A stretch of 64,000 bases of DNA, taken from positions 124,449 to 188,448 of the forward strand of contig CAVPBF010000004.1 of the NCBI GenBank assembly GCA_963701845.1. The letters run 5' to 3'. The notes beneath the pieces were generated by a model. That model had not been told where the DNA came from. It saw only the letters and a program-made list of their open reading frames with translations, and did not search any database. Below are positions 1 to 64,000 of this stretch, piece by piece (positions within the stretch are counted from its first letter, which is position 1; each line of letters opens with the position of its first letter). The translations under genes and the position numbers were made by a program. The stretch comes from an uncultured delta proteobacterium. GTDB lineage: Bacteria; Desulfobacterota; Desulfobaccia; Desulfobaccales; 0-14-0-80-60-11.

Positions 1-26
1 AGTTTTCCTACCCGAGAGCCCTCTTC

Positions 27-1360
27 ATGACCAATGAAAACCTCCCGCCTCGAATCCACGTGCTGGCCAAGCCCACCGGGGCGACTTGCAACCTGAACTG
101 CTCCTATTGCTTTTTTCTGAACAAAGAGCTGCTCTACCCCGGCAGTCACTTTCGCATGAGTGACGAGGTGCTGGAGCATTATATCCGGCAGCTCATCGAG
201 TCCCATCGCGCCAATAAGGTGACGGTGGCCTGGCAGGGTGGAGAACCCACCTTGATGGGCCTCGACTTCTATAGGCGCGCCATCGAATACCAGAACCAGT
301 ACCAGCGGCCGGGCATGACCTTCGAGAACACCATGCAGACCAACGGCACGCTCCTGAACGACGAATGGTGCGAGTTCTTCCGGGAGCACGGCTTCCTCAT
401 CGGCATCAGTATCGACGGTCCCCGCGAACTGCACGATGCCCACCGGGTGGACAAGAGCGGCAGGCCCACCTTTGACCGGGTGATGCGAGGCCTCCGGCTG
501 TTGCAGAAGCATGGGGTGGAATACAATATTCTGACCACCGTCAATCGGCTCAACGCTGATCACCCCCTCGAAGTCTACCGCTTTCTCCGGGACGAAGCCG
601 GCGCCACCTGGATGCAGTTCATTCCGGCGATCGAGCGCCTCAACGAAGCGGGGGTCTCCCTCTGCCAGGAAGGGACCACCGTTTCGGAGCGTTCGGTGCT
701 GCCGGAACAGCTCGGTAATTTCCTGAGCACCATTTTTGACGAGTGGGTCCGGAATGACGTCGGCCGGGTGTTCGTGCAGACCTTCGAGGCGACGGTGAGG
801 AACTGGCTGGGCCTGCCCTCCTCCGGCATGTGCGTCTTCGATGCCACCTGCGGTCATGGACTCGCCCTGGAGCACAACGGCGATCTGTACTCCTGCGACC
901 ATTTTGTCGAGCCCAAGCACTTGCTGGGCAACATCCGGCAAAACCACATGATCGAGTTGGCGGGCTCCGACCAGCAGCATACCTTTGGCCGCGACAAGCT
1001 GGAGACACTGCCCCGTTATTGCCGGGAATGCGAGGTGGGATTTGCCTGTAAGGGTGAATGTCCCAAGAATCGGTTTCTCACCACGCCGGATGGGGAACCG
1101 GGGCTGAACTACCTGTGTGCGGGTTACCGGGCGTTCTTCCAGCACGTCGACCGGCCCCTTGAAGATCATGGCCGGTCTGCTGCGCCGGGGCTATCCGGCC
1201 GCGCAGGTCATGCAGGTTCTCGCTGGAGGAGGAAGGCAAGTCGGCCCAGGCGTCTGCCAAAACCGGCCGCAATGATCCCTGCCCCTGCGGCAGTGGTCGC
1301 AAGTTCAAGAAATGTCATGGCCGGGAGGTAACTGTCCAAGCCAGGAGAACTTCTCTGTAG
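27..1360 (+). CDS. anaerobic sulfatase-maturating enzyme (radical SAM + SPASM); the 3' end needs two frame changes and ends in a SEC-C-like [14 protein letters not shown] tail
   Basis: ORF 27..1331 carries CNLNCSYCF (CxxxCxxC), GGEPTL and a Cys-rich SPASM region ([29 protein letters not shown]). After about 1155 the expected continuation runs in the other two frames (..[23 protein letters not shown].. then ..[36 protein letters not shown]), with a stop at 1358-1360. It sits next to a Cys-type sulfatase. Confidence 0.85.
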
Positions 1361-1447
1361 TCAACGCGGCCTCAACCATGCCGGAAAAGCCCTGAATCAG
1401 GATTCCTGGCGTGATGATCAACGTCCAACCCCCTAAAAGGAGGATTT

Positions 1448-2941
1448 ATGCCAGCAGAGAAGAAACCGAACATTCTGGTCATCTGGGGAGATGACATCGG
1501 CATGTGGAACATCAGCGCCTACAGCCATGGCATGATGGGCTACCGGACGCCGAACATCGACCGCATCGCGGCAGAAGGGATCATGTTCACCGATTGTTAC
1601 GGCGAGCAGAGCTGCACCGCGGGGCGTTCGGCCTTCATCACCGGCCAAAGTGTCTTCCGCACCGGCTTGAGCAAGGTGGGGATGCCGGGAGCCGACCTGG
1701 GCCTGCGCGGCGAGGATCCCACCATCGCCGAGTTGCTGAAGCCGCTGGGCTACGCCACCGGTCAGTTCGGCAAGAATCACCTGGGCGACAAGGACGAATT
1801 CCTGCCCACGAACCACGGGTTCGACGAGTTCTTCGGCTTCCTCTACCACCTGAACGCCTGCGAGGAGCCGGAACTGCGCGACTACCCCCCGGAAGCGGAC
1901 TTCCCCAACTTCAGGAAAAACTACGGACCCCGGGGCGTGCTCCGCTGTTCTGCCGACGGCCGCATCGAAGACACCGGCCAGCTGACCAAAAAGCGGATGG
2001 AGACCATCGACGATGAGGTCCTGGCCGCGGCCACGGAATACATCGACCGCCAGGCCAAGGCCGATAAGCCGTTCTTCGTGTGGTTCAACACCTCGCACAT
2101 GCACTTCCGCACCCATGCCAAGCCCGAGAGCCTGGGCCAGTCCGGGCGCTGGCAGTCGGAATACCACGACGTCATGATCGACCACGATAAGTGCGTGGGC
2201 GCCCTGCTGAAGCAGCTGGACGACCTGGGCATCGCCGACAACACCATCGTCATGTACAGCACCGACAACGGGCCCCATATGAACTCCTGGCCCGACGGCG
2301 CCATGACCCCTTTCCGCAACGAGAAGGACTCCAACTGGGAGGGCGCCTTCCGGGTGCCGGCCATGATGCGCTGGCCCGGCAAGATCAAGGCCGGCACCGT
2401 GTCCAACGAGATCGTCAGCCACCTGGATTGGCTGCCCACCTTCCTGGCCGCCGCCGGCGACCCGAACATCAAGGAGAAGCTCCTCAAAGGGCATCAGGCG
2501 GGCGCCAAGACCTTCAAGGTGCACCTGGACGGCTACAACCTCCTGCCTTTCTTGAAGGGCGAGGTGAAGAAGAGCCCCCGGGTGGAGTACTTCTACTTCT
2601 CCGACGACGGCGACCTCATGGCCCTGCGCTACGATAACTGGAAGCTGATCTTCATGGAGCAGCGGATGGTAGGCACCCTGCGGATCTGGCAGGAGCCGTT
2701 GGTGCCGTTGCGGTTTCCGAAGCTCTTCAACCTGCGCACCGACCCCTTCGAGCGGGCCGACATCACCTCGAACACTTACTGGGACTGGATTCTCGATCAC
2801 GTCTACCTGTTTCTGCCGGCGCAGAAATACGTGGGGGAATTCCTGATGACGTTCAAGGAGTACCCCCCGCGCCAGAAGGCGGCGAGCTTCACCATCGACC
2901 AGGTGTTGCAGAAGCTCCTGGGGGGCGCCGGCAGCCGCTAA
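1448..2941 (+). CDS. arylsulfatase (Cys-type formylglycine sulfatase)
   Basis: 497-aa ORF. N-terminal NILVIWGDDIG, formylglycine motif SCTAGRSAFITGQ (C-x-A-x-R) and GKNHLGD. Lies immediately downstream of the anSME. Confidence 0.9.
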   Translation: MPAEKKPNILVIWGDDIGMWNISAYSHGMMGYRTPNIDRIAAEGIMFTDCYGEQSCTAGRSAFITGQSVFRTGLSKVGMPGADLGLRGEDPTIAELLKPLGYATGQFGKNHLGDKDEFLPTNHGFDEFFGFLYHLNACEEPELRDYPPEADFPNFRKNYGPRGVLRCSADGRIEDTGQLTKKRMETIDDEVLAAATEYIDRQAKADKPFFVWFNTSHMHFRTHAKPESLGQSGRWQSEYHDVMIDHDKCVGALLKQLDDLGIADNTIVMYSTDNGPHMNSWPDGAMTPFRNEKDSNWEGAFRVPAMMRWPGKIKAGTVSNEIVSHLDWLPTFLAAAGDPNIKEKLLKGHQAGAKTFKVHLDGYNLLPFLKGEVKKSPRVEYFYFSDDGDLMALRYDNWKLIFMEQRMVGTLRIWQEPLVPLRFPKLFNLRTDPFERADITSNTYWDWILDHVYLFLPAQKYVGEFLMTFKEYPPRQKAASFTIDQVLQKLLGGAGSR

Positions 2942-2965
2942 CAGTGCCACGAAACAGGAAAACCT

Positions 2966-3010
2966 TGCCTCCGCAGATCCACAGATCTCCGTGGATCTGC
3001 GGAGGCAGTT
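2966..3010 (+). terminator. long perfect hairpin downstream of the sulfatase gene (probable terminator)
   Basis: tgcctccgcagatccac (2966-2982) pairs perfectly with gtggatctgcggaggca (2991-3007) around an 8-nt loop. Only a short gttt follows, so the T-tract is weak. Confidence 0.6.
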
Positions 3011-3073
3011 TGCCCCAGACAATATGACGAAATTGGGTTGATGCAGGAAAGCCCGCTAAGGCAAGAGGTTTAT

Positions 3074-4140
3074 ATGGGTCCTTTTTCGCACGTCTCCATT
3101 CTCAGACGCCTTAATAATTTTCTTTTTAACCCTGGGTCCGCTCAAGGCCATCGCGCCCTTTTGCGCAGTTGACCCAGGGAACCGACCCCGCGTTTCGCCG
3201 GGCCGTGGCCTGGCGGGCTACCGCAATTGCCACCATCATCGTCTTCGCGGTGGCCCTGCTGGGCGCCCTCGTGTTGGAAAATTGGCGTGTTTCCATTGCT
3301 GCGATCGTCATTACCGCTGGCATCATCCTCTTCTGCCAGGCATTTCAGCTGATCATGCAGCCGCTGGCAGCAGCGTCCTCGCCCACCCCGCCAGGCGCTG
3401 ATCAGTCTCCGCCATCCCTGGCAATTGCCACCTTTCCCCTGGCCATTCCCGTCCTGGTCACTGCTCCCGGCATCGCGGCCATTGCCGCTTTCATGGCTAT
3501 TGCTGCCGGCAACTGGACTGAAAAGGGCATCGTTTTCGCGGCTTTGCTGGTGATTATGGGGCTGAACCTGGTCACCCTGCTCAACATCGAGGTGATTTCG
3601 AAGCGCGGGTCCCCTGCGGTGCAACGGGTATTTGGCTGGGTGATGGCCGTGCTCCAGGCGGCGTTGGCGGCGCAATATATCATTAATGGCCTCATTCGTT
3701 TAGGGGTTCTCTCCCCGTCTGGTCTCATAGGGAAAGATATAGAGATGGATGAACATCCGAAGGAGATGAATGTTTCCAACGAACTCGCCAAAGAGCGGAC
3801 TCGGGAGGCTGCTGACCGCACCCTCATGGCCTGGATTCGCACCTGCCTGTCGCTGATCGGGTTTGGGTTTGGCATCGCTAAATTCCGGGACATTCTGGCA
3901 GAAGCTGGCCTGCGCCGAGGCCCCGAACACTTTCATTCCACCATGATTTTCGGATTGAGTTTTATCTCCCTCGGGATTTTCGGTCTCCTCGCCGCGGTTG
4001 TCCAACATTGGCGAATTCTGCAACATATCAAGTTTGGGGATTTCCAATATACCGGGTTCAGGCCAGTGGTAATGATAACCGCGATCTTGTTGCTGCTCAT
4101 CGGTCTCTTTGCTTTCATCTCCATCTTGCTAAGGCTTTAA
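3074..4140 (+). CDS. MarC-family-like membrane protein running without a stop into a DUF202 (YidH-like) domain; N-terminus needs two frame corrections
   Basis: ATG 3074 follows AAGAGG. MGPFSHVSILRRLNNF.. continues as LTLGPLKAIAPF and then AQLTQGTDPAF.. (ORF 3169..4140) after shifts in T-runs 3123-3127 and 3159-3162. A multi-TM MarC-like body (FPLAIPVLVTAPG) is followed from M at 3745 by a DUF202-like MDEHPKEMNVSNELAKERT..RTLMAWIRTCLSLIGFGFG. Confidence 0.55.
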
Positions 4141-4432
4141 CAGCCCAGTGCGAGATAGAAGTATTAGAGCGCAATAGATTGAAAATCACCAGTACCTTGG
4201 AATGGCCTGCTTGTTGATAACTCCTCCTATATGCAAAGTCAAGTTGGCAATCTGCCCCGGTATTCTTTCAGAATCCAAACCAGTCTCATATTCGCGGTTC
4301 CCCGCTCAGGTGGGACCGCTCGATAGCTTGCCAGGAGCGACAGTTATCGTCAGATGATAAGAAATTGTAGGTATGATGTCGATATAGAATTGGGCAGGGC
4401 CTATCGGGTCGAGGTTTCTGCGCTTGACTCCG

Positions 4433-5593
4433 CTACTTACTATCCAGGTTTCCCCTTTTGAGAGCGCTGCCGTTCATCGCCTGATTAAGCAGGTCCCCCG
4501 CCACGTCAGAGGCCCGGTGTAGTGCTTCATCCCTCAGGTGGGCGTATCTCTGCGTCATGGCGGCGCTCTTGTGAGTCAAGAGCTTTTGCAGGGTGTAGAG
4601 GTCCACCTGTCCCGATGAGGCCAGCATAGAGGCGTAGGTGTGCCTGAGGCCATGCAAGGCTCGGAAGTCCTTGGGGAGGCCCGCCGCCTCTTTAATGCGA
4701 GTTACTTGCTTGTTAATGTCGGTGCGCTGGTTTCCCCCACGTCCAGGGAAAACAAAAGGGCTGCCGGTCCTGGGGTGCGCCGCCAGGAGCTCGCGAGCCG
4801 CCTGGTTCAGGGGTATCTTTTGGTCAACCCCGCCTTTGGGTCCCCGGATATGGATAAACCTTCGCTCAAAATCCACGTCCTGCCATTGTAGCCGGAACAG
4901 TTCGCCCCGCCTCATGCCGGTGAACAGAGCCATTTTCATAAAATTGGCGGCCTGTTGGTTAAGGTCCTGTTCTATGGCCTCCAGCAGGGCGGTAAGCTGC
5001 TCTGGGTTGAGGTCTTCGGTCTTCTTATTATGAACCTTGGGGAGTTCTATCTTAAAGGGTGTGCCAGGGCAGAGACCCTTATTAGCGCCAAAATTGATAA
5101 CCCGTTTCAGCAGGGCCAGGACGTGCTTGACGGTTTGAGGCTTCCGGGTTTTCGCCACGCCGATCCGCAGCCGATCAACCTCCAGGTAGGCGATATCTTG
5201 GGGTTCCTTTTTCCCCAGGCCCGCCTTGAGGTATTTTTCATACCGGCCCCGATCCACCTTTAACCCCTTGGAGTCGTGTTTCTGGGCGCTGTATTCCTGC
5301 CAGAGACGGTCAACCGTCCAGCGCCCCGCCTCTGCTTTTATGTCCGCTTCCCGTTGCTCCCTGGCCTCCTGGCGGGATGGTTTCTTGCCTTGCACCCGTT
5401 CAGAGCGAAGCATGGAGGCCCTGGCCGGGGTCATGTCGTCCTGAAGTTGCCGCCCCGCCTTTTCCTCAATCATCTTCCCGGCCTTGCGATAGCGGATATA
5501 GAAAATTTTTTCAGGCTTGCCCGTGGACGGTGAAGTCCCCTCGATGAAGAACACTCCGGGGTAGTTCGTCTTCATTCTCTTTAAAATCGGCAT
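4433..5593 (-). CDS. tyrosine-type site-specific integrase (phage/island integrase)
   Basis: Catalytic C-terminal motifs: MALFTGMRRGEL (Arg), HGLRHTYASML (H-x-x-R), LLTHKSAAMTQRYAHL (His/Tyr). Preferred start is MPILKRM at 5593, behind GGGAGG; the ORF-track start at 5641 is probably too long. Confidence 0.9.
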   Translation of the reverse strand: MPILKRMKTNYPGVFFIEGTSPSTGKPEKIFYIRYRKAGKMIEEKAGRQLQDDMTPARASMLRSERVQGKKPSRQEAREQREADIKAEAGRWTVDRLWQEYSAQKHDSKGLKVDRGRYEKYLKAGLGKKEPQDIAYLEVDRLRIGVAKTRKPQTVKHVLALLKRVINFGANKGLCPGTPFKIELPKVHNKKTEDLNPEQLTALLEAIEQDLNQQAANFMKMALFTGMRRGELFRLQWQDVDFERRFIHIRGPKGGVDQKIPLNQAARELLAAHPRTGSPFVFPGRGGNQRTDINKQVTRIKEAAGLPKDFRALHGLRHTYASMLASSGQVDLYTLQKLLTHKSAAMTQRYAHLRDEALHRASDVAGDLLNQAMNGSALKRGNLDSK

Positions 5594-5777
5594 TGCCTCT
5601 GCCTCCCACGGTGATTTTATTCCCCACACTATTCCCCACACTTGAGACTAATATAAGGGTATAAATGAGTAAGTCAAGAAAAAAGTGAGGACAGAAAATG
5701 CCATGTAATCAATGGTTTATAAGAAAGGTGGGTAAGGGCCAGTAAACTATACCCTCTGGCCTGTCACGCCGGAGGTC

Positions 5778-5805
5778 GCGAGTTCGAGTCTCGTCGTCCC
5801 CGCCA
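5778..5805 (+). other. tRNA 3'-end remnant (T-arm, acceptor 3' strand, G73, CCA); candidate integrase attachment-site scar
   Basis: gcgag-ttcgagt-ctcgt T-arm followed by cgtcccc-g-cca. No complementary 5' acceptor strand (ggggacg) or anticodon arm within 100 nt upstream. A canonical terminator follows. About 185 bp from the integrase start. Confidence 0.55.
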
Positions 5806-5815
5806 AAGAAATCAA

Positions 5816-5849
5816 GGGGTTAGCTCAAAGGGGCTAACCCTTCTTTTTT
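5816..5849 (+). terminator. rho-independent terminator
   Basis: gggttagc / gctaaccc 8-bp stem followed by ttctttttt. Confidence 0.7.
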
Positions 5850-5972
5850 GGCCAACCTGCACGGCAACCTGATTCCGGGCCGGGGCGAATAACCGATGGG
5901 GCGGTTTGACTGATTGCCGCGGTAGAGGCGATTTGATAGAATTCAGCTGATAGAGATTAAAGGAACCTCCTT

Positions 5973-6188
5973 ATGTGTGTTGCCCGGACCCTGACTCATA
6001 TTTCCGATGTCACCGGTTTTGACCGGGAGGCATATTTTGCCACCCCTGATGAGGTCAGGGCCTATTTTATCGTGGAAGTCATGGAGCTTAACTATCCCGG
6101 CTGGTCTAAAAAGACCGGCCTGCAGCAAGCCGATTTGGATGAAATGGCCGGAGCGGTGATCCATCACCGGTGGCACTGCCTTTTTTAG
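5973..6188 (+). CDS. hypothetical small protein (71 aa)
   Basis: ORF with an AAAGGAA-like RBS and non-degenerate composition. No recognisable family. Confidence 0.35.
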   Translation: MCVARTLTHISDVTGFDREAYFATPDEVRAYFIVEVMELNYPGWSKKTGLQQADLDEMAGAVIHHRWHCLF

Positions 6189-6235
6189 CCCCTCCGGCAA
6201 TTTTGTTTAGGGCGGCTGCCCGAGGCGTTTGACCA

Positions 6236-7096
6236 ATGACTGACTTTAAGTCGAATGGAGATGCAGGCATGCAGTTTGAAGGAACCGACCGCTATTATCT
6301 GAATGCTGAGCTGCGGGAGATCGTCAATATCGCCATTGCCATGGAGAAGCCGCTCCTGCTCACGGGCGAGGCCGGGACCGGCAAGACGCAGCTCGCCTTT
6401 GAAATTGCCCGGGCGCTCGACCTGAACATGGAGGAGGCCCGCTGCAAGTCCACCTTCAAGGGCGAGGAACTCTGCTATGTCTATGACACCGTGCTGCGCT
6501 TGAACGACTCCCGCTTCGGCAGTGGCGAGACGGAGCGGGCCGTCAACAACATTTGGGATTACCTGCGTTTTGGCCCCATCGGCCGGGCGTTCCTGGCCGA
6601 AGACCGGCGCATCCTCCTGATCGACGAGATTGACAAGACCGATTCGGACACCCAGGACAACCTGCTGGACGTGCTGGAGGATAATTCCTTCGTTATCCGG
6701 GAGATCAATTATAAGGTGACCGCCCGGCTGCGGCCGATCATCATCATTACCAGCAATGCCAAGCGGGAGCTGTCGGACCCTTTTCTGCGCCGCTGCTTCT
6801 GTCATTACATCCCGTTTCCGAGTCGGGAGGAAATGATCCGCATCGTTTGCCTCCACCATCCCAGCCTGCCGGAGCCCTTTCTGGAAGCCAGCCTGAACAG
6901 CTTCTACCGCCTGAGAGAGCAGGGCTTCGAGAAGCCGCCCGCCACCGCCGAATTACTGGATTGGCTGGGCTCCATGCAGGCCGCCGGGGTGCAGGCTCCC
7001 GGCACGGATAAAGACCTGGCCCACATCGGCACCCTGCTGAAGCGCACCGAGGATTTGTTGAAGTTTAAAGGGGTTACCAAGCCGGGGCGGTTTTAA
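6236..7096 (+). CDS. MoxR/CoxD-like AAA+ ATPase
   Basis: Walker A LLLTGEAGTGKTQLA and Walker B ILLIDEIDK. Size and pairing with a downstream VWA/CoxE-like gene are typical of MoxR-VWA pairs. Confidence 0.85.
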   Translation: MTDFKSNGDAGMQFEGTDRYYLNAELREIVNIAIAMEKPLLLTGEAGTGKTQLAFEIARALDLNMEEARCKSTFKGEELCYVYDTVLRLNDSRFGSGETERAVNNIWDYLRFGPIGRAFLAEDRRILLIDEIDKTDSDTQDNLLDVLEDNSFVIREINYKVTARLRPIIIITSNAKRELSDPFLRRCFCHYIPFPSREEMIRIVCLHHPSLPEPFLEASLNSFYRLREQGFEKPPATAELLDWLGSMQAAGVQAPGTDKDLAHIGTLLKRTEDLLKFKGVTKPGRF

Positions 7097-7148
7097 GCGA
7101 GCCCTATGGGCGGACACTTAGGTCCGCCCCTACGGCCAAGGTGACGGC

Positions 7149-8348
7149 ATGGTTGGTTTCATCTATGAATTGCGCGAGGCCGGGGTCCCGGTAAGCGTCC
7201 GGTATATCCTGGAATTCTACCAGGCTTTGCGGCGCGGCATCGCCGCGAATCTCGAACAGCTCTTCCTCCTGGCCCGGCTCGTTTTCGTCAAGCGGGTCGA
7301 ACACTACGATATCTTCGAACAGGTGTTTTCCGCCTACTTCCTGAAATCCGGGCTGTATCGCAAGATGCGCAACTGGGAAGAGCTGCTGGATGGCAAGCCT
7401 TTCCGGGAGTGGCTCCAGGAACAGATCGATAACGGCAGCATCACCCCCGAGGAGATCCGCCAGTTCGGTAACGAAGAGTTGCTGGCCCGTTTCTGGGAGA
7501 CCGTCCTGGCGCAACAAGCGCAGCACCAGGGCGGCAGCACCTGGGTCGGCACCCGGGGAAGATCGCCCTTCGGGCACAGCGGCCAACACGCCGGCGGCAT
7601 CCGGGTCTACGGCCAGAGCCTGTACCGATCGGCCCAGAAGGTGATCGATTCCCGGCGCTATATCGATTACAGCGAGAGATCGACGCTTTCGAATGAAAAC
7701 CTGCGCCAGGCCCTGGCCTGCCTCAGGAGCCTCAGACCGATGGGCCCGGAAACCGAGTTGGATATCGATGCGACCATCGCCCGCACCGCCAAAAACGGCG
7801 GCGAAATCGAGCTGGTGTTCGAACGGGAATTGCGCAACCGCTTGAAGTTGATCGTCCTCCTCGATAACGGCGGCTATTCCATGGACCCGCATATCCCCCT
7901 GGTTCGAACGATCTTCACCAAGCTGCGGGATCTCTTCCAGGATGTTCAGTTCTATTATTTTCATAACTGCATTTACGGCGCCGTGTACAAGGATCCGCGG
8001 CGGCGGGAGCCGGTGAAATGGGAAAAATTCCTGAGTGAAGCGAAGAGCACCCGTCTGGTGATTATCGCCGACGCCAATATGGCGCCCTCTGAGTTGATGG
8101 CCGCCAGCGGCTCCATCGATATTCATACCAGCGCCCGGAAGCCCGGCCTGGAGTGGCTCGAAGAACTGCGGGCGGCTTACCCGGTAAACGTCTGGCTCAA
8201 CCCCATCCGGAAGGCCTACTGGGCGCATGAAAGCATGACCGTGCGGCAGATTGGCCGGGTCTTTCACATGGAAGACCTCACCCTGGCCGGCATCAAGAGT
8301 GCGGTGGCCTACCTGAACCTCCAGGGCCAGACCTTCGATAATCTTTAG
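7149..8348 (+). CDS. VWA domain-containing CoxE-like protein
   Basis: 399-aa ORF. N-terminus MVGFIYELREAGVPVSVRYILEFYQAL matches the CoxE-family pattern, with a C-terminal VWA-like LIVLLDNGGYSM. A hairpin at 8345-8367 spans the stop codon. Confidence 0.8.
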   Translation: MVGFIYELREAGVPVSVRYILEFYQALRRGIAANLEQLFLLARLVFVKRVEHYDIFEQVFSAYFLKSGLYRKMRNWEELLDGKPFREWLQEQIDNGSITPEEIRQFGNEELLARFWETVLAQQAQHQGGSTWVGTRGRSPFGHSGQHAGGIRVYGQSLYRSAQKVIDSRRYIDYSERSTLSNENLRQALACLRSLRPMGPETELDIDATIARTAKNGGEIELVFERELRNRLKLIVLLDNGGYSMDPHIPLVRTIFTKLRDLFQDVQFYYFHNCIYGAVYKDPRRREPVKWEKFLSEAKSTRLVIIADANMAPSELMAASGSIDIHTSARKPGLEWLEELRAAYPVNVWLNPIRKAYWAHESMTVRQIGRVFHMEDLTLAGIKSAVAYLNLQGQTFDNL

Positions 8349-8700
8349 CCGGCTTCCCGCCGGCTAACCACAGCCGGCCTTAATCCCCATCCCCAAGTCT
8401 TGAAATCCGCTCAGATCCCCAGAGGCAGTCAGCTCAATTTTGATTAATATTTTTGGAGATAGAGGCGATAAGCAAATAGCTCTTTTGGAGGATGCAGGAT
8501 GGCCCGAGCGGGCAATCTTGCCGGCTGCAGTCGGCGAGCAGGTCGCCCGGACTCTGCCGCCTGGCGACCGGGAAGAGCGCCCCAGCCGTATCTATCGATG
8601 TTCAGGATAGCCAATCTTTGATTAATTTCTTGAACATTCCTGTGGCTTTCGAGTGGCAGGGCGCAGCGATATTATAATGATATCAATCTGATGACCATAT

Positions 8701-8716
8701 TGGCATTGGCGTTGCA
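8701..8716 (+). promoter_or_regulatory. sigma-54 (-24/-12) promoter P1
   Basis: TGGCATtggcgTTGCA, with GG-N10-GC spacing exact. About 35 bp upstream of an RBS plus ATG at 8752. Confidence 0.6.
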
Positions 8717-8751
8717 TAATTATCCTTAAACAGACCCAACAAGAGGATGGT

Positions 8752-8859
8752 ATGAAGAGAAACCCCTTGAACCTGGCTCACAAAATATTGACCCATAAAT
8801 GGATCATCCTGTCCGTCGGCATCTTGTTGGCGGTTTTGGCTATAATGACCGATAAATAA
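8752..8859 (+). CDS. 35-aa single-TM micro-protein (below the ORF-track cutoff)
   Basis: AAGAGGATGG RBS, then ATG. Translation: MKRNPLNLAHKILTHKWIILSVGILLAVLAIMTDK. Lies directly downstream of sigma-54 promoter P1. Confidence 0.35.
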   Translation: MKRNPLNLAHKILTHKWIILSVGILLAVLAIMTDK

Positions 8860-8958
8860 TGGCGACGATGACGGACTGAAGAGTAAAAATCCTTGCAGCT
8901 GATTTTTGACCGCATATTTCAGTTTGGCGCCCCCAGGCTGCCAGGAAGAAAGGCAGGT

Positions 8959-9294
8959 ATGGAAAATCGTCAGACGCATCGGCTTTACACCAACTTCGCC
9001 ATTGAATGCCGGGCCGTCCTCCAGGATCAAGGAAGTACGTTTGCCACCCCGGCCAGGATGAAAAATATCAGCCGGGGCGGGGCTTATCTGGAATGTGACG
9101 CCGAACCCCAATTATTCCCGGGAGAGATTGGCCACTTTACCTTCAGTGCACCGGCCGGCCAACAGGAGATGGGAGACGTTCGTCTGGCCGCCAAAGCCAG
9201 GGTTTGCCGCCTTGACCGCCTCCACGGAGACCGGGCCTCTTTCGGCCTGGCGGTGGAGTTTCTTTCCGGCCCCTTGATCTTTTACCAGGAATGA
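8959..9294 (+). CDS. PilZ domain protein (putative c-di-GMP binding)
   Basis: From M at 8959 (RBS AGGAAGAAAGG): N-terminal NRQTHR (RxxxR-like) and NISRGG ((D/N)xSxxG), with PilZ-typical size. The ORF-track start at 8893 is likely too long. Confidence 0.65.
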   Translation: MENRQTHRLYTNFAIECRAVLQDQGSTFATPARMKNISRGGAYLECDAEPQLFPGEIGHFTFSAPAGQQEMGDVRLAAKARVCRLDRLHGDRASFGLAVEFLSGPLIFYQE

Positions 9295-9627
9295 AATTTA
9301 TTCCTTCAACCCACCTCGATTTCCCGGATAGCCGGTTTGACCGGCCTCGGTTCAGTGAGCTCCAAAGAGACCCCGCGGGGAAAATCCAGTTTGCCGTTTG
9401 AGCGCAGAATAGCTGTCCCCGGGTCTGTTTCCGGGTAACCTCACCTTTTTGCCGGTCCCGGTATTTCCTGATGGTTGTCGTGGATTAATGCAAAGGATAC
9501 AATTTAGCAGTGATAGAATAAAACAGCAGGCAGCATGACCATGCCGTCCTCGGCTCGTCTTGACAGGTCGACTCTCGCCGCATAAAACAAAACCAGTGAA
9601 TCTCGCGCCAAGCTTCAGGAGAAGAAA

Positions 9628-10920
9628 GTGTATTGGGACGCAACCATTGAAACCATAAAAACTGCAAAATTGCGGGAACTCCAGCTGCTGCGGCTCCAAG
9701 AGACGGTGGCCCGGGCCGGCCGGAGCCCCTTTTACGCCGAGCGCCTGACCCAGGCCGGGGTCTCCGCCGATCAGATCAATAGTCTGGAGGATATCCGGAA
9801 GATTCCCTTCACCACCAAGGCCGACCTCAGGGCCCGGGGGCGGGAGATGCTCACCGTACCTTTGACCGAGATCGTGCGGCTGCACGCCTCTTCGGGCACC
9901 ACCGGCCAGGCCACGGTGATCTATTACACCCGCCGGGATATTGAGACCTGGGCCGATCTGGTGGCCCGCTCCATGTACATGACCGGGGTGCGGCCGGGGG
10001 ACGTCTTCCAGAACATGATGGGCTACGGGCTGTTCACCGGCGGATTGGGTTTTCATTACGGCGGCGAACGCCTGGGGGCCCTCACCATCCCCGCCGGCGC
10101 CGGCAACAGCGCCCGGCAGCTCCAGCTCATGCAGCAGTTCGGCAGCACCGTGATCCACATCATCCCCAGCTTCGCCCTTTATCTGTTGAACACCTTTGCC
10201 AAACACGGCCTCGATCCCCGGGACCTGCCTCTCCGGATCGCCTTTGTCGGGGCCGAGCCCCATTCGGAGGACATGCGCCGGCGCATCGAGGCGGCCTACG
10301 GCCTCAAGGCCTATAACTCCTACGGCCTCTCCGAGATGAACGGCCCGGGGGTGGCCTTCGAGTGCCCGGAGCAGAACGGCATGCACGTCTGGGAAGACGC
10401 CTTTCTGCTGGAGGTGTTGGACCCCCAGACCCTGGAGCCGGTGGGCCCCGGCGTAGTGGGCGAGCTGGTCTTTACCAATCTGACCCGCCAGGGCATGCCG
10501 CTCCTGCGCTACCGCACCCGGGACCTGGCCGCCTATGACGACAGCCCCTGCCCCTGCGGCCGCGTCCTCCCGGCGCCTCTCCCGCATCCAGGGCCGCAGC
10601 GACGACATGCTCATCATCAAAGGGGTCAACATCTTTCCCCATGCAGATCGACCAGGTGCTCATGGCCATGCCCGAGGTGGGCAGCCACTACCTGGTGGAA
10701 GTGACCCGGGAGGACTTCAGCGACCTGATGCACGTCAAGGTGGAGGTGCAGGCAGAATTTTTTCCAGGAGGACCTGAAATATCTGAGCAAATTGCAGAAA
10801 CGCATCACCGAGGCCTTGAAGAGCGAACTGCTGGTGACGCCCCGGGTGGAACTGGTGGAGCCCAACACCCTGCCCCGCCCCGAAGGCAAGGCCCAGCGTG
10901 TGGTGGATAGGAGAAAGTGA
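9628..10920 (+). pseudogene. paaK: phenylacetate-CoA ligase (PaaK family), split over four frames
   Basis: N-terminal PaaK pattern (IPFTTKADLR, SSGTTGQATV, YNSYGLSEMNGPG). The C-terminus continues across frames: ..CPCGR / SSRRLSRIQGRSDDMLIIKGVNIFP / MQIDQVLMAMPEVGSHYLVEVTRED..VKVEVQAEFF / QEDLKYLSKLQKRITEALKSELLVTPRVELVEPNTLPRPEGKAQRVVDRRK. Two shifts fall in C4 (10637-10640) and T6 (10758-10763). Confidence 0.85.
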
Positions 10921-10945
10921 GCAGTAAGCAGTTAGCAGTGAGCAG
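10918..10945 (+). repeat. heptanucleotide tandem repeat (TNAGCAG) x4
   Basis: tgagcag taagcag ttagcag tgagcag, beginning at the paaK stop codon. Confidence 0.6.
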
Positions 10946-11071
10946 GAGAGGGGAGGGTAGCAGTGTAAAATAGGGCAGGCTGTGCCCGCCAAATTTGACT
11001 GGATAAACGCGAGGTTTAAACCCGCCTCGACATTGACAACCACGGGTGCGGATGGTAAACATTCGGGGTGA

Positions 11072-11159
11072 GGAGGGATGGCCGAGCGGTTTAAGGCGGC
11101 GGTCTTGAAAACCGCAGACTCTAACGGGTCCGGGAGTTCGAATCTCTCTCCCTCCGCCA
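11072..11159 (+). tRNA. tRNA-Ser (anticodon UGA)
   Basis: ggaggga acceptor pairs with tccctcc. Anticodon arm gcggt-CTTGAAA-accgc gives anticodon TGA. Long variable arm, T-arm gggag-ttcgaat-ctctc, G73 and encoded CCA. 88 nt. Confidence 0.92.
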
Positions 11160-11350
11160 TCCTTTATTAAATGAAACCAATAAGTTGACTTGTAGAAAAT
11201 ATCTTATTTAACGCGTGCAAACCGCGTGCAATCCAATCATACTCACCCTCCAAGAACAACAGATTTACCCCCAGAGATGCCCTCGGAATTCACCAGGTGG
11301 GGACAAAATAATCGGGGACTCGAAGGCCCTCGGCAAAAAGAAGCTGCTTA

Positions 11351-11846
11351 CTATAGCTTTAGATCAATCAGACAGCCATCCGCTTTTTCAGATCCACCAA
11401 CCAACTCCAGGTATTGCGTTCGTGAAGCCAACTGCTCAAGGTTTTCCCTCCGGAGGCTAACCTCATGGAGCTGGTCGATTCGTCCGCTTAGTTCAGCAAT
11501 TAACGATATTGATCCACTGGCATTTATGTCTTCCAGCCGCTGCTGGCGGGCGCAGATAGACAGACTTCAGTTTGGCTTTGTCTTGCTTAGGTTCCATTAT
11601 TCCCGCTTTTCCACCCGCGAAGAAGGGAAAACTCTCACCTATCAGGCTCGGTTCCTTGAACTCTTCGTTTGCTGGCGAGGGCTGGTCAGGGAAGAGGCGG
11701 CTCAGCGTGGCCAGGTTCAGGGCGAAGACCCAAAGCGGGCTACTGTTGGCGGCAAAGCGGGCTATTTTGAAGATCGAAGCCCAGACGGTGCCATCGAGAA
11801 ATATTTCGGAAAGTGGAAAGTTGCTGTTTCGGTGAAATTTATGGTA
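11351..11846 (-). pseudogene. start-less, frameshifted gene remnant (unknown family)
   Basis: The minus-strand reading gives protein-like ..SEIFLDGTVWASIFKIARFAANSSPLWVFALNLATLSRLFPDQ..GIMEPKQDKAKLKSVYLR. After a shift it continues ..QQRLEDINASGSISLIAELSGRIDQLHEVSLRRENLEQLASRTQYLEL.. No usable start codon. The overlapping + strand 214-aa ORF looks non-protein-like. Confidence 0.3.
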
Positions 11847-11977
11847 TTATGCCTCCGTTCGCCAGATTAGTGCTGGTTTGCAGGAGGATGGTATGAGACT
11901 CTATAAAGTGATGACCGCACTGCGGAGCAGTCCAGCAGACCTATCAGTATGATCCGTTTGGGGTTCGGCTGAATGCA

Positions 11978-12005
11978 GCGGGTTCAAGTCCCGTCGCTCA
12001 CCCCA
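11978..12005 (+). other. second tRNA 3'-end remnant (tRNA-His-like acceptor ..CAC-C-CCA)
   Basis: gcggg-ttcaagt-cccgt T-arm followed by cgctcac-c-cca. No matching 5' acceptor strand upstream. C73 with ..CAC is the bacterial tRNA-His pattern. Confidence 0.5.
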
Positions 12006-12431
12006 ATCTTTTATTAATAAAATAAACTAGATACCTTTTTATTTACCCTATTTTTAGTGTCCCCAAACTGTCCCCAAATAACCAAGAGACAGTATGGGAC
12101 CAAAGAAGTTCGTGTCCGCCTCTTGAAATTTTTCTCCAGTAGGTTCCCCTCAGCCAGCCATCACCCGCAAAAAGTGTTAACCATTTTCCCTGGCTCATGG
12201 CATAATGCTTTGGGTGGGGCCCGATGAATCTTCTTAATAAATGAAGAGCTTACATTTCCGGATGAAGAATTTTATGAGTGGCCATAGATCCAAACAGATC
12301 CGGGAGCTTATCCCGAATCCGGCCCAGCCGGAATTGCTTATGATGGGAAAGATTGGCTATCACCGGCTGAGCGTCTGTGCTACATCCTTTATTAAATTTG
12401 AGGACCAATTCAGCTCATACCGGAAGGAAAC

Positions 12432-14129
12432 ATGACTCCAGAAAGGCTTCGGGAAATCATCTCCGGAGGCGAAAGCCTGACCGTGGAATTTAAAGGAGAG
12501 GAGAAGAGACCCCTCTCGGATAACGATTTCCTGGAGGCGGTGGTCTGCCTGGCGAATCGATCCAAAGAGGATCTGGGCTGGCTTCTGGTGGGCGTGGAAG
12601 ACGATGGCCGAGTGACCGGGGCCAGGCCACACCAGGGTGACAGCATAGATCCCCTCAGGGTGCAGGCCCTCATTGCCAACCGCACCCGCCCTAACCTTAC
12701 CTGCCGGGCCGAAATAGTCTCCTTGGAGGGTAAACCCGTACTGGTCATTGAGGTGCCTTTGGCCGCAGTGCATGTGGGCACTTCGGATGGCAAATATTTG
12801 CGGAGGATTATTGGCGGCAAAGGTAAACCGCAGTGTGTTCCCTTTTTCTTCCACGAAGAACTCTCTTGGCAGGCCAGCCGCGGGGTGGTGGATTACTCAT
12901 CCCTCATGGTTCCTGAGGCCCAATGGGAAGACCTGGACCCCTTGGAATTTGAACGCTTGCGCCGGATGATTCGGGAAAGTCGGGGGCGAGGAGACGCCCC
13001 ACTTCTGGAGCTTTCCGACCTGGATTTGGCAAAAGCTTTGCATGCGGTGGAGGCCAATCATGAGGTCAAAGGCATCCGAGTCCTGGCCCTGCTGCTTTTT
13101 GGGAAGGAAGGCGCCCTGAGGAGGTTTCTCCCAACCCATGAAGTTGCCTTTCAGGTTCTTGCCGGCCTGGAGGTCGAGGTAAATGATTTCTTCGCCTGGC
13201 CCCTCTTCCGGGTCATGGAGGAGGTAGATACCCGCTTCCGGGCCCGCAACAGAGAAGAAGAGCTGATGATCGGCCTCCTGCGTCTCGGTATTCCCGATTA
13301 TCCTGAACGAGCCTTCCGAGAAGCTCTGGCAAATGCCCTGATTCATCGGGATTACACCCGGATGGGAGCGGTCCATATACAGTGGCACCCTGATCACTTG
13401 TCGATTTCCAACCCTGGCGGCTTTCCCGAAGGTGTGCGTCTTGACAACCTCCTGGTCACCCCACCCCGCCCCCGAAATCCGCTGCTGGCCGATGCCTTCA
13501 AAAGGGCCGGAATTGTGGAGCGCACCGCCCGAGGTATCGACACCATTTTTTTTGAACAACTCCGTAATGGTCGTCCGGCTCCCACTTATGGGCGGAGCAC
13601 CGATACCGACGTCATTCTGGTATTGCCGGGAGGCAAGGCCAACCTGGGGTTTGTCCGCCTTATAGTCGAAGAAAATCAGGCCGGGCGCCCTTTGGGTCTC
13701 GATCATCTATTGCTTCTCAATCATATCTTTTGGGAACGGCGGCTTACTGCAGCCCAAGCTACCCAAATTATTCAAAAGCCGGATACCGAAGGCCGGGCCG
13801 TTCTGGAGCACTTGGTGGAAGGAGGGATCCTGGAAGCCCGGGGGGAAGGCAAGGGCAGGGCCTACCATCTTTCGGCGGCCACTTACCGCCGTTTGGGGGA
13901 AAAGTCGGCCTATGTCCGCACCCGGGGCTTTGAACCCCTCCAACAAGTACAAATGATCCTTCAATTTGTGGAAAAGCACGGAAAGATATCACGTTCTGAA
14001 GCCGCTGAACTTTGCCAGTTAAAGCCGATGCAGGCTTACCGGTTGCTGCAAAAGCTGGTCAAACAGGGCCTTTTGACACCACGAGGTGGTAGAGGGAGGG
14101 GAGTTACGTACGTGCAAAAACCACCCTAA
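12432..14129 (+). CDS. AlbA_2 (Schlafen-like) + HATPase_c_4 + wHTH protein (COG2865-type, RecG-like putative transcriptional regulator)
   Basis: N-terminal GGESLTVEFKGEE..LEAVVCLANRS..GWLLVGVEDDGRVTG (AlbA_2 pattern). Central REALANALIHRDY (HATPase_c_4 pattern). C-terminal winged-helix-like region. RBS GGAAGGAAA. Confidence 0.85.
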   Translation: MTPERLREIISGGESLTVEFKGEEKRPLSDNDFLEAVVCLANRSKEDLGWLLVGVEDDGRVTGARPHQGDSIDPLRVQALIANRTRPNLTCRAEIVSLEGKPVLVIEVPLAAVHVGTSDGKYLRRIIGGKGKPQCVPFFFHEELSWQASRGVVDYSSLMVPEAQWEDLDPLEFERLRRMIRESRGRGDAPLLELSDLDLAKALHAVEANHEVKGIRVLALLLFGKEGALRRFLPTHEVAFQVLAGLEVEVNDFFAWPLFRVMEEVDTRFRARNREEELMIGLLRLGIPDYPERAFREALANALIHRDYTRMGAVHIQWHPDHLSISNPGGFPEGVRLDNLLVTPPRPRNPLLADAFKRAGIVERTARGIDTIFFEQLRNGRPAPTYGRSTDTDVILVLPGGKANLGFVRLIVEENQAGRPLGLDHLLLLNHIFWERRLTAAQATQIIQKPDTEGRAVLEHLVEGGILEARGEGKGRAYHLSAATYRRLGEKSAYVRTRGFEPLQQVQMILQFVEKHGKISRSEAAELCQLKPMQAYRLLQKLVKQGLLTPRGGRGRGVTYVQKPP

Positions 14130-14168
14130 ATGCACGCGTGGTTTACACCAAATGCACGCGTGGTTTTT
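14116..14168 (+). terminator. hairpin with T-tract enclosing a 17-bp direct repeat (AAATGCACGCGTGGTTT x2)
   Basis: aaaaaccac (14116-14124) pairs with gtggttttt (14160-14168). Direct repeats at 14128-14144 and 14150-14166. Overlaps the stop codon of the AlbA_2 gene. Confidence 0.45.
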
Positions 14169-14611
14169 AAATATAACAAGTGCATTACATAATTTGATCC
14201 CAAGAATGTAAGCATTTATAATGGTTGTCAGTGGTCAGCTTAGCTGGGCCTATTTTAGAATATCCTTGGTAACACAAAAGACCACGACAACCTCACAACG
14301 GGCGAGGTGCAGGTTAGTCTCCTTCTGGTCCACCGTGATTTATCTCCTCTACCCCTCTGCCAAAAGATATCACCCCCGCATCTTGTATCCAAAGGTGGCT
14401 GCAGGTCCCCGTTTCTATGGCCAAAACTCCCGCAAATGGCCCCCTTTTATTTGACCATACACAGTTGTGAACGGAAAGTTAATAGGGAACCAGTCTTTGG
14501 CAATTCAAAAGGGATCCACCTGTTTATTGTGATGCTGGCTGTGCAGCCAACCGCTGGTGAGGGCGTGGCGAAACGGGATTGATGAAAAAATTAGTGGGAG
14601 GAAAAAAAGCC

Positions 14612-15433
14612 ATGATTGATTTTCAACCGGTTGATGTTTGTGGAAAAACCATAGACGACGTTTGGTTTCAACTTCTCAAGCAAGTTTTAATTCATGGACG
14701 CGTTTATAAGAAAGACGAGGGCTCTTTTGCTGGTGAGGAAATGCTTGAACTTGACAGGGTGAGCGGAACAATTTTTGAGCCTCTGCAATATAATGAGTCT
14801 GGAATTCGTAAGCCTCTGGCTGTAACTGTTCCTGGTGGGGTTGATACCCCCACTACGGATGAGTACATTGAGAAGTATTTTGTGGAATATTTGATGGACT
14901 CAAACCTGCCCCAAACTGAACATTATCGTTATTCAACCTTTATTACCGGAGGCCATTATACTCTGCCCAAATTGGATTTTTTAATTCCAGACCGGCCTTC
15001 TTGGTATTCATTGGATGAGGTTATGGTGAAAGTGCCTAATCAAATTCAATGGTGCATTGACCACTATAAGACCAAGGGATTTCACAACAATCATTGCCTC
15101 ATTCAGCTGGGCTATCCAGAATCAAACCTGGCCTATGATAAGCCGTTTCAAGATGAAACTGAACGTGGAACCAGTCCATGTTTGCGTCTTATCGACACCA
15201 AAATAGTGAAGGATTCAGACGGAGAGTTTTACCTTTGTTTTTATGTAACTTTCCGGTCTTGGAATTTGTGGGGTGGATGGCCAACCAATATTGGCGGTTT
15301 AGCCATTCTCATGGAGTATATGGCCCACGAACTTGAAGTTAATCCTGGGCCATTGAGTTTCAATTCCAAAGCCATGAACATTTATAAATTTCAATGCACT
15401 TCTGTAATGAATCGGGTGGGGACTGTTGAGTAA
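14612..15433 (+). CDS. divergent thymidylate synthase (ThyA)/pyrimidine C5-modifying enzyme-like protein
   Basis: Ordered matches to E. coli ThyA motifs: SPCL (catalytic PCH), LCFYVTFRSWN (QLYQRSxD), WPTNIGGLA (PFNIASYA), AMNIY (THLY). The N-terminal DRTGTG loop is replaced by DEGSFAGEE. GGGAGGA RBS precedes ATG 14612. AT-rich relative to neighbours. Confidence 0.6.
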   Translation: MIDFQPVDVCGKTIDDVWFQLLKQVLIHGRVYKKDEGSFAGEEMLELDRVSGTIFEPLQYNESGIRKPLAVTVPGGVDTPTTDEYIEKYFVEYLMDSNLPQTEHYRYSTFITGGHYTLPKLDFLIPDRPSWYSLDEVMVKVPNQIQWCIDHYKTKGFHNNHCLIQLGYPESNLAYDKPFQDETERGTSPCLRLIDTKIVKDSDGEFYLCFYVTFRSWNLWGGWPTNIGGLAILMEYMAHELEVNPGPLSFNSKAMNIYKFQCTSVMNRVGTVE

Positions 15434-15751
15434 TGGGACGATAAACCGGCTTTTGCGCCCAAAATACGCCCATACGCGCTTCCACCCTCAGCTTAGACAA
15501 GGTTGATAAAAACCGGTTGGGTTAGGGGCGTTCATAACACCAATTTCGATTTGCGGATCATATCCTCAACTAATTGCTTTTCTAAAGAAGTTGCGGTTTT
15601 GGCAAGTTAGCCGCGTCGGTCGAAGGATTGAATCCAATGGTGTGAGGGGTATGATTTCTGCTCTACTCGAGGCGGAAATCGCAGGAATTAAATTTGACCA
15701 ACAGGCCGAGAATAAGGAATCGTGAGGCATAAACCACCCGGAGGATTTGAG

Positions 15752-16443
15752 CTAATCTGATGGGTCCAAATGGCCATCCTTGAGGTGGTAAACATAATCG
15801 AACCCTTCGATCATCCGCACATCGTGGGTGACCACGATCACGGCCGACTGGTTTTCCTTAGCGATTTTCTTGAGCATTTCCATGACCTTTTTGCCGCGCA
15901 CGGTATCCAGCGAGGCGGTGGGTTCGTCGGCCAGGATAAGCCTGGGGTTGTTGGCCAGGGCCCGGGCGATGGCCACCCGTTGCTGTTCGCCGCCGGAGAG
16001 CAGGGCCGGCAGGTAATCGGCCCGGTCGGCGATTTCCATGTACTCCAGAAGTTCCATGACCCGGTTATCGGCGCGCCTCCCCTTTAGCGCCCACCAGGCT
16101 TAAGGGAAAACAGGACATTCTGGCGGGCCGTCAGGAAGGGAATGAGGTTGTGGGCCTGGAAGATAAAGCCCATCTTCTCCCGGCGGAGGCGCCGGATATC
16201 CACTCCTCCGGACCAGCCGTTTTTCTGAAAAATCGTCTGGCCGTCAAAGACGATTTTCCCGGCGGTGGGGTCGAGAATTAGGCTGGTGCACAGCAGCATG
16301 GTGGTCTTGCCGGAGCCGCTGGGTCCTAGCAGGGCGACCAGGTCTCCGGCGGCTACCGAAAGATTGATATCCTCCAGGGCCCGCACCTCCAGCCGGCCCG
16401 ACCCGAAAATCTTGCTCAGGCCTTCGATCCTCAAGACTTCCAT
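15752..16443 (-). pseudogene. ABC transporter ATP-binding protein (DevA/MacB/LolD-like), one frame disruption
   Basis: MEVLRIEGLSKIF..LLGPSGSGKTT (Walker A) lies in ORF 16084..16680. [15 protein letters not shown] (signature) and LILADEPT (Walker B) lie in ORF 15752..16057. The break is near 16060-16095. Confidence 0.85.
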
Positions 16444-17646
16444 CACTGCCCTCCCAGGGCCAGGGCCGGTTCGGTCTTCAAAGCCTGGCGGACGCCCAGG
16501 CCGCTGGCCAGGATCGCTCCCAGCAGGGCTATTAAGAAAGTGATAAGGTGGTCGCCGGGTAGCAGCACGACTCGCCTCGGAAAAAGTTGGTAGGTATTGG
16601 AGATGAGAATCAAGCCGAAAAGAAAGCTGCTGCAGGTCAGGAGCAGAGATTCCTCCAGCACCATGCGGATGATCACCCAATTGGGGGCGCCGATGAGCTT
16701 CATGACGGCAATGCTGCGAATTTTTTCCATGGTGAAGGTGTAGATGACCAGGGAAATAATCACCATGGAAACGATAAAGAGTATAATCCGGAAAAGGATG
16801 GTCTGCGCCTTGGCCTTGGCCAATTTTCCCTGCAGCATCAGGTTTATCTGCTGGTCAGTGGTATAAACCGAGAGATAAAGCCATTTTTGAATTTGTTGGC
16901 TAACGGTGTGGGCGTCCGCTCCCGGAGTCAATTTCACCACGACGGCGTTAATGATATGGGTGTCGGGCAGCAGACGCGGCCAGGTACTTATCAGCTTCCG
17001 ACTGGGAGAAGCCTCCCGAGCGCGTCAGGCTCTGCCACAAACGCTCCCGCTGGTTACGGATCTCTTCGTTATCCCGCTGAAACAGCACCTCCTGGGCGTC
17101 CGGCAGTGATAAATACACCAGGGGTTCTCCGTCTACGTCGCTGCCCTGGGAAGTCAACCCCACCACCCGATAGGTATGCAGCCCCAGCCGGACCATCTCT
17201 CCCACTTTTAGCCCTAATTTTTTATGAGCCACCATTTCATAATGAGCCCGGTCGATGCCGTGACCGGCCACGATATCCTGGGGCCCTCCCAGACCGCCGA
17301 AAACATCGTAGCCGACGATGGCGAAGCGCCGGTTTCTTCCCTGGATTTTCCTTTCCACGGGATAATAGATGAGAGGACTGGCCTGGGCGACGCCGGCAAT
17401 GGCGGCAACGCTATAATGATAGAACTCGGGCAGAATGGACTGCTCATTGATAGGACCGCCCCGGTAGCGCTCCACCACCCAGAGGTCGGGATTGGTGGTC
17501 TTGATGAAGGAAAGCCCTTCCAGCAGGAAGCCCCGGTAAATGCCGTTAAACGGCCAGGACCACGGCGAAGAGCAGACCCACCCCGATGATGGTGGCGATG
17601 AAGCGCCCTTTATGGATGCTTGAGGTCGTAGAATGGCTAAGTCCAT
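16443..17646 (-). pseudogene. ABC exporter permease (DevC/FtsX-like), multiple frame disruptions
   Basis: Fragments HKGRFIATIIGVGLLFAVVLA / FNGIYRGFLLEG...RVVGLTSQGSD / VNAVVVKLTPGADA...MKLIGAPNWVIIRMVLEESLLL together form one MacB/DevC-type permease. ATGA-type overlap with the ATPase start at 16443. Confidence 0.75.
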
Positions 17647-18814
17647 CAGTCCCCTCTGGGTCGGTTTGCCTGATTTCCGGTTGAATCTTCTGACCGGGCA
17701 TGAGACCGGCTGGGTTAATGACTACCAAGTCGCCCCTCTTTCAGACCCTCCAGTTACCGCGCTTCGCCTGCCGTCGTTGCAACCCCAGGGAAACTTTTTG
17801 GAAGCGCAGCAATGCCCTCATCCGCCACCAGCACGCCCTTAGCAGCCGTTCCTGGTGAGAATGGCGGATAGGGGCACCGCCAGTGCCGTCTGACGGCCGG
17901 TATCAATATCCACCTCGGCTTCCTCCCCGATGACCAGGGGCTGGGGCAATTTATCGAACTTCACATCCACTTCCAGTTCCCGGGTGACGGTGTCGGCCTC
18001 TTGGTTGAGGCGAACCACCTCGCCCTGGAAAATCCGGCCCGGAACGCAGTGTGATCCGGCCGGCTGGCCCTCCCGCAGTTGGGCGACCTGGGTCTGGTCA
18101 ATCCAGGCAGCCACCCAGAGCATGGTCCGGGTCCACCATCTGAAAGATGGGGGTGCCGGGAGCGATGGTGGTGCCGATTTCCGCTTTGCGCACCGTGATC
18201 AGGCCGTCCATGGGGGCCACAATGCGCGTGTAGTTATGGAGCGCCGCCGCGGCGTGGGTTTCCGATTCCGCCTGCTTGACCGCGGCCTCCAGGGCCGTCA
18301 CCGTGGCCTTGGTGGCCGCGACCTCGCTTTCCGCCACCTTTAGTTGGGCCTTGGTGGTGTCAAAGGCCGCTTTGGAGATGTAGCCGGGCTTGAAGACCTC
18401 CAGGTCCCGCTGGTAGTTGCTTTGGGCCAGCCCCAGGTTGGCCTGGGCTTTGCCCATATCCGCCTGGGCCCGGCCCAGGTCCCGCTGGGCGCGGCTCTTG
18501 GCAGCCTGGGCGGCCATCTGCCGGGCCCGCAATTCCATCGCGTCCAATTTCGCCAGGAGTTGGCCTTTCTGCACCCGGTCGCCCTGGTCGGCATAGAGTT
18601 TTTCCAGGATGCCGGTGATCTTGGCGCTCACCGTAACCGGCACTTTGCATTGCACTGTGCCCGGGCCATGAACTTTGCCTTGCACTTCAACCTTTTTTAC
18701 CACCATCACCGCCACCGGCGGACGGTGACCAGAAAAGGCGGTAGCCTGCCGAGCAAAATGATGATGAAGCCCGATGGCAACCCCGATAGCTTTCTTGCCC
18801 CCAGGTAATTTCAC
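17644..18814 (-). pseudogene. HlyD/DevB-family membrane fusion protein, frame disruptions
   Basis: Lipoyl/coiled-coil pattern (ITGILEKLYADQGDRVQKGQLLAKLD, then a long Ala/Gln coiled coil; APMDGLIT). The C-terminal barrel fragments ..GEVVRLNQEADTVTRELEVDV.. and ..GLKEGDLVVINPAGLMPGQKIQ lie in other frames. Confidence 0.75.
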
Positions 18815-20171
18815 TTCTTTTGCCCCCCGCGTCGTGCTTGTGCAGCAATTTCATACGGTCCGGCGCCGGTAATTTGTTTGATCCGGGCCTGGCCGATTTC
18901 ATAAGCCACGGCAAACCTGATAAGTTGGAAGCGAGAGCCGGTCAGGTCCACCTGGGCCTGGAGGACGTCCAGGCCGATGGCCTTGCCATGCCGGTAAAGG
19001 GCCTGGGAGCTGGCATAGGCCTCTTCGTTAGTGGCCACGGTCTGCTTGGTGGTGACCACCCCATGTCGGGCGTTCTCCTGGTCTTTCCACGCACTGGTGA
19101 GGTCTACCTTGAGGCTGTCGAGACGATCCCGCTTTTTCTCCAGCAATTGCCGGTATTGGGAAGAGACTTTGGCCACCTGGGCCCTGGTCAGACCTCCCTC
19201 GAAAAACGGGTACTCCATAAAGACGCCGCCGATCCATTCCGGCTTGGTGCCGCCTAGATCCCGATGGCGCACATCGCTGCCGGCCTGCAAACTGACTTCC
19301 GGGAAAATAACCGCCCCGGGCCGCTTTGATCAGAGTCTGGCTCTGGGCAATATCCAAATCTAACTTTTTGAGTTCCGGGTTGCCCTTGACCACTTCCTGC
19401 CACAACGAGGTCAAGTCTCCGGCGGCAGTAAATTCCTGCGGCAGTCGTCCCTTAATATCAACCTGGACCTGCTTCTTTCAGCCCCAGGGTGCGGGCCAGA
19501 ATTTCCTGGGCCAGGCGCACCGCGTTTTGGGCTTCCACCACCGCCTGGTCGGCCTCGGATACCTGGGATTGGGCCCGAACGAAATCCAGGTTGGTGATTT
19601 TCCCGGCCTTATAGAAAGCCTCGGTCAACTTGCGCGAACTCCTGGCGCTGTTCAGGGCCTCTTGGGCCACTTTGAGGTTCTCCTTGGCCTCGATCAACGG
19701 TAAAAGGCCTGGGTCACCGTAAAGGCCAGTTCGTCGGCGGTGCGCTTGAACTTCCTGTTTCTGGGCCTGGGTCCCGGTCTTGGCGGCTTGGGTATTGTAA
19801 TAGGTCTTCAGGCCGTCGAAGATAAGCTGTTTGCCGAGGACCCCGCTATAGCCTTCCCGTTTGAATAGCTCAAACGGGCCGGGGTTGCCTTGCGGTGGGA
19901 AGCGGTTGGGCGGCTGTCGGTTATAGTAGGACGTCAATACGAGCCTGGGGAAAAACTTGGACCGGGCCGCCTGGTAATCCGCCACCAGCTCCTGGATCTT
20001 CTCCCGGCTGCCGGCCAAGGACCGGGTTTTGTTGCCGGGCGATGGCCTGGCAATCTTCCAGACTCAGGGCCTGGTAATTCTTCTCTGCCGCGGCGGCCTG
20101 AGCCATCAAATAACAGCATCGCGCCGAGGACGAGGAAAATAAACTTCCAGCCTTTGCGATGGTACCAACAT
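18811..20171 (-). pseudogene. TolC-like outer membrane efflux protein, several frame disruptions
   Basis: Fragments in four ORFs show TolC-repeat character (..YQAARSKFFPRLVLTSYY.., ..LNSARSSRKLTEAFYKAGKITNLDFVRAQSQVSEA.., ..YRHGKAIGLDVLQAQVDLTGSRFQLI..). A signal-peptide-like WKFIFLVLGAMLLF lies in yet another frame near 20100-20150. Confidence 0.7.
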
Positions 20172-20215
20172 TGCCAATCTCCACCTTGAGGGTATGATCC
20201 GGCACATCCCCAAGT

Positions 20216-21397
20216 TTAGAATATGATCAGGGATAGACCGACTACGGCCGGAACAATCCATAATAGGTTCACTTCAAAAACGATGAGGGCGATGGTCGTC
20301 GCTGCGGTTAATAATAAATCCGGTACACCGGTAAGGGTTGCCTGGCCCATCTGCAAGGTCACCAGGGCCAGCATGCCCACCAAAGCTGCCAAGATGCCTT
20401 GAATCGCCGGACGCATCCACCGGGCCTCCTTGAGCCGCTGGTAGTAAGGGGTCAAAAAGATGATGAGCAAAATCGGAGGAAGGAATACGGAAATCGTGGC
20501 CAATCCTGCACCAAGAAGCCCGTACACCCGGTAGCCCACGAAGGTGGCCAGGATGATAATCGGACCAGGGGTAATAAATCCCAGGAGAATGCCATCCATA
20601 AACTGTTTGAGAGTGAGCCAGTGCCATGCATTTACCACATCCCATTGCAAAATCGGGATCATGGCGTAGCCGCCTCCGAAGCTCACCACACCAATTTTAA
20701 GGAAGATTTGGGCCATCTTGCTCAGGTCGGGTTGTAGCCTCCCCAACACCCAGACTGCCAGCCCAACCCCAAACAAGACCAGTATGACCACAGCTAAGGT
20801 CTGCCCCAGGCGCGGGTTAGTGCTTGCAACCGCCGGGTTTTGAGAATCGTGACCGGCAAAAAACCAAAGCCCCAGGGCCATCCGGAGGAGTCCGGCAACC
20901 AGGAAAACCAGGAGGAAATTCACTCGCAGCCAAAAGGCCCCCAAGGCCAGGAGGGCGATAGCCGCATCGAGCCAATGTTTCCGAACCGCTTGACTCAAGC
21001 GCCATAAGGCTTGGAGCAGAAGAGCGATGACCATGGCCCCCATCCCCCGGGAAACGGCTTGCACCCAGGAGATGTCGGTATATTTAAAATAAAGAAACGA
21101 CAGCGCCAGCATCAAGATGAAAGCGGGCAAGATGAACGCCGCGGCTGCAATGAGGCCGCCGACTACTCGCCGGAGCCGGTATCCTATGTAGGTTCCCAAT
21201 TGCACCATTGTGGCCCCGGGCAGTAGCTGGCATAAAGCCAGACCATCCAGGAATTCCTCCTGGTGCAGCCAGCCCTGTTGCTCCACCGTCATCTTGCGCA
21301 TGGGCTCCACCATGGCCAGGCCGCCGAAGGCGGTCAGCCCCAGGTGCAGGAAGGCGCGGGCAATATGGGCAATTGATGGTTCAGCAACGGTTTTCAT
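20216..21397 (-). CDS. chrA: chromate transporter (CHR family)
   Basis: 393-aa polytopic ORF with duplicated CHR halves: FLHLGLTAFGGLAMVEPM..QLLPGATMVQLGTYIGY and FLKIGVVSFGGGYAMIPIL..ITPGPIIILATFVGY. Confidence 0.85.
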   Translation of the reverse strand: MKTVAEPSIAHIARAFLHLGLTAFGGLAMVEPMRKMTVEQQGWLHQEEFLDGLALCQLLPGATMVQLGTYIGYRLRRVVGGLIAAAAFILPAFILMLALSFLYFKYTDISWVQAVSRGMGAMVIALLLQALWRLSQAVRKHWLDAAIALLALGAFWLRVNFLLVFLVAGLLRMALGLWFFAGHDSQNPAVASTNPRLGQTLAVVILVLFGVGLAVWVLGRLQPDLSKMAQIFLKIGVVSFGGGYAMIPILQWDVVNAWHWLTLKQFMDGILLGFITPGPIIILATFVGYRVYGLLGAGLATISVFLPPILLIIFLTPYYQRLKEARWMRPAIQGILAALVGMLALVTLQMGQATLTGVPDLLLTAATTIALIVFEVNLLWIVPAVVGLSLIIF

Positions 21398-21638
21398 GGC
21401 GAAGATTTATGAACCTTGGTTCTAATATTTGGAACTGGAAAAATGCAGAAATCCGGCGCTTTCAAGAGTTTTTCCTTAAAATTCCTGAGGTCTCTGATAA
21501 GAATGTTGCCTGGACTGCGTCTTAGACGGGTAGGTAATCAGGCTCTGGGCGTGAGAGCCGGTCTTCCTTATCCATAAAGCCTCCTTTGATCCGTTGGCTG
21601 GATAAATGGTATGATGCCGGCTGAAAAAGTAGTATGAT

Positions 21639-22337
21639 TTGAATCATAAAAAGACCGATTTTCTCAAAAATTATCGTGAGGTTGCGGTAGTGCTGGCAGG
21701 AATCCCGATCTTCGCCAATCTTTCTCCGGAGCATCTCCAGGCGTTAGAAGAGATTACCCAGGAGATTTTTCTGGCCAAAGGAGCGCAGCTTTTTGCTCCT
21801 GGTGATCCATCCCGAGGTTTTTATGTGGTCAAGGATGGCGCCGTGCGGGTTTACGGGATGTCTCCCCAGGGTAAAGAGATTACCCAGGAAATCGCCGCTC
21901 CGGGTAGCGCCTTCGCCTTAGCCAGTCCATTTGCCGGGACTTGCCACTGCTTTGCGGAGGCGCTGAAAGACAGCCGGCTTTACCTCATCAAAAGGAAGGG
22001 ATTCATTGACCTGGTAACCGATGATAAAGTATTCGCTATCGAATGGATACGGATGCTCTCCCTGATGGTCGTTAACCTGCGGAGACGCCTGGTCGAATTA
22101 ACCCTCACCACCCCCAAGGCGAGAATTGCCAGTTATCTTTTGGTCCTGGCCGAAATGCAAAATTCCCGGTCCATTACCTTACCTGTCGCCCGCAAGGAAC
22201 TGGCCACTTTTCTGGGCATGACTCATGAGACTTTATATCGTACCACCAAGGAAATGGTCGATGGTGGCCTGGTGCGGTTTACCGGGAAATCGGTTGACAT
22301 CCTGGACCAGGACCGGCTGACGAAAATTATGGAGTGA
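21639..22337 (+). CDS. Crp/Fnr family transcriptional regulator
   Basis: N-terminal cNMP-binding-like domain (FAPGDPSRGFYVVKDGAVRVY) and C-terminal HTH (RKELATFLGMTHETLYRTTKEM). TTG start as given in the ORF track. Confidence 0.8.
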   Translation: MNHKKTDFLKNYREVAVVLAGIPIFANLSPEHLQALEEITQEIFLAKGAQLFAPGDPSRGFYVVKDGAVRVYGMSPQGKEITQEIAAPGSAFALASPFAGTCHCFAEALKDSRLYLIKRKGFIDLVTDDKVFAIEWIRMLSLMVVNLRRRLVELTLTTPKARIASYLLVLAEMQNSRSITLPVARKELATFLGMTHETLYRTTKEMVDGGLVRFTGKSVDILDQDRLTKIME

Positions 22338-22690
22338 ACTGAGCAGCTAAGGGCGACGCAAATAAATTATTTCTTGTGGTTCTTACGGGGAGAAGCCCAC
22401 ACCGGGTACCCGAAATCATCCCGCAAATTGAAAAACTTGGCCCCTTAAAGACTGCAAAATAGAAGATTACTGCTATAAGTAGAGACTTATCAAGTTCCTG
22501 AAAATTCTACCTATCCGGATCATATATGCAGTTTTTGATTGCTCGGTGATAAGGGAAGGGTTTGGCAAGCTGTACGTAATAAAGTCTGTTTTTTCTATAG
22601 ATTGTGGTGGGTTAGGTACTCTTTTTCTCTCTCATCATTTCCTTACTGTCAAGCGATTTTTGATGTAGCCCTTCTTTCTGGGGGAGTCTA

Positions 22691-22750
22691 GGCAGGGGGC
22701 GCCTGCGAGAATGGGCCCTAAATGGCTCGTCGGAGCAGGCGCCCCCTGCC
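22691..22750. repeat. perfect 16-bp inverted repeat with a 28-nt spacer inside the element
   Basis: ggcagggggcgcctgc (22691-22706) pairs with gcaggcgccccctgcc (22735-22750). Located just 3' of the distal recombinase gene. Confidence 0.8.
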
Positions 22751-22789
22751 GGGTTAGATGCCTGAAGCTTGGTTTTGTCATGGGCTCAC

Positions 22790-23666
22790 TCATCCAGTCC
22801 TCTGCAGAACCACCGCCATGGCCTGGTGATAGTCCCGCTGCACCTTGAGATTGGACACCCGGCAGTAGCGCTGGGTGGTCTTGATCCGGGTATGTCCCAG
22901 GAGATCCTGGATGGTCACCAGGGCAGCATCGGCATTGAGGAGCTGGGTGGCCATGGTGTGCCGCAGCTGGTGGCACGACACCTTGAGCCTTGCCTGGCGG
23001 GCGTAATGCTCCAGGCGTTTTTGGATGCCCCGCACCGAGATGGCTTTGCCCCGGCATCTGCCTTTATCCACCAGGAAGACTTCTTTGACCCGGCTGGCCG
23101 GCCGTACCCGGAGATACTGGACCAGGGCCTCATAGGCATCATCGCTCAGGTAGACCACCCGATCTTTGGCGCCTTTGCCATGGTGGACAAAGAGCTGACT
23201 GCGCCGCAGGTCCAGGGCGGCCAGTTTCAGCCGGGCCACCTCCTCCACCCGCAAGCCGCAGCGGAGCATCAGCATGACCATGGCCCGATCCCGCTGGTGG
23301 TGGACGACCTTGAGGAGCCTGTGGACCTCTTCATCCCGCAGGTGACGGGGCAACGGCCGGGACAGCCGCAAGGCATAGCCGCGCTTCACCGGGTTGACCA
23401 TCGGCCACCTGCTCTTCTTCAATCAGGTAGTGGTAAAACCCCCGGATGCTGTCCAGATGGCAGTTGATGGTCTTGGGCTGCAGCCCTCTATCCAGCAGGT
23501 GATCGAGGTATGCCAGCAGCTTCTTATGGGTCACCGCCTCGATGGGGACATCCACCCAGACCACGAACTGCTTCAGCGTGTGCATATAGTTCTTAATGGT
23601 ATGGCCCGAGTAGTTCCTTCTCTTCAAGAACCGGCGGTAATTCAGGATGGCGGTGGTAATGGCCAT
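22790..23666 (-). pseudogene. tyrosine recombinase (XerC/D-like), one frame disruption near 23400
   Basis: The N-terminal SAM-like domain (TIKNYMHTLKQFVVW..INCHLDSIRGFYHYL) is in ORF 23331..23666. The catalytic domain is in ORF 22790..23422 (LRCGLRVEEV, HHGKGAKDR, HQLRHTMATQLL, LLGHTRIKTTQRY). Confidence 0.85.
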
Positions 23667-24698
23667 GGGGTTCTCCCTTTTCGATGATCGCCATCGCCCG
23701 GAAGTACTCTTCCCGGCGGGTGTTGTCCGTCAACCTGGCGTAACGCCGGGTCATCTCGATGCTGCTGTGGCCCAGGAGCTGTTGCAGACACTCCAGGCGC
23801 ATGCCGGCGTTCAACAGCTCGGTGGCGCAGGTATGCCGCAGACAATGCAGACTATAGCCCTTATGCGCCAGGCCTGCCTTTTCCAGATATCTTGACGAAC
23901 CTCATTCGGCTCGCAGTGTAGCCCAAACGCAGCCGTCCCTGGCCGTAAAACAGACGCTCCTTCTCCGGGTCTCTCTTTTCCAGCCACACTGTTAAGGCCT
24001 GCACAGGCGTCCTCACTTAAGTAGGCCACCCGGCCCACCCGCGTCTTCTGGGCTTCCCTGATGATGATCCGCTTTTCCCTGAGGTTCACCTCGCTCATCC
24101 TGGTGGCCAGCAGTTCCCCGATGCGCATCCCGGTCCGGAGCAACACTAGGATCAGGGCCCGGTCCCGGGGTTTCTCAATCACAGCCAGGAACTGCTGGAC
24201 ATCCTCCGGGTCCATGGCCCGGGGCAGCGCCTCCGGCACCTTGACCCGCAGCTTCCTTTTCAGCAGATCGGGATGCACCACTTCCTGATCCACCAGATAC
24301 CGGAGAAAGGCATAGAGGAGTCTCAACCGGGTGGACACGGTGTTGGGCTGCATGCCCCGGTCCTGCTCGTGTTCGATAAAGCTGCTCATATCATCCCGGG
24401 TGATGGTTTCCAGGGAGGTCCTACCCCGCTCCTTCAGGTAGGACAGAAAGAGCATCAACGTCGTAAAGTTGCTGCGGATGGTGTTGGGCCGGCAGTTGCG
24501 CCGCTTCTGGTCGTGCAAATAGTCCTTGACGTATGGCTCCCCCAACAGTTCCTTTTCGCCCAACTGCTTTAAGCACTTTTCAATCAGCGGATTCTGGAGA
24601 CTAGGGTGTAACCCGTCCGTGACTTGAGGCGGACTCCCAGGTGGGTTGAACGGCTGGCGGTCTGGGAATTTCTCTTGAGGAACATGCTCAATGGTCAT
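23593..24698 (-). pseudogene. second tyrosine recombinase, at least two frame disruptions near 23860-23990
   Basis: Start MTIEHV at 24698 behind AAGGAGG. Contains TIRSNFTTLMLFLSYL and LLRTGMRIGEL. The C-terminus continues in other frames as ..TVWLEKRDPEKERLFYGQGR.. and ..HCLRHTCATELLNAGMRLECLQQLLGHSSIEMTRRYARL. Its 3' end overlaps the start of the downstream recombinase. Confidence 0.85.
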
Positions 24699-24822
24699 CA
24701 CTACCTCCTTTTCCTCAGAAAAAACAGGTAGATGATGACCTGGAAATCTATCTCCCGTCAATCACCTTTTTATTACGTACAGTGGCAAGATATCAACCAC
24801 TGAGAGAGAATTGGCGAAAGTG

Positions 24823-27636
24823 TTAAGATGTTTTGAGGCCATTCCAGGTCCACCCCCTTCCTTTGCTGGTCTGCTGCGATGATGAGCTTCCCAAGAGGGC
24901 ATGGAACCAGTTGGCTGAGGGCTTGATTTTATGCTCTACCATTTGCAGGATGGCCGGCAGCACTCTCAATGACGCCCACAGCACGCATAGACTGCCCACG
25001 GTGGCTAAAAGACCGAGCGAAAACGTCCCCTGGTGGCTGGAGATCATTAAGCTTCCAAAACCGACTGTGGTGGTCAGGGAGGCTAAGGCCACGCCCTTGG
25101 CGGTGCTGACCGGTAAAGTAATGCCTTGGGCCGAGCCCTCCAACTGCCATCGGGTCAGGATGATGATCCCAAATTCAACCCCTTCTCCCAAAATCAGAGG
25201 CAGAAATAATACGTTGGCCTGGTTGAAGGGCAGACCCAACAGCAGCATCAGGACCAAGGTCAGGCAGGTCCCCACACATAGAGGAACCAGGGCCAGAAGG
25301 GTCATGACAAGGCTGCGGTAAAAAAAGAGCAGCATGGCGGCAATGGCCAAAACCGCGATACCGGAGGCGGAAAGGATGGCATTGCGGAAATCTCTGGTAA
25401 TGAAATAGAGCAGGACCGGGTCCCCTACAGCCTGCGGATCTACCGTCTGAATGCTTTTAACGAACTGACCCAAAGGAGCCGTATCCCAAATATCCTGCGC
25501 GGGGAAAGCCTTAATCAAATAGAGTCCATCATGCATATTGCGCACCCGGACCGCCGGGGGCAGGTTTTCGGGGGTCATATCCGGCAAGGTCAGGACGGAT
25601 TTTACATATCCCTGAAAGAGGCCCCATTTATCATGAAGGTCTGCAAAAAGATGGCCCTCGAAATCGGCCAGCCGGTTGCTGATCACGGGATTCTGCGAAC
25701 CGAGGACCGGCAATATTTGATTAATTAGACGATGAGTCTCCAAGATGTTTTCCTTAGTGGCCGCCTTTTGTTCTTCCAGTTCTTTGCCGGCTTCATCAAT
25801 TTTAAAATTGATGCGGCTCAGGATACCGGCCAACTCTTTCGGGTCGGAAGGCATTGATACTCCGGTCAATTGTACCGATGCCGCCAGGGGTTCCAGGTCT
25901 TTCAGAATCGAGCGCTTTTCCTGTTGATGAGCTGGCAAAAAAGAGAGCATCGACTCCACGTGCGAAACGGTTTTCAATTTCTTTAAGGCGGTGGTTTTGT
26001 CTTCCAGCTCCTTGAGAGATGCGGCGGTCATGGCCGCAAATGTAGTGGAATACTGTGATTCTTTCAGGATGCGCATTTCCCAGACCACCGACTCAACCCG
26101 GGGATTTTGCAGGTGCAGGGGATTTAAGTCGAACTGCACTCGGAACAGGCTGAAAATTCCCAAACTGGTGATCACCAGGCCCGTAAATATTATAAATTTC
26201 GGATACCTCCACTTCAGGTTCAGAAAAGGAGAGTGATCTACGGGACATCTTGCAGGCAGACCTGCCCTAACATATGGCTCGCTGGCCAGCGCCAGGGGAG
26301 GGGCCAGTAAAATTGTCGCTATCAGCATGATGAAGATCCCGATGGCGAGTATGAGCCCCAATTCCGCCAATCCCTTAAAATTCACGAAAGCTAGGGGCAG
26401 GAAAGAAAACAACGCAGCCAGGCCGGCATAGATTATCCCTGGAAGACTCCTAAGCACACCGCCATTTAAGGCCATCAGCGTAGCAGTTTGTTCATAGGCG
26501 GCATCTTCCTCGTCCAACCGGCATAACCAGTGAACCCCATAATCTATGCCGAGCCCCAAAATCAAGGGGGCGAAGATCACTGACAAGATATTCAGATGGC
26601 CGACTATTAAGGTGGCCAGGCCGAAGGTCCAGCAGACTGCGATTATCAGGATGACCACTTCCACCAAAGGCCGCCGCAGTCCCCGGAAAAAGACGACGAG
26701 CAGACCGAACTGGCCCAGCAGAGAGAGCCACGTGGCCAGGGTGACGGAATTCATGGAACTCTGCATTTCATCGGCTTGCAGGGCGTCGGGCCCGGTTACA
26801 CCAACCTCTAAGCCGGGGAACTGCGCTTGCACCTGGTGCACCAATTCTCGAAGCAGTTCCAAAGTCTTGGCCGTCTCTGAAAAATTTCCGGGCTTCGGAC
26901 TCACCATAATGGCAAGAAATTTATCGTTCTCGGTAAAAAAATAGCCTTCTTCACTCAAATCGCTGCTGGTTACCGGAAACAGACTTTGAAAAGGGGAGAC
27001 AAAAGGGCGCCCTTCTTGAAGGCTCAGCAAGAGTTGTTTAAGGCTGTTATTGAGCAGGGAAACGTCGGGCAGTTCCTGGTGGGGCTGCTCCTCGAGAAAA
27101 TCGGTAAACGCAGCCTTGATCATCAGGCGAGCCATCTGCTCGTTGATCTGCGTATAGAAGTTGACCAGACTGGGCCTGTCAGCCAGCCGGTTGATAAGAT
27201 CACCCTGATCCAGGAGATTATCCCTCAGTTTTTTTAGATCAGCGATCTCTGGATAAAGGAGGGCCCAGGGCTTCAGGCTGTTCGTGTCCACGCGATAGAA
27301 GATTTCGGGTAATCGATCCGGGTAGCGGCGCAGCTCGGCAACCAGGGCTTCAGCAAACTTGATGCTTTGCCGCCGCTCCACATTTCGAACCATCACTACC
27401 ATACCGTCGCGACCGCCGAACGCTTTATCAATTCGGTCAGTAAGATTAATAAGGTCCTTGTTGGCCGAGATCAGGTTTTTCCGATCGGTATCGATTTTCA
27501 GATGCGCCATCGTGTAGAAGACTGAAATGGCGGCCAGCGCCACGGCCAGCAAAATCCCGAACCACCGAAGCCATGGGTTCCTCAGATAGTCGATGACCGT
27601 CGCACAAATTTGCTGAAGTTTTTCATTAAATTTCAT
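24823..27636 (-). CDS. MMPL/RND-superfamily exporter (COG1033 / HpnN-like)
   Basis: 937-aa ORF with two 6-TM bundles separated by large periplasmic-type domains. GLGIDYGVH and LGEGVEFGII are typical of MMPL/SSD-type RND proteins. Confidence 0.85.
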   Translation of the reverse strand: MKFNEKLQQICATVIDYLRNPWLRWFGILLAVALAAISVFYTMAHLKIDTDRKNLISANKDLINLTDRIDKAFGGRDGMVVMVRNVERRQSIKFAEALVAELRRYPDRLPEIFYRVDTNSLKPWALLYPEIADLKKLRDNLLDQGDLINRLADRPSLVNFYTQINEQMARLMIKAAFTDFLEEQPHQELPDVSLLNNSLKQLLLSLQEGRPFVSPFQSLFPVTSSDLSEEGYFFTENDKFLAIMVSPKPGNFSETAKTLELLRELVHQVQAQFPGLEVGVTGPDALQADEMQSSMNSVTLATWLSLLGQFGLLVVFFRGLRRPLVEVVILIIAVCWTFGLATLIVGHLNILSVIFAPLILGLGIDYGVHWLCRLDEEDAAYEQTATLMALNGGVLRSLPGIIYAGLAALFSFLPLAFVNFKGLAELGLILAIGIFIMLIATILLAPPLALASEPYVRAGLPARCPVDHSPFLNLKWRYPKFIIFTGLVITSLGIFSLFRVQFDLNPLHLQNPRVESVVWEMRILKESQYSTTFAAMTAASLKELEDKTTALKKLKTVSHVESMLSFLPAHQQEKRSILKDLEPLAASVQLTGVSMPSDPKELAGILSRINFKIDEAGKELEEQKAATKENILETHRLINQILPVLGSQNPVISNRLADFEGHLFADLHDKWGLFQGYVKSVLTLPDMTPENLPPAVRVRNMHDGLYLIKAFPAQDIWDTAPLGQFVKSIQTVDPQAVGDPVLLYFITRDFRNAILSASGIAVLAIAAMLLFFYRSLVMTLLALVPLCVGTCLTLVLMLLLGLPFNQANVLFLPLILGEGVEFGIIILTRWQLEGSAQGITLPVSTAKGVALASLTTTVGFGSLMISSHQGTFSLGLLATVGSLCVLWASLRVLPAILQMVEHKIKPSANWFHALLGSSSSQQTSKGRGWTWNGLKTS

Positions 27637-27780
27637 GATAATTCCTCACTCGTTTCCCGCGGTTTTTCTTTGGCCAGTCTATGGATGTTTTCGCCTAAGA
27701 AAGGTATGTTCCCAAAGGCTGCCTGAGCGTCAGGGCCTCATTGCTAATGCGCTCCATACAGAATGATTCCAACCAGGTGG

Positions 27781-27972
27781 TCAGGCTTTGCGGGGACTTG
27801 AATTCTGGTAGTTGAAAATCTTGACGCGGACCCAGACCTTCTCCGGGTGATCGGCCAGATAGCGGCGCCAGGCTTCTTCCTGGCTTTCCCCGTTGCCTAC
27901 CTCCACCACCGCCAAATTAATATTCAGGTACCGAGCCAAAACCGACCGGTCTTCAGAGTCACCCATGATCAT
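27781..27972 (-). CDS. hypothetical 63-aa protein, first ORF downstream of sigma-54 promoter P2
   Basis: GGAG RBS precedes the ATG. Non-degenerate composition. Sits between P2 and the MMPL gene on the same strand. Confidence 0.4.
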   Translation of the reverse strand: MIMGDSEDRSVLARYLNINLAVVEVGNGESQEEAWRRYLADHPEKVWVRVKIFNYQNSSPRKA

Positions 27973-28045
27973 TTTTCTCCGCAGCCGCTTAAAATTTCAC
28001 TAAATACAATTGGGAAATTCGAAGATCAGCGTTAACTGGTTCTTT

Positions 28046-28061
28046 TGCAAAGGGAATGCCA
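28046..28061 (-). promoter_or_regulatory. sigma-54 (-24/-12) promoter P2
   Basis: The minus strand reads TGGCATtccctTTGCA, with GG-N10-GC spacing exact. Points toward 27972 and the MMPL gene. Confidence 0.6.
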
Positions 28062-28101
28062 ACTGTAAGTAGTTGAAATATCTATGGTTGGTATTTCCTG
28101 G

Positions 28102-28137
28102 TTCGTGAATCTTCGAGAATTTGCGATAATTCGTAAA
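28102..28137. promoter_or_regulatory. 36-bp candidate enhancer (UAS) for P2
   Basis: ttcgtgaatcttcgagaatttgcgataattcgtaaa matches the reverse complement of 30117-30153 at 28 of 36 positions. Lies 42-78 bp upstream of the P2 -24 element. Confidence 0.5.
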
Positions 28138-28244
28138 AATTAATGGATAGTGGCTGACGCCTTTGATAAAATTTACCTACAAGTTTTTAAATTCACCGCC
28201 TGTCCTGCTAAGGATTCAGTCGTGTCAAATAAGAATCCGAGATA

Positions 28245-30080
28245 ATGGCCGATACCGGAGTCAAGAAGATGGAAGAAGCACCTTCTCTGCGGGATAAGGA
28301 TTACCGCACCCTACTAGACAATGTCCCCGTACTGATCGTTCGTTTCGATACACAGTTGCGTCGGATTTATGTGAATCCTGCCTGGGAAGAAGCCATCGGC
28401 CTGTCCGCCGCAGATGTCATAGGCAAGGGGGTCAACGAAATTCCCGAACTCCCGGCTATTGCCAATCTTGTGGACAAGCTCCAAAAAGTCCTGAAAAGCG
28501 GTACCCCTGAAAAAATGGAGTTCAGTTGGGCAAATGCGCGTGGCAAAACCATCTTCCTGGAATTTGTCATCGTGCCGGAATACGACCGTCAAGGGGAAAT
28601 GATCAGTCTATTAGCCGTTGGGGTCGACCAGACCGAGCACAGACAGGCGGAAGAGCAGCTAAAGAATAATGAAAGGAACCTTCGCACCACTATCGAAACC
28701 ATTCCGGCCTATGTCTTTAGCGCTCTGCCTGATGGCTCCTTCGATTTCGCCAGTCAAAATTGGTTTGATTATTCGGGTCTCTCTCCAGAAGAGGTCTATG
28801 GTTGGGATTGGACGGACGTAGTCCATCCCGAAGACCGCGACCAGGCGGTGGAGAAATGGCGTGAATCCATGGCGACAGGGGTACCGGGAGAGAACGAACA
28901 CCGCGTTCGGCAAGCAAATGGAGAATATCGCTGGTTCCTGGCTCGCAACGCAGCCTTGCGAGACGAAAATGGACACATTATCAAGTGGTATGTGGTCCTG
29001 ATGGATATCGAGAACCAAAAGCGCACCGAGGCGCGTCTCCTTCAGGCGCTCGACGAAATCAAAAAGTTGCAGAACCAGCTTTCGAAGGAAAACATTGTCT
29101 TACGGGAAGAAGTTGATAGAACTTCAATGTTCGAAGAGATCGTGGGGGCCTCACCGGCTCTGAAGGCTGTGTTGGCCCGCATCGACAAAGTCGCCCCGAC
29201 CGACTCCATCGTCTTCATCACCGGGGAAACGGGCACGGGCAAGGAACTCGTGGCTCGAGCCATCCACAAGCGGTCGCCGCGTGCCTCGCGAGCCTTTGTG
29301 AGTGTCAATTGTGCGGCAATTCCTGCACCGTTGATTGCTTCCGAATTATTCGGCCATGAAAAAGGAGCTTTCACCGGAGCCCATCAGCGGCGCCTCGGCC
29401 GTTTCGAATTGGCAGAAGGAGGCACGATCTTTCTGGATGAAATCGGCGAACTGCCGATGGAGACCCAGATTGCCCTGCTCCGGGTGCTGCAGGATCAAAA
29501 ATTCGAGCGTCTGGGTGGTAACCAGCCGATCCGATCCAATGCCCGGGTGATTACCGCCACCAATCGTGATTTGCCAGCCGCCATCGCAGCCGGCAGCTTT
29601 CGGAGCGATCTATTCTACCGCCTGAATGTATTCCCCATCCAAATACCTCCCCTGCGTGAACGCCAAGAAGACATCCCCATACTGGTGGAGTACTTCATCC
29701 AGCGCTATGCCAGCAAGCTGGGGAAGAAAATACGGAGCGCCAGCAGGAAGACCATGGATCTGCTTCAATCATACTCCTGGCCGGGCAATATTCGTGAGCT
29801 GCAGAATGTCATTGAACGCTCGATTATCGTCTGTGACACGGAAATTTTTTCCGTCGATGAGAACTGGTTGGTTCGTGAGTCTTGCCAGCCTCAGCCGGCG
29901 GGCCAACCGCTCTCCTACATGCTGGTGACTCAAACCAAAGAGATGATCGAAGCTGCCTTGGCTGAGAGCGGCGGCCGGGTGTCCGGACCGTCAGGTGCGG
30001 CCGCCAGGCTGGGAATGCCCGCCTCGACTCTGGAATCGAAGATCAAATCCCTCAAAATCAACAAATATCTCTTCAAGTAA
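28245..30080 (+). CDS. sigma-54-dependent transcriptional activator (PAS-PAS-AAA+-HTH bEBP)
   Basis: Two PAS-like segments. AAA+ core with GETGTGKE (Walker A), ELFGHEKGAFTGA (GAFTGA loop), TIFLDEIGE and RVITATNRDL. C-terminal Fis-type HTH (GGRVSGPSGAAARLGMPASTL). Confidence 0.9.
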   Translation: MADTGVKKMEEAPSLRDKDYRTLLDNVPVLIVRFDTQLRRIYVNPAWEEAIGLSAADVIGKGVNEIPELPAIANLVDKLQKVLKSGTPEKMEFSWANARGKTIFLEFVIVPEYDRQGEMISLLAVGVDQTEHRQAEEQLKNNERNLRTTIETIPAYVFSALPDGSFDFASQNWFDYSGLSPEEVYGWDWTDVVHPEDRDQAVEKWRESMATGVPGENEHRVRQANGEYRWFLARNAALRDENGHIIKWYVVLMDIENQKRTEARLLQALDEIKKLQNQLSKENIVLREEVDRTSMFEEIVGASPALKAVLARIDKVAPTDSIVFITGETGTGKELVARAIHKRSPRASRAFVSVNCAAIPAPLIASELFGHEKGAFTGAHQRRLGRFELAEGGTIFLDEIGELPMETQIALLRVLQDQKFERLGGNQPIRSNARVITATNRDLPAAIAAGSFRSDLFYRLNVFPIQIPPLRERQEDIPILVEYFIQRYASKLGKKIRSASRKTMDLLQSYSWPGNIRELQNVIERSIIVCDTEIFSVDENWLVRESCQPQPAGQPLSYMLVTQTKEMIEAALAESGGRVSGPSGAAARLGMPASTLESKIKSLKINKYLFK

Positions 30081-30116
30081 TCCACATAGAAGCTGCACCA
30101 CCCGCATCAACTCATT

Positions 30117-30153
30117 TTTCACGAACTTTCGCAGACTCTCGAAGAATCACGAC
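30117..30153. promoter_or_regulatory. candidate enhancer (UAS) for P3, an inverted copy of 28102-28137
   Basis: tttcacgaactttcgcagactctcgaagaatcacgac. Lies 44-80 bp upstream of the P3 -24 element, mirroring the P2 arrangement. Confidence 0.5.
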
Positions 30154-30195
30154 TGACAAATTAGTTGCGATGCCGTAATTTCAATAACTTACGAT

Positions 30196-30211
30196 TGGCA
30201 TTGCCATTGCA
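30196..30211 (+). promoter_or_regulatory. sigma-54 (-24/-12) promoter P3
   Basis: TGGCATtgccaTTGCA, with GG-N10-GC spacing exact. About 105 bp upstream of the ORF starting at 30316. Confidence 0.65.
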
Positions 30212-30315
30212 TTCATAGCAGACAGAAAGGTCATGGCGCGGTGTTAAATCCACCCAACCGCGGGACGGCGATAACACAATCTTCACAATCTTCGCGCTCA
30301 TGAAATGGTGAGGTT

Positions 30316-30609
30316 ATGCCTGATAAAGAGACATTTCAAAAAGAAACAAGGGCTAAGCTAACAAAGTGGAGCAAAATAATTAATGAGCTAAGCGCTGAGG
30401 GCGAGGAAAAGCTAATAAAGCGCAGCCGAGACTTCAATCGTTTTTGTAAGAAGGGGATCACGATCTACGATTGTTATGTGGAAGCGAGGCGAAAGTTCGA
30501 AGAATTTGCCACAACCGACGATGCAACATGGGAAAGACAGGCTTCAGACATCGAGAATGTTATCAAAGAAATGGATCATCTCTGGGAAACGCTGTTTGCA
30601 AAACAATGA
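30316..30609 (+). CDS. hypothetical 97-aa helical protein
   Basis: First ORF downstream of P3. Charged, coiled-coil-like composition. No family recognised. Confidence 0.5.
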   Translation: MPDKETFQKETRAKLTKWSKIINELSAEGEEKLIKRSRDFNRFCKKGITIYDCYVEARRKFEEFATTDDATWERQASDIENVIKEMDHLWETLFAKQ

Positions 30610-30711
30610 ATCAAATAAGACTGCCGTTAGTTAAGGCTATTTAACTTTTTAGCAGCTTAATTGGACTGGTAGTGAAACGAAACAAGTTGCTGGAACAGGA
30701 GCAATAAACCG

Positions 30712-30978
30712 ATGACGTTGAAAATCCAGAGGCATATCAAAAAGGATAACGCCAGGTTTAACCTGTGTGGTCAAATCGACGCAAAGGAGCTGCCTGAGTT
30801 GCGAAGACTTTTGGCAGCAGAAGAACAAAAATATTTGGTTCTCGATTTAAAAGAGGTCAAGCTTATTGATCGGGAGGCGTTGAGATTCTTGGTTCGCTGC
30901 CAAGAAAGTGGCATTAAGGTTGAAAATTGCCCGGCATACATCCGGGAATGGCTTTCCAGAGAAGCAACCCAAAGCTAA
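30712..30978 (+). CDS. small STAS-domain-like protein (anti-sigma-antagonist fold)
   Basis: 88 aa. The pattern ..FNLCGQIDAKELPELRRLL....YLVLDLKEVKLIDREALRFLV fits the STAS core (G-x-l-D ... vvlDl..v.fiD..gl..L). Confidence 0.5.
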   Translation: MTLKIQRHIKKDNARFNLCGQIDAKELPELRRLLAAEEQKYLVLDLKEVKLIDREALRFLVRCQESGIKVENCPAYIREWLSREATQS

Positions 30979-31012
30979 CCAGGGTGCATGCACCCGACCC
31001 AAAGGTAAAACG

Positions 31013-31114
31013 ATGATTGGCAATATGCCTGATCTTGGCTTAATAATATTAGTTGGGGATATAACTTTAATATTACTTTTTTTGTTAGTTTTACTTATTT
31101 ATTCCAAAAAGTAA
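31013..31114 (+). CDS. possible 33-aa TM micro-protein
   Basis: MIGNMPDLGLIILVGDITLILLFLLVLLIYSKK. Weak RBS. Last ORF of the P3 unit. Confidence 0.25.
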   Translation: MIGNMPDLGLIILVGDITLILLFLLVLLIYSKK

Positions 31115-31366
31115 AGAATAGATTATTAACTTGTTACAATGAAATAATTACTTAACCCATTAAAAAATAACACAGACCCATTTGATTGGCTAGGCTCGGA
31201 GCTTTTTTCTCCTTCTGGAGGAGCACAATCGAAACCTGGATAAGGCTAATAATGAAGCTGAGCTTCAGACTAAAGCCGCCGGGCAGGTGGTGCAGCACAT
31301 AGCAATACATCGAGGATCAAGGATACAGCGACGTATTCTTTATCCTCAAAAACGGAGGGAAAAAAC

Positions 31367-32068
31367 ATGAGCGAAATCGAGTGTCAATTGTGCCGGAACC
31401 ATTTCAAGACGGGCCAAGTGATGAAGGCCAATCTACTTGAAGAACCTATTGTTCAAATGATCAGGGAAAAATACCCGGAATGGTCCTCTGAAGGCTATAT
31501 CTGCCTGCCCGATCTATATCTCTTCCGCAGTCGCTACGTGACTGAGATCCTCAAAACATCCAGCCAGGAGATTTATAGCCTGGGGAAGGAGATGGATAAA
31601 GAAGAACAGGCCACGTCCCGGAACATCAATAAAGAATTTGACAGCAGCCTTACCCTGGGAGAGCGGTTCGCCGACGCTCTGGCCAAGTTTGGGGGAAGCT
31701 GGACTTTCATAAGTATTTTCATAGCCATGATAGTCATTTGGATGGGCATTAACGGCTTTGTTTTCATGAAACAGCCTTTCGATCCCTATCCGTTTATCCT
31801 GCTCAACCTGGTGCTATCCTGTCTCGCCGCCTTTCAGGCGCCGGTGATCATGATGAGCCAGAACCGCCAGGAGGCGAAGGACCGCCTCCGGGCTGACCAA
31901 GACTTTGAGATCAATCTCAAGGCGGAAATTGAGATTCGCAAGCTGCACGAGAGGATGGACCATCTCCTGATGCATCAATGGCAACATCTGATGGATATTC
32001 AGCAGCTTCAGGTGGAAATGATGAAGGAAATCAGCCAGGTTTCCGTCAAAGAAGCAAATAATAATTGA
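31367..32068 (+). CDS. DUF1003 family membrane protein
   Basis: GGSWTFISIF..FDPYPFILLNLVLSCLAAFQAPVIMMSQNRQEAKDRLRADQDFEINLKAEIEI matches the DUF1003 core. An N-terminal CxxC-containing extension is present. Confidence 0.8.
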   Translation: MSEIECQLCRNHFKTGQVMKANLLEEPIVQMIREKYPEWSSEGYICLPDLYLFRSRYVTEILKTSSQEIYSLGKEMDKEEQATSRNINKEFDSSLTLGERFADALAKFGGSWTFISIFIAMIVIWMGINGFVFMKQPFDPYPFILLNLVLSCLAAFQAPVIMMSQNRQEAKDRLRADQDFEINLKAEIEIRKLHERMDHLLMHQWQHLMDIQQLQVEMMKEISQVSVKEANNN

Positions 32069-32099
32069 CTACGGTTATCGCTTTTCCCAAAGGTGCCTC

Positions 32100-32396
32100 A
32101 TGGAAACTCCAACTACGTTCTTTAAGGTCGTCGCTGCTGCTCTATTTCTATCGCTAACATTCTTGCATGCGGACAGCCTGAGAGCCGCAGCCGGACCTGA
32201 ACGCTTAAATAACTTCGAGTCGCAGGCCAGTATCACCGATAACAAAACGCGGTATAACCACGACAAAGAGGGGGGTGAAGAACCGGAACAAAAGCATGAG
32301 CGGTTTGCAGTGTTGGAGTGGCTGATCCGGGAAAAATTGATGCAACAGTATCAAAGTATGGATTTTCCCGCCAACCTCGACGTGGACGATTATTAA
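32100..32396 (+). CDS. hypothetical secreted protein (98 aa)
   Basis: Signal-peptide-like N-terminus (FFKVVAAALFLSLTFLHADS). No family recognised. Confidence 0.4.
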   Translation: METPTTFFKVVAAALFLSLTFLHADSLRAAAGPERLNNFESQASITDNKTRYNHDKEGGEEPEQKHERFAVLEWLIREKLMQQYQSMDFPANLDVDDY

Positions 32397-32515
32397 TAAG
32401 TAGTTAAGTGGCTAAAAGCCATTAATCTTGAGTCCAAAGGCAAGTCAACGTAATCAGGATGAGCCAGAATCGCCAGGAGGCGAATGACTGCCTCACCCGT
32501 AAAAGGAAATGAATT

Positions 32516-34195
32516 TTGCTTAACTGGCTGGCCGACATGCCAAACACGCAACCCATCGCCCACGGCGTCATCGTTCTCTGTCTGGTGGCAGCCTCGGGAC
32601 TGGCCCTCGGAAGCATCCGGGTCCGGGGGTTCAGTCTGGGCATCGCAGGAACGCTCTTTGCCGGCCTTTTCTTTGCTCACTTCGGCTTCAATTTGGACCC
32701 GTCCTTCCGTGCCTTCATCCAGGAATTCGGCCTGGTCCTCTTCGTGTATACCATCGGTCTGCAAGTGGGTCCGGGGTTCGCAGCTTCATTAAGACGCCAA
32801 GGCCTGTCGTTAAATCTGCTGGCGGCGGGCATTGTACTCTTGGGGGTGGCGGTGACGGTGGCGCTGTGTATGCTTTTGGGCATCGATCTGGGCATCGGCG
32901 CCGGCATTTTCGCCGGCGCCACCACCAACACCCCGGCCTTGGGGGCAGCCCAGGCGGCCTTGCAGACCTTACCTAACATTAGCGGGTCGAAAGCGGCTGA
33001 CTCCGCCATGGGATATGCCGTCGCTTATCCTTTCGGGATGCTGGGGATAATCCTGGCAATGGTGTTGGTCAAATCATGGTTTCGCCTGGACGTCCCCATG
33101 GAATTGAAGTCCTTCCAGGCTTCCCAACAGGCCGGCCGGGAACCCTTCGCCCGCATGACAGTTCGGGTAACCAACCCCAACCTGACCGGAATCCCTCTGA
33201 GCGGCATCCCCCATTTGGGGACCCCCGGCGTGGCGGTATCCCGCCTTAGACGTGCAGGTGAAACCGAGGTCAGGCTGGCCCTGGAAGATACCCCGGTGTA
33301 TCCGGGGGACCTGTTGCTGGCCGTTGGACCCAAGGACGATCTGAAGAGGTTTCAAATGACGGTGGGCGAGGAAAATCCAGAGGATTTGACTTTGGATTCC
33401 GGCCTTTTAACGTCCCGACAGGTACTGGTGACCCGGACCGAAGTCGTAGGTAAATCTCTGGGTGAGTTACATGAGCGTTATCCAGTCGAATTAAAGGCGA
33501 CGCGCCTAACCCGGGCCGGCCTGGATATGAGCATCTTTCCGAATTTGCGCCTCAGGTTCGGCGATGTGTTGTGGCTGGTGGGAAGCAAAGGGAATCTGGA
33601 CCGGGCGGCGGAAGTTCTGGGAAACTCCATCAAAGAGCTTAACTTGGTGAGGCTAGTGACCCTGTTCCTGGGAATGGCCCTGGGAGTGCTGGTGGGTTGC
33701 TACCCGTTCACGGTGGGGAGCATGCCGGCGCCGCTTCGACTCGGCCTGGCAGGAGGGCCGCTACTCACCGCCATTATTTTAAGCCGCATCGGCTGCACCG
33801 GACCCTTGCTTTGGTATCTGCCGACGAATGCGAACCTGCTCCTCAGGGAGTTTGGCATCGTTTTATTCCTGTCCTGTGTTGGTCTCAAGTCCGGAACGCA
33901 TTTTGTGGAAACACTAGTCCGGGGTCAGGGCTTCCTGTGGATGGCCATGGGGGCGGTCATAACCTTGGCGCCCATCATGATCATTTCCCTGCTCGCCCGC
34001 ATGGTCTTGAAAATGAATTTCATCAACCTGTGCGGCTTGGTGGCGGGAAGCCAGACCGATCCGCCGGCCCTGGTCTTCGCCCACGCGATGTGCGGCTCGG
34101 AGGATCCTTCCATCGCGTATGCGTCAGTATATCCGTTAACCATGGTGCTCCGCATCGCCGCGGCGCAAATGCTGGTGTTGTTTTTTGCCAGTTGA
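32516..34195 (+). CDS. YidE/YbjL-type (AAE family) transporter with two central RCK_C/TrkA_C domains
   Basis: 559 aa with duplicated membrane halves flanking two soluble RCK_C-like segments (..RMTVRVTNPNLTG..GDLLLAVGPKDDL.. and ..SRQVLVTRTEVVGKSLGEL..GDVLWLVGSKGNL..). Confidence 0.85.
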   Translation: MLNWLADMPNTQPIAHGVIVLCLVAASGLALGSIRVRGFSLGIAGTLFAGLFFAHFGFNLDPSFRAFIQEFGLVLFVYTIGLQVGPGFAASLRRQGLSLNLLAAGIVLLGVAVTVALCMLLGIDLGIGAGIFAGATTNTPALGAAQAALQTLPNISGSKAADSAMGYAVAYPFGMLGIILAMVLVKSWFRLDVPMELKSFQASQQAGREPFARMTVRVTNPNLTGIPLSGIPHLGTPGVAVSRLRRAGETEVRLALEDTPVYPGDLLLAVGPKDDLKRFQMTVGEENPEDLTLDSGLLTSRQVLVTRTEVVGKSLGELHERYPVELKATRLTRAGLDMSIFPNLRLRFGDVLWLVGSKGNLDRAAEVLGNSIKELNLVRLVTLFLGMALGVLVGCYPFTVGSMPAPLRLGLAGGPLLTAIILSRIGCTGPLLWYLPTNANLLLREFGIVLFLSCVGLKSGTHFVETLVRGQGFLWMAMGAVITLAPIMIISLLARMVLKMNFINLCGLVAGSQTDPPALVFAHAMCGSEDPSIAYASVYPLTMVLRIAAAQMLVLFFAS

Positions 34196-34269
34196 GCATC
34201 CTTTACTATATCGGTGGGGATGATTATTTTGTCTTTTAACTTAAGTAGTTGAGCAAGAGGAGAAAAACC

Positions 34270-35868
34270 ATGGAAAGTCAATTCGCCAGCAGTTATGGCC
34301 TGGAAAAGCATGGGATCAAGAATACGGGCTTCGTTTATTGGAATCTCTCCACTCCTCTATTGTACGAGGAGGTCATCCGGCGCCGGGAAGGTCGTATGGC
34401 TCACTTGGGGCCTTTAGTGGTCCGCACCGGCGAGTATACCGGGCGCTCCCCTAATGACAAGTTCGTGGTGAAGGAGCCTTCCAGTGCAGACAAGGTCTGG
34501 TGGGGTCAGGTGAACAAGGCCATGGCACCGGAGCGGTTTGCCTCCCTGCAAAACCGGCTGCTGGCCTATCTCCAGGGGAAAGACCTTTTCATCCAGGATT
34601 GCTTCGCCGGGGCCGATCCCGCCTACCGCCTGCCCATCCGGGTGATCACCGAGACTGCCTGGCACAATCTCTTCGCCCGCAACATGTTCATCCAGGCCAA
34701 CGCCGAGGAGCTGGCCAGCCATGTGCCACAGTTCACGGTGATCAATGCCCCTAACTTCCACGCGGTTCCCGAAGTGGACGGCACGCGCTCGGAGGTCTTC
34801 ATTGTCATTCATTTCGGCCAGAAGCTGGTGCTCATCGGCGGCACTCAGTATGCCGGGGAAATCAAAAAGTCCATCTTCACCGTGATGAATTATCTCCTGC
34901 CCCAAAAGCAGGTGCTTTCCATGCACTGCTCAGCGAATACGGGGCCGTCAGGAGATGTGGCCATTTTTTTCGGGCTTTCCGGCACCGGCAAGACGACCCT
35001 GTCCGCCGACCCGGGACGCACGTTGATCGGGGATGACGAACACGGCTGGAGCGACAAAGGCATTTTCAATTTCGAGGGAGGCTGCTACGCCAAGGTCATC
35101 AAATTATCCCCCACCGCGGAGCCGGAGATCTACGAGACCACCCGGCGCTACGGGACCATCCTGGAAAACGTCGGTTTCGACAGTTGGACCGGACGCCTGG
35201 ACCTGAATGACGACTCACTGACAGAAAATACCCGGGCCGCCTATCCCATCAGCCACATCCCTAATGCCACGCGGGAAGGTCTGGGAGGACATCCCAAAAA
35301 CATCATCATGCTCACCTGCGACGCCTTCGGCGTGTTGCCGCCTGTGGCGAAACTCACTCCGGCCCAAGCCATGTATCATTTTCTATCCGGCTATACCGCC
35401 AAGGTGGCGGGGACCGAAAAAGGGGTCACTGAACCCAGCGTTACCTTCAGCACCTGCTTCGGCGCACCCTTCATGGCCCTGCCTCCAACGGTATACGCCA
35501 ACCTCTCGGGAGAAAAGATCGCGGCCCACAACGTAGACGTCTGGCTGGTGAACACCGGTTGGAGCGGCGGCCCTTACGGTGTGAGACAGCGCCTGGACAT
35601 TGGCCATACCCGGGCTTTGGTGCATGCAGCTTTGGATGGTTCGCTTTCCAAGGTCCCCATGACCACCGAGCCCCTTTTTGGTCTGGCCGTCCCTACCGAA
35701 TGTCCGGGAGTTCCAGCGGAAATCCTCACCCCCCGAAACACCTGGAGCGATAAAGCTGCATACGATGCCCAGGCCAAGAAGCTGGCAGGCATGTTTGCCG
35801 AAAACTTCAAAACCTTTGCGGACCAGGTGAACTCAGAGGTGCGCCAGGCAGGGCCGCAACCAGTTTAG
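34270..35868 (+). CDS. pckA: phosphoenolpyruvate carboxykinase (ATP)
   Basis: [11 protein letters not shown] kinase-1a motif, [14 protein letters not shown] and IGDDEHGW. Start at 34270 behind GAGGAG. Confidence 0.92.
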
Positions 35869-35920
35869 ACCTGGCCAGGCGGCCTCGAAGCAGGATGCCT
35901 TAACCACAGGAGTCTGGATA

Positions 35921-36898
35921 ATGATTCAAATTCATTATAAAGAAATCGGGCTGGTGAATACCCGGGAGATGTTTGGTGAGGCCATGGCCGGGCATTATGC
36001 CGTGCCGGCATACAATTTCAACAATCTGGAGCAGCTCGAAGCCATCATCATCGGCTGCATCCAGTCCAAATCTCCAGTAATTCTCCAGTGCTCGGGCAGC
36101 GCCCGTAAATATATGCACGAGGCCATGGTGCCCCATCTAGTCAAAGGGGCGGTGGAAATGATGGAAGCGATGGGCGCAAGAATCCCCATCGCCCTGCACC
36201 TGGACCACGGCGACACCCCGGAGTTGGCCAAATCCTGCATCGACTCAGGCTTCTCTTCGGTGATGATTGACGGCTCCCATCATCCCTTCGCGGAAAACAT
36301 CCGTCTCACCAAACAAGTGGCGGAATATGCCCACGAACAGGAGGTCACGGTGGAAGGAGAGTTGGGGGTGCTGGCCGGGGTGGAGGACGAGGTCTCCGCC
36401 GCGGACTCCCATTACACCCGGCCCGCGGAGGTGGAAAAATTTGTCAAACAGACGGGGGTGGATTCCCTGGCCATCTCCATCGGCACCTCCCATGGGGCCT
36501 TCAAATTCAAGGTGAAGCCCGGCGAAGAACCGCCGCCTCTGAGGTTTGACATCCTGGAAGAGATCGAGCGCCGCCTGCCGGGATTTCCCATTGTGCTGCA
36601 CGGCGCCTCTACGATCATGCCCGAATACGTGGACTTGATCAACCGGTTTGGCGGCCGGATGGAAGAGGCGGTGGGCATCTCCGAAGAGCAGTTGCGTAGA
36701 GCCGCCCGCTCGGCGGTTTGCAAAATTAACATCGACAGCGACGGCCGCCTGGCCATAACCGCGGTGCTTAGGAAGATTTTCGCTGAAACCCCCGGAGAGT
36801 TTGATCCGCGCAAGTATCTGGGCGCGGCTCGAGACGAACTCGTCAAAATGGTCAAATATAAGAACGAGCATGTGCTGATGAGCGCCGGAAAAGCCTGA
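35921..36898 (+). CDS. fba: class II fructose-1,6-bisphosphate aldolase
   Basis: YAVPAYNFNNLEQ, ALHLDHGD, VEGELG and ISIGTSHGAFKF. Confidence 0.9.
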   Translation: MIQIHYKEIGLVNTREMFGEAMAGHYAVPAYNFNNLEQLEAIIIGCIQSKSPVILQCSGSARKYMHEAMVPHLVKGAVEMMEAMGARIPIALHLDHGDTPELAKSCIDSGFSSVMIDGSHHPFAENIRLTKQVAEYAHEQEVTVEGELGVLAGVEDEVSAADSHYTRPAEVEKFVKQTGVDSLAISIGTSHGAFKFKVKPGEEPPPLRFDILEEIERRLPGFPIVLHGASTIMPEYVDLINRFGGRMEEAVGISEEQLRRAARSAVCKINIDSDGRLAITAVLRKIFAETPGEFDPRKYLGAARDELVKMVKYKNEHVLMSAGKA

Positions 36899-36918
36899 GA
36901 CCTCTATAGGAGAGAGCC

Positions 36919-39386
36919 ATGGGAAATCAGCAAAAGTCTCAAGGAGAAAGACCTCGCACCGGAACCAGCCCGGAGACCCTAGCCCAGGCCATCCTGGATA
37001 ACCTTTATTACATTCGGGGATGCCCCCCTGAACTGGCCACGAAGAACGACTGGTATATGGCTCTGGCCTATACGGTGCGGGACCGGCTGCTGGACAACTG
37101 GGTGCGAACCCTCAGGCATCTCAAGGAAGACGTCAAGGTGGTGAGTTACCTTTCGGCAGAATTTTTGCTGGGGCCGCATTTGGGCAACAACCTCAATAAT
37201 TTAGGCATTTGGGAGCAAATCAAAGAAGGCGTGTCTCGACACGGACTCAAGTTAGAAGACCTCCTCGAACAGGAAAGCGAGCCCGGCCTGGGAAACGGCG
37301 GCTTAGGAAGGTTGGCCGCCTGCTACCTGGACTCCCTGGCCACCCTGGACGTTCCTGCCCTCGGATACGGCATCCGCTACGAATTCGGCATCTTCGACCA
37401 GGAAATCCGGGACGGTTGGCAAGTGGAGATCACGGACAAATGGCTGGAAATGGGCAATCCCTGGGAGATCTGCCGGCCAGAGATCGCCCATCGGGTAGGC
37501 TGGAAGGGCCACACAGAAATCTACCTTGACGCTAACGGCCAAGAGCGGCGGCGCTGGGTTCCGGATCAGCGTGGTGAAAGGTGTGGCTCACGACTATCCG
37601 GTCTCTGGCTACCGGAACCGGATCACCGGTCTCCTGCGTTTATGGAAAGCGGAAGCGGTGAAGTCCTTCGATTTTGCTGATTTCAACGTTGGAGACTACT
37701 ACGGCGCCGTCGAGGAAAAGGTGATCTCGGAGACCGTCAGCAAAGTGCTTTACCCCAATGACGAGCCCGCAGTGGGAAAAATGCTCAGGTTGGCGCAGCA
37801 GCATTTCTTCGTTTCCTGTTCGCTGCAGGATATGATCCGGATTCACTTGCTGAGGAAAAAAGATGTAGAGACCTTCCATGAGAGCTTCGCTATCCAGCTC
37901 AATGATACCCACCCCGCCATCGCGGTGGCGGAGTTGATGCGCCTCTTGGTGGATGAATACTTTCTCCCCTGGGAGCAGGCCTGGGAGATCACCTGCAAGA
38001 CTATGGCCTACACCAATCACACCCTTTTACCCGAGGCCCTGGAGACCTGGCCACTCGGGTTCTTTGGCGAATACCTGCCCCGGCACCTTGAAATCATCTA
38101 CGAGATTAACCAACGATTTTTGGATGAGGTGCGCCTCAAATTTCTCCTGGACGAGGAGAAGGTCAGGCGGCTGTCGCTGATTGACGAGACCGGGGGCCAA
38201 TCGGTGCGGATGGCGAATCTGGCCTGTGTAGGCAGCCATGCCATCAATGGAGTGGCGGCACTCCATACCGAACTCCTGAAACAGACAGTGCTCAAGGACT
38301 TTTATGATCTATGGCCGGAGAAGTTCGTCAATGTGACGAACGGTGTTACTCCCCGGCGGTTTCTGGCTCTGAGCAATCCCGGACTGAGCGGGCTTATCAC
38401 TGACAAAATCGGTCCTGGCTGGGTTAAAAATTTGGAACAACTCAGACGCCTGGAGGAATTCGCCGAAGATCCGGAATTCCACCGGGACTGGCGCCGGGTG
38501 AAGCTTGCGAATAAACAGACATTGGCGGCTGTTATCAAGGAGCGGACCGGAGTCGTAGTCAATCCAGAAAGCCTCTTCGATATCCAGGTGAAACGCATTC
38601 ACGAATACAAGCGGCAGCATTTGAACGTTCTGCATATCATTACCCTATTTAATCGCCTGAAAAGGCACCCGGAACAGGAACTCACTCCCCGCACCTTTAT
38701 ATTCGGGGGTAAGGCGGCGCCCAGCTATTTCATGGCCAAGCTGATCATCAAGCTCATCAATTCGGTGGCGGAGGTGGTGAATAAGGACCCAGAACTCAGG
38801 GACCGCCTTAAGGTGGTGTTCTTTCCGGATTTCAACGTGAAAAACGGCCAGATCATTTATCCTGCGGCCGACCTCTCGGAGCAAATCTCCACCGCTGGGA
38901 AGGAGGCCTCCGGGACCGGTAACATGAAGTTCGCCATGAACGGCGCCCTTACCATCGGCACGCTGGACGGCGCCAACGTGGAAATCAGGGAAGAAGCAGG
39001 GCAGGAAAATTTCTTTCTCTTCGGGCTTACTGCCGGGGAGGTGCAAGGCTTGAAGGCCGGAGGCTATTCTCCTCATCAATATTACCATGACCAGCCGAGA
39101 GCTTAAGGAAGCCCTGGACCTTGTCAGTTCAGGGTTCTTCTCCCACGGCGACCGTGAACTGTTCAAGCCCCTGGTGGATTCGCTGTTATACCACGACGAC
39201 TATCTCTTGCTGGCCGACTACCGCTCTTACGTGGACCGCCAGGATGACGTGGGCAACATTTTCCGGGACGAGAGACGCTGGGCCCGGATGTCCATCCTCA
39301 ACGCGGCGCGTATGGGCAAATTCTCCTCGGACCGGGCCATCCTGGAATACTGTGAGAAGGTCTGGAGAGTCAGACCAATAAGGTAA
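36919..39386 (+). pseudogene. glgP: glycogen/alpha-glucan phosphorylase, two frame disruptions (about 37571 and about 39089)
   Basis: Three consecutive ORFs join into one GlgP: ..GLGNGGLGRLAACYLDS.., ..[28 protein letters not shown].. (PLP-Lys motif), and a C-terminal ..[17 protein letters not shown]...FSSDRAILEYCEKVW. Confidence 0.9.
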
Positions 39387-39387
39387 T

Positions 39388-41520
39388 GTGGAGAAATCCG
39401 TGGGTTTCACCATCAATCCAGGACGTAGTTTTCCATTGGGAGCCACGGTTTATCCTGAAGGCGTCAATTTCAGCGTCTTCGTCAAAGGTGCCACCGGAGT
39501 GGAATTGCTCCTGTTCGGGGACGTAGATTCGCCTCGGCCTGAACAGGTGATTTCTCTCAACCCCCGCCAAAACAGGACCTATCATTACTGGCACGTCTTC
39601 GTCACCGGTGTTAAAGCCGGCCAGATTTATGGGTACCGGGTGGTGGGGGCCTGGGCTCCCGAGAGAGGCGCCAGGTTTGATCATGGGAAAGTCCTACTGG
39701 ACCCTTACGGCCGGGCAGTGGCGGTCCCTCCGGACTACAGCCGGGAGATGGCCGGCCGGCCCGGGGAGAACACTGCCAGGGCCATGAAGAGTGTGGTGGC
39801 CGATCTGGGCCGTTATGATTGGGAGGGGGATCAACCGCTCAAACGCCCCTTTGCCCAGACCATCATTTATGAACTGCACGTGGGAGGTTTCACCAAACAT
39901 CCCAGTTCGGAGGTCGCCAAAGAGAAGCGGGGCACCTTCGCTGGGCTCATCGAGAAGATTTCCTACCTGACCGACCTGGGAGTCACTGCCGTGGAGCTTC
40001 TCCCGATCTTCCAATTTGATGCCCAGGACAGCCCCCCCGGGCTAGTCAACTATTGGGGTTACTCCCCGGTGTCTTTCTTCGCCCCCCACCAAGGCTATAG
40101 CTCACAAACAGACCCGTTGGCAGTGCTGGACGAATTCCGGGATCTGGTTAAAGCCCTGCATCGGGCCGGCATCGAAATATTTCTGGACGTGGTTTTCAAT
40201 CACACCGCGGAAGGGAACCACTTGGGACCCACACTGAGTTTTCGGGGGTTGGCCAATGAAGTGTATTACCTATTGGAACCTAATCGGTCCATCTATGCCA
40301 ATTATAGCGGCTGTGGCAACACCCTGAACGCTAATCAGGCCATTGTGCGCCGCCTCATTGTTAACAGCCTCCGCTACTGGGTGGAGGAGATGCACGTGGA
40401 CGGTTTTCGCTTCGATTTGGCCTCCATCCTGTCCAGAGATGAAAAGGGCAAGCCCCTGGATAATCCCCCGGTCCTATGGGATATCGAGTCCGAACCGGTG
40501 TTGGCCGGGACTAAGCTCATTGCTGAGGCCTGGGACGCCGCGGGGCTATATCAGGTGGGGAGGTTCGTGGGGGACACCTGGAAAGAGTGGAACGGCAAAT
40601 TCCGGGACGACATCCGGGTTTTTTTGAAAGGTGATCCTGACACCGTTACCCCTTTTGCTCACCGCCTGCTCGCCAGCCCCGATATTTATGGACACAAGGA
40701 GCGGGAGGTGGAACAGAGCATCAACTTCGTCACCTGCCATGACGGCTTCACCTTAAACGACTTGGTATCTTACAACCACAAGCATAACGAAGCCAACGGC
40801 GAAGAAAACCGAGACGGCAGTGACCACAACCTGAACTGGAACTGCGGGGTGGAGGGGCCTACCGATGACCCGGAGGTGGAGTCGCTGCGAAACCGTCAGG
40901 TGAAGAACTTTTTGGCCTTAACCCTGCTGTCCTTCGGCACCCCCATGCTGCTCATGGGCGATGAAGTGCGGCGCAGCCAGCAAGGCAACAACAATGCCTA
41001 CAGTCAGGATAATGCAATTAGTTGGTTTGATTGGGCTCTGCTGGACCAACACCCCGACGTGTACCGCTTTGTCAAGGAGCTTATCCGGCTCCGTCTGCAC
41101 TTTGATAAGGCCTCGAAAGAATATGATTTGACTTTGAGCCAATTTTTGGCCCAGGCCCAATATGACTGGCACGGGGTCAAATTGCATCGGCCCGACTGGA
41201 GTCCCGATTCCCACAGTCTGGCGGCCACCGCTGTCAGCCTGACCGGCGCTCGGGTCTTTCACCTCATTTGTAATGCTTACTGGGAAGCCCTGAGCTTCGA
41301 ATTGCCGGATCCGCCTGATGGGGCGGATGGAGGCTGGCGGCGGCTCCTGGACACCGCTCTTCCTTCCCCCATGGATATCTGTGGAGAAACCGAGGCCGTC
41401 CTATTGGAGGAGTCCACGTACCTGGCACAACCTCGGTCCGTGGTCTTTTTGTTCGCGAATATTGACCAGGGGATTAAAAAAACAACCCGCCAGGAAAGAA
41501 AACAAGATGCAAGAAATTGA
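39388..41520 (+). CDS. glgX: glycogen debranching enzyme
   Basis: N-terminal PLGATVYPEGVNFSVF, DVVFNHTAEG, GFRFDLAS, EAWD and NFVTCHDGFTLNDL. Confidence 0.9.
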   Translation: MEKSVGFTINPGRSFPLGATVYPEGVNFSVFVKGATGVELLLFGDVDSPRPEQVISLNPRQNRTYHYWHVFVTGVKAGQIYGYRVVGAWAPERGARFDHGKVLLDPYGRAVAVPPDYSREMAGRPGENTARAMKSVVADLGRYDWEGDQPLKRPFAQTIIYELHVGGFTKHPSSEVAKEKRGTFAGLIEKISYLTDLGVTAVELLPIFQFDAQDSPPGLVNYWGYSPVSFFAPHQGYSSQTDPLAVLDEFRDLVKALHRAGIEIFLDVVFNHTAEGNHLGPTLSFRGLANEVYYLLEPNRSIYANYSGCGNTLNANQAIVRRLIVNSLRYWVEEMHVDGFRFDLASILSRDEKGKPLDNPPVLWDIESEPVLAGTKLIAEAWDAAGLYQVGRFVGDTWKEWNGKFRDDIRVFLKGDPDTVTPFAHRLLASPDIYGHKEREVEQSINFVTCHDGFTLNDLVSYNHKHNEANGEENRDGSDHNLNWNCGVEGPTDDPEVESLRNRQVKNFLALTLLSFGTPMLLMGDEVRRSQQGNNNAYSQDNAISWFDWALLDQHPDVYRFVKELIRLRLHFDKASKEYDLTLSQFLAQAQYDWHGVKLHRPDWSPDSHSLAATAVSLTGARVFHLICNAYWEALSFELPDPPDGADGGWRRLLDTALPSPMDICGETEAVLLEESTYLAQPRSVVFLFANIDQGIKKTTRQERKQDARN

Positions 41521-42796
41521 CCTGAATTTTACGGTTTCGAAGCTGGGTGAAGGCCGGATCAGTTCACCCATTACCGGGGTGCGCTTTGTCGATGATGAGG
41601 AGCACGTGCTTTACCATTCCGATTTCAGGACGCTTAAGGGATATCTCGATGCCGGGAACAAGCCTCCTTGCCTGGAAAAAGCCGGCCCCCGGGAGAAAAT
41701 CTTCTTTGACCCCGCAAACCTGAAGTGCGGCATCGTGACCTGCGGGGGCTTATGCCCGGGACTGAACGACGTCATCCGGTCCATCACCTTGACCCTTATC
41801 CGCCAGTACAGGGTGCAGCAGGTGTTGGGCTTCCGTTATGGCTATGAAGGGCTCAGCTCCAAGTTCAATCACGCTCCCCTGGAATTGACCCCGGAGGCGG
41901 TGAGGGCCATCCATGAAACCGGGGGCACCATTCTCGGCTCCTCCCGTGGCAGCCAGGATGTCAACGATATGCTGGACACACTGACCCGTCTGAATATCGG
42001 TATCCTGTTTGCCATCGGCGGGGACGGGACCCTCCGGGGCGCCCAGGCCATCGCCCGAGAGGTCGCCCGCCGCGGTTTGAAAATCGGCGTCATCGCCATT
42101 CCCAAGACCATTGACAATGACATCTCTTTCACTCAGCAAACTTTCGGCTTCGACACTGCCGGCTCCGAAGCCCGGCGAGCCATTAACGCGGCCCACTGTG
42201 AGGCCGAGGGAGCCAGAAACGGCATCGGATTAGTGAAACTGATGGGGCGGGATTCCGGTTTTATCGCGACTTTTGCTGCATTGGCCAACAGTCACGTTAA
42301 TTTCTGCCTAGTACCGGAGGTGCCCTTTAAGCTGCAAGTCTTCCTGCAAGCCCTGGAGGAAAAGCTGGCGCAGCGAGGCCATGCCGTCATCGTGGTGGCT
42401 GAAGGGGCGGGCCAGGACCTTTTGGCACAGTCATCTGAATGTGACGCCTCCGGCAACGTCCGGTACGGCGATATCGGGATTTTCCTGAGAGACCGGATTA
42501 AGGCGCATTTCAGCCAAACCGGACGAAAAGTGGAACTGAAATATATCGATCCCAGCTACACTATTCGAAGCCTGCCAGCCGATGCCTGGGATTCGGCATT
42601 TTGCCTGCTGCTGGGTCAATTCGCGGTGCATGCGGGGATGGCCGGCAGGACCGATATGATCGTGGCCTACTGGAATCACCAGGGGACTCACGTGCCTATT
42701 TCCCTGGCGGTATCGCAACGGAAAAAACTGGATCCCGAAGGCTGGCTTTGGAACAGCGTCCTGGCCGTCACCGGGCAGCCCCGTTACCTCGTTTGA
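41507..42796 (+). CDS. 6-phosphofructokinase (long PfkA-family; phosphoryl donor not assignable from motifs)
   Basis: From MQEIDLNF at 41507: TCGGLCPGLNDVIR, IGGDGT (ATP-type Gly) but PKTIDND (Lys, as in PPi-type enzymes). The ORF-track start at 41318 overlaps glgX and is probably too long. Confidence 0.88.
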   Translation: MQEIDLNFTVSKLGEGRISSPITGVRFVDDEEHVLYHSDFRTLKGYLDAGNKPPCLEKAGPREKIFFDPANLKCGIVTCGGLCPGLNDVIRSITLTLIRQYRVQQVLGFRYGYEGLSSKFNHAPLELTPEAVRAIHETGGTILGSSRGSQDVNDMLDTLTRLNIGILFAIGGDGTLRGAQAIAREVARRGLKIGVIAIPKTIDNDISFTQQTFGFDTAGSEARRAINAAHCEAEGARNGIGLVKLMGRDSGFIATFAALANSHVNFCLVPEVPFKLQVFLQALEEKLAQRGHAVIVVAEGAGQDLLAQSSECDASGNVRYGDIGIFLRDRIKAHFSQTGRKVELKYIDPSYTIRSLPADAWDSAFCLLLGQFAVHAGMAGRTDMIVAYWNHQGTHVPISLAVSQRKKLDPEGWLWNSVLAVTGQPRYLV

Positions 42797-42808
42797 ATGG
42801 AGCCCTGA

Positions 42809-44233
42809 ATGCGACTGGCCAGCCATAAGACTAAGATTGTGGCCACTATCGGCCCAGCCTCCGAGTCTCCAGATGCCATGCGGCAGATGCTCGAGGCCGG
42901 AATGGATGTGGCCCGGATCAACTTTTCCCATGGGGATTTCGGCTCCCACCAGCGGGTAATGGACAATCTCCGTCAAACTGCGCGGGCGGCGGGACGCCGG
43001 TTGGCCATCCTGGCGGACCTTCCCGGCCCCAAGATGCGCCTCGGGCAGATCTCTCCGGAGCCTGTGGTGCTCGCCCCGGGAGCCTCATTTTCTTTGACCA
43101 CCGAGGAAGTCATCGGTGACGCCAGCCGCGCCTCGGTGTCCTTTGCATCTCTGCCCCAGGCAGTGAAACCGGGAGACACCCTGCTGTTGGCCGACGGCCT
43201 CATCCAGCTTGAGGTGGTTGCCGTCCAGGGGAAAGTGGTGAACTGCCGCGTAATAGTGGGAGGGGAGTTGCGCTCCCGCAAGGGACTCAATCTTCCCGGC
43301 ATCGACCTGGGCCTCAGTGCCTTCACGGAACACGACCGCAGGTGCCTGGAATTCGCCCTGGCGCAAGGGGTGGACGCGGTCAGCCAGTCTTTTGTGGAAT
43401 CAGGTAAAGACGTGGAAGCCGTGCGGGAAGCCGCACAAGCCTTGGGGCACCAGCCCTTCGTCATTGCCAAGATCGAGCGCAGCAATGCCCTGAATCATTT
43501 GGATGACATCCTGGCCGCGGCGGACGGCGTCATGATCGCCCGGGGAGACCTGGGAGTGGAAATCCCCATCGAGCAGATCGCCGGGGTCCAAAAGGAGATA
43601 ACGCGGAAGGCCAACCTGCTGGGGAAGCCGGTGATTACCGCTACCCAGATGCTGGAGTCCATGGTGGTCAACCGCCGCCCCACCCGGGCTGAAGCTACCG
43701 ATGTGGCCAACGCCATTTTGGACGGAACCGACTGCGTGATGCTCTCGGAAGAGTCGGCCATGGGGAGATACCCGGTGGAAGCCGTGGCCATGCTGGGAAA
43801 GATCGCCGCGGATATCGAACCGCAGCAGCCCGCGCTTCAAGTCCGCGAGCAGCTCAAAACGGTGGAGCTGAACTGCCCGGTGAGCCTTTCGGAACTTATC
43901 GCCTTGAGTGTGGAATCCGCTTTGGCGCGGGTTACTCCCGCAGCGGTTTTCGTACCCACCCGCAGCGGCGCCACCGCCCGCAGCATCGCCCGCTTCCGGC
44001 CGGCGGTCTGGATCATTGCCGTGAGCTCTCAGCAAGCCACCTGTCAGCGGCTGCAGTTTTCCTTTGGGGTCCACCCGCTTTTCGAAGCTGATCACCCCGA
44101 GGACTGGTCAAACTACATGCGGCGTTGCCTTGAGGCCCTTGAGATCACCGGCGATTTTGCGGTATTGACCGAAGGCCCTTCGGCCAAGCATCCTGAAGCC
44201 AACAACCGCATGGAGCTGGTTGATCTGAGGTAG
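42809..44233 (+). CDS. pyk: pyruvate kinase
   Basis: KIVATIGPAS, ARINFSHG, MIARGDLGVEIP and MLSEESA. Confidence 0.92.
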   Translation: MRLASHKTKIVATIGPASESPDAMRQMLEAGMDVARINFSHGDFGSHQRVMDNLRQTARAAGRRLAILADLPGPKMRLGQISPEPVVLAPGASFSLTTEEVIGDASRASVSFASLPQAVKPGDTLLLADGLIQLEVVAVQGKVVNCRVIVGGELRSRKGLNLPGIDLGLSAFTEHDRRCLEFALAQGVDAVSQSFVESGKDVEAVREAAQALGHQPFVIAKIERSNALNHLDDILAAADGVMIARGDLGVEIPIEQIAGVQKEITRKANLLGKPVITATQMLESMVVNRRPTRAEATDVANAILDGTDCVMLSEESAMGRYPVEAVAMLGKIAADIEPQQPALQVREQLKTVELNCPVSLSELIALSVESALARVTPAAVFVPTRSGATARSIARFRPAVWIIAVSSQQATCQRLQFSFGVHPLFEADHPEDWSNYMRRCLEALEITGDFAVLTEGPSAKHPEANNRMELVDLR

Positions 44234-44249
44234 ATAAACGGAGAGCCGG

Positions 44250-46921
44250 ATGGATAGACATATTCTCGATAAGTTTTTTAAGCCGGAGTCCATTGCGGTC
44301 GTGGGAGCCAGCCCCAAGGAGAACAGCATCGGCCGCATCCTGATGGAGAACCTGCAAAAGAGACGGCTTCCCGGGAGGCATATACCCCATCAACCCCAAG
44401 CATGGGGAGATCTTGGGGATTCCGGCCTTTCCCTCGGTCATGGCGGTGGGTGCGCCCATCGACTTGGCCGTCATCTCCGTGCCCATTCAGGGGGTGCCGG
44501 AGGTCATGCAGGAGTGCGGCCGGGCCAAGGTTCCCGGGGTTATCATCATCTCCGCCGGCGGCAAGGAAGTGGGTGAAGAGGGGAAGAAGATCGAGGCCGA
44601 CATCCATGCGGCGGCGCAGGCCGGGGGCATTCGCTATCTCGGTCCCAACTGCATGGGGATTCTCTGCCCCCACACCCACCTCAACGCCAGTTTTGCGGCG
44701 CATTCGGTGAAACCCGGGAGCGTGGCCCTGCTCTCTCAGAGCGGGGCCATCTGCAGCGCGATCCTGGACATGGCCGAAGTCCAGAATATCGGCTTCAGCC
44801 ATTTCGTCAGCATCGGTTCCATGGCGGATCTCGATTTTGCCGAAATGATCGATTACCTGGGGAACGATGACCCGGCGAAAAGCATCATCATTTACATGGA
44901 AAACCTGGTGCACCACCGCAAGTTCATGAGCGCCGCCCGCTCGGTTTCCCGGGTCAAGCCCATCATCGTGGTGAAGTCCGGCCGGAGCGATGCGGCCGCC
45001 CGGGCCGCGGCGTCGCATACCGGCGCCCTGGCGGGCCAGGATGAGGCTTATAATGCCGCGTTCCGGCGGGCCGGCATCATCCGGGTGGACACCATCGCCC
45101 AGCTCTTCAATTGCGCCGAGGCCTTGGGCAAAATGAGCCGGCCCCTGGGGGGCAATCTGGCCATCATTACCAATGCCGGAGGGCCGGGAGTAATGGCGGT
45201 GGACGCCTTCAGCAAGTGGCAGCTGGAGCCGGCCGCCTTGACCCCGGAAACCTCAGCAAACTTGACGAGTCCTTGCCGCCACATTGGAGCCGGAACAATC
45301 CCGTGGACATCCTGGGTGATGCCCCGCCGGAGCGTTTTCTGCAGGCGACCCGAGTGCTCCTGGCGGCTCCGGAAGTGGCCGGCTTGGTGATCGTCCTCTC
45401 CCCCCAGGCTATGACCGACCCCACCGGCGTGGCCCAGGCCATTGGCCCGGAAATTAAAAAGCAGGCCAAGCCGGTCTTTGCCGTCTGGATGGGGGCCAGG
45501 GACGTGGCCCCGGGGATCGACATTTTAAACGAGGCCGGATCCCCACTGTTGAAACCCCGGAGGAAGCCGTGGACACCTTCATGGAGATGTACTCCTATAC
45601 CCGGAACCTGGAACTTCTCCAGGAAACTCCGCCCCAACTGCCTTCTGAAATCAAGGTGAACACCCAGCAGGCCCGGACCTTCATCGAGGAATGCTTCAGC
45701 CGCCAGATGCTGCTGCTCACTGAGATGGAAGCCAAGGCGATTCTCTCGGCTTATGGCATCCCGGTAAACCCCACCGTGACTGCTTCTTCGGCTGCCGCCG
45801 CGGCCGCGGCGGCCAAGAAGTTGGGGTTCCCGGTGGTGGCTGAAAATCCACTCCCCGGACATCTCGCACAAGTCGGATGTGGACGGGGTGCGCATCTCGC
45901 TCAAGGACGAAGAGGAAGTGACGGCCGGGCTTACGAGGACATCGTTGCCAAGGCTAGGTCTTCCAAGCCTGAGGCCTCGATTTTCGGGGTCACCATCCAG
46001 ACCCAGGTGGGGAAAGCGCCCCTGGAACTGATTCTGGGTGCCAAGAAAGACCCTCAGTTCGGGCCCTTACTGGTTTTCGGCATGGGAGGGGTCTTCACTG
46101 AGGTCTTCAAGGAGTCCGCCGTGGACCTCCCGCCCCTCAACCTGCTCCTGGCCCGGCGGCTCATGGAGCGGACCCGTATTTATCGGATATTACAAGGCTA
46201 CCGCAATATTCCCCCGGCAAATCTGGATGAGCTGGCAGGGATCCTGGTGCGCCTGTCCCAGCTGGTGACGGATTTCCCGGAAATCGTCGAACTGGATATT
46301 AACCCCCTACTGGTCAGTAACGGCAAACCCATTTGCGTGGATGCCCGCATTGTTTTGGAGCCGAGCCAGGTTCCCGCCCCCCGGCACCTGATCATTGCGC
46401 CTTACCCTAATCAGTATGAGAGCGACTGGCTGCTGGAGGATGGCACTCCGGTGCTGCTCCGGCCCATGCGGCCTGAAGATGAGGCGCTGGTGGAAGAACT
46501 CTTAGAGAACTGTTCAGAGCAGACCCTCTATTTCCGTTACTTTCACCTGATCAAGAGCTTCCCCCATAGCTTTCTCATCCGTTTCACCCAAAACGACTAT
46601 GATAGGGAGATCGGTCTGGCGGCTTTTGGGATCCCGCCCAGTCCGGAGGTGATGATGGGGGTGGGCCGCTTGGTTATGACTCCTGACCGAGGCGAGGCAG
46701 AATTCGCTGTTATCGTGGCGGACCCCTGGCATGGCAAAGGGCTGGGCGAAAAGCTGATCTCCCGGGTCATCGAGATTGCCCGGGACAATGGCGTGAAATC
46801 CTTGTGGGGCGAAGTCCTGGCAGGAAATGAGCCCATGCTGGGCCTGGTAAAAAAGATGGGATTCACCCTCCACCCTCCGGAAGAAGGGGTGCGAAGGGTG
46901 GAGATGGCCTTGTCCAAGTAA
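44250..46921 (+). pseudogene. ADP-forming acetyl-CoA synthetase-like / GNAT acetyltransferase fusion (Pat-type), about 5 frame disruptions
   Basis: CoA-binding N-terminus (SIAVVGASPKENSIG), then ..GIYPINPKHGEILGIPAF.., GPNCMGI, an ATP-grasp region, and a C-terminal GNAT (EFAVIVADPWHGKGLGEKL). Shifts at A4 44356-44359, about 45250 and about 45540. An out-and-back pair at about 45838/45930 hides LKIHSPDISHKSDVDGVRISLKDEEEV. Confidence 0.8.
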
Positions 46922-46985
46922 AAACTTTGAGGGATAGACACAGGCTGTAAGGTCTCTCCAATGACTTTTTAGCAAGGAATAGCCT

Positions 46986-47432
46986 ATGAAAATTTTGACT
47001 ACTCCAAGGATGGAACGGTGCATCGGCTGTCACTCCTGTTCGCTGGCTTGCGCCCGGTTGGTGCATCAACGTTTGTCTTGGGACATGGCGGGCATCCGCA
47101 TCGCTTCTTCCGGAGGCCTCTCCACCGGCTTTGAGGCGCGCACTTGCCTGGCTTGCACCCAGGCGCCCTGTGCCGCGGCCTGTCCCACCGGGGCCTATTC
47201 CCAACGCCGGGGCGGCGGGGTCATTGTACGCAAGAATATCTGCATCCGCTGCGGCGAATGTGCCCGGGCCTGCCCGGTGGACGCCATTTACCTGGACCCC
47301 ACGGGGGATCCCTTCGTCTGCCTCCATTGCGGCACCTGCGTTCCTTACTGCCCTCATGACTGCCTGGAAATGTATGATGCAGGCGGCGGCAGCACGGCCG
47401 AAAAGGCCTTGGCCGCGGAGGTGGCGCCATGA
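46986..47432 (+). CDS. 4Fe-4S dicluster ferredoxin-domain protein (AOR-associated)
   Basis: CIGCHSCSLAC, CLACTQAPCAAACP, CIRCGECARACP and CLHCGTCVPYCP. Translationally coupled to the downstream AOR gene. Confidence 0.8.
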   Translation: MKILTTPRMERCIGCHSCSLACARLVHQRLSWDMAGIRIASSGGLSTGFEARTCLACTQAPCAAACPTGAYSQRRGGGVIVRKNICIRCGECARACPVDAIYLDPTGDPFVCLHCGTCVPYCPHDCLEMYDAGGGSTAEKALAAEVAP

Positions 47433-49177
47433 TTCGGGATTATTTCAGAGTGCTGATAGTGGACTTGAATTCCGGCAAGGGCAAGGTGGTGAATGTTCCC
47501 GGCCGAGACGAAGTGGCCGGCGGCAGCGGCTTGGGCGCCCTTCTTTTCACTAAGTATGGCAAGGCTGACCGACCCTGGGATGATCCGGAGCAGCCGGTGA
47601 TATTCGCCATCGGGCCGTTGACCGGCTATTTTCCCCTGATGAGCAAGACGGTAGCGGCTTTTAAATCGCCGTACCATGACCAGTACGCCGAAAGCCACGC
47701 CGGGGGACGCTCGGCGCTGGCCCTGAGATTTGCCGATCTGGACGCCCTGGTGCTTACCGGCCGGGCGCCAAGCCCCTCGGCCCTGGTGGTGGGCTCCCGG
47801 CATCTGGAGCTGAAAGAAGTGCATTATCTCTGGGGCAAGGATATCCAGGAGAGCGGCAAGCTGCTGCGCCACATGTTCCATGGCTCCGGTCACCGGAGCA
47901 TCCTCCGCATCGGCCCGGCAGGAGAGAATAAGAGCGCCATGGCGGGCATCAACGTGGACACCTACCGCCATTTCGGCCGGCTGGGTGGCGGCGGCGCCTT
48001 GGGCGCCAAGAATCTTAAGGCTGTCGTCATCATCGGCGATGGCAATTTCCCGCTCATGGAGGGGAAAGACTACCCCAAGCTCTTTGAGGCGGTCTACCAA
48101 AAGCTTACCGCCACCGACATGATGCAGAAGTACCACAATCTGGGGACCCCGGTGAACGTGGCGGTTTTAAATGAACTGCATGCCATGCCCTGGCGCAACC
48201 TCCAGGCGACCACCGACCCCAACGTCCACGGCATCACCGGCGAGCGCTTCGCCGAGACCGCCCTCCTCCGGAACGCGGCCTGCGCCGGCTGCCCGGTGGG
48301 CTGTATCCACATCGGGTTTTCCAGGGAAAAGTTTCAGGCCGACTACCGGTACTTCTACCGGCAGGTGTCTTATGACCACGAGCCCATCTTCGCCACCGGC
48401 TCCATGTTGGGGGTAACCGACTGCTTTGCCGTTTTGGATATCATCGACGTCGTCGAGCAGATGGGCCTGGATGTCATGAGCGCCGGGGTGGCCCTGGCCT
48501 GGGCTACGGAGGCTTTGGAAAAGGGGGTAGTTACCGAGAAAGAGACCCTTCTCCCCTTGAAGTTCGGCCAACATAACACTTATGAGGAGGCGGTGCGGCA
48601 CCTGGCTTACGGGGTTAATGACTTCTACCGGCTGCTGGGCCAGGGGACTCTCAAGGCCGCGGCCCATTACGGCGGCGCGGACTTCGCCTGCGTCCTGGGC
48701 CAAGAGATGGCGGGCTATGCCACCGGCGAGGTCTATTTCGCCTCCCAGGCTCTGGGTTTGCGGCACTCCCACCTGGACTCGGGCGGCTACGCCTACGATC
48801 AGAAGCACGAAGACAAAGATGTGGAGAAGGCCGTGGACTTTCTGATGGAGGATGAGGCCAGCCGGGCCTTTCTAACCTCCATGGTGGCCTGCCTCTTTGC
48901 CCGGGGAGTTTACACTGAGGAGCTGCTGGCGGAATGTCTCAAGGTGGTGGGGTACGGCGCCTTGGCGGATAACCTTGACGTGGTTTCCCGTAACATCCAA
49001 AAACTGCGTTGGCAGACCCGGCTGGCAACGGGCTTTAATCCTGCCGGCATCACCATCCCGAAACGCTTCTCGGAAGTCACCACCTGGAAGGGCAAGGTGG
49101 ATGGCGCATTTCTCACGAGTCTGAAAGACAGGTACGCGAAGCGTATCCTGGAATACGGCGTTGAGCCTCAGGGCTGA
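47429..49177 (+). CDS. aor: aldehyde:ferredoxin oxidoreductase family (tungsten/molybdopterin) enzyme
   Basis: 582 aa. AOR N-domain pattern (LIVDLNSGK..GGSGLGALL..IFAIGPLTG), Cys ligand region (AACAGCPVGC) and MGLDVMSAGVALAWATE. Confidence 0.88.
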   Translation: MIRDYFRVLIVDLNSGKGKVVNVPGRDEVAGGSGLGALLFTKYGKADRPWDDPEQPVIFAIGPLTGYFPLMSKTVAAFKSPYHDQYAESHAGGRSALALRFADLDALVLTGRAPSPSALVVGSRHLELKEVHYLWGKDIQESGKLLRHMFHGSGHRSILRIGPAGENKSAMAGINVDTYRHFGRLGGGGALGAKNLKAVVIIGDGNFPLMEGKDYPKLFEAVYQKLTATDMMQKYHNLGTPVNVAVLNELHAMPWRNLQATTDPNVHGITGERFAETALLRNAACAGCPVGCIHIGFSREKFQADYRYFYRQVSYDHEPIFATGSMLGVTDCFAVLDIIDVVEQMGLDVMSAGVALAWATEALEKGVVTEKETLLPLKFGQHNTYEEAVRHLAYGVNDFYRLLGQGTLKAAAHYGGADFACVLGQEMAGYATGEVYFASQALGLRHSHLDSGGYAYDQKHEDKDVEKAVDFLMEDEASRAFLTSMVACLFARGVYTEELLAECLKVVGYGALADNLDVVSRNIQKLRWQTRLATGFNPAGITIPKRFSEVTTWKGKVDGAFLTSLKDRYAKRILEYGVEPQG

Positions 49178-49292
49178 AGTGCCTGGTGTATAAGAGAATC
49201 TGCTGAATATCCTAATCGGTTGGAGACATGCGGGGCTCATGAATGTGGAACAAGTCCGGGATCGGATTTGTTCAGACGAAGGCTGAAAATTA

Positions 49293-50614
49293 TGTATGCC
49301 TATCATGGTGATTTAGCCAGATTGATCCGTGATTGTTGGCCAACTGAGGCCGGAGATGGAACGGGTAGAGGCGAATTTCCCGCCGTTCCCCTTCCTGCCC
49401 CTCCCTTCTTTGAAAATCTCCTCTCAATCTGTTACCAGGTCAGCATGCTGCGTGAGGAAGAGACGCCGGTAACTCTCCGTATTCTGATCGCGGGGCCTGA
49501 GGTTTTTTTAAATCAAGCGGTTCCACCTATGGGACTCCACCGCCTGGTATTTTCAAACCCAAGGCCTTGTAATGAAAAAGAATTGAAAAAATTATCGCCA
49601 GCCGTGGACTTTTCGCGCTCTTTGGTGGGAGTTGCGCTGAATCCGGAAGGTGAATGGGATATCTGGGGACTGGTGCATTCCGGAAGCCGTTGGCTGCAAC
49701 ATCATCATGGCGGCCGCAAAAAACCGCCGGAATTTCCTAATGCGCCCGTCATTTGGGTGAGGGGGCCCGGACGACTGACAGTGCTCAGGGGAAGCGAGGG
49801 TTTGGCGACCCTGACTGAAGGCCGGATTCTCACTCCCGCGATCAATGTCTTTGAATCAATCTGGCTCAGGGAGTATTTGGGGTTAGTCCAGCTCGAGTGG
49901 CCTGAAACGTATGTCAATCTGTGGGAGAAACAAAATTGGCAATCGATTACCGATCCGAATTTTCCCGGCATAATTGTCAAGCAGGCACTGATGCGTATCA
50001 TCAGTACCATGCGTGAGGCCCACAAAGGCGGCACCATCATTATTGTGCCCCATGAACGCCGTAATGAATTCACTTCGAGGAACCCGTTGATAAACATCAA
50101 ATATCAGTTCAAGGAAGATGAGTCGCGATATCGTTCTTTGAGACTAATGTTCGAAACCCTTCAAACCCTGGCAGAGGAAAAAGGCCACAAAATTGATAGC
50201 GGCAAAAAGCTTAGCTGGCAGGAGTATATCGATAGTGACAGTAAAAAACTGTCCTGCCTCGAAGAAGCGTGGGTCGAAATATCCCATCAACTGGCGGACT
50301 TTGCGATGGTTGACGGCGCGGTGGTGCTAACCAAAGGCGGTTGTATGCTTGGTTTTGGCGGGATGATCTTAGGTGACTATGACCAGGTAACGACGGTCAC
50401 CAGGGCCTTGGATATAGAAGGGAAGCACCGGCAGGAGGAATTGACCGAGAATGTCGGCGCGCGCCACCGCTCCGTCTATTATTTATGCAATCAGGTTCCC
50501 GAAGCCCTGGGGATCGTGATCTCGCAAGATGGCAATGCTCGGTTCATCAAATTTAAGGATGGGCAGGTTACTTATTGGGAGCAGCCCATTTCATTTGCGC
50601 TGAAAATTTCATGA
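49293..50614 (+). CDS. DAC (DisA_N)-like nucleotide cyclase domain protein with an uncharacterised N-terminal about 230-aa region
   Basis: Ordered motifs HKGGTIIIV / DGAVVL / GARHRS / VISQDGNARF parallel the DAC motifs GALIVI / DGA / TRHR / VSEETG. The N-terminal half has no family I recognise. Start is taken at MYAYHGD. Confidence 0.55.
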
Positions 50615-50670
50615 AAGACGTTCTCTGATTTGCGTATGTTTCTAACCCGTGGAGATCAATCTTAGGAAGG

Positions 50671-51624
50671 ATGCAGATGGATAGGCAAGCAAATAGAATG
50701 ATGATCGGACTTTTCGTGGTCATCTCACTGATCATCCTGGCCGTTAGCGTGGCGGTGTTAGGATCCGGCAAATTATTCAAGAGAACTCAGAAATTTGTTT
50801 TGTACTTCAATGAATCAATCAAGGGACTGGATGTTGGCTCACCCGTTCTGTTCGAGGGCGTTCGAGTCGGATATGTTATAGACATTAATATAGTCGCTGA
50901 CCCTGTTAAAGAACAAACAGAAATTCCGGTTGTCATCAAAGTAGAATTAGATCGCTTCAAGGTTAGAATAGCAGGCCAGTTCGTGGATCCACAAAAAGAT
51001 ATGCCTCGGCTCATCGAAAAAGGCCTTCGAGGCGTGCTATCTATGCAGAGTTTAATTACCGGGAAGTTATTAATCGAAATTGATTTTTATCCCGGTACGC
51101 CGGTTAACCTGAGGGATATCAATAAGCACTATACCGAGGTACCAACCATCCCGTCCACTACCTCAAAGATAGGCCGAGCCCTGGACAAACTGGATCTCGA
51201 AGCGGTGCAAACGAAGTTGGAATCGGCCCTGGACGGTATCGCTAAGCTAACTAACAATCCGGACCTGGCCGCCAGCATCGGGCACCTCAAAGAGACGCTC
51301 CGAGACGCCCGCAAGCTCGTCAACCGGGTGGACCGTCAGGTGGATCCGCTGGCCAAAGACACCAAAAAGACTGTCAATGATATAAGCAAGCTCGCCCGTA
51401 ATCTTGACGGACGGGTAGGAGGGGTGGCAACCAGTTTGGATAAAACCCTATTGTCGGCCAGAGGCGTCATTTCAGAAGACTCACCGTTGGTGGTTGACCT
51501 GCAGAATACCCTAAAGGAGATCTCCGCCATGAGCAGGTCCATTCGGCAGCGGGCCGATTTTCTGGAACAGCATCCCGAGACCTTGATTCGCGGCAAGAAG
51601 AAACCGGGAGGGAAACAGCCATGA
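50671..51624 (+). CDS. MCE-domain protein (MlaD/PqiB-like)
   Basis: N-terminal TM helix, then the MCE core (YFNESIKGLDVGSPVLFEGVRVGYV), followed by a long helical C-terminal region. Confidence 0.75.
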   Translation: MQMDRQANRMMIGLFVVISLIILAVSVAVLGSGKLFKRTQKFVLYFNESIKGLDVGSPVLFEGVRVGYVIDINIVADPVKEQTEIPVVIKVELDRFKVRIAGQFVDPQKDMPRLIEKGLRGVLSMQSLITGKLLIEIDFYPGTPVNLRDINKHYTEVPTIPSTTSKIGRALDKLDLEAVQTKLESALDGIAKLTNNPDLAASIGHLKETLRDARKLVNRVDRQVDPLAKDTKKTVNDISKLARNLDGRVGGVATSLDKTLLSARGVISEDSPLVVDLQNTLKEISAMSRSIRQRADFLEQHPETLIRGKKKPGGKQP

Positions 51625-51929
51625 GGCTCGCTGTTTCTTCGACGGAACGCATTTATCTTTATCCCTGGCGTAAATCCGTGCCTATTGATTACCAGGTTGC
51701 TATAGATGTGATTCGCTGTGATGGCCGGTTGGGAGATGCTGTCTGGCTGGAAAACCGTTGGAGCATCTTCAAGTGGCCAGAAAAAAAGCTGCTCCAAACG
51801 CGGCGGTCGAGTATTACTGAGCCGGTGAGGGGTCCGGATTATAACGATCTTGTGGAAGCCCAAAGCCGCGCCCTTGCCAAGCTCAGCGAAGAGATTGCCG
51901 CCGCCATTAAACAAGCCGAGAAGAATTGA
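51621..51929 (+). CDS. PqiC/DUF330-like protein, C-terminal half only
   Basis: ATGA overlap with the MCE gene. ..YQVAIDVIRCDGRLGDAVWLENRWSIF...GPDYNDLVEAQSRALAKLSEEIAAAI fits the C-terminal half of PqiC-type lipoproteins. No lipobox or N-terminal half. Confidence 0.5.
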   Translation: MRLAVSSTERIYLYPWRKSVPIDYQVAIDVIRCDGRLGDAVWLENRWSIFKWPEKKLLQTRRSSITEPVRGPDYNDLVEAQSRALAKLSEEIAAAIKQAEKN

Positions 51930-52019
51930 ACGCAACCACATCGGGCCGGATGGCTGCATGTTCTTGGCACAATTAGTATGTTATATAATATTTTAAACCT
52001 TCTTAGGAGGAGCCGCGGC

Positions 52020-53359
52020 ATGTGGTTGTTCTTCTGCTGTCTGTGGTTTATCCTGACGACGCCAGTCTGGGCTCAGCCCCAGCCGCCGGCGGCCAGAAAT
52101 CTCCTCACCCTTGAGGAGTCGGTCAATGCTGCCCTCCAAGATAACCGGCAGGTGAAGAACACCGGCCTGGAGGTTTCAAAATCGGAGCATATGCTGGCCG
52201 CGGTGCGCACTCGCCGTTGGCCGAATTTCGAAGTAATTGTGGGAGAGAACTGGCTCCTGACCCCCCAGCCGAATTTCAATGCCCTGGGCGGTCTTCCGGG
52301 CGTGCTGCCGATTCCGATTCCGATTCCCAGCGCATCGAATCTTGTCTCAAACCGGCAGCCTACTGCCTTAATGACGGGTTTAATGGCCCAGCCTTTGAGC
52401 CAGCAATACCGTATTGGCCTTAATATCTCGATGCACGACGTGATGCGGGATATTGCCCGGGAGCAACTGCGGGCCAAGCGGCAGGCGGTCGTGGACGACG
52501 TTAAGCGGCTCTATTATCGGGATTCTCCAGACCCAGAGTTCGCTGGAGAGTGTGGAGGAATCCATCCGATTTTTACGGGAAATGGAGCGTTTGCGCGGCC
52601 GGTATCTCAAAGAACAGGTGGTCCTGAAGTCCGAAAGCCTGGAGGTCAAGGCCAAGCTGGCTCAGGAGGAGCAGCACCAGATAGTGCTGCGTAACCAGCT
52701 GGCGACGCAAAAAGAGCAGCTGAACAACCTGATGGGCCGCAATATCCTGACGGAGTTTCGGGTCAACCCGATGCCCGAAGCCACCGCCCTGGAAAACGAC
52801 CTGGAAGCGGCCCGTACCCGGGCCTTGCAGCAGCGGGCGGAGGTCCGGGAAGCAAGGCTCAAAATCAGGCAGGCGGAGTACGACCGCTGGATTAAGCAGT
52901 CAGAATACATCCCTGATATCAGCTTCATCGCTTCTTATACCCGGACCGTAAATCTGTCGCCGGTGCCGGAAAACCTCGGATTTGCCGGGTTCTTGTTGAC
53001 CTGGGAGCCCTTTGATTGGGGGCGCAAGCGCCGGGAACTGGCGGCCAAGACCGAAACCGTGGCCCAGACGCAAAATACCAGCAGGGAAACCGAATCCAGG
53101 TGCTCATCGACGTGGACAGCAAATTCCGGAACCTCCAGGCCAGCCGGGGGCAGCTGAAGGCGAGCCGGGCAGCCCAGGAAACGGCGCGGGAAAAACTGAA
53201 GGAAACTATGGACGCTTTCAAGAATGGAACCGCCCTGATCAAGGACGTGCTCCAGGCCCAGCCCAGCCTGGCGCAGGCCGGCAGCGAATATCAAAAATCC
53301 CTGTCGGCTTCTGGACAGCCAAGGCCGAATTTGAAAAGTCCACGGGGGAAGAGAAATGA
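52020..53359 (+). pseudogene. TolC-like outer membrane efflux protein, about 3 frame disruptions
   Basis: AGGAGG RBS and signal peptide MWLFFCCLWFILTTPVWAQ. Three ORFs join: ..LTLEESVNAALQDNRQV.. / ..GILQTQSSLESVEESIRFLRE.. / ..IQVLIDVDSKFRNLQASRGQL.. / ..GFWTAKAEFEKSTGEEK. Confidence 0.75.
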
Positions 53360-54518
53360 GCTGCAAACATACATTTCGCAGGAAGAGCCGCGCTGACATG
53401 GTTTGCTTCTGGCCTTTCTTACGATCGGCTGCGGTCAGGCGGAAAAGCATGAACCGCCGCCCATCCCCGTTGGGGTCAGCCCCGCCGAGGCCTACCTGGC
53501 GGAACGGCGAGGTCCGCTATTCCGCCAATATACAACCTTATGCCAGGGTAGAGCTGGCTTTCAAGTCAGGGGGCTATCTCACCCATATCCTCCAGGTCCG
53601 GGGCGTGGACGGCAAGATGCGTAACGTTCAGGAAGGCGATTACGTGAAGCGGGGCGCCGTACTTGGCCCAGGTGCGGCAAACCGACTACGAAGCGAAGCT
53701 GGCGCAGGCCGGCGGGCCAGGATGCCGCGGCCCGGGCGGCGTTGGAGAAGGCCAGACTGGACCTCGAAGCGGGCGCGAAACCTGTATGCCGCCAATAGCC
53801 TGACTAAATCCGATTATGACAAAGCCATGGCCCAGTACGGAGAGGCCTTGGGGAGCGTGGCTCAACCGGGGGGCAGGTCAAAGAGGCCCGGATCGCCCTG
53901 GAGGACACCAAACTCAAGACCCCCACCGCCGCCCTGGTGCTCAAACGCAAGATCGAGGTTGGTGACCTGGTCAATGCCGGCACGGTGGGCTTCACCCTGG
54001 CCAACACCGAAGACGTCAAGGTGGTCTTCGGCATCTCCGACCTGATGCTGAAATATCTGAAATTGGGGGATCAACTGGCCGTGACCACTGAGGCGCTGCG
54101 GGGCAGGGTATTCCGGGGCCTGGTGACCGCCATCTCACCCTCAGCCGACCCCAAGAGCCGGGTATTCGACGTGGAAATCACCATCCCCAACCGCAATCAG
54201 GACTTGAAGGTTGGTATGATTGCCGCGGTGGCCGTGGCCACCGGCCAGGCGCCCACGGCTGTGACTGTGGTGCCGCTGACTGCGGTGGTGCGTTCCAAAA
54301 CCAACCCCCAGGGCTACGCTCTATTCGTGGTCGAGGGACCGCAAGGCCGCCGGATCGCCCGCCTGCGCGACAACATCGAATTGGGTGAGGTTTTCGGGAA
54401 CATGATCACCATTGCCAAAGGGGTCAAAGTCGGCGAACCCGTCATCGTCACCGGCGCCACTCTGGTGGCCGACGGGCAGCGGGTGAGGATTATTCCGCCC
54501 CCGGAGACGCAAATGTAG
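53356..54518 (+). pseudogene. RND efflux periplasmic adaptor (MFP), multiple frame disruptions
   Basis: ATGA overlap with the TolC-like gene. The lipobox LLAFLTIGCGQ is in an alternate frame. ..GEVRYSANIQPYARVELAFKSGGYL.. then ..LKTPTAALVLKRKIEVGDLV..VFDVEITIPN.., intact to 54518. Confidence 0.75.
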
Positions 54519-54578
54519 CAGTGTCTTACGCGCCATATTTGGTGCGGGGGACGCACAAAAAAGAATAGCGAACTTATC

Positions 54579-57500
54579 ATGGCACACAAGACTGACGACG
54601 AACGCATCCAAAAGACCCACAACACGGAGCGGTTCTCTGTAGAACACCCGCATATTACGTGGGTGCTACTGATTGCCACGCTGATCTGGGGGGTGTACGG
54701 GTACATGTCAATGCCGCAGCGCAAGGACCCGGACATCCCGGTCCGCGAGGCCCAGATCATCTGCCCCTGGCCGGGGATGGTCACCGAAAAGGTGGAGCAG
54801 TTAGTCACCCGCACCATCGAACTGAAGGTCGCTGAAAACACGCACATCAAGAAGATCGAGTCCACCAGCAGGGTGGGCCTCTCCGTGATTACGGTAGAAT
54901 TGGACGACAAGGTAGGTGACACCGGCGAAGCAGTTCGATGACATCAAATACCGCCTGGACTCCATCCACAACCTGCCGGAGGGGGCTGGACCCATACTGT
55001 TCTTCAAGGATTACGGGGATACTGCAGCCCTGATGTTGACCGTCGCCAGCCCGAAAGTGAGCGGGGTGGAGAGCGCGCTGCGCGCCCGGGATATTGCGAA
55101 GGCGATTCAGCAGGTGCGGCAACAGGCCCATAATGAACCTGCGGAGCGCCGAGTCACTCTGGTGGTCGGTTTCCCCATCTCCATCATCCCCCGAATAGTC
55201 CATCCGGCCGTTGACCAGTTTGCCGCCTATGTTCAGAAAGCAGGACTGGCCCGGGATGTGCGCCTCATCGAAGGGTCGGGGTTTGTGGGGATCGACTCCG
55301 CCACTACCGCGAGCGACGCGGAAATTATGGCGTGTTTGAACCGGTTCATCCGGGACCGCCTGCGGGCCTCGGAGCTGCACCCTGACGTCTGGGAGCCGGT
55401 GCTTGTTCACGATCCGGCCGAGACCGCCTCTGTCCTGGCTCAGCATCCTGGCGATAAGTACAGCTACCGGGAGATGGACCACTTCACCAAGCTGATCGAG
55501 CGCACCTTTTTGGGCGTGACAGTCTCCCTGGATAAGACTCCAATCGTCACCAAGGTGAGCCGCAGCGGCGTCCTTGACGAGGTGGTCTGGATGGAATACT
55601 CTCAGGAGCGCCTGGCTTCCTACGGCGGCAACGTCACCAAACTGCCGGATATTTTAAAGGCTCGCAACATCGCGGTGCCTGGCGGCGTCGTGGAGGTGGA
55701 AGGCAAGGAAGTGACGGTGCAGCCTTCCGGGGAGTTCAAGAGCGAAAAAGACATCGGCAATGTTATGATGGCTGCCACCGCGAATGGGGTGCCGGTCTAT
55801 CTCCGGGATGTTGCCGAAATATATCGGGGATACGAGAGTCCGCCGAGGTTCCTCAATTTCTTCGATCCTGGCGGGACGCAAAGGGCCAGTGGCAGCGCTC
55901 CCGAGCCATTACCGTGGCGGTGCAGATGCGCGCCGGGGAGAAGATCGGCGTGTTCGGCAAGGCGGTAGACGGGGCGCTCGCCGACTTGAAGAAGATCCTG
56001 CCGGAAGACCTGATCATGTTCCGGACCTCGGACCAGCCCCTGCAGGTCAAGGAAAACATCGACCTGTTTATGAATAGCCTCTATGAGGCCATCGCCCTGG
56101 TGGTCCTCGTCTCCTGGATCGGCTTCTGGAGCTGGCGCTTGGCGTTGCTGATGTCCATTTCCATCCCCCTGACCCTGGGCATGACCTTCGGGATGATGTT
56201 TCTCCTGGGGATCGACCTGCAGCAGGTGTCCATCGCCTCGCTGATCATCGCCCTGGGGCTCCTGGTGGATGTGCCGGTCGTGGCTGGCGACGCCATCAAA
56301 CGGGAACTGGGTGCGGGGCATAAACCGGTCGTGGCGGCCTGGCTGGGACCGACCAAGCTGGCCACCGCCATCGTTTTTGCCACCATTACCAATATCGTGG
56401 CTTATCTGCCTTTTCTCATGGTGGGCGGCGATACCGGGCGCTTCATTTATAGTCTGCCAATCGTCATGGCCTGCTCGCTAATCGCCTCCCGTATCGTGTC
56501 CATGACCTTTATCCCTTTGCTGGGCTATTATCTGCTTCGGCCGCCGAAGACCCTGGAGGCGCCCATCGCCGGAGCGGCGCCAGCATGGGTTCCTGGGGCT
56601 TTATTACAAGTTTGGGCGCCTGATGATCGCGCATCGGTGGCGTTTTATGGCGGCCTCCCTGGTTTTCCTGGCCGTGGGCGCTTTTGCCATGTCGAAGCTG
56701 CATACCGCCTTTTTTCCCAAGGACCTTTCCTATCTCTCCTATGTGGATGTCTGGCTGCCGGAGGACGCGCCGGTAGCAGCCACGGATGCCACAACGCGCC
56801 AGGTCGAAGCCGTCCTGCGAGACGCAGCGGTGGAATACGGGAAAGAGCATCCCGGACCGGACGGTAAACCCCGGAAGGTGCTGGAGTCGCCTTACTTCCT
56901 TTGTGGGCGGCGGCGGTCCCCGTTTCTGGTACTCGTTAGCTCCCGAACCGCGGCAGAACAACTATGCCCAGATCATCATCCAGGTGAAGGACAAACATGA
57001 CACTGGCCACTTGGTAGTCCCACTTGAGTCAGGCCTTGAATCCGCGCCATTCCCGGAGCCCGGTTGGACGTCAAGCAACTGGATACCGGCACGCCCATCA
57101 AATTTCCAGTCTCCATCCGGCTCAGCGGTCAAGACGGCCCTACCCTCAGGCGGCTGGCCGGGGAAATGGAAAAAATCTACCATTCCACACCTTTAGCAGA
57201 GCGTATCCGTAATAATTGGGGTTCGGAAAATATGGTGGCGCGGCTCCAGGTCGACCCGGACCGGGCCAATCTGGCGGGGGTTACCAACATGGATGTGGCC
57301 GCGGCCTCGGCCGTGGGCATGAACGGATACCAGGTCGGGACGTTCCGGGAAGGCGACAAGCAGATTCCCATCAAGGCGCGGCTGGTCATGGGTGAGCGGG
57401 CCCAGCTGGCCGACCTTTCCAACCTCTACGTTTATTCGTCGGAAAATTCCAACAAGGTGCCCCTGGGCCTCGTCTCCAGCCTGGACTACCATATGGAGAC

Positions 57501-58201
57501 GGAAAAGATTCAGCGCCGCCAGCAGTTCCGTACCATCGAGGTCTACTGCTTCCCGGCATCCGGCACCATGGCCTCCGAGGTGCTGAACGCCATCCGGCCC
57601 CAGTTGGCGGAATTTAAAAAGGCACTGCCGCCCGGCTATAAAATGGAGATCGGGGGCGAGCAGGAAGAGCAGGATAAAGGCTTCCACGACCTGACCATCG
57701 TCCTGCTGATTTCCATCATCTGCATCTATCTGGCCCTGGTGATCCAGTTCAGGAACTCCATCAAGCCATTTATCGTTTTTGCCACCATTCCATACGGCAT
57801 GGTGGGCGCCCTGATCGCTCTCCTGCTCGTGGGGCAGCCCTTCGGCTTCATGGCCTTCCTGGGGATCATCAGCCTGGTGGGGGTGATCATCAGCCACGTC
57901 ATCGTGCTCTTCGACTTTATCGAAGAGAGGCACGCCGAAGGCGAGCCCCTGGAGGAGGCATTGCTGGATGCTGGAATTATCCGGCTGCGGCCGGTGATGA
58001 TCACCGTGGGCGCCACTATCTTAGGCCTCATTCCCTCTGGCCGCCCATGGCGGACCCCTCTGGGAGCCATTATGCTTCGCCCAGATCGGCGGGCTGGCCG
58101 TCGCCACCTTTATCACCCTGCTCCTGGTGCCGGTGTTTTACAGCATCTTCGTGATGGATTTGAAGATCGTCACCTGGGAAACGCGAAAACCTACGGAATA
58201 G
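54579..58201 (+). pseudogene. RND efflux permease (AcrB/HAE1-like), at least 5 frame disruptions
   Basis: Five ORFs tile one about 1200-aa RND protein: N-terminus RFSVEHPHITWVLLIATLIWGVYGY; ..SLIIALGLLVDVPVV..; ..GFMAFLGIISLVGVIISHVIVLFDFIEE... The true C-terminus ..IGGLAVATFITLLLVPVFYSIFVMDLKIVTWETRKPTE ends at 58201 in an alternate frame. Confidence 0.85.
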
Positions 58202-58294
58202 GTCATGGTGCGGAAGAGCCAGCCATCGACTGGCAATACAGGCTATAGTTGTTAACTGCTATTGATCAGCACCTCAGGGCAAGCTAAAAGGCAT

Positions 58295-58540
58295 TTCGAT
58301 AGCGAGATCATAGTTGTCTTTCAAACTCGGCCGTCAGATTGGTCGATTCTCATTCTCAGAGTCATCCTGAATTAGACAAAAAGAATGATTATGTCTAATT
58401 TCTCCCCTGAAAAATGCTCTCATCCCTAATTTTTTACTGATTTTTCATCGCCAAATTGTTATAATATTCGACAATTGTTCAAAGTGTCTAGTCCTGGAAC
58501 AGAAGCTGTGCTTCAAAGAAAGTCATACTTCGATAGCGAG
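58295..58540. repeat. 12-bp direct repeat TTCGATAGCGAG (58295-58306 and 58529-58540) bracketing the element's first promoter region
   Basis: Exact 12-mers 234 bp apart. Between them lie an 8-bp inverted repeat (attagaca..tgtctaat) and a promoter-like TGtTATAAT. Confidence 0.6.
58457..58465 (+). promoter_or_regulatory. extended -10 promoter (TGtTATAAT) overlapped by the small dyad AATTGT/ACAATT
   Basis: ttgttataat with TG at 58457-58458 and TATAAT at 58460-58465. The dyad aattgt...acaatt flanks it. About 85 bp upstream of the ORF at 58549. Confidence 0.4.
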
Positions 58541-58548
58541 CCATTCAG

Positions 58549-58812
58549 ATGGAGAGGACCGGTATGGATCTTGAGGCATTGCTGGAGATTCTGGCTTGGA
58601 AATATGGGAATGTAGGCTTTGAACGAGGACGCACCTATTCCATTGAGGTGACCACCGAAGAAGTGATAAAAATCTTGGGGGAAGCGCCTCCTTTGGGAAC
58701 TACGGTTGGCATCAAGGTCAAGCCCATTCAAGATGGCGACGGTCAGCACCTTGCCGTGGTCAGGCGCTTGCAGAGCCTGCCGGGAGGCAAAGATAAAGAC
58801 CATGAAGAATAA
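58549..58812 (+). CDS. hypothetical 87-aa protein, overlapping the start of the short recombinase
   Basis: Non-degenerate ORF with an 11-nt overlap onto the recombinase ATG at 58802, which suggests coupling. No family recognised. Confidence 0.45.
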   Translation: MERTGMDLEALLEILAWKYGNVGFERGRTYSIEVTTEEVIKILGEAPPLGTTVGIKVKPIQDGDGQHLAVVRRLQSLPGGKDKDHEE

Positions 58813-59385
58813 CTCTCTGGTTCCGGCCCTGCTCCCCCGGGCCCTGCAGATCGTGCCCTACCTCACCTCCGCAGAGGTGCAGGCCATGGCCCGGGCCTGC
58901 CGGGGGCGGCACCGGGAAAGAGACGGGCTGCTCATCCACACCCTGTTTCAGACGGGGCTAGGATCTCGGAAGCCTTGAGCCTGACCCCGAGGCGGATCGG
59001 CACCCATTATGGCCACGCAGTGCTCCATATTGTCGGGAAAGGACGGAAGCCCCGGATGGTGGCCTGCCCCGACACCCTGGCCCACCGCCTCAAGAGCCAT
59101 GCCTTTGACCAGAACCTGGGACTCGACGAGCAGATGTTTGGCATCACCCGCAAGCGGGCCTGGCAAATTCTGAAGAAAGCGGCGGAGCAGGCCGGCATCA
59201 CCAAAAAGGTGTATCCGCACCTCCTGCGCCATTCGGATGCCATTGAACGGCTGCGGCAGACCGGCAACCCCAAGGCCCTGCAGATCCACCTGGGCCACGC
59301 CAGCCCCCTGATGACCATGCGGTATTTGAGCACCCTCACCGCCGAAGACGCCCTGCGGATCCAGCAGGCGGTGGAGTTTGAGTAA
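58802..59385 (+). pseudogene. short (about 194-aa) tyrosine recombinase lacking an N-terminal core-binding domain (FimB/FimE-size class); one frame disruption near 58957
   Basis: MKNNSLVP...LFQTGL then (shift) RISEALSLTP (Arg), VGKGRKPR (Lys), HLLRHSDA (H-x-x-R), LGHASPLMTMRYL (His/Tyr). Confidence 0.85.
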
Positions 59386-59459
59386 ATCGAATGTAACGTG
59401 GAAAAGAATAATTAAGCTGGACGCCATTAGCATCAGTCGCAAAACCAGGGATTGAATAA

Positions 59460-60509
59460 ATGGAAGATGAAAGCGAAAATGTAGTGAATAAGAAGCTGAC
59501 GTATGATTATTTACCTTTCAGTGTTTCTTTCTCTGAGTACGATTTGGCTCTGTTCAGCAGCGTTGCCAAATCTCTTGTTCGGATTTGCTGGTTTACGGAT
59601 CGGTCGCTTTGGACACTTGGTATCACCATGCGCAGTAGGACTACTGAGGAAAAAGTTGCGGAGTTGGAGCTAATCGTCTATCAAGAAATATTAAGGCCAT
59701 TGGAAGATAAATTAAGGGCTGAGTATCTCAGGATAAACTTACTTTATGGGAAGAGCAATATAAAGCATACTGGTGTCAGTAGAAAACCTAGGAAAACTAT
59801 GGTGGGACTTCGCCATGTACACGCTCGACGTTTTTTTGATCTTTTGGTAGGTCTTGATAAGATGGCATGTCAGCTTGACGACCTTCGGTCTGTCGGGAAA
59901 ATCCCAGAAATCGAATATAAAAAGACATTATCGAATTCCCGGAATTCTATCAAAAAGGCCGCACTGAGGATTCAAAACCTTGTTGGTGAGTCTATAAAAC
60001 AAGCTGGGATTATACTATCCAGCGGCGTTGCTAAATCGCTTCGTCGGATTTGGTGGATGGGGGATAAATCGTTCTATAATTTGGATGTTGAGTTGCGCAA
60101 AAGGATTACTGAGGAACAAGCTGAGATTCTGGACCGAATTGTCTATGATGAATTTCTTAAACCGTTGGAGGAAAGGTTTCAAGTTGAATATCGCAGGGTT
60201 CAATTACTTTGTGAGCGGTATGGCATAAAGCCCTCCCGTAAAAAATCCGAGAATATCGCCGTTCACGTTCGCCAACCTGACGGCCATCGGTTCTATGATC
60301 TTTTGATCGGTCTTGATAATATGGTTTGTCAGCTTGACGATCTTCGGTTGGCCGGAAAAATATCCGGAAAAGAATATCAAGAGACAGTATCCAATTACCT
60401 GAAAAGTCTCAAAGAGGCCGGGCAGGGCATTCGTAGCCAGGTGAATGCGGCTATAAAACAAAGCTATGAGCTATTAATGAGGTCAATTTTTAATCAGTGC
60501 AAAAAATAG
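59460..60509 (+). CDS. 349-aa protein built from two tandem about 150-aa repeats; unknown family
   Basis: Repeat 1 (from about aa 33) and repeat 2 (from about aa 179) align along their full length, e.g. VAKSLVRICWFTDRS/VAKSLRRIWWMGDKS, IVYQEILRPLEDKLRAEY/IVYDEFLKPLEERFQVEY, RFFDLLVGLDKMACQLDDLRSVGKI/RFYDLLIGLDNMVCQLDDLRLAGKI. Confidence 0.6.
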   Translation: MEDESENVVNKKLTYDYLPFSVSFSEYDLALFSSVAKSLVRICWFTDRSLWTLGITMRSRTTEEKVAELELIVYQEILRPLEDKLRAEYLRINLLYGKSNIKHTGVSRKPRKTMVGLRHVHARRFFDLLVGLDKMACQLDDLRSVGKIPEIEYKKTLSNSRNSIKKAALRIQNLVGESIKQAGIILSSGVAKSLRRIWWMGDKSFYNLDVELRKRITEEQAEILDRIVYDEFLKPLEERFQVEYRRVQLLCERYGIKPSRKKSENIAVHVRQPDGHRFYDLLIGLDNMVCQLDDLRLAGKISGKEYQETVSNYLKSLKEAGQGIRSQVNAAIKQSYELLMRSIFNQCKK

Positions 60510-60528
60510 TTTCTCATTAAATTTTTTC

Positions 60529-60556
60529 TTGACAAATGGAATAGAGTGATTAATAT
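60529..60556 (+). promoter_or_regulatory. near-consensus sigma-70 promoter facing the ORF-free segment
   Basis: TTGACA (60529-60534), a 16-nt spacer, then TAATAT (60551-60556). Confidence 0.55.
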
Positions 60557-60559
60557 CCG

Positions 60560-60583
60560 AAAAAAAGGCGCGGTATTAGCGCC
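60560..60583 (-). terminator. minus-strand intrinsic terminator candidate
   Basis: The minus strand reads GGCGC-taatacc-GCGCC followed by T7 (the plus strand shows A7 at 60560-60566 and then the hairpin). Confidence 0.5.
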
Positions 60584-61263
60584 CGCTAGCCGGCGTTAAG
60601 GCGGGTGACCGGGTAAACCCCTTAGCCGAATAGGCAGCCCAAGATAACCAGACTGCTGACACGGTCCCGATTAGACCGTGTGGCCAGCGACCAAAAGCAA
60701 GCTTTCCAAAGCTATAAAAGGACGCGAGCCGGCGTGATGGCTAGCCATAGGGGTGGAGGCTTCATCCTAAAAAAAGAGCCGCTATAGAACGCTGACCGGC
60801 GTAAGGGGCGACGCCGAGGATTCAGCACGCTCCCGCCGCGGATGAGCGGAATTCCTGAGGGCGAGAGATCGTACTCAGACGTACCAAGCAACCGCAGGTT
60901 GCTCTAAAACAGCCAAAGACCCTATACCGAGAGATGCTATAGTATTGCGGTGAGGTTTTTGCGCGTCTTCGAACCCTCCTCAAAATTTACTTTCGCTGAA
61001 AGTAGGGGCGGGACCAACACTCCTCAGCCGGTCCAAGGCTTCGAAAAATCCTGCAAGATTTATGGTATCACGCGACTAAGGTCGTGCCCTGCCGCGACCT
61101 TCGGTCGGATTTCACATCGCAATTGAATACTTGGGATTCATACTGAGCACGAGTATGGCAGCAGAGGCAGGTGCCGCTGATAGCGGCCGATTCCTATAAG
61201 ATCAGCCATTTTGGGGAGGCTGATCTGGGGTCAGTTATGCTCACGTCGATTGCCTCGAACCGT

Positions 61264-61294
61264 AAAAAATGCGCGTCACCAAAAGCAAGCGCAT
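61264..61294 (-). terminator. minus-strand intrinsic terminator candidate
   Basis: The minus strand reads ATGCGC-ttgcttttggtgac-GCGCAT followed by a T-run (plus-strand A-run at 61264-61269). Confidence 0.45.
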
Positions 61295-61627
61295 CATTGC
61301 CACCCTGATGCCTAAGTACCTTCGAACAGGACGTAAAATACTGTTCAATAGATTTCATTTAACGCTTTTTAAAAATCAGGAAGCGTCAAATAAACAGACA
61401 AAAAATTATACAGCCATTGGCCACGACAGGGAGCCAGCAGGCCAAACGAAAACTGGGAGCGACCTTAAATCCCTAAAAACCACGAAGGAGAATCTGAAAA
61501 ATGAGGACTAACAACTTCGCGAAATCGGTGGGCTGGCACCTAAACCAGCGGGTGGGGGAAGCCGAACCACCTTAAACAAATCGGCGGAATGTTCAACAGG
61601 GTTGGAAGGTTTAGGGAGTGGTATGCC

Positions 61628-62572
61628 ATGAGAGGATCGCCAGTTTACCAAGTAACTCAAGTACTTAATTCTATTGCGGCTTTTGGGGAATCTAAGCATC
61701 AGGCCAAAGAGGCGGTCCGAGCAGCTGGTGCCAAGACCTGGCATGAGATGGGACAACACTTGGGAGTCTACAGCTTCAATACAATCAATTTATATCGCAG
61801 CATTTCGATAGAAGCATCACGATATGCGAAAGAAGCGTTTGTTATCAAAGATATTACAAAATTATCACCAGAAGTAGTGAGCGGGTTCCTTGAAGCAAAA
61901 ATCGCTGATGGCTTAAAATATGGCTCCTTCAAGACTTACTGTGCAGCACTCGAAAAATTGGCAGTGGCTCTAAAACTTTGGGCTCAGCAACACGAAACCG
62001 AATCAAACGATTACCACAATTATGACTGGTCGGCAGAGATTCAAGTGGCAAAAATAGAAGCAAAAGAAGTGCTTGATAGCATCGTTGAGACCAGGGCTTA
62101 TGAGGATCCGGAAGGATTAATAAAAGCAATATCTGATCCATCATATCATGTCGTTGCTTCAGCTCAATATAGCATTGGAGCCAGAATTTCTGAATTGGAC
62201 CATGTACGACAGGAACAGTTTTTAGGAGATGACCAATTTAAGATCATCAAAGGTAAAGGAGGCAAAGATAGGGTTGTCGAATTTCGGCATGGTAATGTTT
62301 ATGAGCAATATAGGCAAAAGGTAATTCATAACCTTAACCCACATTACGACAAATTTACGTTTAACCGGAACCAGTACCGGATGGCCCTAAAAGCAGCAGC
62401 CGACAAAACAGGGCAAGCGTACACAGGGAGTCATGGTTTACGGTGGAACTATGCTCAGGAACGTTTCCAAATGATTCAGCAAGGCGGTGGGACCTGGGAG
62501 GAAGCCTTAGTCCAAGTGGCGCATGAGATGGGCCACAGCAGGGGCGATATCACTCTACATTACCTCAGATAG
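61628..62572 (+). CDS. tyrosine recombinase/integrase (plasmid/ICE-type, divergent)
   Basis: GARISEL (Arg), IKGKGGKDR (Lys), SHGLRWNYA (H-x-x-R), HSRGDITLHYL (His/Tyr). Start chosen at MRGSPVYQ (61628) behind GGGAGTGG; the ORF-track start is 61589. Confidence 0.8.
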   Translation: MRGSPVYQVTQVLNSIAAFGESKHQAKEAVRAAGAKTWHEMGQHLGVYSFNTINLYRSISIEASRYAKEAFVIKDITKLSPEVVSGFLEAKIADGLKYGSFKTYCAALEKLAVALKLWAQQHETESNDYHNYDWSAEIQVAKIEAKEVLDSIVETRAYEDPEGLIKAISDPSYHVVASAQYSIGARISELDHVRQEQFLGDDQFKIIKGKGGKDRVVEFRHGNVYEQYRQKVIHNLNPHYDKFTFNRNQYRMALKAAADKTGQAYTGSHGLRWNYAQERFQMIQQGGGTWEEALVQVAHEMGHSRGDITLHYLR

Positions 62573-62583
62573 GAGAATCGTCA

Positions 62584-63093
62584 ATGTACCATTACGATCT
62601 CGAGCTGGTCAAAGCCATAACCAACACCACTGTGGAGGTCCGAGCGCAGCTGGCTCGATACTGGGGTCGCCAAGCGGAGCAGGTCCAGATAGAGGCCGTA
62701 AAGTTTGCCTTTGATATAGTCCGCCAAAGCGGCATTGAAGGCAAGGATAAGTTGCCAGAGGTATTTTATGCTTGTCTAATCAAAGCCTTGGGAAAAATGC
62801 ACCACTATGAAACGGCTAGAGCTGTAAAGAAAAAATCAGATTCCTCAGACTTTAGAGGGTTGAAGAAAATCAGCGAGATCAGGATCGAGAGATTAAAGGC
62901 CAGCAAGAAGGCCAAATCGAGTCCCAAGACCGCTAAGCTGGTCCTGCAATATGGCGGGTTGGTTACGCGGCTGCGGTCGGAGGGGTTCGGTTGGCGCCGA
63001 ATAGCCGAATATTTAAGGCGCTACAACCGACAGAAGGTCAGCCATCAGACACTGTATAACGCATTCAGGGGAACTGAGGATGAGAAAAAGTAA
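62584..63093 (+). CDS. 169-aa protein with a C-terminal resolvase/Hin-type HTH
   Basis: AGGAGAA RBS. C-terminal ..LRSEGFGWRRIAEYLRRYNRQKVSHQTLYNAF is a typical 3-helix HTH_7-like pattern. Lys-rich linker. Confidence 0.55.
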   Translation: MYHYDLELVKAITNTTVEVRAQLARYWGRQAEQVQIEAVKFAFDIVRQSGIEGKDKLPEVFYACLIKALGKMHHYETARAVKKKSDSSDFRGLKKISEIRIERLKASKKAKSSPKTAKLVLQYGGLVTRLRSEGFGWRRIAEYLRRYNRQKVSHQTLYNAFRGTEDEKK

Positions 63094-63224
63094 GCCTAAA
63101 TCTTTTGAGCGGTTTTGACCCAGCCAGGGCCACCCAAAACCTCAACCGCAAAGGGGCTCAATCCAACGGGCACTATTGACAGGCCTGAGTGTTGATCAAG
63201 CAATACTTCTGAAGGAGAATTAAA

Positions 63225-63875
63225 ATGATATCAGAAAAAACGGTAGAGCTGAATCTGACAATGGAGCTTATTAATTGGGCCTCTTGGAATACAAATAGAA
63301 CGCATTTTGCCCTCGCACCATCCCAAGGCCAAGAGGGTATATTGGGTTTTGATACTTCATTTCAAGCCCACGGTACAGGAATTTTAGTTCAATATAAGCG
63401 TCCAATTGTTTCAGGATCACGTTGGCAGTGGCATCTCAATCGGACAATACACTTACGATTACAGACCCTGGAAGGCTGGGAAATTCCAGTGGTTTACGCG
63501 TTCCTACTCTTCCACACACCTCTCGAAATTTGGAAAAATCGATGGAGTCTGCTCAAAACTACTTTTTGGTACCGTCCAAGCCAAATCAACCCTCCAGGTG
63601 GCTCAACGGGATTTCATGATGTCAACTATGACTCATCTACAGGGAGATGGTGGGCCACATCCGGGGAGGAGGATGTTGACCTGCCTTCACCAGCAGGTCC
63701 GAGGATCTTGATGGAATTATTGCTCTCAGAAAATAATAAAGGAAATCTTCACCAGCTTTTCGAAGCCTTTAATATAGTAATGACGAAGGATACTGAAAAA
63801 GTTACTTTGGTAGTAGAACCTAACGATTATCTTGAGGGATTGGTTCAAGGCATTTCTGCTATTATTCAATGTTAA
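63225..63875 (+). CDS. hypothetical 216-aa protein, possible PD-(D/E)xK nuclease fold
   Basis: AGGAGAA RBS. N-terminal SEKTVELNL...GFDTSFQAHGTGILVQYKR gives an E...D...(Q)xK arrangement reminiscent of restriction-endonuclease-like cores. The nuclease idea is speculative. Confidence 0.45.
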   Translation: MISEKTVELNLTMELINWASWNTNRTHFALAPSQGQEGILGFDTSFQAHGTGILVQYKRPIVSGSRWQWHLNRTIHLRLQTLEGWEIPVVYAFLLFHTPLEIWKNRWSLLKTTFWYRPSQINPPGGSTGFHDVNYDSSTGRWWATSGEEDVDLPSPAGPRILMELLLSENNKGNLHQLFEAFNIVMTKDTEKVTLVVEPNDYLEGLVQGISAIIQC

Positions 63876-64000
63876 ATATGATCGAATGGTGAATGGCGGT
63901 CTAATATAACTGTTAAAATGATTAGCTCGCATTATTCAGTGCGCCACGAAGGTGCGAGATGCCAGCGGAGGAAGGTTCCAACCGGATAATTGGCGGCGTT

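Follow-up and report, generated by a model that had tools for sequence, protein, structure and literature searches.

The segment at positions 22570–24782 of the window (the whole stretch of 64,000 nucleotides that was analysed) carries two overlapping tyrosine recombinase genes between short inverted repeats, and raises the question of whether such a pair constitutes a transposable unit in its own right and, if so, by which route the unit moves and selects its targets. The reading favoured here, to which a probability of about 0.75 is attached, is that the segment is one copy of a transposable family of insertion sequence size, which encodes two paralogous Xer-like recombinases and moves through the excision and integration of a circle, as set out below.

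Ends and genes of the element

The element is inserted between convergent crp-like and MMPL genes, and its ends are marked by the following features:

22570–22583, plus strand: right terminal inverted repeat CTGTACGTAATAAA, exact, 14 bp
24769–24782, minus strand: left terminal inverted repeat CTGTACGTAATAAA, at the end adjoining the first recombinase gene (RecA)
22563–22569, no strand assigned: right-hand 7-bp core copy TGGCAAG, abutting the right inverted repeat externally
24783–24789, no strand assigned: left-hand 7-bp core copy TGGCAAG (plus strand), which is CTTGCCA in gene orientation, external to the left end
22586–22596, plus strand: right subterminal box CTGTTTTTTCT(A), on the inner side of the right inverted repeat at a distance of 2 nt
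24717–24727, minus strand: left subterminal box CTGTTTTTTCT(A), flanked by the promoter-like region on one side and the ribosome-binding site on the other

The original prediction of exact 14-bp terminal inverted repeats, abutted on both outer sides by TGGCAAG and accompanied by a second shared motif at different offsets, is borne out in each part: CTGTACGTAATAAA has only these two matches in the window, even with two mismatches allowed, the 7-mer is present on both flanks, and the CTGTTTTTTCT boxes lie 17 and 56 nt inside the right and left ends, respectively. A perfect 14-bp inverted pair spaced 0.5–3 kb apart was observed once, against a mean of 1.03 in 100 first-order Markov resamples of the sequence; an inverted pair of this length abutted by an identical 7-mer occurred in none of the 100.

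Apart from the two recombinase genes, labelled here RecA (upstream) and RecB (downstream), which overlap by 74 nt, the interior of the element contains no genes:

23593–24698, minus strand: RecA, upstream tyrosine recombinase, 367 aa in intact relatives, broken in the window
22790–23666, minus strand: RecB, downstream tyrosine recombinase, 291 aa in intact relatives, broken in the window

RecA starts with an ATG at 24698, with the ribosome-binding site AAGGAGG located 6 nt upstream. Membership in the tyrosine recombinase superfamily was judged by the Pfam gathering score together with the R..HxxR..H..Y catalytic set, and is met by both proteins (PF00589 scores of 123 bits for RecA and 121 bits for RecB, against a cut-off of 27.1); each protein has a Phage_integrase and a SAM-like N domain (E about 1e-35 each), and the GLR / GMR, HxLRH, LLGH, and RY catalytic motifs are legible in both reconstructed sequences. 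The gene content therefore agrees with the earlier claim of two overlapping XerC/D-like tyrosine recombinases as sole genes. Frame disruptions had also been anticipated in both genes, and comparison with five intact relatives places +1 insertions (1 bp each) near 24001 and 23891 in RecA and near 23404 in RecB. The window copy is probably disabled, and it cannot be autonomous as sequenced because of these three frameshifts; whether the insertions reflect decay or long-read assembly errors is undecided.

The two proteins match each other at 142 bits, and RecB matches XerA at 102 bits in an alignment that covers the catalytic motifs; the solved structures nearest to RecB are XerA (4a8e and 5hxy) and XerD (1a0p). 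RecA and RecB are paralogues. Intact 367-aa RecA orthologues occur in the metagenome contigs L001–L010, and both genes are under purifying selection, with a median dN/dS of 0.225 for RecA and 0.104 for RecB.

Three further features are found in the non-coding regions:

24732–24763, minus strand: promoter-like region at the left end, GATTGACG (with the -35-like TTGACG), 18 nt, and CATCAT (-10-like)
22691–22750, minus strand: perfect 16-bp inverted repeat GGCAGGGGGCGCCTGC, its halves 28 nt apart, directly downstream of RecB
22647–22652, minus strand: outward-facing TTGACA box, set back about 65 nt from the right end

The consensus scan alone does not render the promoter-like region significant; its TGATTGAC ... 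TCATCATCT arrangement is kept across divergent lineages, and a promoter function is inferred from this sequence pattern. The 16-bp inverted repeat is GC-rich, hairpin-forming, and terminator-like, without a T run; some lineages have it with a conserved loop, and it is regarded as an optional insert because it is missing from the most compact lineages. At the position of the TTGACA box, CTTGACA is present in nearly all lineages with a right non-coding region of at least 60 nt.

Family distribution and relation to known recombinase systems

Relatives more than 90% identical to the element number in the hundreds in metagenomes, and a scan of species-representative genomes returned 182 matches, nearly all in MAGs of Desulfobacterota, bacteria of the sulfate-reducer type, and often in several copies per genome (up to four per MAG, with three on a single long-read contig of 645 kb). 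A single RecB cluster comprises 962 member sequences, many of them on contigs about 2.2 kb long, a length to be expected from a repeat that breaks assemblies. Across the family, the element measures 2.1–2.4 kb; all 67 full-length members have two genes, both intact in 57 of them, and the ends are conserved in more than 50 different genomic contexts. Inverted repeats of the form CTRTACGTAAYAAA and a 7-bp flanking repeat are common to all members, and this consensus repeat and the end architecture are kept in 23 lineages. Beyond the 14-bp repeat, the two ends of the element differ except for the displaced 12-nt subterminal box, which is found family-wide in both ends in inverted orientation. An insertion sequence was defined operationally as an element of less than about 3 kb with only its own mobility functions, defined ends, and copies in multiple contexts, and the family satisfies this definition, since it carries mobility genes only and has defined ends in multiple contexts. 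Further copies in different contexts with the same layout of inverted and direct repeats are thus plentiful, and they support the original prediction of a mobile two-recombinase unit bounded by inverted repeats. As a matter of scope, left and right flanks occur in several pairings on the metagenome contigs L001–L010, perhaps through assembly chimerism, and arguments from paired flanks are safe only on long-read contigs. Carriage by plasmids or phages was not supported, as PLSDB contained no relative above 35% identity and the matches in IMG/VR reached only 29–43% identity.

The best profile matches of the pair are XerA, XerC, XerD, and integron integrase, and the adjacency of two recombinase genes recalls fimB/fimE; on these grounds, the locus might be read as a chromosomal housekeeping or regulatory system (Xer dimer resolution, an integron integrase, or a fim-like switch) whose repeats are fixed sites and which does not transpose. 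Such a reading can hardly be sustained, because the NCBIfam scores all fall far under the curated cut-offs (for XerC, 197 bits for RecB and 137 bits for RecA against 335; for the integron integrase model TIGR02249, 64 and 115 bits against 265), the boundaries are precise, and the mobile genes are multi-copy in unrelated contexts. Moreover, asymmetric cores in direct orientation would lead to excision, not inversion. Chromosomal XerC/XerD would be expected as single-copy genes with one dif site, and an integron integrase next to attI and a cassette array, of which the latter is absent. Sites such as dif, lox, and FRT, acted upon by XerC/XerD, Cre, and FLP, are akin to the present system in that Xer-like paralogous proteins are involved and the deduced junction would have the lox/dif design, whereas they serve dimer resolution or consist of two fixed sites, and the present element is a self-contained unit that invades many chromosomal pseudo-sites.

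Recombinase-in-trio (RIT) elements (Van Houdt 2009/2012; Ricker 2013) are similarly compact, multi-copy, and free of cargo, with adjacent overlapping recombinases within inverted repeats, and transposition has been reproduced experimentally neither for RIT nor for the present family. This shared general design, in which only adjacent overlapping tyrosine recombinase genes stand between inverted repeats (PMC3414803, PMC10214605), would be accounted for if the family were a degenerate RIT that had lost one gene. That derivation is nevertheless very improbable: the two-gene state is found in all 67 full-length members, with selection on both genes, in place of the three genes (ritA-ritB-ritC) of RIT, and comparison of RecA and RecB with RitA/B/C from four pHG1 trios gave only 23–34% identity and scores no higher than 90 bits, below both the 142 bits of RecA against RecB and the 102 bits of RecB against XerA. 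The best Rit partner is inconsistent, RitB never being the best, and neither protein has the doubled core-binding domain described for RitA (PMC8138268), each possessing a single SAM-like N domain. The inverted repeats of RIT are imperfect, 34–51 bp long, and without a defined flanking core, as opposed to a perfect 14-bp repeat and a 7-bp core in the present family; RIT hosts are mainly Alpha- and Betaproteobacteria, as opposed to Desulfobacterota. The comparison with RIT that had been suggested at the outset consequently holds for the design but not for kinship, and no specific orthology to RitA/B/C is indicated by these pairwise comparisons with the pHG1 trios, for which a full phylogeny was not constructed.

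Tn554 resembles the present family in its two jointly required tyrosine recombinases (TnpA and TnpB), its site preference, and a 6–7-nt core that travels with the element. Unlike the present family, it needs TnpC, one of its recombinases is very large (TnpB, about 630 aa), it has neither clear inverted repeats nor a flanking repeat, and measures 6.7 kb with resistance cargo in Firmicutes. Assignment to the Tn554 family was rejected on the basis of gene content and ends, not sequence comparison, given only two genes (367 and 291 aa) and the presence of inverted and 7-bp flanking repeats. The bipartite module (BIM) consists of one tyrosine recombinase and a conserved non-recombinase SMC-like protein (PMC3414803), and was likewise rejected, as both genes here encode tyrosine recombinases. 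In sum, the family belongs to none of RIT, Tn554, BIM, and chromosomal Xer. The IntDes subgroup was also considered as an identity and was excluded against its published description.

The 7-bp core and its targets

The same 7-mer is present on both flanks in 60 of 68 family members; it remains constant within a lineage at many unrelated sites, and about 20 variants exist between lineages. Elements that are at least 85% identical in DNA (one cluster) carry CTTGCCA, TTTGCCA, or CTGCCCT, and one MAG harbours lineages with three different cores. Because it is constant within lineages and variable between them, the 7-mer is interpreted as a crossover core carried by the element and not as a transposase-type duplication, which is what the original prediction had proposed. 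DDE transposition classically leaves inverted repeats accompanied by a short direct repeat, and an ordinary target-site duplication through staggered cuts could be imagined if a DDE-type transposase encoded elsewhere mobilised the segment between the repeats. That explanation is scarcely credible when dozens of independent sites carry the supposed duplication in identical form, differences in it exist only from one lineage to another, the inverted repeats evolve in step with the lineages of the recombinases, and no transposase is consistently linked to the element.

Against the requirement for identical cores stands the fact that the flanking 7-mers are unequal in 8 of 68 members (e.g., L077, with four mismatches, L008, L088, and L052); this requirement is an inference from the overall pattern, and mismatched cores may be tolerated, or the core may be carried over as in Tn554. 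The unequal flanks named above resemble the donor-core carry-over in Tn554 and SE elements (PMC10214605), and, together with the several copies within genomes, they lend some support to a replicative, strand-biased "copy-out" as in SE elements and Tn554, in which only a single pair of strands is exchanged, replication completes the circle, the donor copy is retained, and the 7-mer is a fingerprint of the previous site. Identical 7-mers on both sides in the great majority of members are at odds with this route, since Tn554 and SE insertions normally lack them; moreover, no TnpC/Srap-like or Tfp-like third gene is present, and multiple copies are explicable as well by excision after replication or by integration of circles into sister chromosomes. 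Copy-out is accordingly judged unlikely without being dismissed, and reciprocal integration of an excised circle is retained as the preferred route.

A weak palindrome, GATWW-N7-WWATC, is common to the targets, with the same arm consensus in CTTGCCA and non-CTTGCCA lineages. About half of the CTTGCCA insertions, the window copy included, border on a conserved intergenic repeat of 75 nt, the window copy at its CTTGCCA edge; one occupied and two empty copies of this repeat were recognised in the window:

22498–22569, minus strand: occupied landing-pad module (nhmmer profile match, E = 3e-13), with the element inserted at the module edge
4318–4403, plus strand: empty module copy (E = 5e-15), an unoccupied site of the same type
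15535–15615, minus strand: second empty module copy (E = 5e-11)

This landing-pad repeat at the insertion site had not been mentioned in the original prediction. In gene orientation, the occupied module reads CTTGCCA-N9-CTTATCACC-N..-CTGCATATAT-GATCCGG-ATAGG, and it was aligned with 15 other copies; the empty modules read ..GATAG CTTGCCA GGAGCGACAGTTATCGTC..ATTGTAGGTAT-GATGTCG-ATATAGAATTGGG (4318–4403) and ..GCTAA CTTGCCA AAACCGCAACTTCTT..GAGGATAT-GATCCGC-AAATCGAAATTGG (15535–15615). Relatives, too, have sites without an insertion in which a single CTTGCCA stands within the same flanking architecture. Empty sites of the anticipated type therefore exist both in the window and in relatives, but the orthologous empty site for the window insertion was not found: crp homologues (82–86% identity) reside in non-syntenic loci, and an exact database look-up of the MMPL neighbour and of the window's own proteins gave no record.

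As to the nature of the module, an RNA was rejected, with no match in Rfam and an RNAalifold consensus of only -0.39 kcal/mol with a 5-bp stem. An attachment site of the neighbouring 402-aa integrase (4433–5641) was rejected as well, the relatives of this integrase being situated beside tRNA genes in ordinary islands without the module, and inspection for a sigma-54 or sigma-70 promoter revealed no convincing spacing. Non-CTTGCCA lineages share the arm consensus and often have a second half-site downstream; the idea that they use the second, variable-spacer site of the module was discarded, since the upstream CTTGCCA module was not found.

Circle junctions and the proposed route of transposition

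A joined end is seen in L100, a distant relative on a metagenome contig, in which a flank is followed by ACAGGAA, the element, ACAGGAA, and then the first 38 nt of the element repeated; this head-to-tail junction, the only clear one, could represent a tandem dimer rather than a free circle. The search consisted of a single metagenome scan with the degenerate pattern inverted repeat-N7-inverted repeat, which yielded 15 loci, none of them a circle junction for the CTTGCCA lineage of the window. A core site of the lox/dif type would have two inverted recombinase-binding arms on either side of an asymmetric spacer of 6–8 bp. The arrangement of inverted repeat, 7 bp, and inverted repeat has been seen in L100, and for the window lineage it can only be deduced from the integrated ends.

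In the proposed route, RecA and RecB would act jointly in a XerC/XerD-like manner, the respective roles of the two being a matter of inference, and recombination of the two 7-bp cores abutting the inverted repeats would release a circle. Its junction would comprise the right inverted repeat, one core, and the left inverted repeat, that is, 14-bp inverted arms around a 7-bp asymmetric spacer, inferred for the CTTGCCA lineage as ...TTATTACGTACAG-CTTGCCA-CTGTACGTAATAA... The circle would then integrate by reciprocal strand exchange into a target whose arms loosely follow GATWW / WWATC(N3)A-N-TT and whose central 7 bp match the core of the element, a homology rule inferred from general tyrosine recombinase chemistry. 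In lox- and FRT-type sites, the spacer may be any sequence as long as the partner sites match. After integration, one core would derive from the element and one from the target, which would explain why the apparent target duplication is always of the same sequence. A lineage could switch targets by changing its core, because the core would be read by DNA pairing and not by protein; the close relatives with different cores support such switching. With regard to expression, the conserved left end may provide the promoter and ribosome-binding site of recA-recB, the outward TTGACA near the right end may act as an outward or junction promoter driving expression across the circle junction (inferred in the absence of expression data), and the 12-nt box CTGTTTTTTCTA at both ends is likely an accessory or autoregulatory binding site (inferred in the absence of binding data).

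Parallels to this route exist elsewhere. Eukaryotic Cryptons have been proposed to move as circles and to integrate at a short sequence shared with the target, so that an apparent short duplication arises as it does here; unlike the present family, they have one recombinase and no inverted repeats. IS1397, ISKpn1, and ISPpu9/10 prefer repeated palindromic intergenic units of the host (REP or other), and differ in employing DDE/DEDD transposases, whereas in the present family the central 7 nt of the palindromic target apparently must match the core. SE and GInt (PMC10214605) resemble the present family as transposons of prokaryotes that encode several tyrosine recombinases and have a circular form, which for the present family is inferred; in contrast, they have four conserved genes, including the non-catalytic Tfp/GinC and Srap/GinD, and extend over tens of kb with cargo in Gammaproteobacteria.

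A 2023 survey recognised no more than five groups of prokaryotic transposons based on tyrosine recombinases (PMC10214605). The more far-reaching proposal that the family is a minimal "recombinase-in-duo" insertion sequence, and as such a sixth, unrecognised group, is put forward tentatively, at somewhat less than even odds; under it, each end would contribute a lox-like half-site, the 7-bp spacer would be read by DNA-DNA identity and re-programmable by a single mutation, the paralogues would recognise both the arms of the element and loosely palindromic host arms, and lineages would partition the repeated palindromic landing pads of Desulfobacterota by core. The abundant family has apparently been described nowhere so far: no published description of insertion-sequence-sized elements with two tyrosine recombinases was found in the full-text literature, which is weak evidence given that subscription journals were mostly uncovered.

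By the account of the 2023 survey, neither RIT nor GInt elements have ever been made to transpose in the laboratory, and how Tn554 moves is unresolved (PMC10214605). With two small genes, 14-bp ends, a 7-bp core, and many intact members, the abundant family would offer a tractable system in which to ask how multiple tyrosine recombinases work together in transposition, what turns a site-specific recombinase into a semi-random transposase, and how target choice can be encoded by the identity of a spacer. At present, the elements are annotated as "XerD" or "integrase"; they fragment metagenome assemblies and cause Xer and integrase genes to be overcounted in MAGs of Desulfobacterota.

Boundaries and coding content of the element

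The insertion is delimited by exact terminal inverted repeats, each abutted on its outer side by the same 7-mer, and a subterminal motif recurs inside both ends; all three features were named in the original prediction and are found where it had placed them. The features of the element and its two tyrosine recombinase genes, termed RecA (upstream) and RecB (downstream), are as follows.

Features of the window element
22570-22583, + strand: terminal inverted repeat CTGTACGTAATAAA, exact sequence match
24769-24782, - strand: terminal inverted repeat CTGTACGTAATAAA, exact sequence match
22563-22569 and 24783-24789: flanking 7-mer TGGCAAG, abutting both outer sides of the inverted repeats
22586-22596, + strand: subterminal motif CTGTTTTTTCT
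24717-24727, - strand: subterminal motif CTGTTTTTTCT
24698 (ATG) to 23593-23595 (stop), - strand: RecA, tyrosine recombinase
23666 (ATG) to 22790-22792 (stop), - strand: RecB, tyrosine recombinase
near 24001 and 23891: single-base insertions in RecA, by alignment with five intact relatives
near 23404: single-base insertion in RecB, by the same alignment

The repeat CTGTACGTAATAAA has only these two matches in the 64 kb, even when up to two mismatches are allowed. Inverted 14-bp pairs spaced 0.5-3 kb apart arise by chance at a mean of 1.03 per window (100 Markov resamples); an inverted pair with an abutting identical 7-mer was absent from all 100 resamples, so the composite signal is real. The interpretation originally placed on it is supported.

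The two genes overlap by 74 nt, and each product carries one Phage_integrase catalytic domain (E ~1e-35) and a SAM-like N-terminal domain. Their top NCBIfam profiles are XerA, XerC and XerD, with scores far under the curated cut-offs, and the solved structures nearest RecB are archaeal XerA (4a8e, 5hxy), XerD and IntI4. RecA and RecB are paralogues (33% identity, 142 bits). Both genes had been predicted to be frame-disrupted, and the alignment bears this out with two single-base insertions in RecA and one in RecB, as a result of which neither protein is producible from the window copy as sequenced. With its 2.07 Mb, the source contig probably stems from long-read assembly. Also broken into several ORFs is an ABC-transporter operon (15752-17728, - strand), namely an ATPase split into 16084-16680 and 15752-16057 and a permease split into 16948-17646 and 16443-16940 (all - strand), through either pseudogenisation or long-read indel errors. 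Because these splits lie in the same window, the frameshifts of the element may be decay or assembly error, which cannot be distinguished; the window copy is apparently a disabled insertion whose ends are intact.

In 23 lineages the left end consists, from the outside inwards, of the inverted repeat, TGATTGAC (-35-like), 17-18 nt, TCATCATCT (-10-like), CCTGTTTTTTCTA, about 10 nt, AAAGGAGG and ATG, and the right end of the inverted repeat, 2 nt and CTGTTTTTTCTA. Since the box is conserved at both ends, the second motif of the original prediction proves to be a family-wide 12-nt box in inverted orientation; its location at the left end, between the promoter-like region and the ribosome-binding site, suggests an accessory and autoregulatory binding site, although this function is inferred. 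Most lineages keep a CTTGACA that faces outwards and lies 60-75 nt in from the right end (window 22652-22647); by inference again, it could drive recA across a circle junction. A GC-rich 16-bp hairpin (22691-22750) is an optional insert missing from compact lineages.

The 7-bp core and its targets

In 68 elements with both ends definable, every end begins CTRTACGTAAYAAA, and the outer 7 bp are identical at both ends in 60. The core of the window's lineage and several others, CTTGCCA in gene orientation, is found at dozens of unrelated sites, while other lineages carry GCTGTCA, CTCCAAC, TATTCTC, CAAATAC, CTTCCTG, CCTATAT, CGTGCCT, TTATCGA or one of about ten more. A single cluster of at least 85% DNA identity contains three cores (CTTGCCA, TTTGCCA and CTGCCCT), each on both sides, and one MAG harbours lineages with three different cores. 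A transposase-type target duplication would be expected to differ from site to site, and a protein-specified target would not be expected to change between near-identical recombinases. This pattern is the decisive point: as far as sequence comparison can tell, it fits a crossover region carried by a tyrosine recombinase element and not a random duplication, in keeping with the earlier preference for a crossover core. A circular form of the element would carry one copy of the crossover region and would recombine with targets having the same 7 bp.

A metagenome scan for the predicted junction (TTACGTAYAG-N7-CTRYACGTAA) recovered L100, a 2246-nt SPAdes contig from a distant member (RecA 48% and RecB 57% identical), which begins with 43 nt of flank and ACAGGAA, continues through the entire element to a second ACAGGAA, and then repeats the element's first 38 nt. 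Its two true flanks have no long exact word in common, so the join must exist in the reads; it is read as either a circle or a head-to-tail dimer, both being the expected product of recombination at the core. Two other contigs matching the pattern, L092 and L099, have an inverted-repeat-like arm beside the core in the flank. Further hits are solo palindromes, in which 7 nt separate two inverted-repeat arms and each arm matches family ends exactly over 14-20 nt; they occur on contigs L091 (1092-1118), L093 (1913-1939), L103 (791-817) and L094 (43-69), and in the first two both arms are right-end sequences. None of these four contigs carries a recombinase gene, and the origin of the palindromes is unexplained.

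A target consensus built from 60 unique left and 58 unique right flanks has G, A, T at -5 to -3 followed by W, W and the core, and, after the core, W, W and then A, T, C at +3 to +5. Further out on the right, A is favoured at +9 and T at both +11 and +12, with a weaker mirror image on the left, and the consensus persists when CTTGCCA elements are left out. Protein thus seems to recognize the arms of the target, and DNA identity its centre. About half of the CTTGCCA insertions, the window's included, are found at the left edge of an intergenic module, conserved and roughly 75 nt long, that reads GATAn, CTTGCCA, N9, GTTATCACC, N8-10, AAAATTGCAGATAT, N7, ATATCAGAATTGGG, or in a shorter form as CTTGCCA-N9-GTTATCACC-..-TTGCAGATAT-N7-ATATC. 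The second half of the module is in turn palindromic, matching the target-arm consensus on either side of a variable 7-nt spacer. Unoccupied sites of the same type, for which a search had been proposed, are present in the window and in four compared loci.

Modules and target-type palindromes
22498-22569, - strand: occupied module, element inserted at its edge
4318-4403, + strand: empty module, single CTTGCCA
15535-15615, - strand: empty module, single CTTGCCA
L012 8251-8336, L030 5739-5816, L056 1610-1670, L106 147-219: empty modules, single CTTGCCA
15548-15564: GATWW-N7-WWATC inside an empty module
8668-8684, 50089-50105, 61850-61866: three further GATWW-N7-WWATC palindromes

Each of the three window modules lies past the stop codon of a gene in its own orientation, with a convergent gene on its other side. 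Rfam contains no match to the module, no RNA fold is conserved in it, and comparison with relatives of the neighbouring island integrase ruled it out as that enzyme's attachment site; it is taken to be a host repeat that serves as a landing pad and whose primary function is unknown. The window contains four copies of GATWW-N7-WWATC, where chance would give 0.69, and the three copies outside the module are possible additional target sites with other spacers.

Distribution and relation to known systems

The further copies anticipated by the original prediction exist in varied contexts. Hundreds of metagenome relatives are more than 90% identical to the reconstructed RecB (962 sequences in one 90% cluster), many of them on contigs some 2.2 kb long, which is what a repeat that breaks assemblies would give, and ten contigs with one identical RecB carry an intact pair of 367 and 282 aa among wholly different neighbours. 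Scanning one genome per species gave 182 relatives, of which 80 loci were kept, nearly all from Desulfobacterota MAGs (Desulfobaccales, Syntrophobacterales, Desulfobacterales, Syntrophales); several genomes have 2-4 copies, including three on a single 645-kb contig. The neighbouring genes in the window likewise indicate Desulfobaccales. No close relative was found among PLSDB plasmids or IMG/VR viral contigs. In 57 of 67 full-length elements neither ORF is broken, and median dN/dS values of 0.225 (RecA) and 0.104 (RecB) indicate purifying selection on both genes. The window element belongs to a family, and that family is mobile.

Eight element-bearing contigs of 2-7 kb (L033, L034, L037, L038, L048, L063, L068 and L070) were binned outside Desulfobacterota, in Gemmatimonadota, Bacteroidales, Nitrospinaceae, Shewanella, Cytophagia, Bathyarchaeia and Dehalococcoidales MAGs; that repeat contigs were mis-binned is likelier than that the host range is truly so wide, although horizontal transfer cannot be excluded. 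Identical elements in a JGI soil metagenome (L001-L010) have a common left flank and differing right flanks (e.g., L001/L002/L007, L003/L009 and L006/L008), either because the assembly is chimeric across the repeat or because copies have recombined, and for this reason paired-flank arguments rest on long contigs. Locus L032 (3964-5383) holds a 1.4-kb internal-deletion derivative that has lost most of RecA and keeps its ends, with CGTGCCA on both sides, adjoining a left-end-like flank (CTGTCCGTAATG..).

A 2023 survey recognizes five groups of prokaryotic tyrosine-recombinase transposons (PMC10214605). BIM elements pair a recombinase with a non-recombinase protein (PMC3414803), SE and GInt elements have four core genes, and RIT elements have three recombinases and inverted repeats of 34-51 bp (PMC10214605), whereas the window element has two recombinases and no other gene. 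Against four pHG1 RIT trios, RecA and RecB show 23-34% identity and at most 90 bits, below their mutual match, with inconsistent partners. Tn554 requires TnpC and a very large TnpB and is without the inverted repeats and flanking repeat that this family has. IntDes, an unrelated Desulfovibrio subgroup, was rejected as an identity. Judged from sequence, the element belongs to no prokaryotic group that has been named; fitting none of BIM, IntDes, RIT, Tn554, SE or GInt, it works like a self-contained Xer/dif or Cre/lox unit made into a transposon, with a conceptual likeness to eukaryotic Cryptons. A full-text literature search, which did not cover most subscription journals, found no description of such elements. 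The value of the window copy is that it leads to a two-recombinase insertion-sequence family that is large, simple and apparently undescribed, with lineage-specific crossover cores.

Other features of the window

A third tyrosine recombinase (4433-5641, - strand), of 386-402 aa and with a catalytic domain 31% identical to that of RecA, is a member of a very abundant island-integrase family. Its relatives (L109-L115) lie beside a tRNA gene, followed by ParE, HTH_17 and primase genes; the window copy does not adjoin tRNA-Ser (11072-11159). Between this tRNA gene and the second empty module, a 565-aa protein (12432-14129, + strand) combines Schlafen/AlbA_2 and HATPase_c_4 domains, a pairing frequent in defence or mobile regions.

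Follow-up and report, generated by a model that had tools for sequence, protein, structure and literature searches.

At the locus described here, a gene for a PAS-type activator stands between two sigma-54 promoters that face outwards from it, P2 on the minus strand and P3 on the plus strand. A first-pass annotation of the same DNA had noted that each promoter is preceded by a copy of one shared element, and had predicted a compact regulon. This raises the question of whether the activator, the element and the two promoters make up one regulatory unit, and how such a unit compares with known sigma-54 systems. The window is the whole stretch of DNA that was analysed, 64,000 nucleotides long, and all coordinates refer to it. 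Its regulatory features are the following:

28245..30080, plus strand: gene of the enhancer-binding protein, PAS-PAS-AAA+(Sigma54_activat)-HTH_8 (Pfam, translation)
28144..28172, plus strand: predicted sigma-70-like promoter for the activator gene, TGGATA and an extended -10 TGATAAAAT at a spacing of 17 bp (consensus scan)
28102..28139, minus strand: P2 upstream activator site (UAS), TTTTTACGAATTATCGCAAATTCTCGAAGATTCACGAA in the minus-strand reading (arm comparison, consensus and PWM scans)
28066..28078, minus strand: P2 IHF-like box TTTCAACTACTTA, 12/13 match to WATCARNNNNTTR
28046..28062, minus strand: P2 sigma-54 promoter TTGGCATTCCCTTTGCA, with the -24 GG at 28060-28059 and the -12 GC at 28048-28047
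30116..30153, plus strand: P3 UAS TTTTCACGAACTTTCGCAGACTCTCGAAGAATCACGAC, beginning 36 nt past the activator stop codon
30179..30191, plus strand: P3 IHF-like box TTTCAATAACTTA, 12/13 match to WATCARNNNNTTR
30195..30211, plus strand: P3 sigma-54 promoter TTGGCATTGCCATTGCA (pattern match)

Our main reading, to which we give a probability of about 0.8, is that the PAS-PAS-AAA+-HTH protein would act as the enhancer-binding activator of two outward sigma-54 modules flanking its own gene. The activator has 611 aa, or 603 aa when translated from the start at 28269 as in the public record. This public 603-aa protein (P0010) is 100% identical to the activator, and no record was returned by an exact look-up of the 611-aa product. 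Pfam detects PF00158 Sigma54_activat (E 4.2e-70), AAA_lid and HTH_8 (23.9 bits, cut-off 22), and the translation contains an intact GAFTGA motif (GHEKGAFTGA), a Walker A motif (GETGTGKE) and FLDEIGE. The sensor, covering the first ~290 residues, is devoid of cysteine. Homologues carry the JGI label 'formate hydrogenlyase transcriptional activator'. This label is generic: FhlA identity was rejected with a score of 369 bits against the cut-off of 830 for model NF011958, which aligns to the AAA+-HTH part of the protein only. The gene is predicted to be read from its own sigma-70-type promoter, the -35 and extended -10 of which are kept in 7 of the 9 aligned orthologous upstream regions. As the -35 begins 5 bp off the edge of the P2 UAS, occupancy of this site would probably also repress transcription of the activator gene, providing negative autoregulation.

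The two exact -24/-12 promoters of the first-pass annotation are indeed present, but its coordinates were slightly off, with the P2 17-mer ending one base short and P3 starting one base late. In both cores, TGGCATTCCCTTTGCA for P2 and TGGCATTGCCATTGCA for P3, the GG at -24 and the GC at -12 are exactly 10 bp apart, within TGGCAC-N5-TTGCW. The pattern TGGCA-N6-TTGCW occurs four times in the 64-kb window as compared to 0.40 expected, and four occurrences were reached in none of 100 shuffles. With a promoter PWM, P2 scored 39.9 and P3 55.5, with values of 4.3 or less elsewhere in the window. Exact -24/-12 matches at 8701 and 13027 were discarded as further modules, being without UAS and without IHF-like box, and a near-match at 30909 (TGGCATTAAGGTTGAA) was discarded as a promoter, its -12 GC being broken. 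The PWM scan found no module in the window beyond P2 and P3. From these positions, transcription would start near 28035 at P2 and near 30222 at P3, and both promoters are predicted to depend on RpoN.

The shared 36-bp element is also real, though it had been credited with 28 matching positions; comparing 28102-28137 with the reverse complement of 30118-30153 gives 29 matches out of 36, and the interval previously given for one of the copies spanned 37 nt, not 36. The element-promoter distances hold to within 1 bp, the first G of GG lying 77 bp (P2) and 79 bp (P3) from the element's distal end. A repeated half-site TTCGTGAA/TTCGTAAA had been singled out as well; it is present but constitutes merely the outer portion of a pseudo-palindromic element. 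In the P2 UAS, this pseudo-palindrome comprises four CG-centred sub-sites with spacings of 8, 10 and 10 bp, which can also be read as direct CGAA repeats, while the centre of the P3 UAS is degenerate, with GACT instead of AATT. The best-conserved core of the UAS is CGAA-N-T-N-TCG-NN-AATT-NN-CGAA. With a UAS PWM, P2 scored 60.0 and P3 49.8, with 12.7 at most for any other site in the window. Likewise, a combined two-copy consensus allowing up to 3 mismatches retrieved the P2 and P3 sites only, with 0 expected.

The similarity between P2 and P3 runs on through a second conserved box and the promoter, an extension that the first-pass annotation had missed. Therefore, the two arms are ~95-bp inverted repeats, in which the UAS, a variable ~22-bp spacer, the IHF-like box TTTCAAnnACTTA and TTGGCA-N6-TTGCA follow in this order. 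Counted from the predicted start, the UAS covers ~-104 to -67 and the IHF-like box ~-43 to -31, followed by the -24/-12 elements. The functional unit would be this ~95-bp module including the IHF-like box, not the 36-bp element alone.

Inverted repeats that flank a single gene could also be the ends of a mobile segment carrying the activator gene, as terminal inverted repeats, or scars left by a recent duplication of that segment, and would then have no regulatory role. Such an origin would agree with the presence of an integrase-like ORF ~3.3 kb away (23811-24761) and with the fact that the genes around the activator vary between genomes. However, the arms match in the functional boxes only and their ~22-bp spacers are unrelated, which argues for selection and not for recent duplication. 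Moreover, the spacing to the -24/-12 elements is fixed, or shifted by one helical turn, and the boxes persist where the activators are merely 53% identical. Third copies of the module found in related loci stand in direct orientation, no transposase is linked, and both arms lie at a sensible distance 5' of a gene with a ribosome-binding site. On these grounds, we rejected the mobile-element origin as highly improbable.

The second box matches the 13-nt IHF consensus at 12 positions. It is kept as tTTCAAtgACTTa in 19 aligned modules and is also found in 65 non-identical metagenome modules. Many textbook IHF sites are farther from the -24 element than this box, which abuts it, ending just 3-4 nt before TTGGCA, near the region contacted by sigma-54. 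The box also starts with TTTCA, as the UAS does (TTTCACGAA), and its consensus mismatch falls at position 2, within WATCAR. It is thus conceivable, though in our view less likely than not, that the box is not an IHF site and instead forms part of an extended sigma-54 promoter, a contact for the alpha-CTD, a promoter-proximal site for the activator or a repressor, or a site for another protein, the UAS and promoter alone being functional. Besides the near-complete consensus match, two observations favor IHF. The box is centred at ~-37, near the functional IHF site at -43 of the orp2 promoter, which lies between the UAS (-88) and the promoter (PMC3897727). Furthermore, the phase-keeping insertions that lengthen the spacing in some modules are tandem copies of the IHF-like box itself. 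At this putative IHF site, IHF would bind and bend the DNA.

A scan of a genome collection gave only relatives with at most 59% identity, and closer orthologues were obtained by protein search and contig look-ups; the look-up of one locus (P0019) returned no record. Nine related loci were examined in detail, eight close ones (L081-L088) and L001, with activators 94-53% identical to the present one. Lack of conservation of the element in orthologous loci had been named beforehand as an outcome that would refute the proposal. The element is kept at all eight loci with close orthologues and also at that of the farthest relative of full length (53% identity). The module adjoins the activator in all nine loci, often in three copies, with a UAS-GG spacing of 77-79 bp, and counterparts of the P2 promoter are kept in L081 and L083-L088. 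Across 19 aligned modules from 10 loci, TTGGCAtt..caTTGCa is invariant or nearly so.

A metagenome scan was performed with the UAS core only as a query, and matches with at least 100 nt downstream were counted. TGGC-N8-TGC stands at offset 77, 78, 79 or 88 in 71 of the 118 matches, the chance of finding it at any single offset being ~6e-5 by our own estimate. In this set, the UAS columns fixed by the pattern are conserved by construction, whereas the query places no constraint on the remaining columns, the IHF-like box or the promoter. The rare longer UAS-promoter spacings are increased by 10 or 11 bp, that is, helical phase is kept. The module was seen in Desulfobaccales-type and Acidobacteriota-type genomes, and a variant of it in Nitrospira-type genomes.

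Which protein would bind the UAS is suggested by the genes beside it. Among the 24 modules for which 2.5 kb or more of upstream flank was available, 18 have a homologue of the activator within 400 nt; metagenome modules typically lie 23-59 nt past the activator stop, or 142 nt upstream and divergent. In Nitrospira-type relatives, the HTH reads PRQTLESKI in place of PASTLESKI and the site reads TTCAGCAAATGCTGAA in place of TCGCAAATTTTCGA, this changed site again directly following the activator stop, with a sigma-54 promoter downstream of it. The remaining 6 of the 24 modules are without activator homologue within 400 nt, and enhancer-binding proteins are probably numerous in genomes of this group, 37 being encoded by D. 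vulgaris (PMC4641369). The sigma-54 promoters could thus be real and the element bound by some other regulator, an enhancer-binding protein encoded elsewhere or a repressor, with the PAS activator acting at other sites. The tight linkage in 18 of 24 modules and the joint variation of HTH and site make this unlikely, and one-component enhancer-binding proteins of D. vulgaris are mostly encoded beside their cognate promoters (PMC4641369). Cis-linkage and HTH/site covariation support the assignment of the UAS to the adjacent activator, which is predicted to bind it.

The genes that the two promoters would serve are the following:

27781..27972, minus strand: 63-aa protein, first P2 gene, from a conserved family of small size that lacks any known domain
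24823..27636, minus strand: 937-aa MMPL/HAE3 RND transporter, probable second P2 gene (Pfam MMPL, 98.7 bits)
30316..30609, plus strand: 97-aa three-helix-bundle protein, first P3 gene (AF2 pLDDT 90)
30712..30978, plus strand: 88-aa STAS-like protein, second P3 gene (Pfam STAS_2, sub-threshold)
31013..31114, plus strand: putative TM micro-ORF of 33 aa, MIGNMPDLGLIILVGDITLILLFLLVLLIYSKK (ORF listing)
31367..32068, plus strand: DUF1003 membrane protein, probable distal P3 member (Pfam)
32100..32396, plus strand: 98-aa protein with a hydrophobic N-terminal segment

The 63-aa protein belongs to a family of 48 protein clusters with 13 invariant columns. In L081 and L084, the gene that directly follows the module belongs to this family; in L082, the corresponding first position is taken by a 62-aa gene not assigned to a family. 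Its AF2 model (pLDDT 71) gave no fold match, and Pfam gave no hits. The 937-aa protein is, from its Pfam match, an HAE3/MMPL-type RND transporter. It is HpnN-like and BstA-like, under the equivalog cut-offs, and HpnN identity was rejected, the scores for TIGR03480/NF052374 being 477 bits against 752 and 319 against 1100. The 144-nt gap between the 63-aa gene and the transporter gene showed no terminator-like site, and in L081 and L087 the small gene(s), Sel1 and MMPL are all on one strand. P2 would drive the 63-aa gene, with the gene of the HpnN-like RND transporter as a probable second target.

On the P3 side, the 97-aa protein scores 25.3 bits over its full length with NCBIfam sll1863_fam (NF052504; cut-off 35) and has no Pfam hits. 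By BLAST, its family of 99-aa proteins groups with proteins of 185-188 aa, and one of these longer proteins, from L085, scores 144 bits with NF052504. On this profile and BLAST evidence, the 97-aa protein is probably a single-repeat, distantly related form of the sll1863 family of stress proteins. The 88-aa protein remains below the cut-offs of STAS_2 (25.8 vs 29.2), STAS (19.3 vs 22.6) and TIGR00377 (22.2 vs 53.5). A decayed promoter of its own 5' of the STAS gene (30610-30711) was considered and dropped because the resemblance is weak and the gap is just 32 nt in L081, the 94% orthologue. No terminator-like site was found on the plus strand between 24500 and 32600. A scan of 27000-32600 with Rfam gave a chance-level snoRNA (E 0.78) as its sole match, and therefore no known leader RNA. 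The gene order STAS to DUF1003 is kept in L081 and L088. The 98-aa protein, 40% identical (E 1e-14) to a gene that stands first behind a module in L106, is a possible member of the regulon. P3 would drive the sll1863-like 97-aa and STAS-like genes, probably reaching DUF1003 and perhaps genes beyond it.

These predicted operon extents bear on two proposals of the first-pass annotation. The operon contents that it predicted are supported by the gene order kept in orthologous loci. A compact regulon with P3 ending at the TM micro-ORF is probably too narrow, since related genomes often have a third module and the P3 unit probably extends to DUF1003. The P3 block is also AT-richer, as had been noticed, its GC content being 0.42 in the 97-aa gene, 0.45 in the STAS-like gene and 0.38 across 30979-31366, as compared to 0.54 for the activator gene and 0.55 for the window. 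In other genomes, the genes most commonly found behind the module encode small STAS-like and sll1863-family stress proteins, the STAS-like family providing the first downstream ORF, and the commonest one, for 35 of 89 modules. Genes for transporters of the RND, ABC and ion types follow farther downstream in these operons. This target set suggests ionic, osmotic or envelope stress as the signal.

Taken together, these elements suggest the following mechanism. The activator would oligomerise on the upstream site, and a bend at the IHF-like box would carry it to the closed complex of the sigma-54 holoenzyme. ATP hydrolysis, acting through the GAFTGA loop, would then open the promoter once the PAS sensor permits.

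How does this arrangement relate to known systems? In E. coli, the gene of the activator PspF is divergent from the sigma-54 promoter of its target operon pspABCDE, and the UAS and an IHF site occupy the shared intergenic region. The sigma-70 promoter of pspF overlaps or abuts the UAS, resulting in negative autoregulation, and the operon encodes proteins of a stress response. PspF lacks a sensor domain, its control being exerted by PspA, and no second promoter is located downstream of pspF. The present locus resembles this system in its divergent target promoter and in the predicted sigma-70 promoter beside the UAS, whereas the PspF targets are unrelated to those found here. The activator scores 280 bits with the NCBIfam pspF model, the cut-off of which is 444.

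A closer parallel is provided by OrpR (DVU2106) and the orp1-orp2 operons of Desulfovibrio vulgaris Hildenborough, where a sigma-54 operon leads outwards on either side of the activator gene (PMC8359166, PMC3897727; Fievet et al. 2011). At orp2, the UAS is at -88, the IHF site at -43 and the sigma-54 site at -11 (PMC3897727, PMC8359166). In both cases, a one-component PAS-AAA+-HTH gene stands between outward sigma-54 operons with one UAS copy per side, an IHF site, here a putative one, separates the UAS from the promoter (here ~-86, -37 for the IHF-like box, and -24/-12), and a sigma-70 promoter, here a predicted one, serves the activator gene. The two systems differ in several respects. OrpR recognizes a 17-bp GC-rich palindrome, GGGCGYRTTTTGCGCCC, whereas the site here is a ~36-bp AT-rich pseudo-palindrome with a CGAA/TCG core. 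The OrpR motif is absent from the locus, its sole match in the window (up to 3 mismatches) being at 15455, with 1.4 expected by chance. OrpR has one PAS domain and an Fe-S cluster; the present activator has two PAS domains and a sensor without cysteine. The OrpR targets are orp (orange protein complex) genes, and here they would be 63-aa, MMPL, sll1863-like and STAS-like genes, with transporters farther downstream. Finally, the OrpR regulon consists of two operons only, whereas genomes related to the present locus often carry a third module.

More generally, Kazakov et al. 2015 (PMC4641369) describe one-component enhancer-binding protein regulons of Desulfovibrionales in which the activator is co-localised with its own sigma-54 promoter, divergent or downstream, with a conserved UAS upstream. 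The logic and the typical layout are the same as here. The family, motif and targets described here are those of Desulfobaccales-, Acidobacteriota- and Nitrospira-type genomes, and no match to them was found in the text passages of PMC4641369 that were consulted. From these comparisons, the locus reads as a genuine regulon that is conserved widely but belongs to a type described before, with a motif, a sensor and targets that differ from those of OrpR/orp. It does not reveal a new mechanism, the same layout being already experimentally established in OrpR/orp.

A broader proposal is that the ~95-bp unit, with its rigid 78-79-bp spacing, is a portable cassette of an undescribed, cross-phylum general-stress regulon, and that this cassette has repeatedly captured different cargo genes near the activator. 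Under the control of the PAS activator, lipid and ion transporters would then be induced along with the sll1863-like and STAS-like proteins. We put this forward tentatively, as the less probable view. The rigid spacing and the variants longer by one helical turn illustrate geometric limits on the communication between enhancer and promoter. The Synechocystis protein sll1863, of unknown function, ranks at the top of those induced by salt and general stress (PMC8670252), which makes an activator dedicated to its relatives a helpful clue. Overall, the data provide a well-supported cis-regulatory code, made of site, spacing and promoter, for a sigma-54 activator of the PAS type that is uncharacterised but widespread among uncultured bacteria from sediment and soil, and tie one regulator to several families of unknown function, the 63-aa, sll1863-like, small STAS and DUF1003 proteins.

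Both sigma-54 promoters that the first-pass annotation had placed on either side of the activator gene are present, each extending one base further than annotated when read as a 17-mer. The shared 36-bp element proposed upstream of them is real: 29 of 36 positions are identical when one copy is compared with the reverse complement of the other. The features of the locus are as follows.

28046-28062, minus strand: promoter P2, TTGGCATTCCCTTTGCA
28102-28137: P2 copy of the shared element, a predicted upstream activator site (UAS)
28144-28172: sigma-70-like activator promoter (TGGATA, 17 bp, extended -10 TGATAAAAT)
28245-30080, plus strand: activator gene, domains PAS-PAS-Sigma54_activat-AAA_lid-HTH_8
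30118-30153: P3 copy of the shared element, compared as its reverse complement
30195-30211, plus strand: promoter P3, TTGGCATTGCCATTGCA

The window has four matches to TGGCA-N6-TTGCW (0.40 expected), a count never reached in 100 shuffles. With up to three mismatches, the two-copy consensus of the element matched at these two window sites only, where zero matches were expected. A repeat finder showed that the similarity between the P2 and P3 arms exceeds what had been noticed before, with 84% complementarity between 28103-28139 and 30116-30152 and 82% between 28046-28079 and 30178-30211. Pairwise alignment of P2 with P3 resolved two conserved blocks separated by an unrelated spacer of about 22 bp. 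We refer to the whole arrangement of about 95 bp (UAS, spacer, IHF-like box and -24/-12 promoter) as the module. Using PWMs built from 65 non-identical modules, P2 and P3 scored 40-60 bits and the rest of the window at most 13. The window contains just two modules. In the P3 UAS, GACT is found at 30133-30140 (plus strand) where nearly all other modules show a central AATT; this UAS may be the weaker site, given its lower PWM score (49.8 as compared to 60.0 for P2).

Three other sigma-54-like sequences, all on the plus strand, were observed. A PilZ-domain ORF (8893-9294) begins about 180 nt past the exact site TGGCATTGGCGTTGCA (8701-8716); because this site has neither the UAS nor the IHF-like box of this regulon, it is presumably under a different activator. 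The exact match TGGCAAAAGCTTTGCA (13027-13042), within a Schlafen/AlbA_2-HATPase_c_4 ORF (12432-14129), is probably due to chance. Finally, TGGCATTAAGGTTGAA (30909-30924), located towards the 3′ end of the STAS-like gene and shortly before the TM micro-ORF, has GA in place of the -12 GC and no UAS.

Alignment of 19 modules gave the consensus tTTTcaCGAA.T.TCGc.AATT.tCGAA.a.Tcacga for the UAS half, followed by about 22 variable bases and the promoter half a.tTTCAAtgACTTacg.TTGGCAtt..caTTGCa. One reading of the UAS gives four CG-centred sub-sites (CACGAA, TCGCAA, TCGAAG, CACGA) whose spacing of 8, 10 and 10 bp would put them on one face of the helix. It can also be read as a 34-36-bp pseudo-palindrome centred on TCGC-N-AATT-N-TCGA; the upstream UAS copy of L001, a related locus in an Acidoferrales-type MAG, scores on both strands, which fits dyad symmetry. 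At about -43 to -31, the box TTTCAAnnACTTA has a single mismatch to the IHF consensus WATCARNNNNTTR over 13 positions and carries 1.3-1.7 bits per position over the 65 modules. Since this box was absent from the search pattern, its conservation is independent information.

The distance from the UAS to the GG of the promoter is 77-79 bp in 18 of the 19 aligned modules and 90 bp in the remaining one, where the TTTCAATG box is repeated in tandem and adds 11 bp. Rare modules with 88-90 bp instead of 78-79 bp were seen in the loci L084 (3715-3804, minus strand), L106 (about 400-488, minus strand) and L162 (942-1045, plus strand). As the 10-11 bp added in long-spaced modules correspond to the tandem TTTCAATG box, the helical phase is kept. 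Rigid spacing together with rare variants one turn longer indicates that the route leading from the activator to the closed complex is fixed in three dimensions.

A metagenome collection was scanned with the UAS core TTTNNCGAANTNTCGNNAATTNNCGAA alone, a pattern without promoter. Of the matches followed by 100 nt or more of sequence (n=118), 71 showed TGGC-N8-TGC, at offset 78 (46 matches), 79 (21), 77 (2) or 88 (2), and none showed it at any other offset. Several further matches had near-promoters with TGGT or CGGC; the remainder were mostly unrelated repeats.

The element was then examined in relation to this activator. Of 24 metagenome modules whose upstream sequence extends for 2.5 kb or more, 18 had an activator homologue (56-100% identical) within 400 nt, the module usually lying 23-59 nt past the activator stop codon or, in divergent orientation, 142 nt upstream. 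Every relative with this UAS, L001 included, carries the C-terminal HTH sequence GAAA(R/K)LGMPASTLESKIKSL. In contrast, three other loci (L002, L006 and L007; Nitrospira-type, some Acidobacteriota-type) have ...LPRQTLESKI..., that is PRQTLESKI instead of PASTLESKI. Just past their activator stop, a variant site is found, GCCGA-N3-TTCAGCAAATGCTGAA-N-TTCG or a close variant (L007, about 5509-5610, plus; L002, about 5560-5656, minus; L006, about 1723-1840, plus), with a sigma-54-like promoter 3′ of it in L006 and L007. Binding experiments aside, this covariation of HTH and site is the strongest evidence available for the element being the predicted target of the activator itself.

Conservation at orthologous loci, on which the first-pass annotation had staked its proposal, was found. 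Protein searches and contig look-ups yielded eight closer loci (L081-L088; activators 94 to 61% identical), and all eight have the module, mostly on both activator sides, with a third copy in L085, L086 and L087. L001, whose activator is 53% identical, is the most distant full-length relative examined and repeats the mirror layout: one UAS at 5725 (plus strand; region 5725-5820) just past the activator stop, with TGGCAGCGTTCTTGCA 79-80 bp downstream, and a second at 3244 (minus strand; region 3100-3250) upstream of the activator gene, with TGGCGCATACCTTGCT at the same offset. The L001 activator ORF has a longer N-terminus (695 aa from a TTG start), and the cargo differs, with two proteins having signal-peptide-like N-termini (a 522-aa ORF and another). 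In L081 (6149-6268, plus strand), L097 and L130, the first ORF behind the downstream module encodes a conserved 39-43-aa TM micro-protein (…RIRKWDEIDPGPWSSC…VVMWGLSIN), which is missing from the P3 leader of the window.

Genes for PEPCK, class-II fructose-bisphosphate aldolase and glycogen phosphorylase lie downstream of the regulon block (34249-39106, plus strand). The last two are also paired in L081 (8006-9848) and L082 (7020-9848), which makes the locus part of a conserved chromosomal neighbourhood and not of an island. A phage-integrase-family ORF (23811-24761, minus strand; SAM-like and catalytic domains) immediately follows the MMPL gene, and synteny with orthologous loci stops around it.

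The P2 side starts with a 63-aa ORF, which has GGAG as its ribosome-binding site. A 937-aa MMPL-type RND transporter (HpnN-like and BstA-like, below equivalog cut-offs) comes next, and no terminator-like site was found between the two. None was found between the activator stop and P3 either. The P3 block is indeed AT-rich, as had been remarked (GC 0.38-0.45; activator 0.54, window 0.55). Its genes are:

97-aa protein, first gene, predicted three-helix bundle (pLDDT 90)
88-aa protein, weak STAS match
TM micro-ORF
DUF1003 protein
32100-32396, plus strand: 98-aa protein with hydrophobic N-terminal segment
Asp-Al_Ex/TrkA_C transporter

The 98-aa protein shares 40% identity (E 1e-14) with the first gene product behind a module in L106, which hints that the P3 unit, or the regulon, may reach beyond DUF1003. 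The order STAS, DUF1003, Asp-Al_Ex is repeated in L088 on the opposite activator side and supports a longer P3 unit.

The 63-aa and 97-aa families (48 and 17 clusters) are small, conserved and all labelled hypothetical. With 25.3 bits, the 97-aa protein falls short of the 35 bits that the NCBIfam 'sll1863 family stress response protein' model requires. By BLAST, its family groups with 185-188-aa proteins behind the same module in other genomes, one of which reaches 144 bits on this model in two stretches. First ORFs behind 89 modules were matched to six reference proteins:

STAS-like, 86-97 aa: 35 of 89
sll1863-like: 11 of 89 (5 of 97-99 aa, 6 related to the 185-188-aa form)
289-aa protein: 8 of 89
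second 61-aa family: 5 of 89
63-aa family: 3 of 89
no match to the six: 27 of 89

Further downstream, related loci encode MMPL/RND and MFP plus ABC transporters, DUF1003 proteins, Ion_trans_2 channels, Sel1 proteins and a PAS histidine kinase. Synechocystis Sll1863, of unknown function, belongs to the proteins with the strongest induction by salt and by stress in general (PMC8670252). By this analogy, a role of the regulon in ionic, osmotic or envelope stress is plausible, if only inferred.

Translation of the activator gene showed an intact GAFTGA motif and Walker A and no cysteine in the sensor region. The public record (P0010, 100% identical) starts at 28269, giving a 603-aa protein. The JGI label of homologues, 'formate hydrogenlyase transcriptional activator', is generic (369 bits on the FhlA equivalog model versus a cut-off of 830). 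Among nine orthologous regions aligned, seven retain the sigma-70-like promoter of the gene, whose -35 element begins 5 bp from the UAS edge. By analogy with pspF and glnAp1, this suggests that the activator may be negatively autoregulated.

The closest known layout is that of Desulfovibrio vulgaris OrpR, a PAS-AAA+-HTH activator encoded between two outward sigma-54 operons, with one binding-site copy on each side, a requirement for IHF and a sigma-70 promoter for the activator gene; in orp2, the UAS, IHF and sigma-54 sites are at -88, -43 and -11 (PMC8359166, PMC3897727). The window locus, as read from its sequence, shares this arrangement of activator gene, outward promoters and flanking site copies. 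However, the OrpR motif is absent from it, the sensor consists of two PAS domains without cysteine, and the targets are unrelated, which rules out an OrpR orthologue. In Desulfovibrionales, one-component enhancer-binding protein genes are as a rule co-localised with their promoters (PMC4641369).

Overall, the comparative data strongly support the original interpretation of a predicted activator with a flanking sigma-54 regulon. The layout has experimental precedent and the mechanism holds no surprise; the regulator, its motif and its target set are previously undescribed. The module can be used in annotating many MAGs, and it provides a regulatory context for sll1863-like and small STAS proteins.

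Follow-up and report, generated by a model that had tools for sequence, protein, structure and literature searches.

The segment at positions 60510-61627 of the window (the whole 64,000-nucleotide stretch of deltaproteobacterial DNA analysed here) lacks coding potential, keeps its place upstream of a recombinase gene in related genomic islands, opens with a promoter motif and contains pseudoknots that covary. We propose, with a probability of roughly 55% and judging from the sequence, that it is the ~1.07 kb untranslated 5' leader of a recombinase operon on an integrative genomic island (proposed leader RNA, 60557-61627, + strand, a span listed with no ORF and no + strand terminator). This leader most likely belongs to an RNA family outside Rfam that accompanies a recombinase clade in several phyla. 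If this is right, a widespread and uncharacterised tyrosine recombinase clade, which Desulfobacterota, Campylobacterota, Deferribacterota and other groups carry on genomic islands and plasmids, has a structured leader RNA of its own, whose pseudoknot-plus-tail core is absent from RNA databases. This would give a handle on recombinase control, on whether tyrosine recombinases are RNA-regulated or RNA-assisted, and on the role of tandem-pseudoknot motifs located by integrase genes, among which STAXI has been unexplained since 2010. Since cultivable carriers exist (T. lovleyi SZ, Geomonas limicola, Sulfurospirillum cavolei, Arcobacter vandammei and Desulfurispirillum indicum S5), experiments are feasible.

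Coding potential, promoter and genomic setting

The six-frame ORF listing contained no ORF of at least 60 aa in 60510-61268, and the biggest ORFs of the segment were one of 80 aa (61269-61511, + strand) and one of 83 aa (61508-61759, - strand). In L001, the closest relative, the former has a length of just 18 codons (alignment A5), the ORF fragments of the segment gave no protein-family match, and indels among relatives are not multiples of three. No frame shows a reduced stop content, and as each of the six frames is broken by stop codons of all three kinds, a recoded ORF is excluded. The initial annotation had regarded a frameshift-corrected gene at homologous loci as evidence against its proposal; with stops of all kinds in six frames and an 80-aa ORF that is not conserved, a recoded or frameshifted gene was ruled out. 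The basic description given there held, namely about 760 bp free of ORFs of at least 60 aa, a non-coding segment, a core-like rather than AT-rich composition and a near-consensus promoter. Indeed, the G+C content of the segment is 0.50-0.58 versus 0.40-0.45 in the flanking element genes, 10-15 points higher, and the + strand of the leader is A-rich (AT skew +0.2 to +0.35), matching the sense strand of the neighbouring genes. The sigma-70-type promoter (TTGACA-16-TAATAT, 60529-60556, + strand) was the top sigma-70 match in 59300-62700 (10/12) and is kept in L116, L001 and L088; transcription would start near 60562-60565. The scan of 59300-62700 revealed no + strand terminator-like site after this promoter.

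Searches with Rfam 15 returned nothing for the segment, whether the cut-off was the gathering score, E <= 1 or E <= 10, and no match for the related loci, and ARAGORN found nothing in the segment; a known RNA was rejected on these grounds, in agreement with the earlier remark that hallmark motifs of RNase P RNA, tmRNA, 6S RNA and group II intron domain V could not be matched. Known plasmid or phage DNA was likewise rejected, as blastn gave no match, and no evidence was obtained for the RNA-primed origin that had also been suggested, or for a plasmid origin.

The segment had been correctly ended at 61627, the ATG of the recombinase gene being at 61628. This gene (61628-62572, + strand) encodes an Xer/Cre-like simple tyrosine recombinase of 314 aa, which starts at 61628 and not at 61589, as homologues cover residues 14-327 of the 327-aa ORF. 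The start codon (61628-61630, + strand) is preceded by a Shine-Dalgarno sequence, GGGAG (61614-61618), which a small hairpin predicted by RNAalifold pairs with the bases preceding the ATG (pairs 506/519, G-C ten times and A-U twice, and 507/518, G-C seven times and G-U five times). R186, K210, H269-R272, H303 and Y312 are invariant in 32 recombinase homologues. The protein has remote matches to XerA, XerC and IntI, and its AlphaFold model (pLDDT 88.9) has the two-domain Cre/IntI/XerA fold without an added domain, with Cre, IntI, XerA and lambda Int as Foldseek matches. The window protein has only a sub-threshold PF02899 match and does not reach the gathering score of PF00589, a family that is recorded for some of its relatives; no phage homologues were found. 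The islands also carry a separate canonical integrase adjoining a tRNA gene.

Upstream of the segment lies a gene for an AcaB-like duplicated-domain protein of 349 aa (59460-60509, + strand; weak PF08900 match, E 8.6e-6) with an internal 459-nt repeat, and single- or double-domain AcaB-like versions occupy the same position in L001, L116, L088 and L090. Downstream, a 169-aa protein with a C-terminal HTH-like region (62584-63093, + strand; weak HTH_32 match only) is encoded directly after the recombinase in all close loci and is not conserved in distant groups. As had been noted, no RT, IscB or TnpB gene is found among the flanking ORFs that were given a family scan.

A gene-free gap of 1.1-1.6 kb is kept at the same place in 12 distinct related islands, and in every island it opens with a + strand promoter and closes at the Xer-like tyrosine recombinase gene. 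The conserved partnership with this gene that the initial annotation had asked about is therefore real in 12 islands; of the two neighbours named there, the recombinase gene accompanies the gap in all twelve and the 349-aa gene does so in sub-clade A islands only, which places the latter outside the conserved core. All 13 of 13 clade copies share one orientation relative to the recombinase gene. Near-consensus promoters stand at the exact start of conservation in both sub-clades and in T. lovleyi pGLOV01; in sub-clade B a TTGACA-17-TAGAAT/TAGGAT promoter opens the conserved block, and in the Campylobacterota leaders the promoter is an extended -10.

The leader is homologous, collinear and indel-rich in L001, L116, L090, L088 and L117, and at the nucleotide level it is conserved about as well as the genes. 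All twelve islands have just the last ~400 nt in common; the remaining sequence is sub-clade-specific, mosaic and indel-rich, most of the length being poorly conserved even among close relatives. The 5' domain with GC hairpins (60557-60706, + strand), common to L116, L001 and L088, shows 79-95% identity in four loci. The hairpin-rich variable middle, or expansion, segment (60790-61250, + strand) has mosaic homology and is shared in part, only with L090 and L117; its position corresponds to an optional ~170-nt insertion in the Campylobacterota leaders (A6 columns 355-528). The conserved 3' domain (61251-61526, + strand), identified by alignment A5 and nhmmer/blastn, is common to 12/12 clade members and is built of short invariant blocks, among them CGTAAAAAA (61261-61269) and TTTCATTTAAC (61353-61363). 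A clade-A pseudoknot candidate read from the sequence (61417-61456, + strand) is not conserved in L001 and L090. Across the family, leader length ranges from 0.2 to 1.5 kb, and L012, L015 and L029 have almost no gap upstream of the recombinase; thus, the leader is not obligatory for the recombinase protein. A metagenome scan for more loci added 2 loci only, and a viral-contig pattern scan gave 21 matches, 0 of them homologous by nhmmer.

Tandem pseudoknots and the conserved tail

At its 3' end the leader has two H-type pseudoknots in tandem (61527-61585) and, directly after them, a 12-nt tail (61586-61597) that lies 30 nt ahead of the start codon. Pseudoknot 1 (61527-61549, + strand), found by the pseudoknot scan in L088, L117, L005, L091 and L092, has a P1 of GGTG (61527-61530) with CACC (61537-61540) that is invariant in the clade, and a P2 of GCTGG (61532-61536) with CCAGC (61545-61549) that covaries there, one pair occurring nine times as U-A and three times as C-G, another nine times as C-G and twice as G-C. 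Pseudoknot 2 (61550-61585, + strand) has a P1 of GGGTGG (61550-61555) with CCACCT (61567-61572), a P2 of GCCGA (61561-61565) with TCGGC (61581-61585) and an A-rich linker, TAAACAAA (61573-61580), a layout found again in 49/54 loci. Its P2 reads GCTG/CAGC in the majority of the clade; the window has GCCG/CGGC, L005 has CGCA/TGCG and L117 has GCTGAA/TTCAGC. The succession of P1, loop, P1', A-rich linker and P2' directly 5' of the tail characterises these 49 loci, which come from all groups and include Desulfobacterota, Campylobacterota and a Trichlorobacter plasmid, and the stem sequences are unrelated between groups, with 20 or more distinct P1 and 10 or more distinct P2. L001, L116 and L090 keep P1 and the tail; the A-rich linker and a convincing P2 are missing.

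Tested against hairpin-only shuffles, the pseudoknot layout gave per-locus p values of 0.005-0.23 and a Fisher combined p of ~2e-19 for 30 non-redundant loci. Within the clade, 96% of the cells of the pseudoknot pairs do pair, four pairs show compensatory changes, and the covariation score was 0.177 compared with 0.095 in shuffles (0/500) and at most 0.058 in slid controls. The tail GGAATGTTCAAC (61586-61597, + strand) is conserved, single-stranded and invariant in the clade, with a consensus of ~GGNNUKWMYUYAAS, and is recognisable in most family groups at 9-125 nt upstream of the start codon, a range of distances that disfavours simple RBS occlusion. A simple motif search for sequence shared with distant family members found none, the core being visible as structure plus tail; model R1, which was built from the clade, retrieves the clade alone and is therefore unfit to define the wider family.

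Another pseudoknot module, module A (60750-60780, + strand), was found by the pseudoknot scan nearer the 5' end. Its P1 joins GGTGG (60752-60756) to TCATC (60762-60766) around the loop AGGCT, and its P2 joins AGCC (60777-60780) to GGCT (60758-60761) across an A-rich linker (60767-60776). The motif recurs in L117 as GGGTGG AGGCTGCG CCATCC TTAACAAAAC AGCC and in the Campylobacterota leaders as AGGTGG AGCTC, a UNCG hairpin, CCATCT TAACCAAAA GAGCC. It is thus common to different phyla, always on the + strand and upstream of the recombinase gene. In the Campylobacterota relatives, UACG/UUCG tetraloops cap a covarying hairpin inside module A; none occurs in the three pseudoknot modules of the window. 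A scan of the whole leader for pseudoknot modules gave 4 matches versus 0.8 in shuffles, and only conserved modules are counted here because coding controls give 0-3 modules per kb. The three modules and the tail were missing from the features that the initial annotation listed.

Hairpins, repeats and the question of one large fold

The segment had been described as a candidate large structured RNA on the strength of its hairpins. The six hairpins named were all found at the positions given for them, and the estimate of at least ten perfect stems agrees with our count of 12 perfect stems of at least 6 bp, versus 2.7 +/- 1.6 in 500 dinucleotide shuffles, none of which (0/500) reaches 12. This is about 4 times the shuffled level; since coding DNA of the 64-kb window has 0-6 such stems per kb, natural sequence is exceeded by about 2-3 fold. 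Over 60560-61460 the MFE z-scores are -1 to -2.5, equally on the + and - strands, as against ~0 in the flanking genes.

Most of the listed hairpins are not conserved: the one at 60988-61004 is broken in 19/28 comparisons, the one at 61173-61187 is not alignable among relatives, and those of 60790-61250 are mostly not conserved. In the 5' domain, the GC hairpin GGCGC/GCGCC (60567-60583, + strand) is swapped for AGCTG/CAGCT in L088, and in the hairpin ACACGGTC/GACCGTGT (60659-60681, + strand) the window has C-G as the sixth pair of the stem at 60661-60679, where L001 has U.G and L088 has A-U. Pairs predicted from the window or L115 survive substitution at 0.27-0.30, compared with 0.30-0.38 for slid controls, and single-sequence MFE pairs, global or restricted to a span of at most 60 nt, on either strand, are conserved no better than slid controls. 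In the 3' part that is shared, RNAalifold gave hardly any consensus structure (-10.8 kcal/mol); the structure-conservation-index (SCI) scan was limited by the poor sub-clade A alignment. For some 700 nt of the leader no conserved structure emerged, the predicted pairs faring no better than slid controls and the RNAalifold energies being weak. One global fold was therefore rejected, on the weak RNAalifold consensus, the lack of covariation and the unremarkable conservation of MFE pairs. The idea of a large structured non-coding RNA thus stands in part: there is real, covarying RNA structure absent from Rfam, and covariation was seen for the pseudoknots and not for a single ornate fold.

The recurring CCGGCGT motif was likewise real. 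It lies within an internal repeat, CGCNAGCCGGCGTNANGGC, present in three copies (60584, 60723 and 60790, + strand), and an 'A-run + GC hairpin' unit also occurs in three copies (60555, 60764 and 61258); these are repeat families D5 and D7. The CCGGCGT-containing repeat has no copy outside the segment in the 64-kb window, and a host-wide REP/BIME-type repeat was rejected on this restriction. The repeats in 60584-60808 are signs of module duplication inside the leader. No flanking inverted repeats were found around the segment; together with the uniform orientation of the 13 clade copies, this led us to reject an invertible promoter switch. A minus-strand RNA ending at hairpin and T-run sites (60566-60584 and 61410-61424) was also rejected, those sites not being conserved; the + strand is favoured because of the promoters, the UNCG loops, the G.U pairs and the A-rich sense strand. 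The impression of a large ornate RNA would mostly reflect clade-specific expansion around a small conserved core.

A proposed leader RNA, its alternatives and known systems

In the reading that we favour, the promoter at 60529-60556 would drive terminator-free transcription, with the leader made as one RNA, into an operon comprising the Xer/Cre-like tyrosine recombinase and the 169-aa HTH protein. The family core would begin with module A near the 5' end (60750-60780) and continue through a region of very variable length to H-type pseudoknots, one or two in number, whose linkers are A-rich (61527-61585), and then to the single-stranded tail (61586-61597), a few tens of bases ahead of the ribosome-binding site. 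Here, the variable region and the 5' end may have expanded to kilobase size, partly via duplication of the 'A-run + GC hairpin' unit. The 3' pseudoknot-plus-tail might serve as an operator-like element for translation, stability or read-through of the recombinase message, the invariant tail being recognised by the recombinase itself or by a host factor, and the expanded part might tune or protect the long untranslated RNA rather than form one ornate fold.

The RNA might instead work with the recombinase as more than its regulator, which we regard as unlikely: the leader would be, or be processed into, a stable non-coding RNA that binds the enzyme and serves recombination as scaffold, specificity factor or guide, in loose analogy to the bridge RNAs that lie in the 5' region of IS110 recombinase genes. 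Motif and recombinase clade are strictly linked, sharing a strand in different phyla as well as on plasmids, which would fit such a role, as would an invariant tail resembling a recognition element for a conserved partner, a leader far larger than ordinary regulatory leaders, and the separate canonical integrase of the islands, which suggests that the Xer-like enzyme has another task. However, the conserved loops and the tail are constant, with no sign of programmable target- or donor-pairing segments, and the window holds no further copy of the tail or pseudoknots beyond chance, so that tail copies as a DNA target were rejected. Moreover, the modelled protein has an ordinary fold of two domains and nothing added to them, some family members do without the leader, neither a terminator nor a processing signal for the release of a discrete RNA came to light, and our literature search found no account of RNA-dependent tyrosine recombinases. 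A stricter version, slightly less probable still, would make the pseudoknot-plus-tail an obligate RNA subunit or cofactor of the Xer-like clade, the recombinase binding the invariant tail and the pseudoknots of its own leader and the RNA, of kilobase size in this clade, helping to choose or assemble recombination sites; if true, it would be the first RNA-dependent tyrosine recombinase system.

We give the same low probability as to the RNA-partner role to the possibility that the conserved features act as DNA, namely as the recombinase's own site of recombination or resolution, a transfer origin or a folded single-stranded substrate, on the model of integron attC sites, the CTX-phage attP or the gene-adjoining site of XerS/difSL systems. 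Single-recombinase Xer systems have their site beside the gene, and the closest solved relative of the recombinase, by sequence and fold, is an integron integrase bound to folded single-stranded attC. Small plasmids carry the recombinase gene behind a 670-880-nt gap with tandem palindromes, and sub-clade B has palindromes AATTTAAC-N14-GTTAAATT, a half-site of which recurs in the 3' domain. The authors of STAXI likewise considered single-stranded DNA (PMC2864571). Nevertheless, the pairing of loop with downstream P2 strand across A-rich linkers shows covariation in many groups and has no reason to exist in a DNA duplex, which argues for RNA over duplex DNA, though the element might also be a folded single-stranded DNA. 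The UACG/UUCG tetraloops, of a UNCG type that stabilises RNA and not DNA, and the G.U pairs that occur in the stems in + orientation argue for RNA from the + strand. Promoters always point into the region, and the uniform orientation of the clade copies relative to the gene gives no sign of inversion. The stems are just 4-7 bp and, as read from the sequence, the tail lacks a second inverted arm, so there is no recognisable 28-30-bp core site and a dif-like core site around the tail was rejected.

Less probable again is a processive antitermination signal, in which a boxA-like tail recruits Nus factors across a Rho-sensitive leader and operon. A 1-kb untranslated RNA requires protection from Rho, and the Campylobacterota tail ...GACUUAACAAA, which comes after a structured element as in boxB-boxA, looks like the rrn boxA, GCUCUUUAACAA. 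Against this, the element sits at the 3' end of the leader and not at the start, where protection would be needed, the boxA likeness is weak outside Campylobacterota (e.g. GGAAUGUUCAAC and GGGUUUACUCAAG), and the 5' GG that the tail has throughout is foreign to boxA. A decayed coding sequence or functionless palindrome-rich spacer, compatible with the variable, mosaic middle lacking covariation and with a hairpin excess over shuffles that natural coding DNA of the window shows too, is highly improbable and largely refuted by the cross-phylum conservation of covarying pseudoknots, besides the conserved blocks and length class in 12 islands, the conserved promoter, the elevated G+C, the absence of any frame with reduced stop content and the lack of a protein-family match for the ORF fragments.

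The leader reading can be set beside several known systems. GOLLD, ROOL, HEARO and OLE are similar in being kilobase-range, G+C-enriched, many-stemmed non-coding sequences on mobile elements, but the segment has no Rfam match or covarying global multi-domain fold, and most of its length is poorly conserved among close relatives. The rrn and lambda nut sites have a boxA beside a hairpin, close to the transcript start; only the Campylobacterota tail is boxA-like, and the element here lies at the 3' end of the leader. In integrons, imperfect palindromes of attC type bound the cassettes and the integrase is divergently transcribed, whereas the recombinase gene here is co-oriented with the region and its similarity to IntI is remote. 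The IS110 bridge RNA is also a structured non-coding RNA upstream of, and on the same strand as, the gene for a site-specific recombinase of a mobile element; however, the enzyme here is a tyrosine recombinase (R-K-HxxR-H-Y, Cre-like fold) and not DEDD/serine-type (RuvC-like DEDD plus Tnp domain), the conserved loops and tail are constant and no variable guide loops, complementary to target and donor DNA, were found, the element has a separate integrase, and there is no sequence or Rfam relationship.

The preQ1-I, SAM-II, T4 gene 32 and E. coli rpsO pseudoknots have the same topology (4-7-bp P1, loop supplying P2, A-rich linker, P2 3' strand) and a like position, tens of bases ahead of the RBS. 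In T4 gene 32, a nucleic-acid-binding protein represses its own mRNA via a 5' pseudoknot. In contrast to preQ1-I and SAM-II, loop and P2 vary freely between groups here, which leaves no conserved ligand pocket; none of the Rfam riboswitch models matches the segment, and the downstream genes are recombinases rather than metabolic genes.

The closest described analogue of the tandem pseudoknots is STAXI, a motif named for Ssbp, Topoisomerase, Antirestriction and XerDC Integrase (Weinberg et al. 2010, PMC2864571), a pseudoknot unit of unknown function in two to three tandem repeats that lies on mobile DNA near genes for DNA-manipulating proteins, including XerDC-type integrases, and for which UUCG tetraloops were argued to favour RNA over single-stranded DNA. 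The STAXI Rfam models match neither the window (E <= 10) nor the related loci; moreover, the pseudoknots described here are tied to one recombinase clade, where they always lie on the sense strand, immediately ahead of the start codon, with a conserved tail after them and a leader of 0.2-1.5 kb around them. The likeness lies in the two adjacent pseudoknots (61527-61585), to which module A (60750-60780) is added, and in the position of the segment directly upstream of an Xer-like tyrosine recombinase gene on an island. The association of such an RNA with a tyrosine recombinase, which the initial annotation had called unusual, is instead the rule for this recombinase clade and has its analogue in STAXI.

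The gene-free segment and its genomic setting

The segment 60510-61627 separates a 349-aa gene (59460-60509) from a 327-aa ORF (61589-62572). It holds no ORF of at least 60 aa before 61269, and all three kinds of stop codon (TAA, TAG and TGA) interrupt each of its frames, in agreement with the initial annotation, which had called it ORF-free. Its G+C content, 0.50-0.58, exceeds that of the element's flanking genes (0.40-0.45) and compares with about 0.58-0.62 in host DNA further left. The near-consensus promoter said to fire into the segment (TTGACA-16-TAATAT, 60529-60556, + strand) is the best such site in 3.4 kb, and no terminator-like site follows it on the + strand. On the minus strand, terminator-like hairpins with T-runs lie at 60566-60584, immediately past the + strand promoter, and at 61410-61424; these are not kept in relatives.

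Homologues of the recombinase align only from residue 14 of the 327-aa ORF, and the ATG at 61628 has a GGGAG Shine-Dalgarno in front of it, so the start was placed there. The 314-aa protein is a divergent simple tyrosine recombinase and probably active, because R, K, HxxR, H and Y are retained (alignment of 32 homologues), its only matches are remote (XerA, XerC and IntI models, IntI4 and XerC-like PDB chains) and its AlphaFold model (pLDDT 88.9) has an ordinary two-domain Cre/IntI/XerA fold with no additional domain. Foldseek matched the model to Cre, IntI, XerA and lambda Int, and also to the recombinase-like phage repressors SroF (phi3T) and YopR (SPbeta); with the catalytic residues intact, a role in regulation alone seems less probable. 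The 349-aa gene encodes a duplicated AcaB-like protein with a weak PF08900 match. A 459-nt repeat forms an internal tandem duplication in this gene (59809-60002 versus 60268-60461), and single-domain versions of 165-175 aa occupy the equivalent position in two related islands (L088, L090).

The island of low G+C, with the drop at about 58150, has at its left edge a tyrosine integrase gene remnant (58549-59385, G+C 0.64), whose C-terminal 136 aa match PF00589 at 2e-11. Just left of the island, the genes encoding an outer-membrane factor, a membrane-fusion protein and an RND efflux pump appear as many overlapping ORFs (51978-58248), a splitting that points to frameshifts, due to either pseudogenes or assembly indels.

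Related islands occur in metagenomic contigs, with recombinases 63-98% identical and an unchanged gene order: variable cargo, a gene-free gap of 1.1-1.6 kb, the recombinase, a protein of about 166 aa, in places small ORFs, a canonical integrase of 369-395 aa and host genes. In L005 the canonical integrase abuts a tRNA gene (9202-9285 region), and in L092 the gap comes directly after a host EamA fragment and is thus part of the element's conserved core. Defence-type cargo is found in L001 (1-830, E1/E2/JAB/Multi_ubiq genes) and L005 (1-1785, AbiEi).

The gaps share DNA homology yet are heterogeneous, and fall into sub-clade A (the window, L116, L001, L088, L117, L090) and sub-clade B (L005, L115, L092, L091, L086, L003), which have only the last 100-400 nt or so in common. 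The middle of sub-clade A is mosaic, window 60710-60985 being present in L117 and L090 and absent from L001 and L116. Conservation sets in at a near-consensus promoter in both sub-clades. Just 5' of it, sub-clade B carries one or two palindromes, AATTTAAC-N14-GTTAAATT, that look like operators (L005 4344-4470; at about -1500 in L091, L115 and L092). A half-site, ATTTAAC, recurs in almost all clade members, about 255 nt 5' of the start codon (window 61357-61363). Sub-clade B leaders also contain three to four tandem GC hairpins of the GGCTGCCC-TTAA-AGGGTGGCC type with A-runs between them (for example in L115, between about -1270 and -1130 relative to the start codon); their copy number differs by locus, and several G.U pairs are in + orientation.

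Local structure rather than one global fold

All hairpins of the initial annotation are real. The segment has 12 perfect stems of at least 6 bp, compared with 2.7 +/- 1.6 in dinucleotide shuffles (0/500) and 0-6 per kb in coding DNA of the window, while its folding z-scores (-1 to -2.5) are alike on both strands. Two internal repeat families, an 'A-run + GC hairpin' unit and CGCNAGCCGGCGTNANGGC, are restricted to it. Most of the listed hairpins are, however, not conserved: comparisons show a broken stem at 60988-61004 in 19 of 28 cases and at 61199-61226 in 4 of 9, the one at 61173-61187 is not alignable among relatives, and those at 60659-60681 and 60887-60903 are retained mainly through sequence identity. 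RNAalifold and a check of pair conservation on both strands revealed no evidence for one big fold. For a 12-sequence alignment of the common 3' part, RNAalifold gave -10.8 kcal/mol and one covarying hairpin. When pairs predicted for the window (or L115), globally or within a 60-nt span, were checked in relatives, 0.27-0.37 of the changed pairs were still paired versus 0.30-0.39 for partners slid by 1-3 nt. The observation behind the initial annotation was confirmed and its interpretation was partly right, but the single large ornate RNA that it had proposed does not stand.

A covariance-model search and a covariation analysis had also been suggested. Rfam 15 gave no match to the segment at the gathering score, at E <= 1 or at E <= 10; ARAGORN found only a distant tRNA-Ser, and blastn against plasmid and phage collections returned no match. 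Covariation was detected in two pseudoknots at the 3' end. Pseudoknot 2 consists of P1 (GGGTGG/CCACCT, 61550-61555/61567-61572), P2 (GCCGA/TCGGC, 61561-61565/61581-61585) and the linker TAAACAAA (61573-61580), and is followed by the tail GGAATGTTCAAC (61586-61597). Pseudoknot 1, of the same type, lies just 5' of it, with P1 GGTG/CACC (61527-61530/61537-61540) and P2 GCTGG/CCAGC (61532-61536/61545-61549). A covariance model of both recovered 13 of 13 clade copies at 68-88 bits and nothing else. In the alignment of the two, 96% of cells pair and compensatory changes occur in four pairs; with 0.177, the covariation score lies above every one of the 500 shuffles (mean 0.095) and every slid control (at most 0.058). 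Further 5', module A (GGTGG-AGGCT-TCATC-CTAAAAAAAG-AGCC, 60750-60780, + strand) has counterparts in L117 (652-684) and in the 5' domain of Campylobacterota leaders, and its strict pattern matches solely + strand sites 5' of these recombinase genes.

A proposed family of recombinase leaders

Scanning genomes with the protein alignment yielded 80 loci, in Desulfobacterota, Campylobacterota, Deferribacterota, Elusimicrobia and others, all without the sequence blocks of the clade. About 30 Campylobacterota loci (~30% protein identity) have their own conserved upstream region of 270-530 nt, which in 5'-to-3' order comprises an extended -10 promoter, a domain GGUGGAGCUC...UACG/UUCG-capped hairpin with covarying stems (CACU/AGUG, CUC/GAG, AAC/GUU, GCU/AGC)...CCAUCUUAACCAAAAGAGCC, an optional insertion of about 170 nt and a second structured part with the 3' end AUGCAGAUUGACUUAAC. 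When the 230 nt 5' of the start codon were lined up for 33 further loci, a common tail emerged (~GGNNUKWMYUYAAS); 5' of it lie an A-run and a hairpin, each group having a hairpin stem of its own. A custom search for the order [P1][loop][P1'][A-rich linker][P2'], with P2' pairing to the loop, directly 5' of the tail found this layout at 49 of 54 loci, scoring 7.5-11.5 against 0.4-4.7 in shuffles; its counterpart in the window is pseudoknot 2. Under a stricter null, in which the hairpin alone was shuffled and linker, P2' and tail were left unchanged, p was 0.005-0.23 per locus and 2e-19 combined over 30 non-redundant loci. P2 takes the forms GCGU/ACGC, AGCU/AGCU, AAGC/GCUU, UGCA/UGCA, UGCU/AGCA, GCUG/CAGC, GCCG/CGGC, CGCA/UGCG and others, which amounts to genuine covariation of a tertiary pairing.

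A cultivable carrier is T. lovleyi SZ, whose plasmid pGLOV01 (L120 4700-5000) encodes a recombinase 41% identical (GLOV_RS18275) behind a TTGACA promoter, a leader of about 250 nt and a clear pseudoknot and tail (AGAGC-ATACCGCTTTT-GCTC-AAAAATAA-AGCG-TTGGGTTCAAG). This gene is adjoined by a second tyrosine recombinase and a Tn3 transposase. Two tiny plasmids with a distant recombinase homologue, pTRACA66 (HM560028.1, 3.8 kb) and pSRC8 (NC_017071.1, 4.7 kb), have gene-free gaps of 670-880 nt 5' of it (1714-2384 and 2379-3257, respectively), with a divergent ORF of about 165-170 aa at the other side; in pTRACA66 the gap contains three tandem palindromic units, GTTCGTA-N6-TACGAAC.

Function and comparison with known systems

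The proposed leader, 60557-61627, shows conservation and structure. Throughout the family the leader opens with the promoter and module A, continues through a stretch whose length varies greatly, and closes with one or two pseudoknots and the tail, followed by the Shine-Dalgarno and the recombinase; in this clade the variable region (~60790-61250) and the 5' end (60557-60750) are expanded, partly by unit duplication. Promoter direction, UNCG tetraloops, + oriented G.U pairs, an A-rich sense strand and a P2 pairing that would have no meaning in a DNA duplex indicate that the functional strand is + and speak for RNA rather than double-stranded DNA.

A cis-acting leader RNA is the best-supported reading. 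From the sequence we infer its transcription, a trans-acting partner and the level of control: the 3' pseudoknot and tail would act like an operator through which the recombinase operon is controlled post-transcriptionally, and a protein (the recombinase or a host factor) would recognize the invariant tail. A small hairpin, partly covarying, pairs the Shine-Dalgarno in the clade, but simple occlusion of the ribosome-binding site is disfavoured since the tail-to-ATG distance ranges from 9 to 125 nt across the family.

That the RNA serves instead as a cofactor or guide of the recombinase is unlikely; the literature searched held nothing relevant on RNA-guided or pseudoknot-controlled tyrosine recombinases. 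We give equally low odds to a DNA or single-stranded-DNA site, folded single-stranded DNA staying formally conceivable as the functional form. Still less probable is that pseudoknot and tail act as a boxA-like antitermination signal, and a junk segment is highly improbable.

The closest described object is STAXI, tandem pseudoknots with UUCG loops and of unknown function found near XerDC-type integrase and other DNA-handling genes (PMC2864571). Layout and genomic context agree with those of our leader, but the STAXI Rfam model does not match the segment, which therefore falls outside STAXI. The pseudoknots also have the topology of two aptamers, preQ1-I and SAM-II, and of the autoregulatory pseudoknots of T4 gene 32 and rpsO, but no pocket nucleotides are conserved. 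The segment is most likely a leader whose core consists of tandem pseudoknots and a conserved tail. It would be a much enlarged representative of an RNA family found neither in Rfam nor in the papers searched, and it apparently belongs to just one clade of Xer-like recombinases, which is widespread on mobile DNA.
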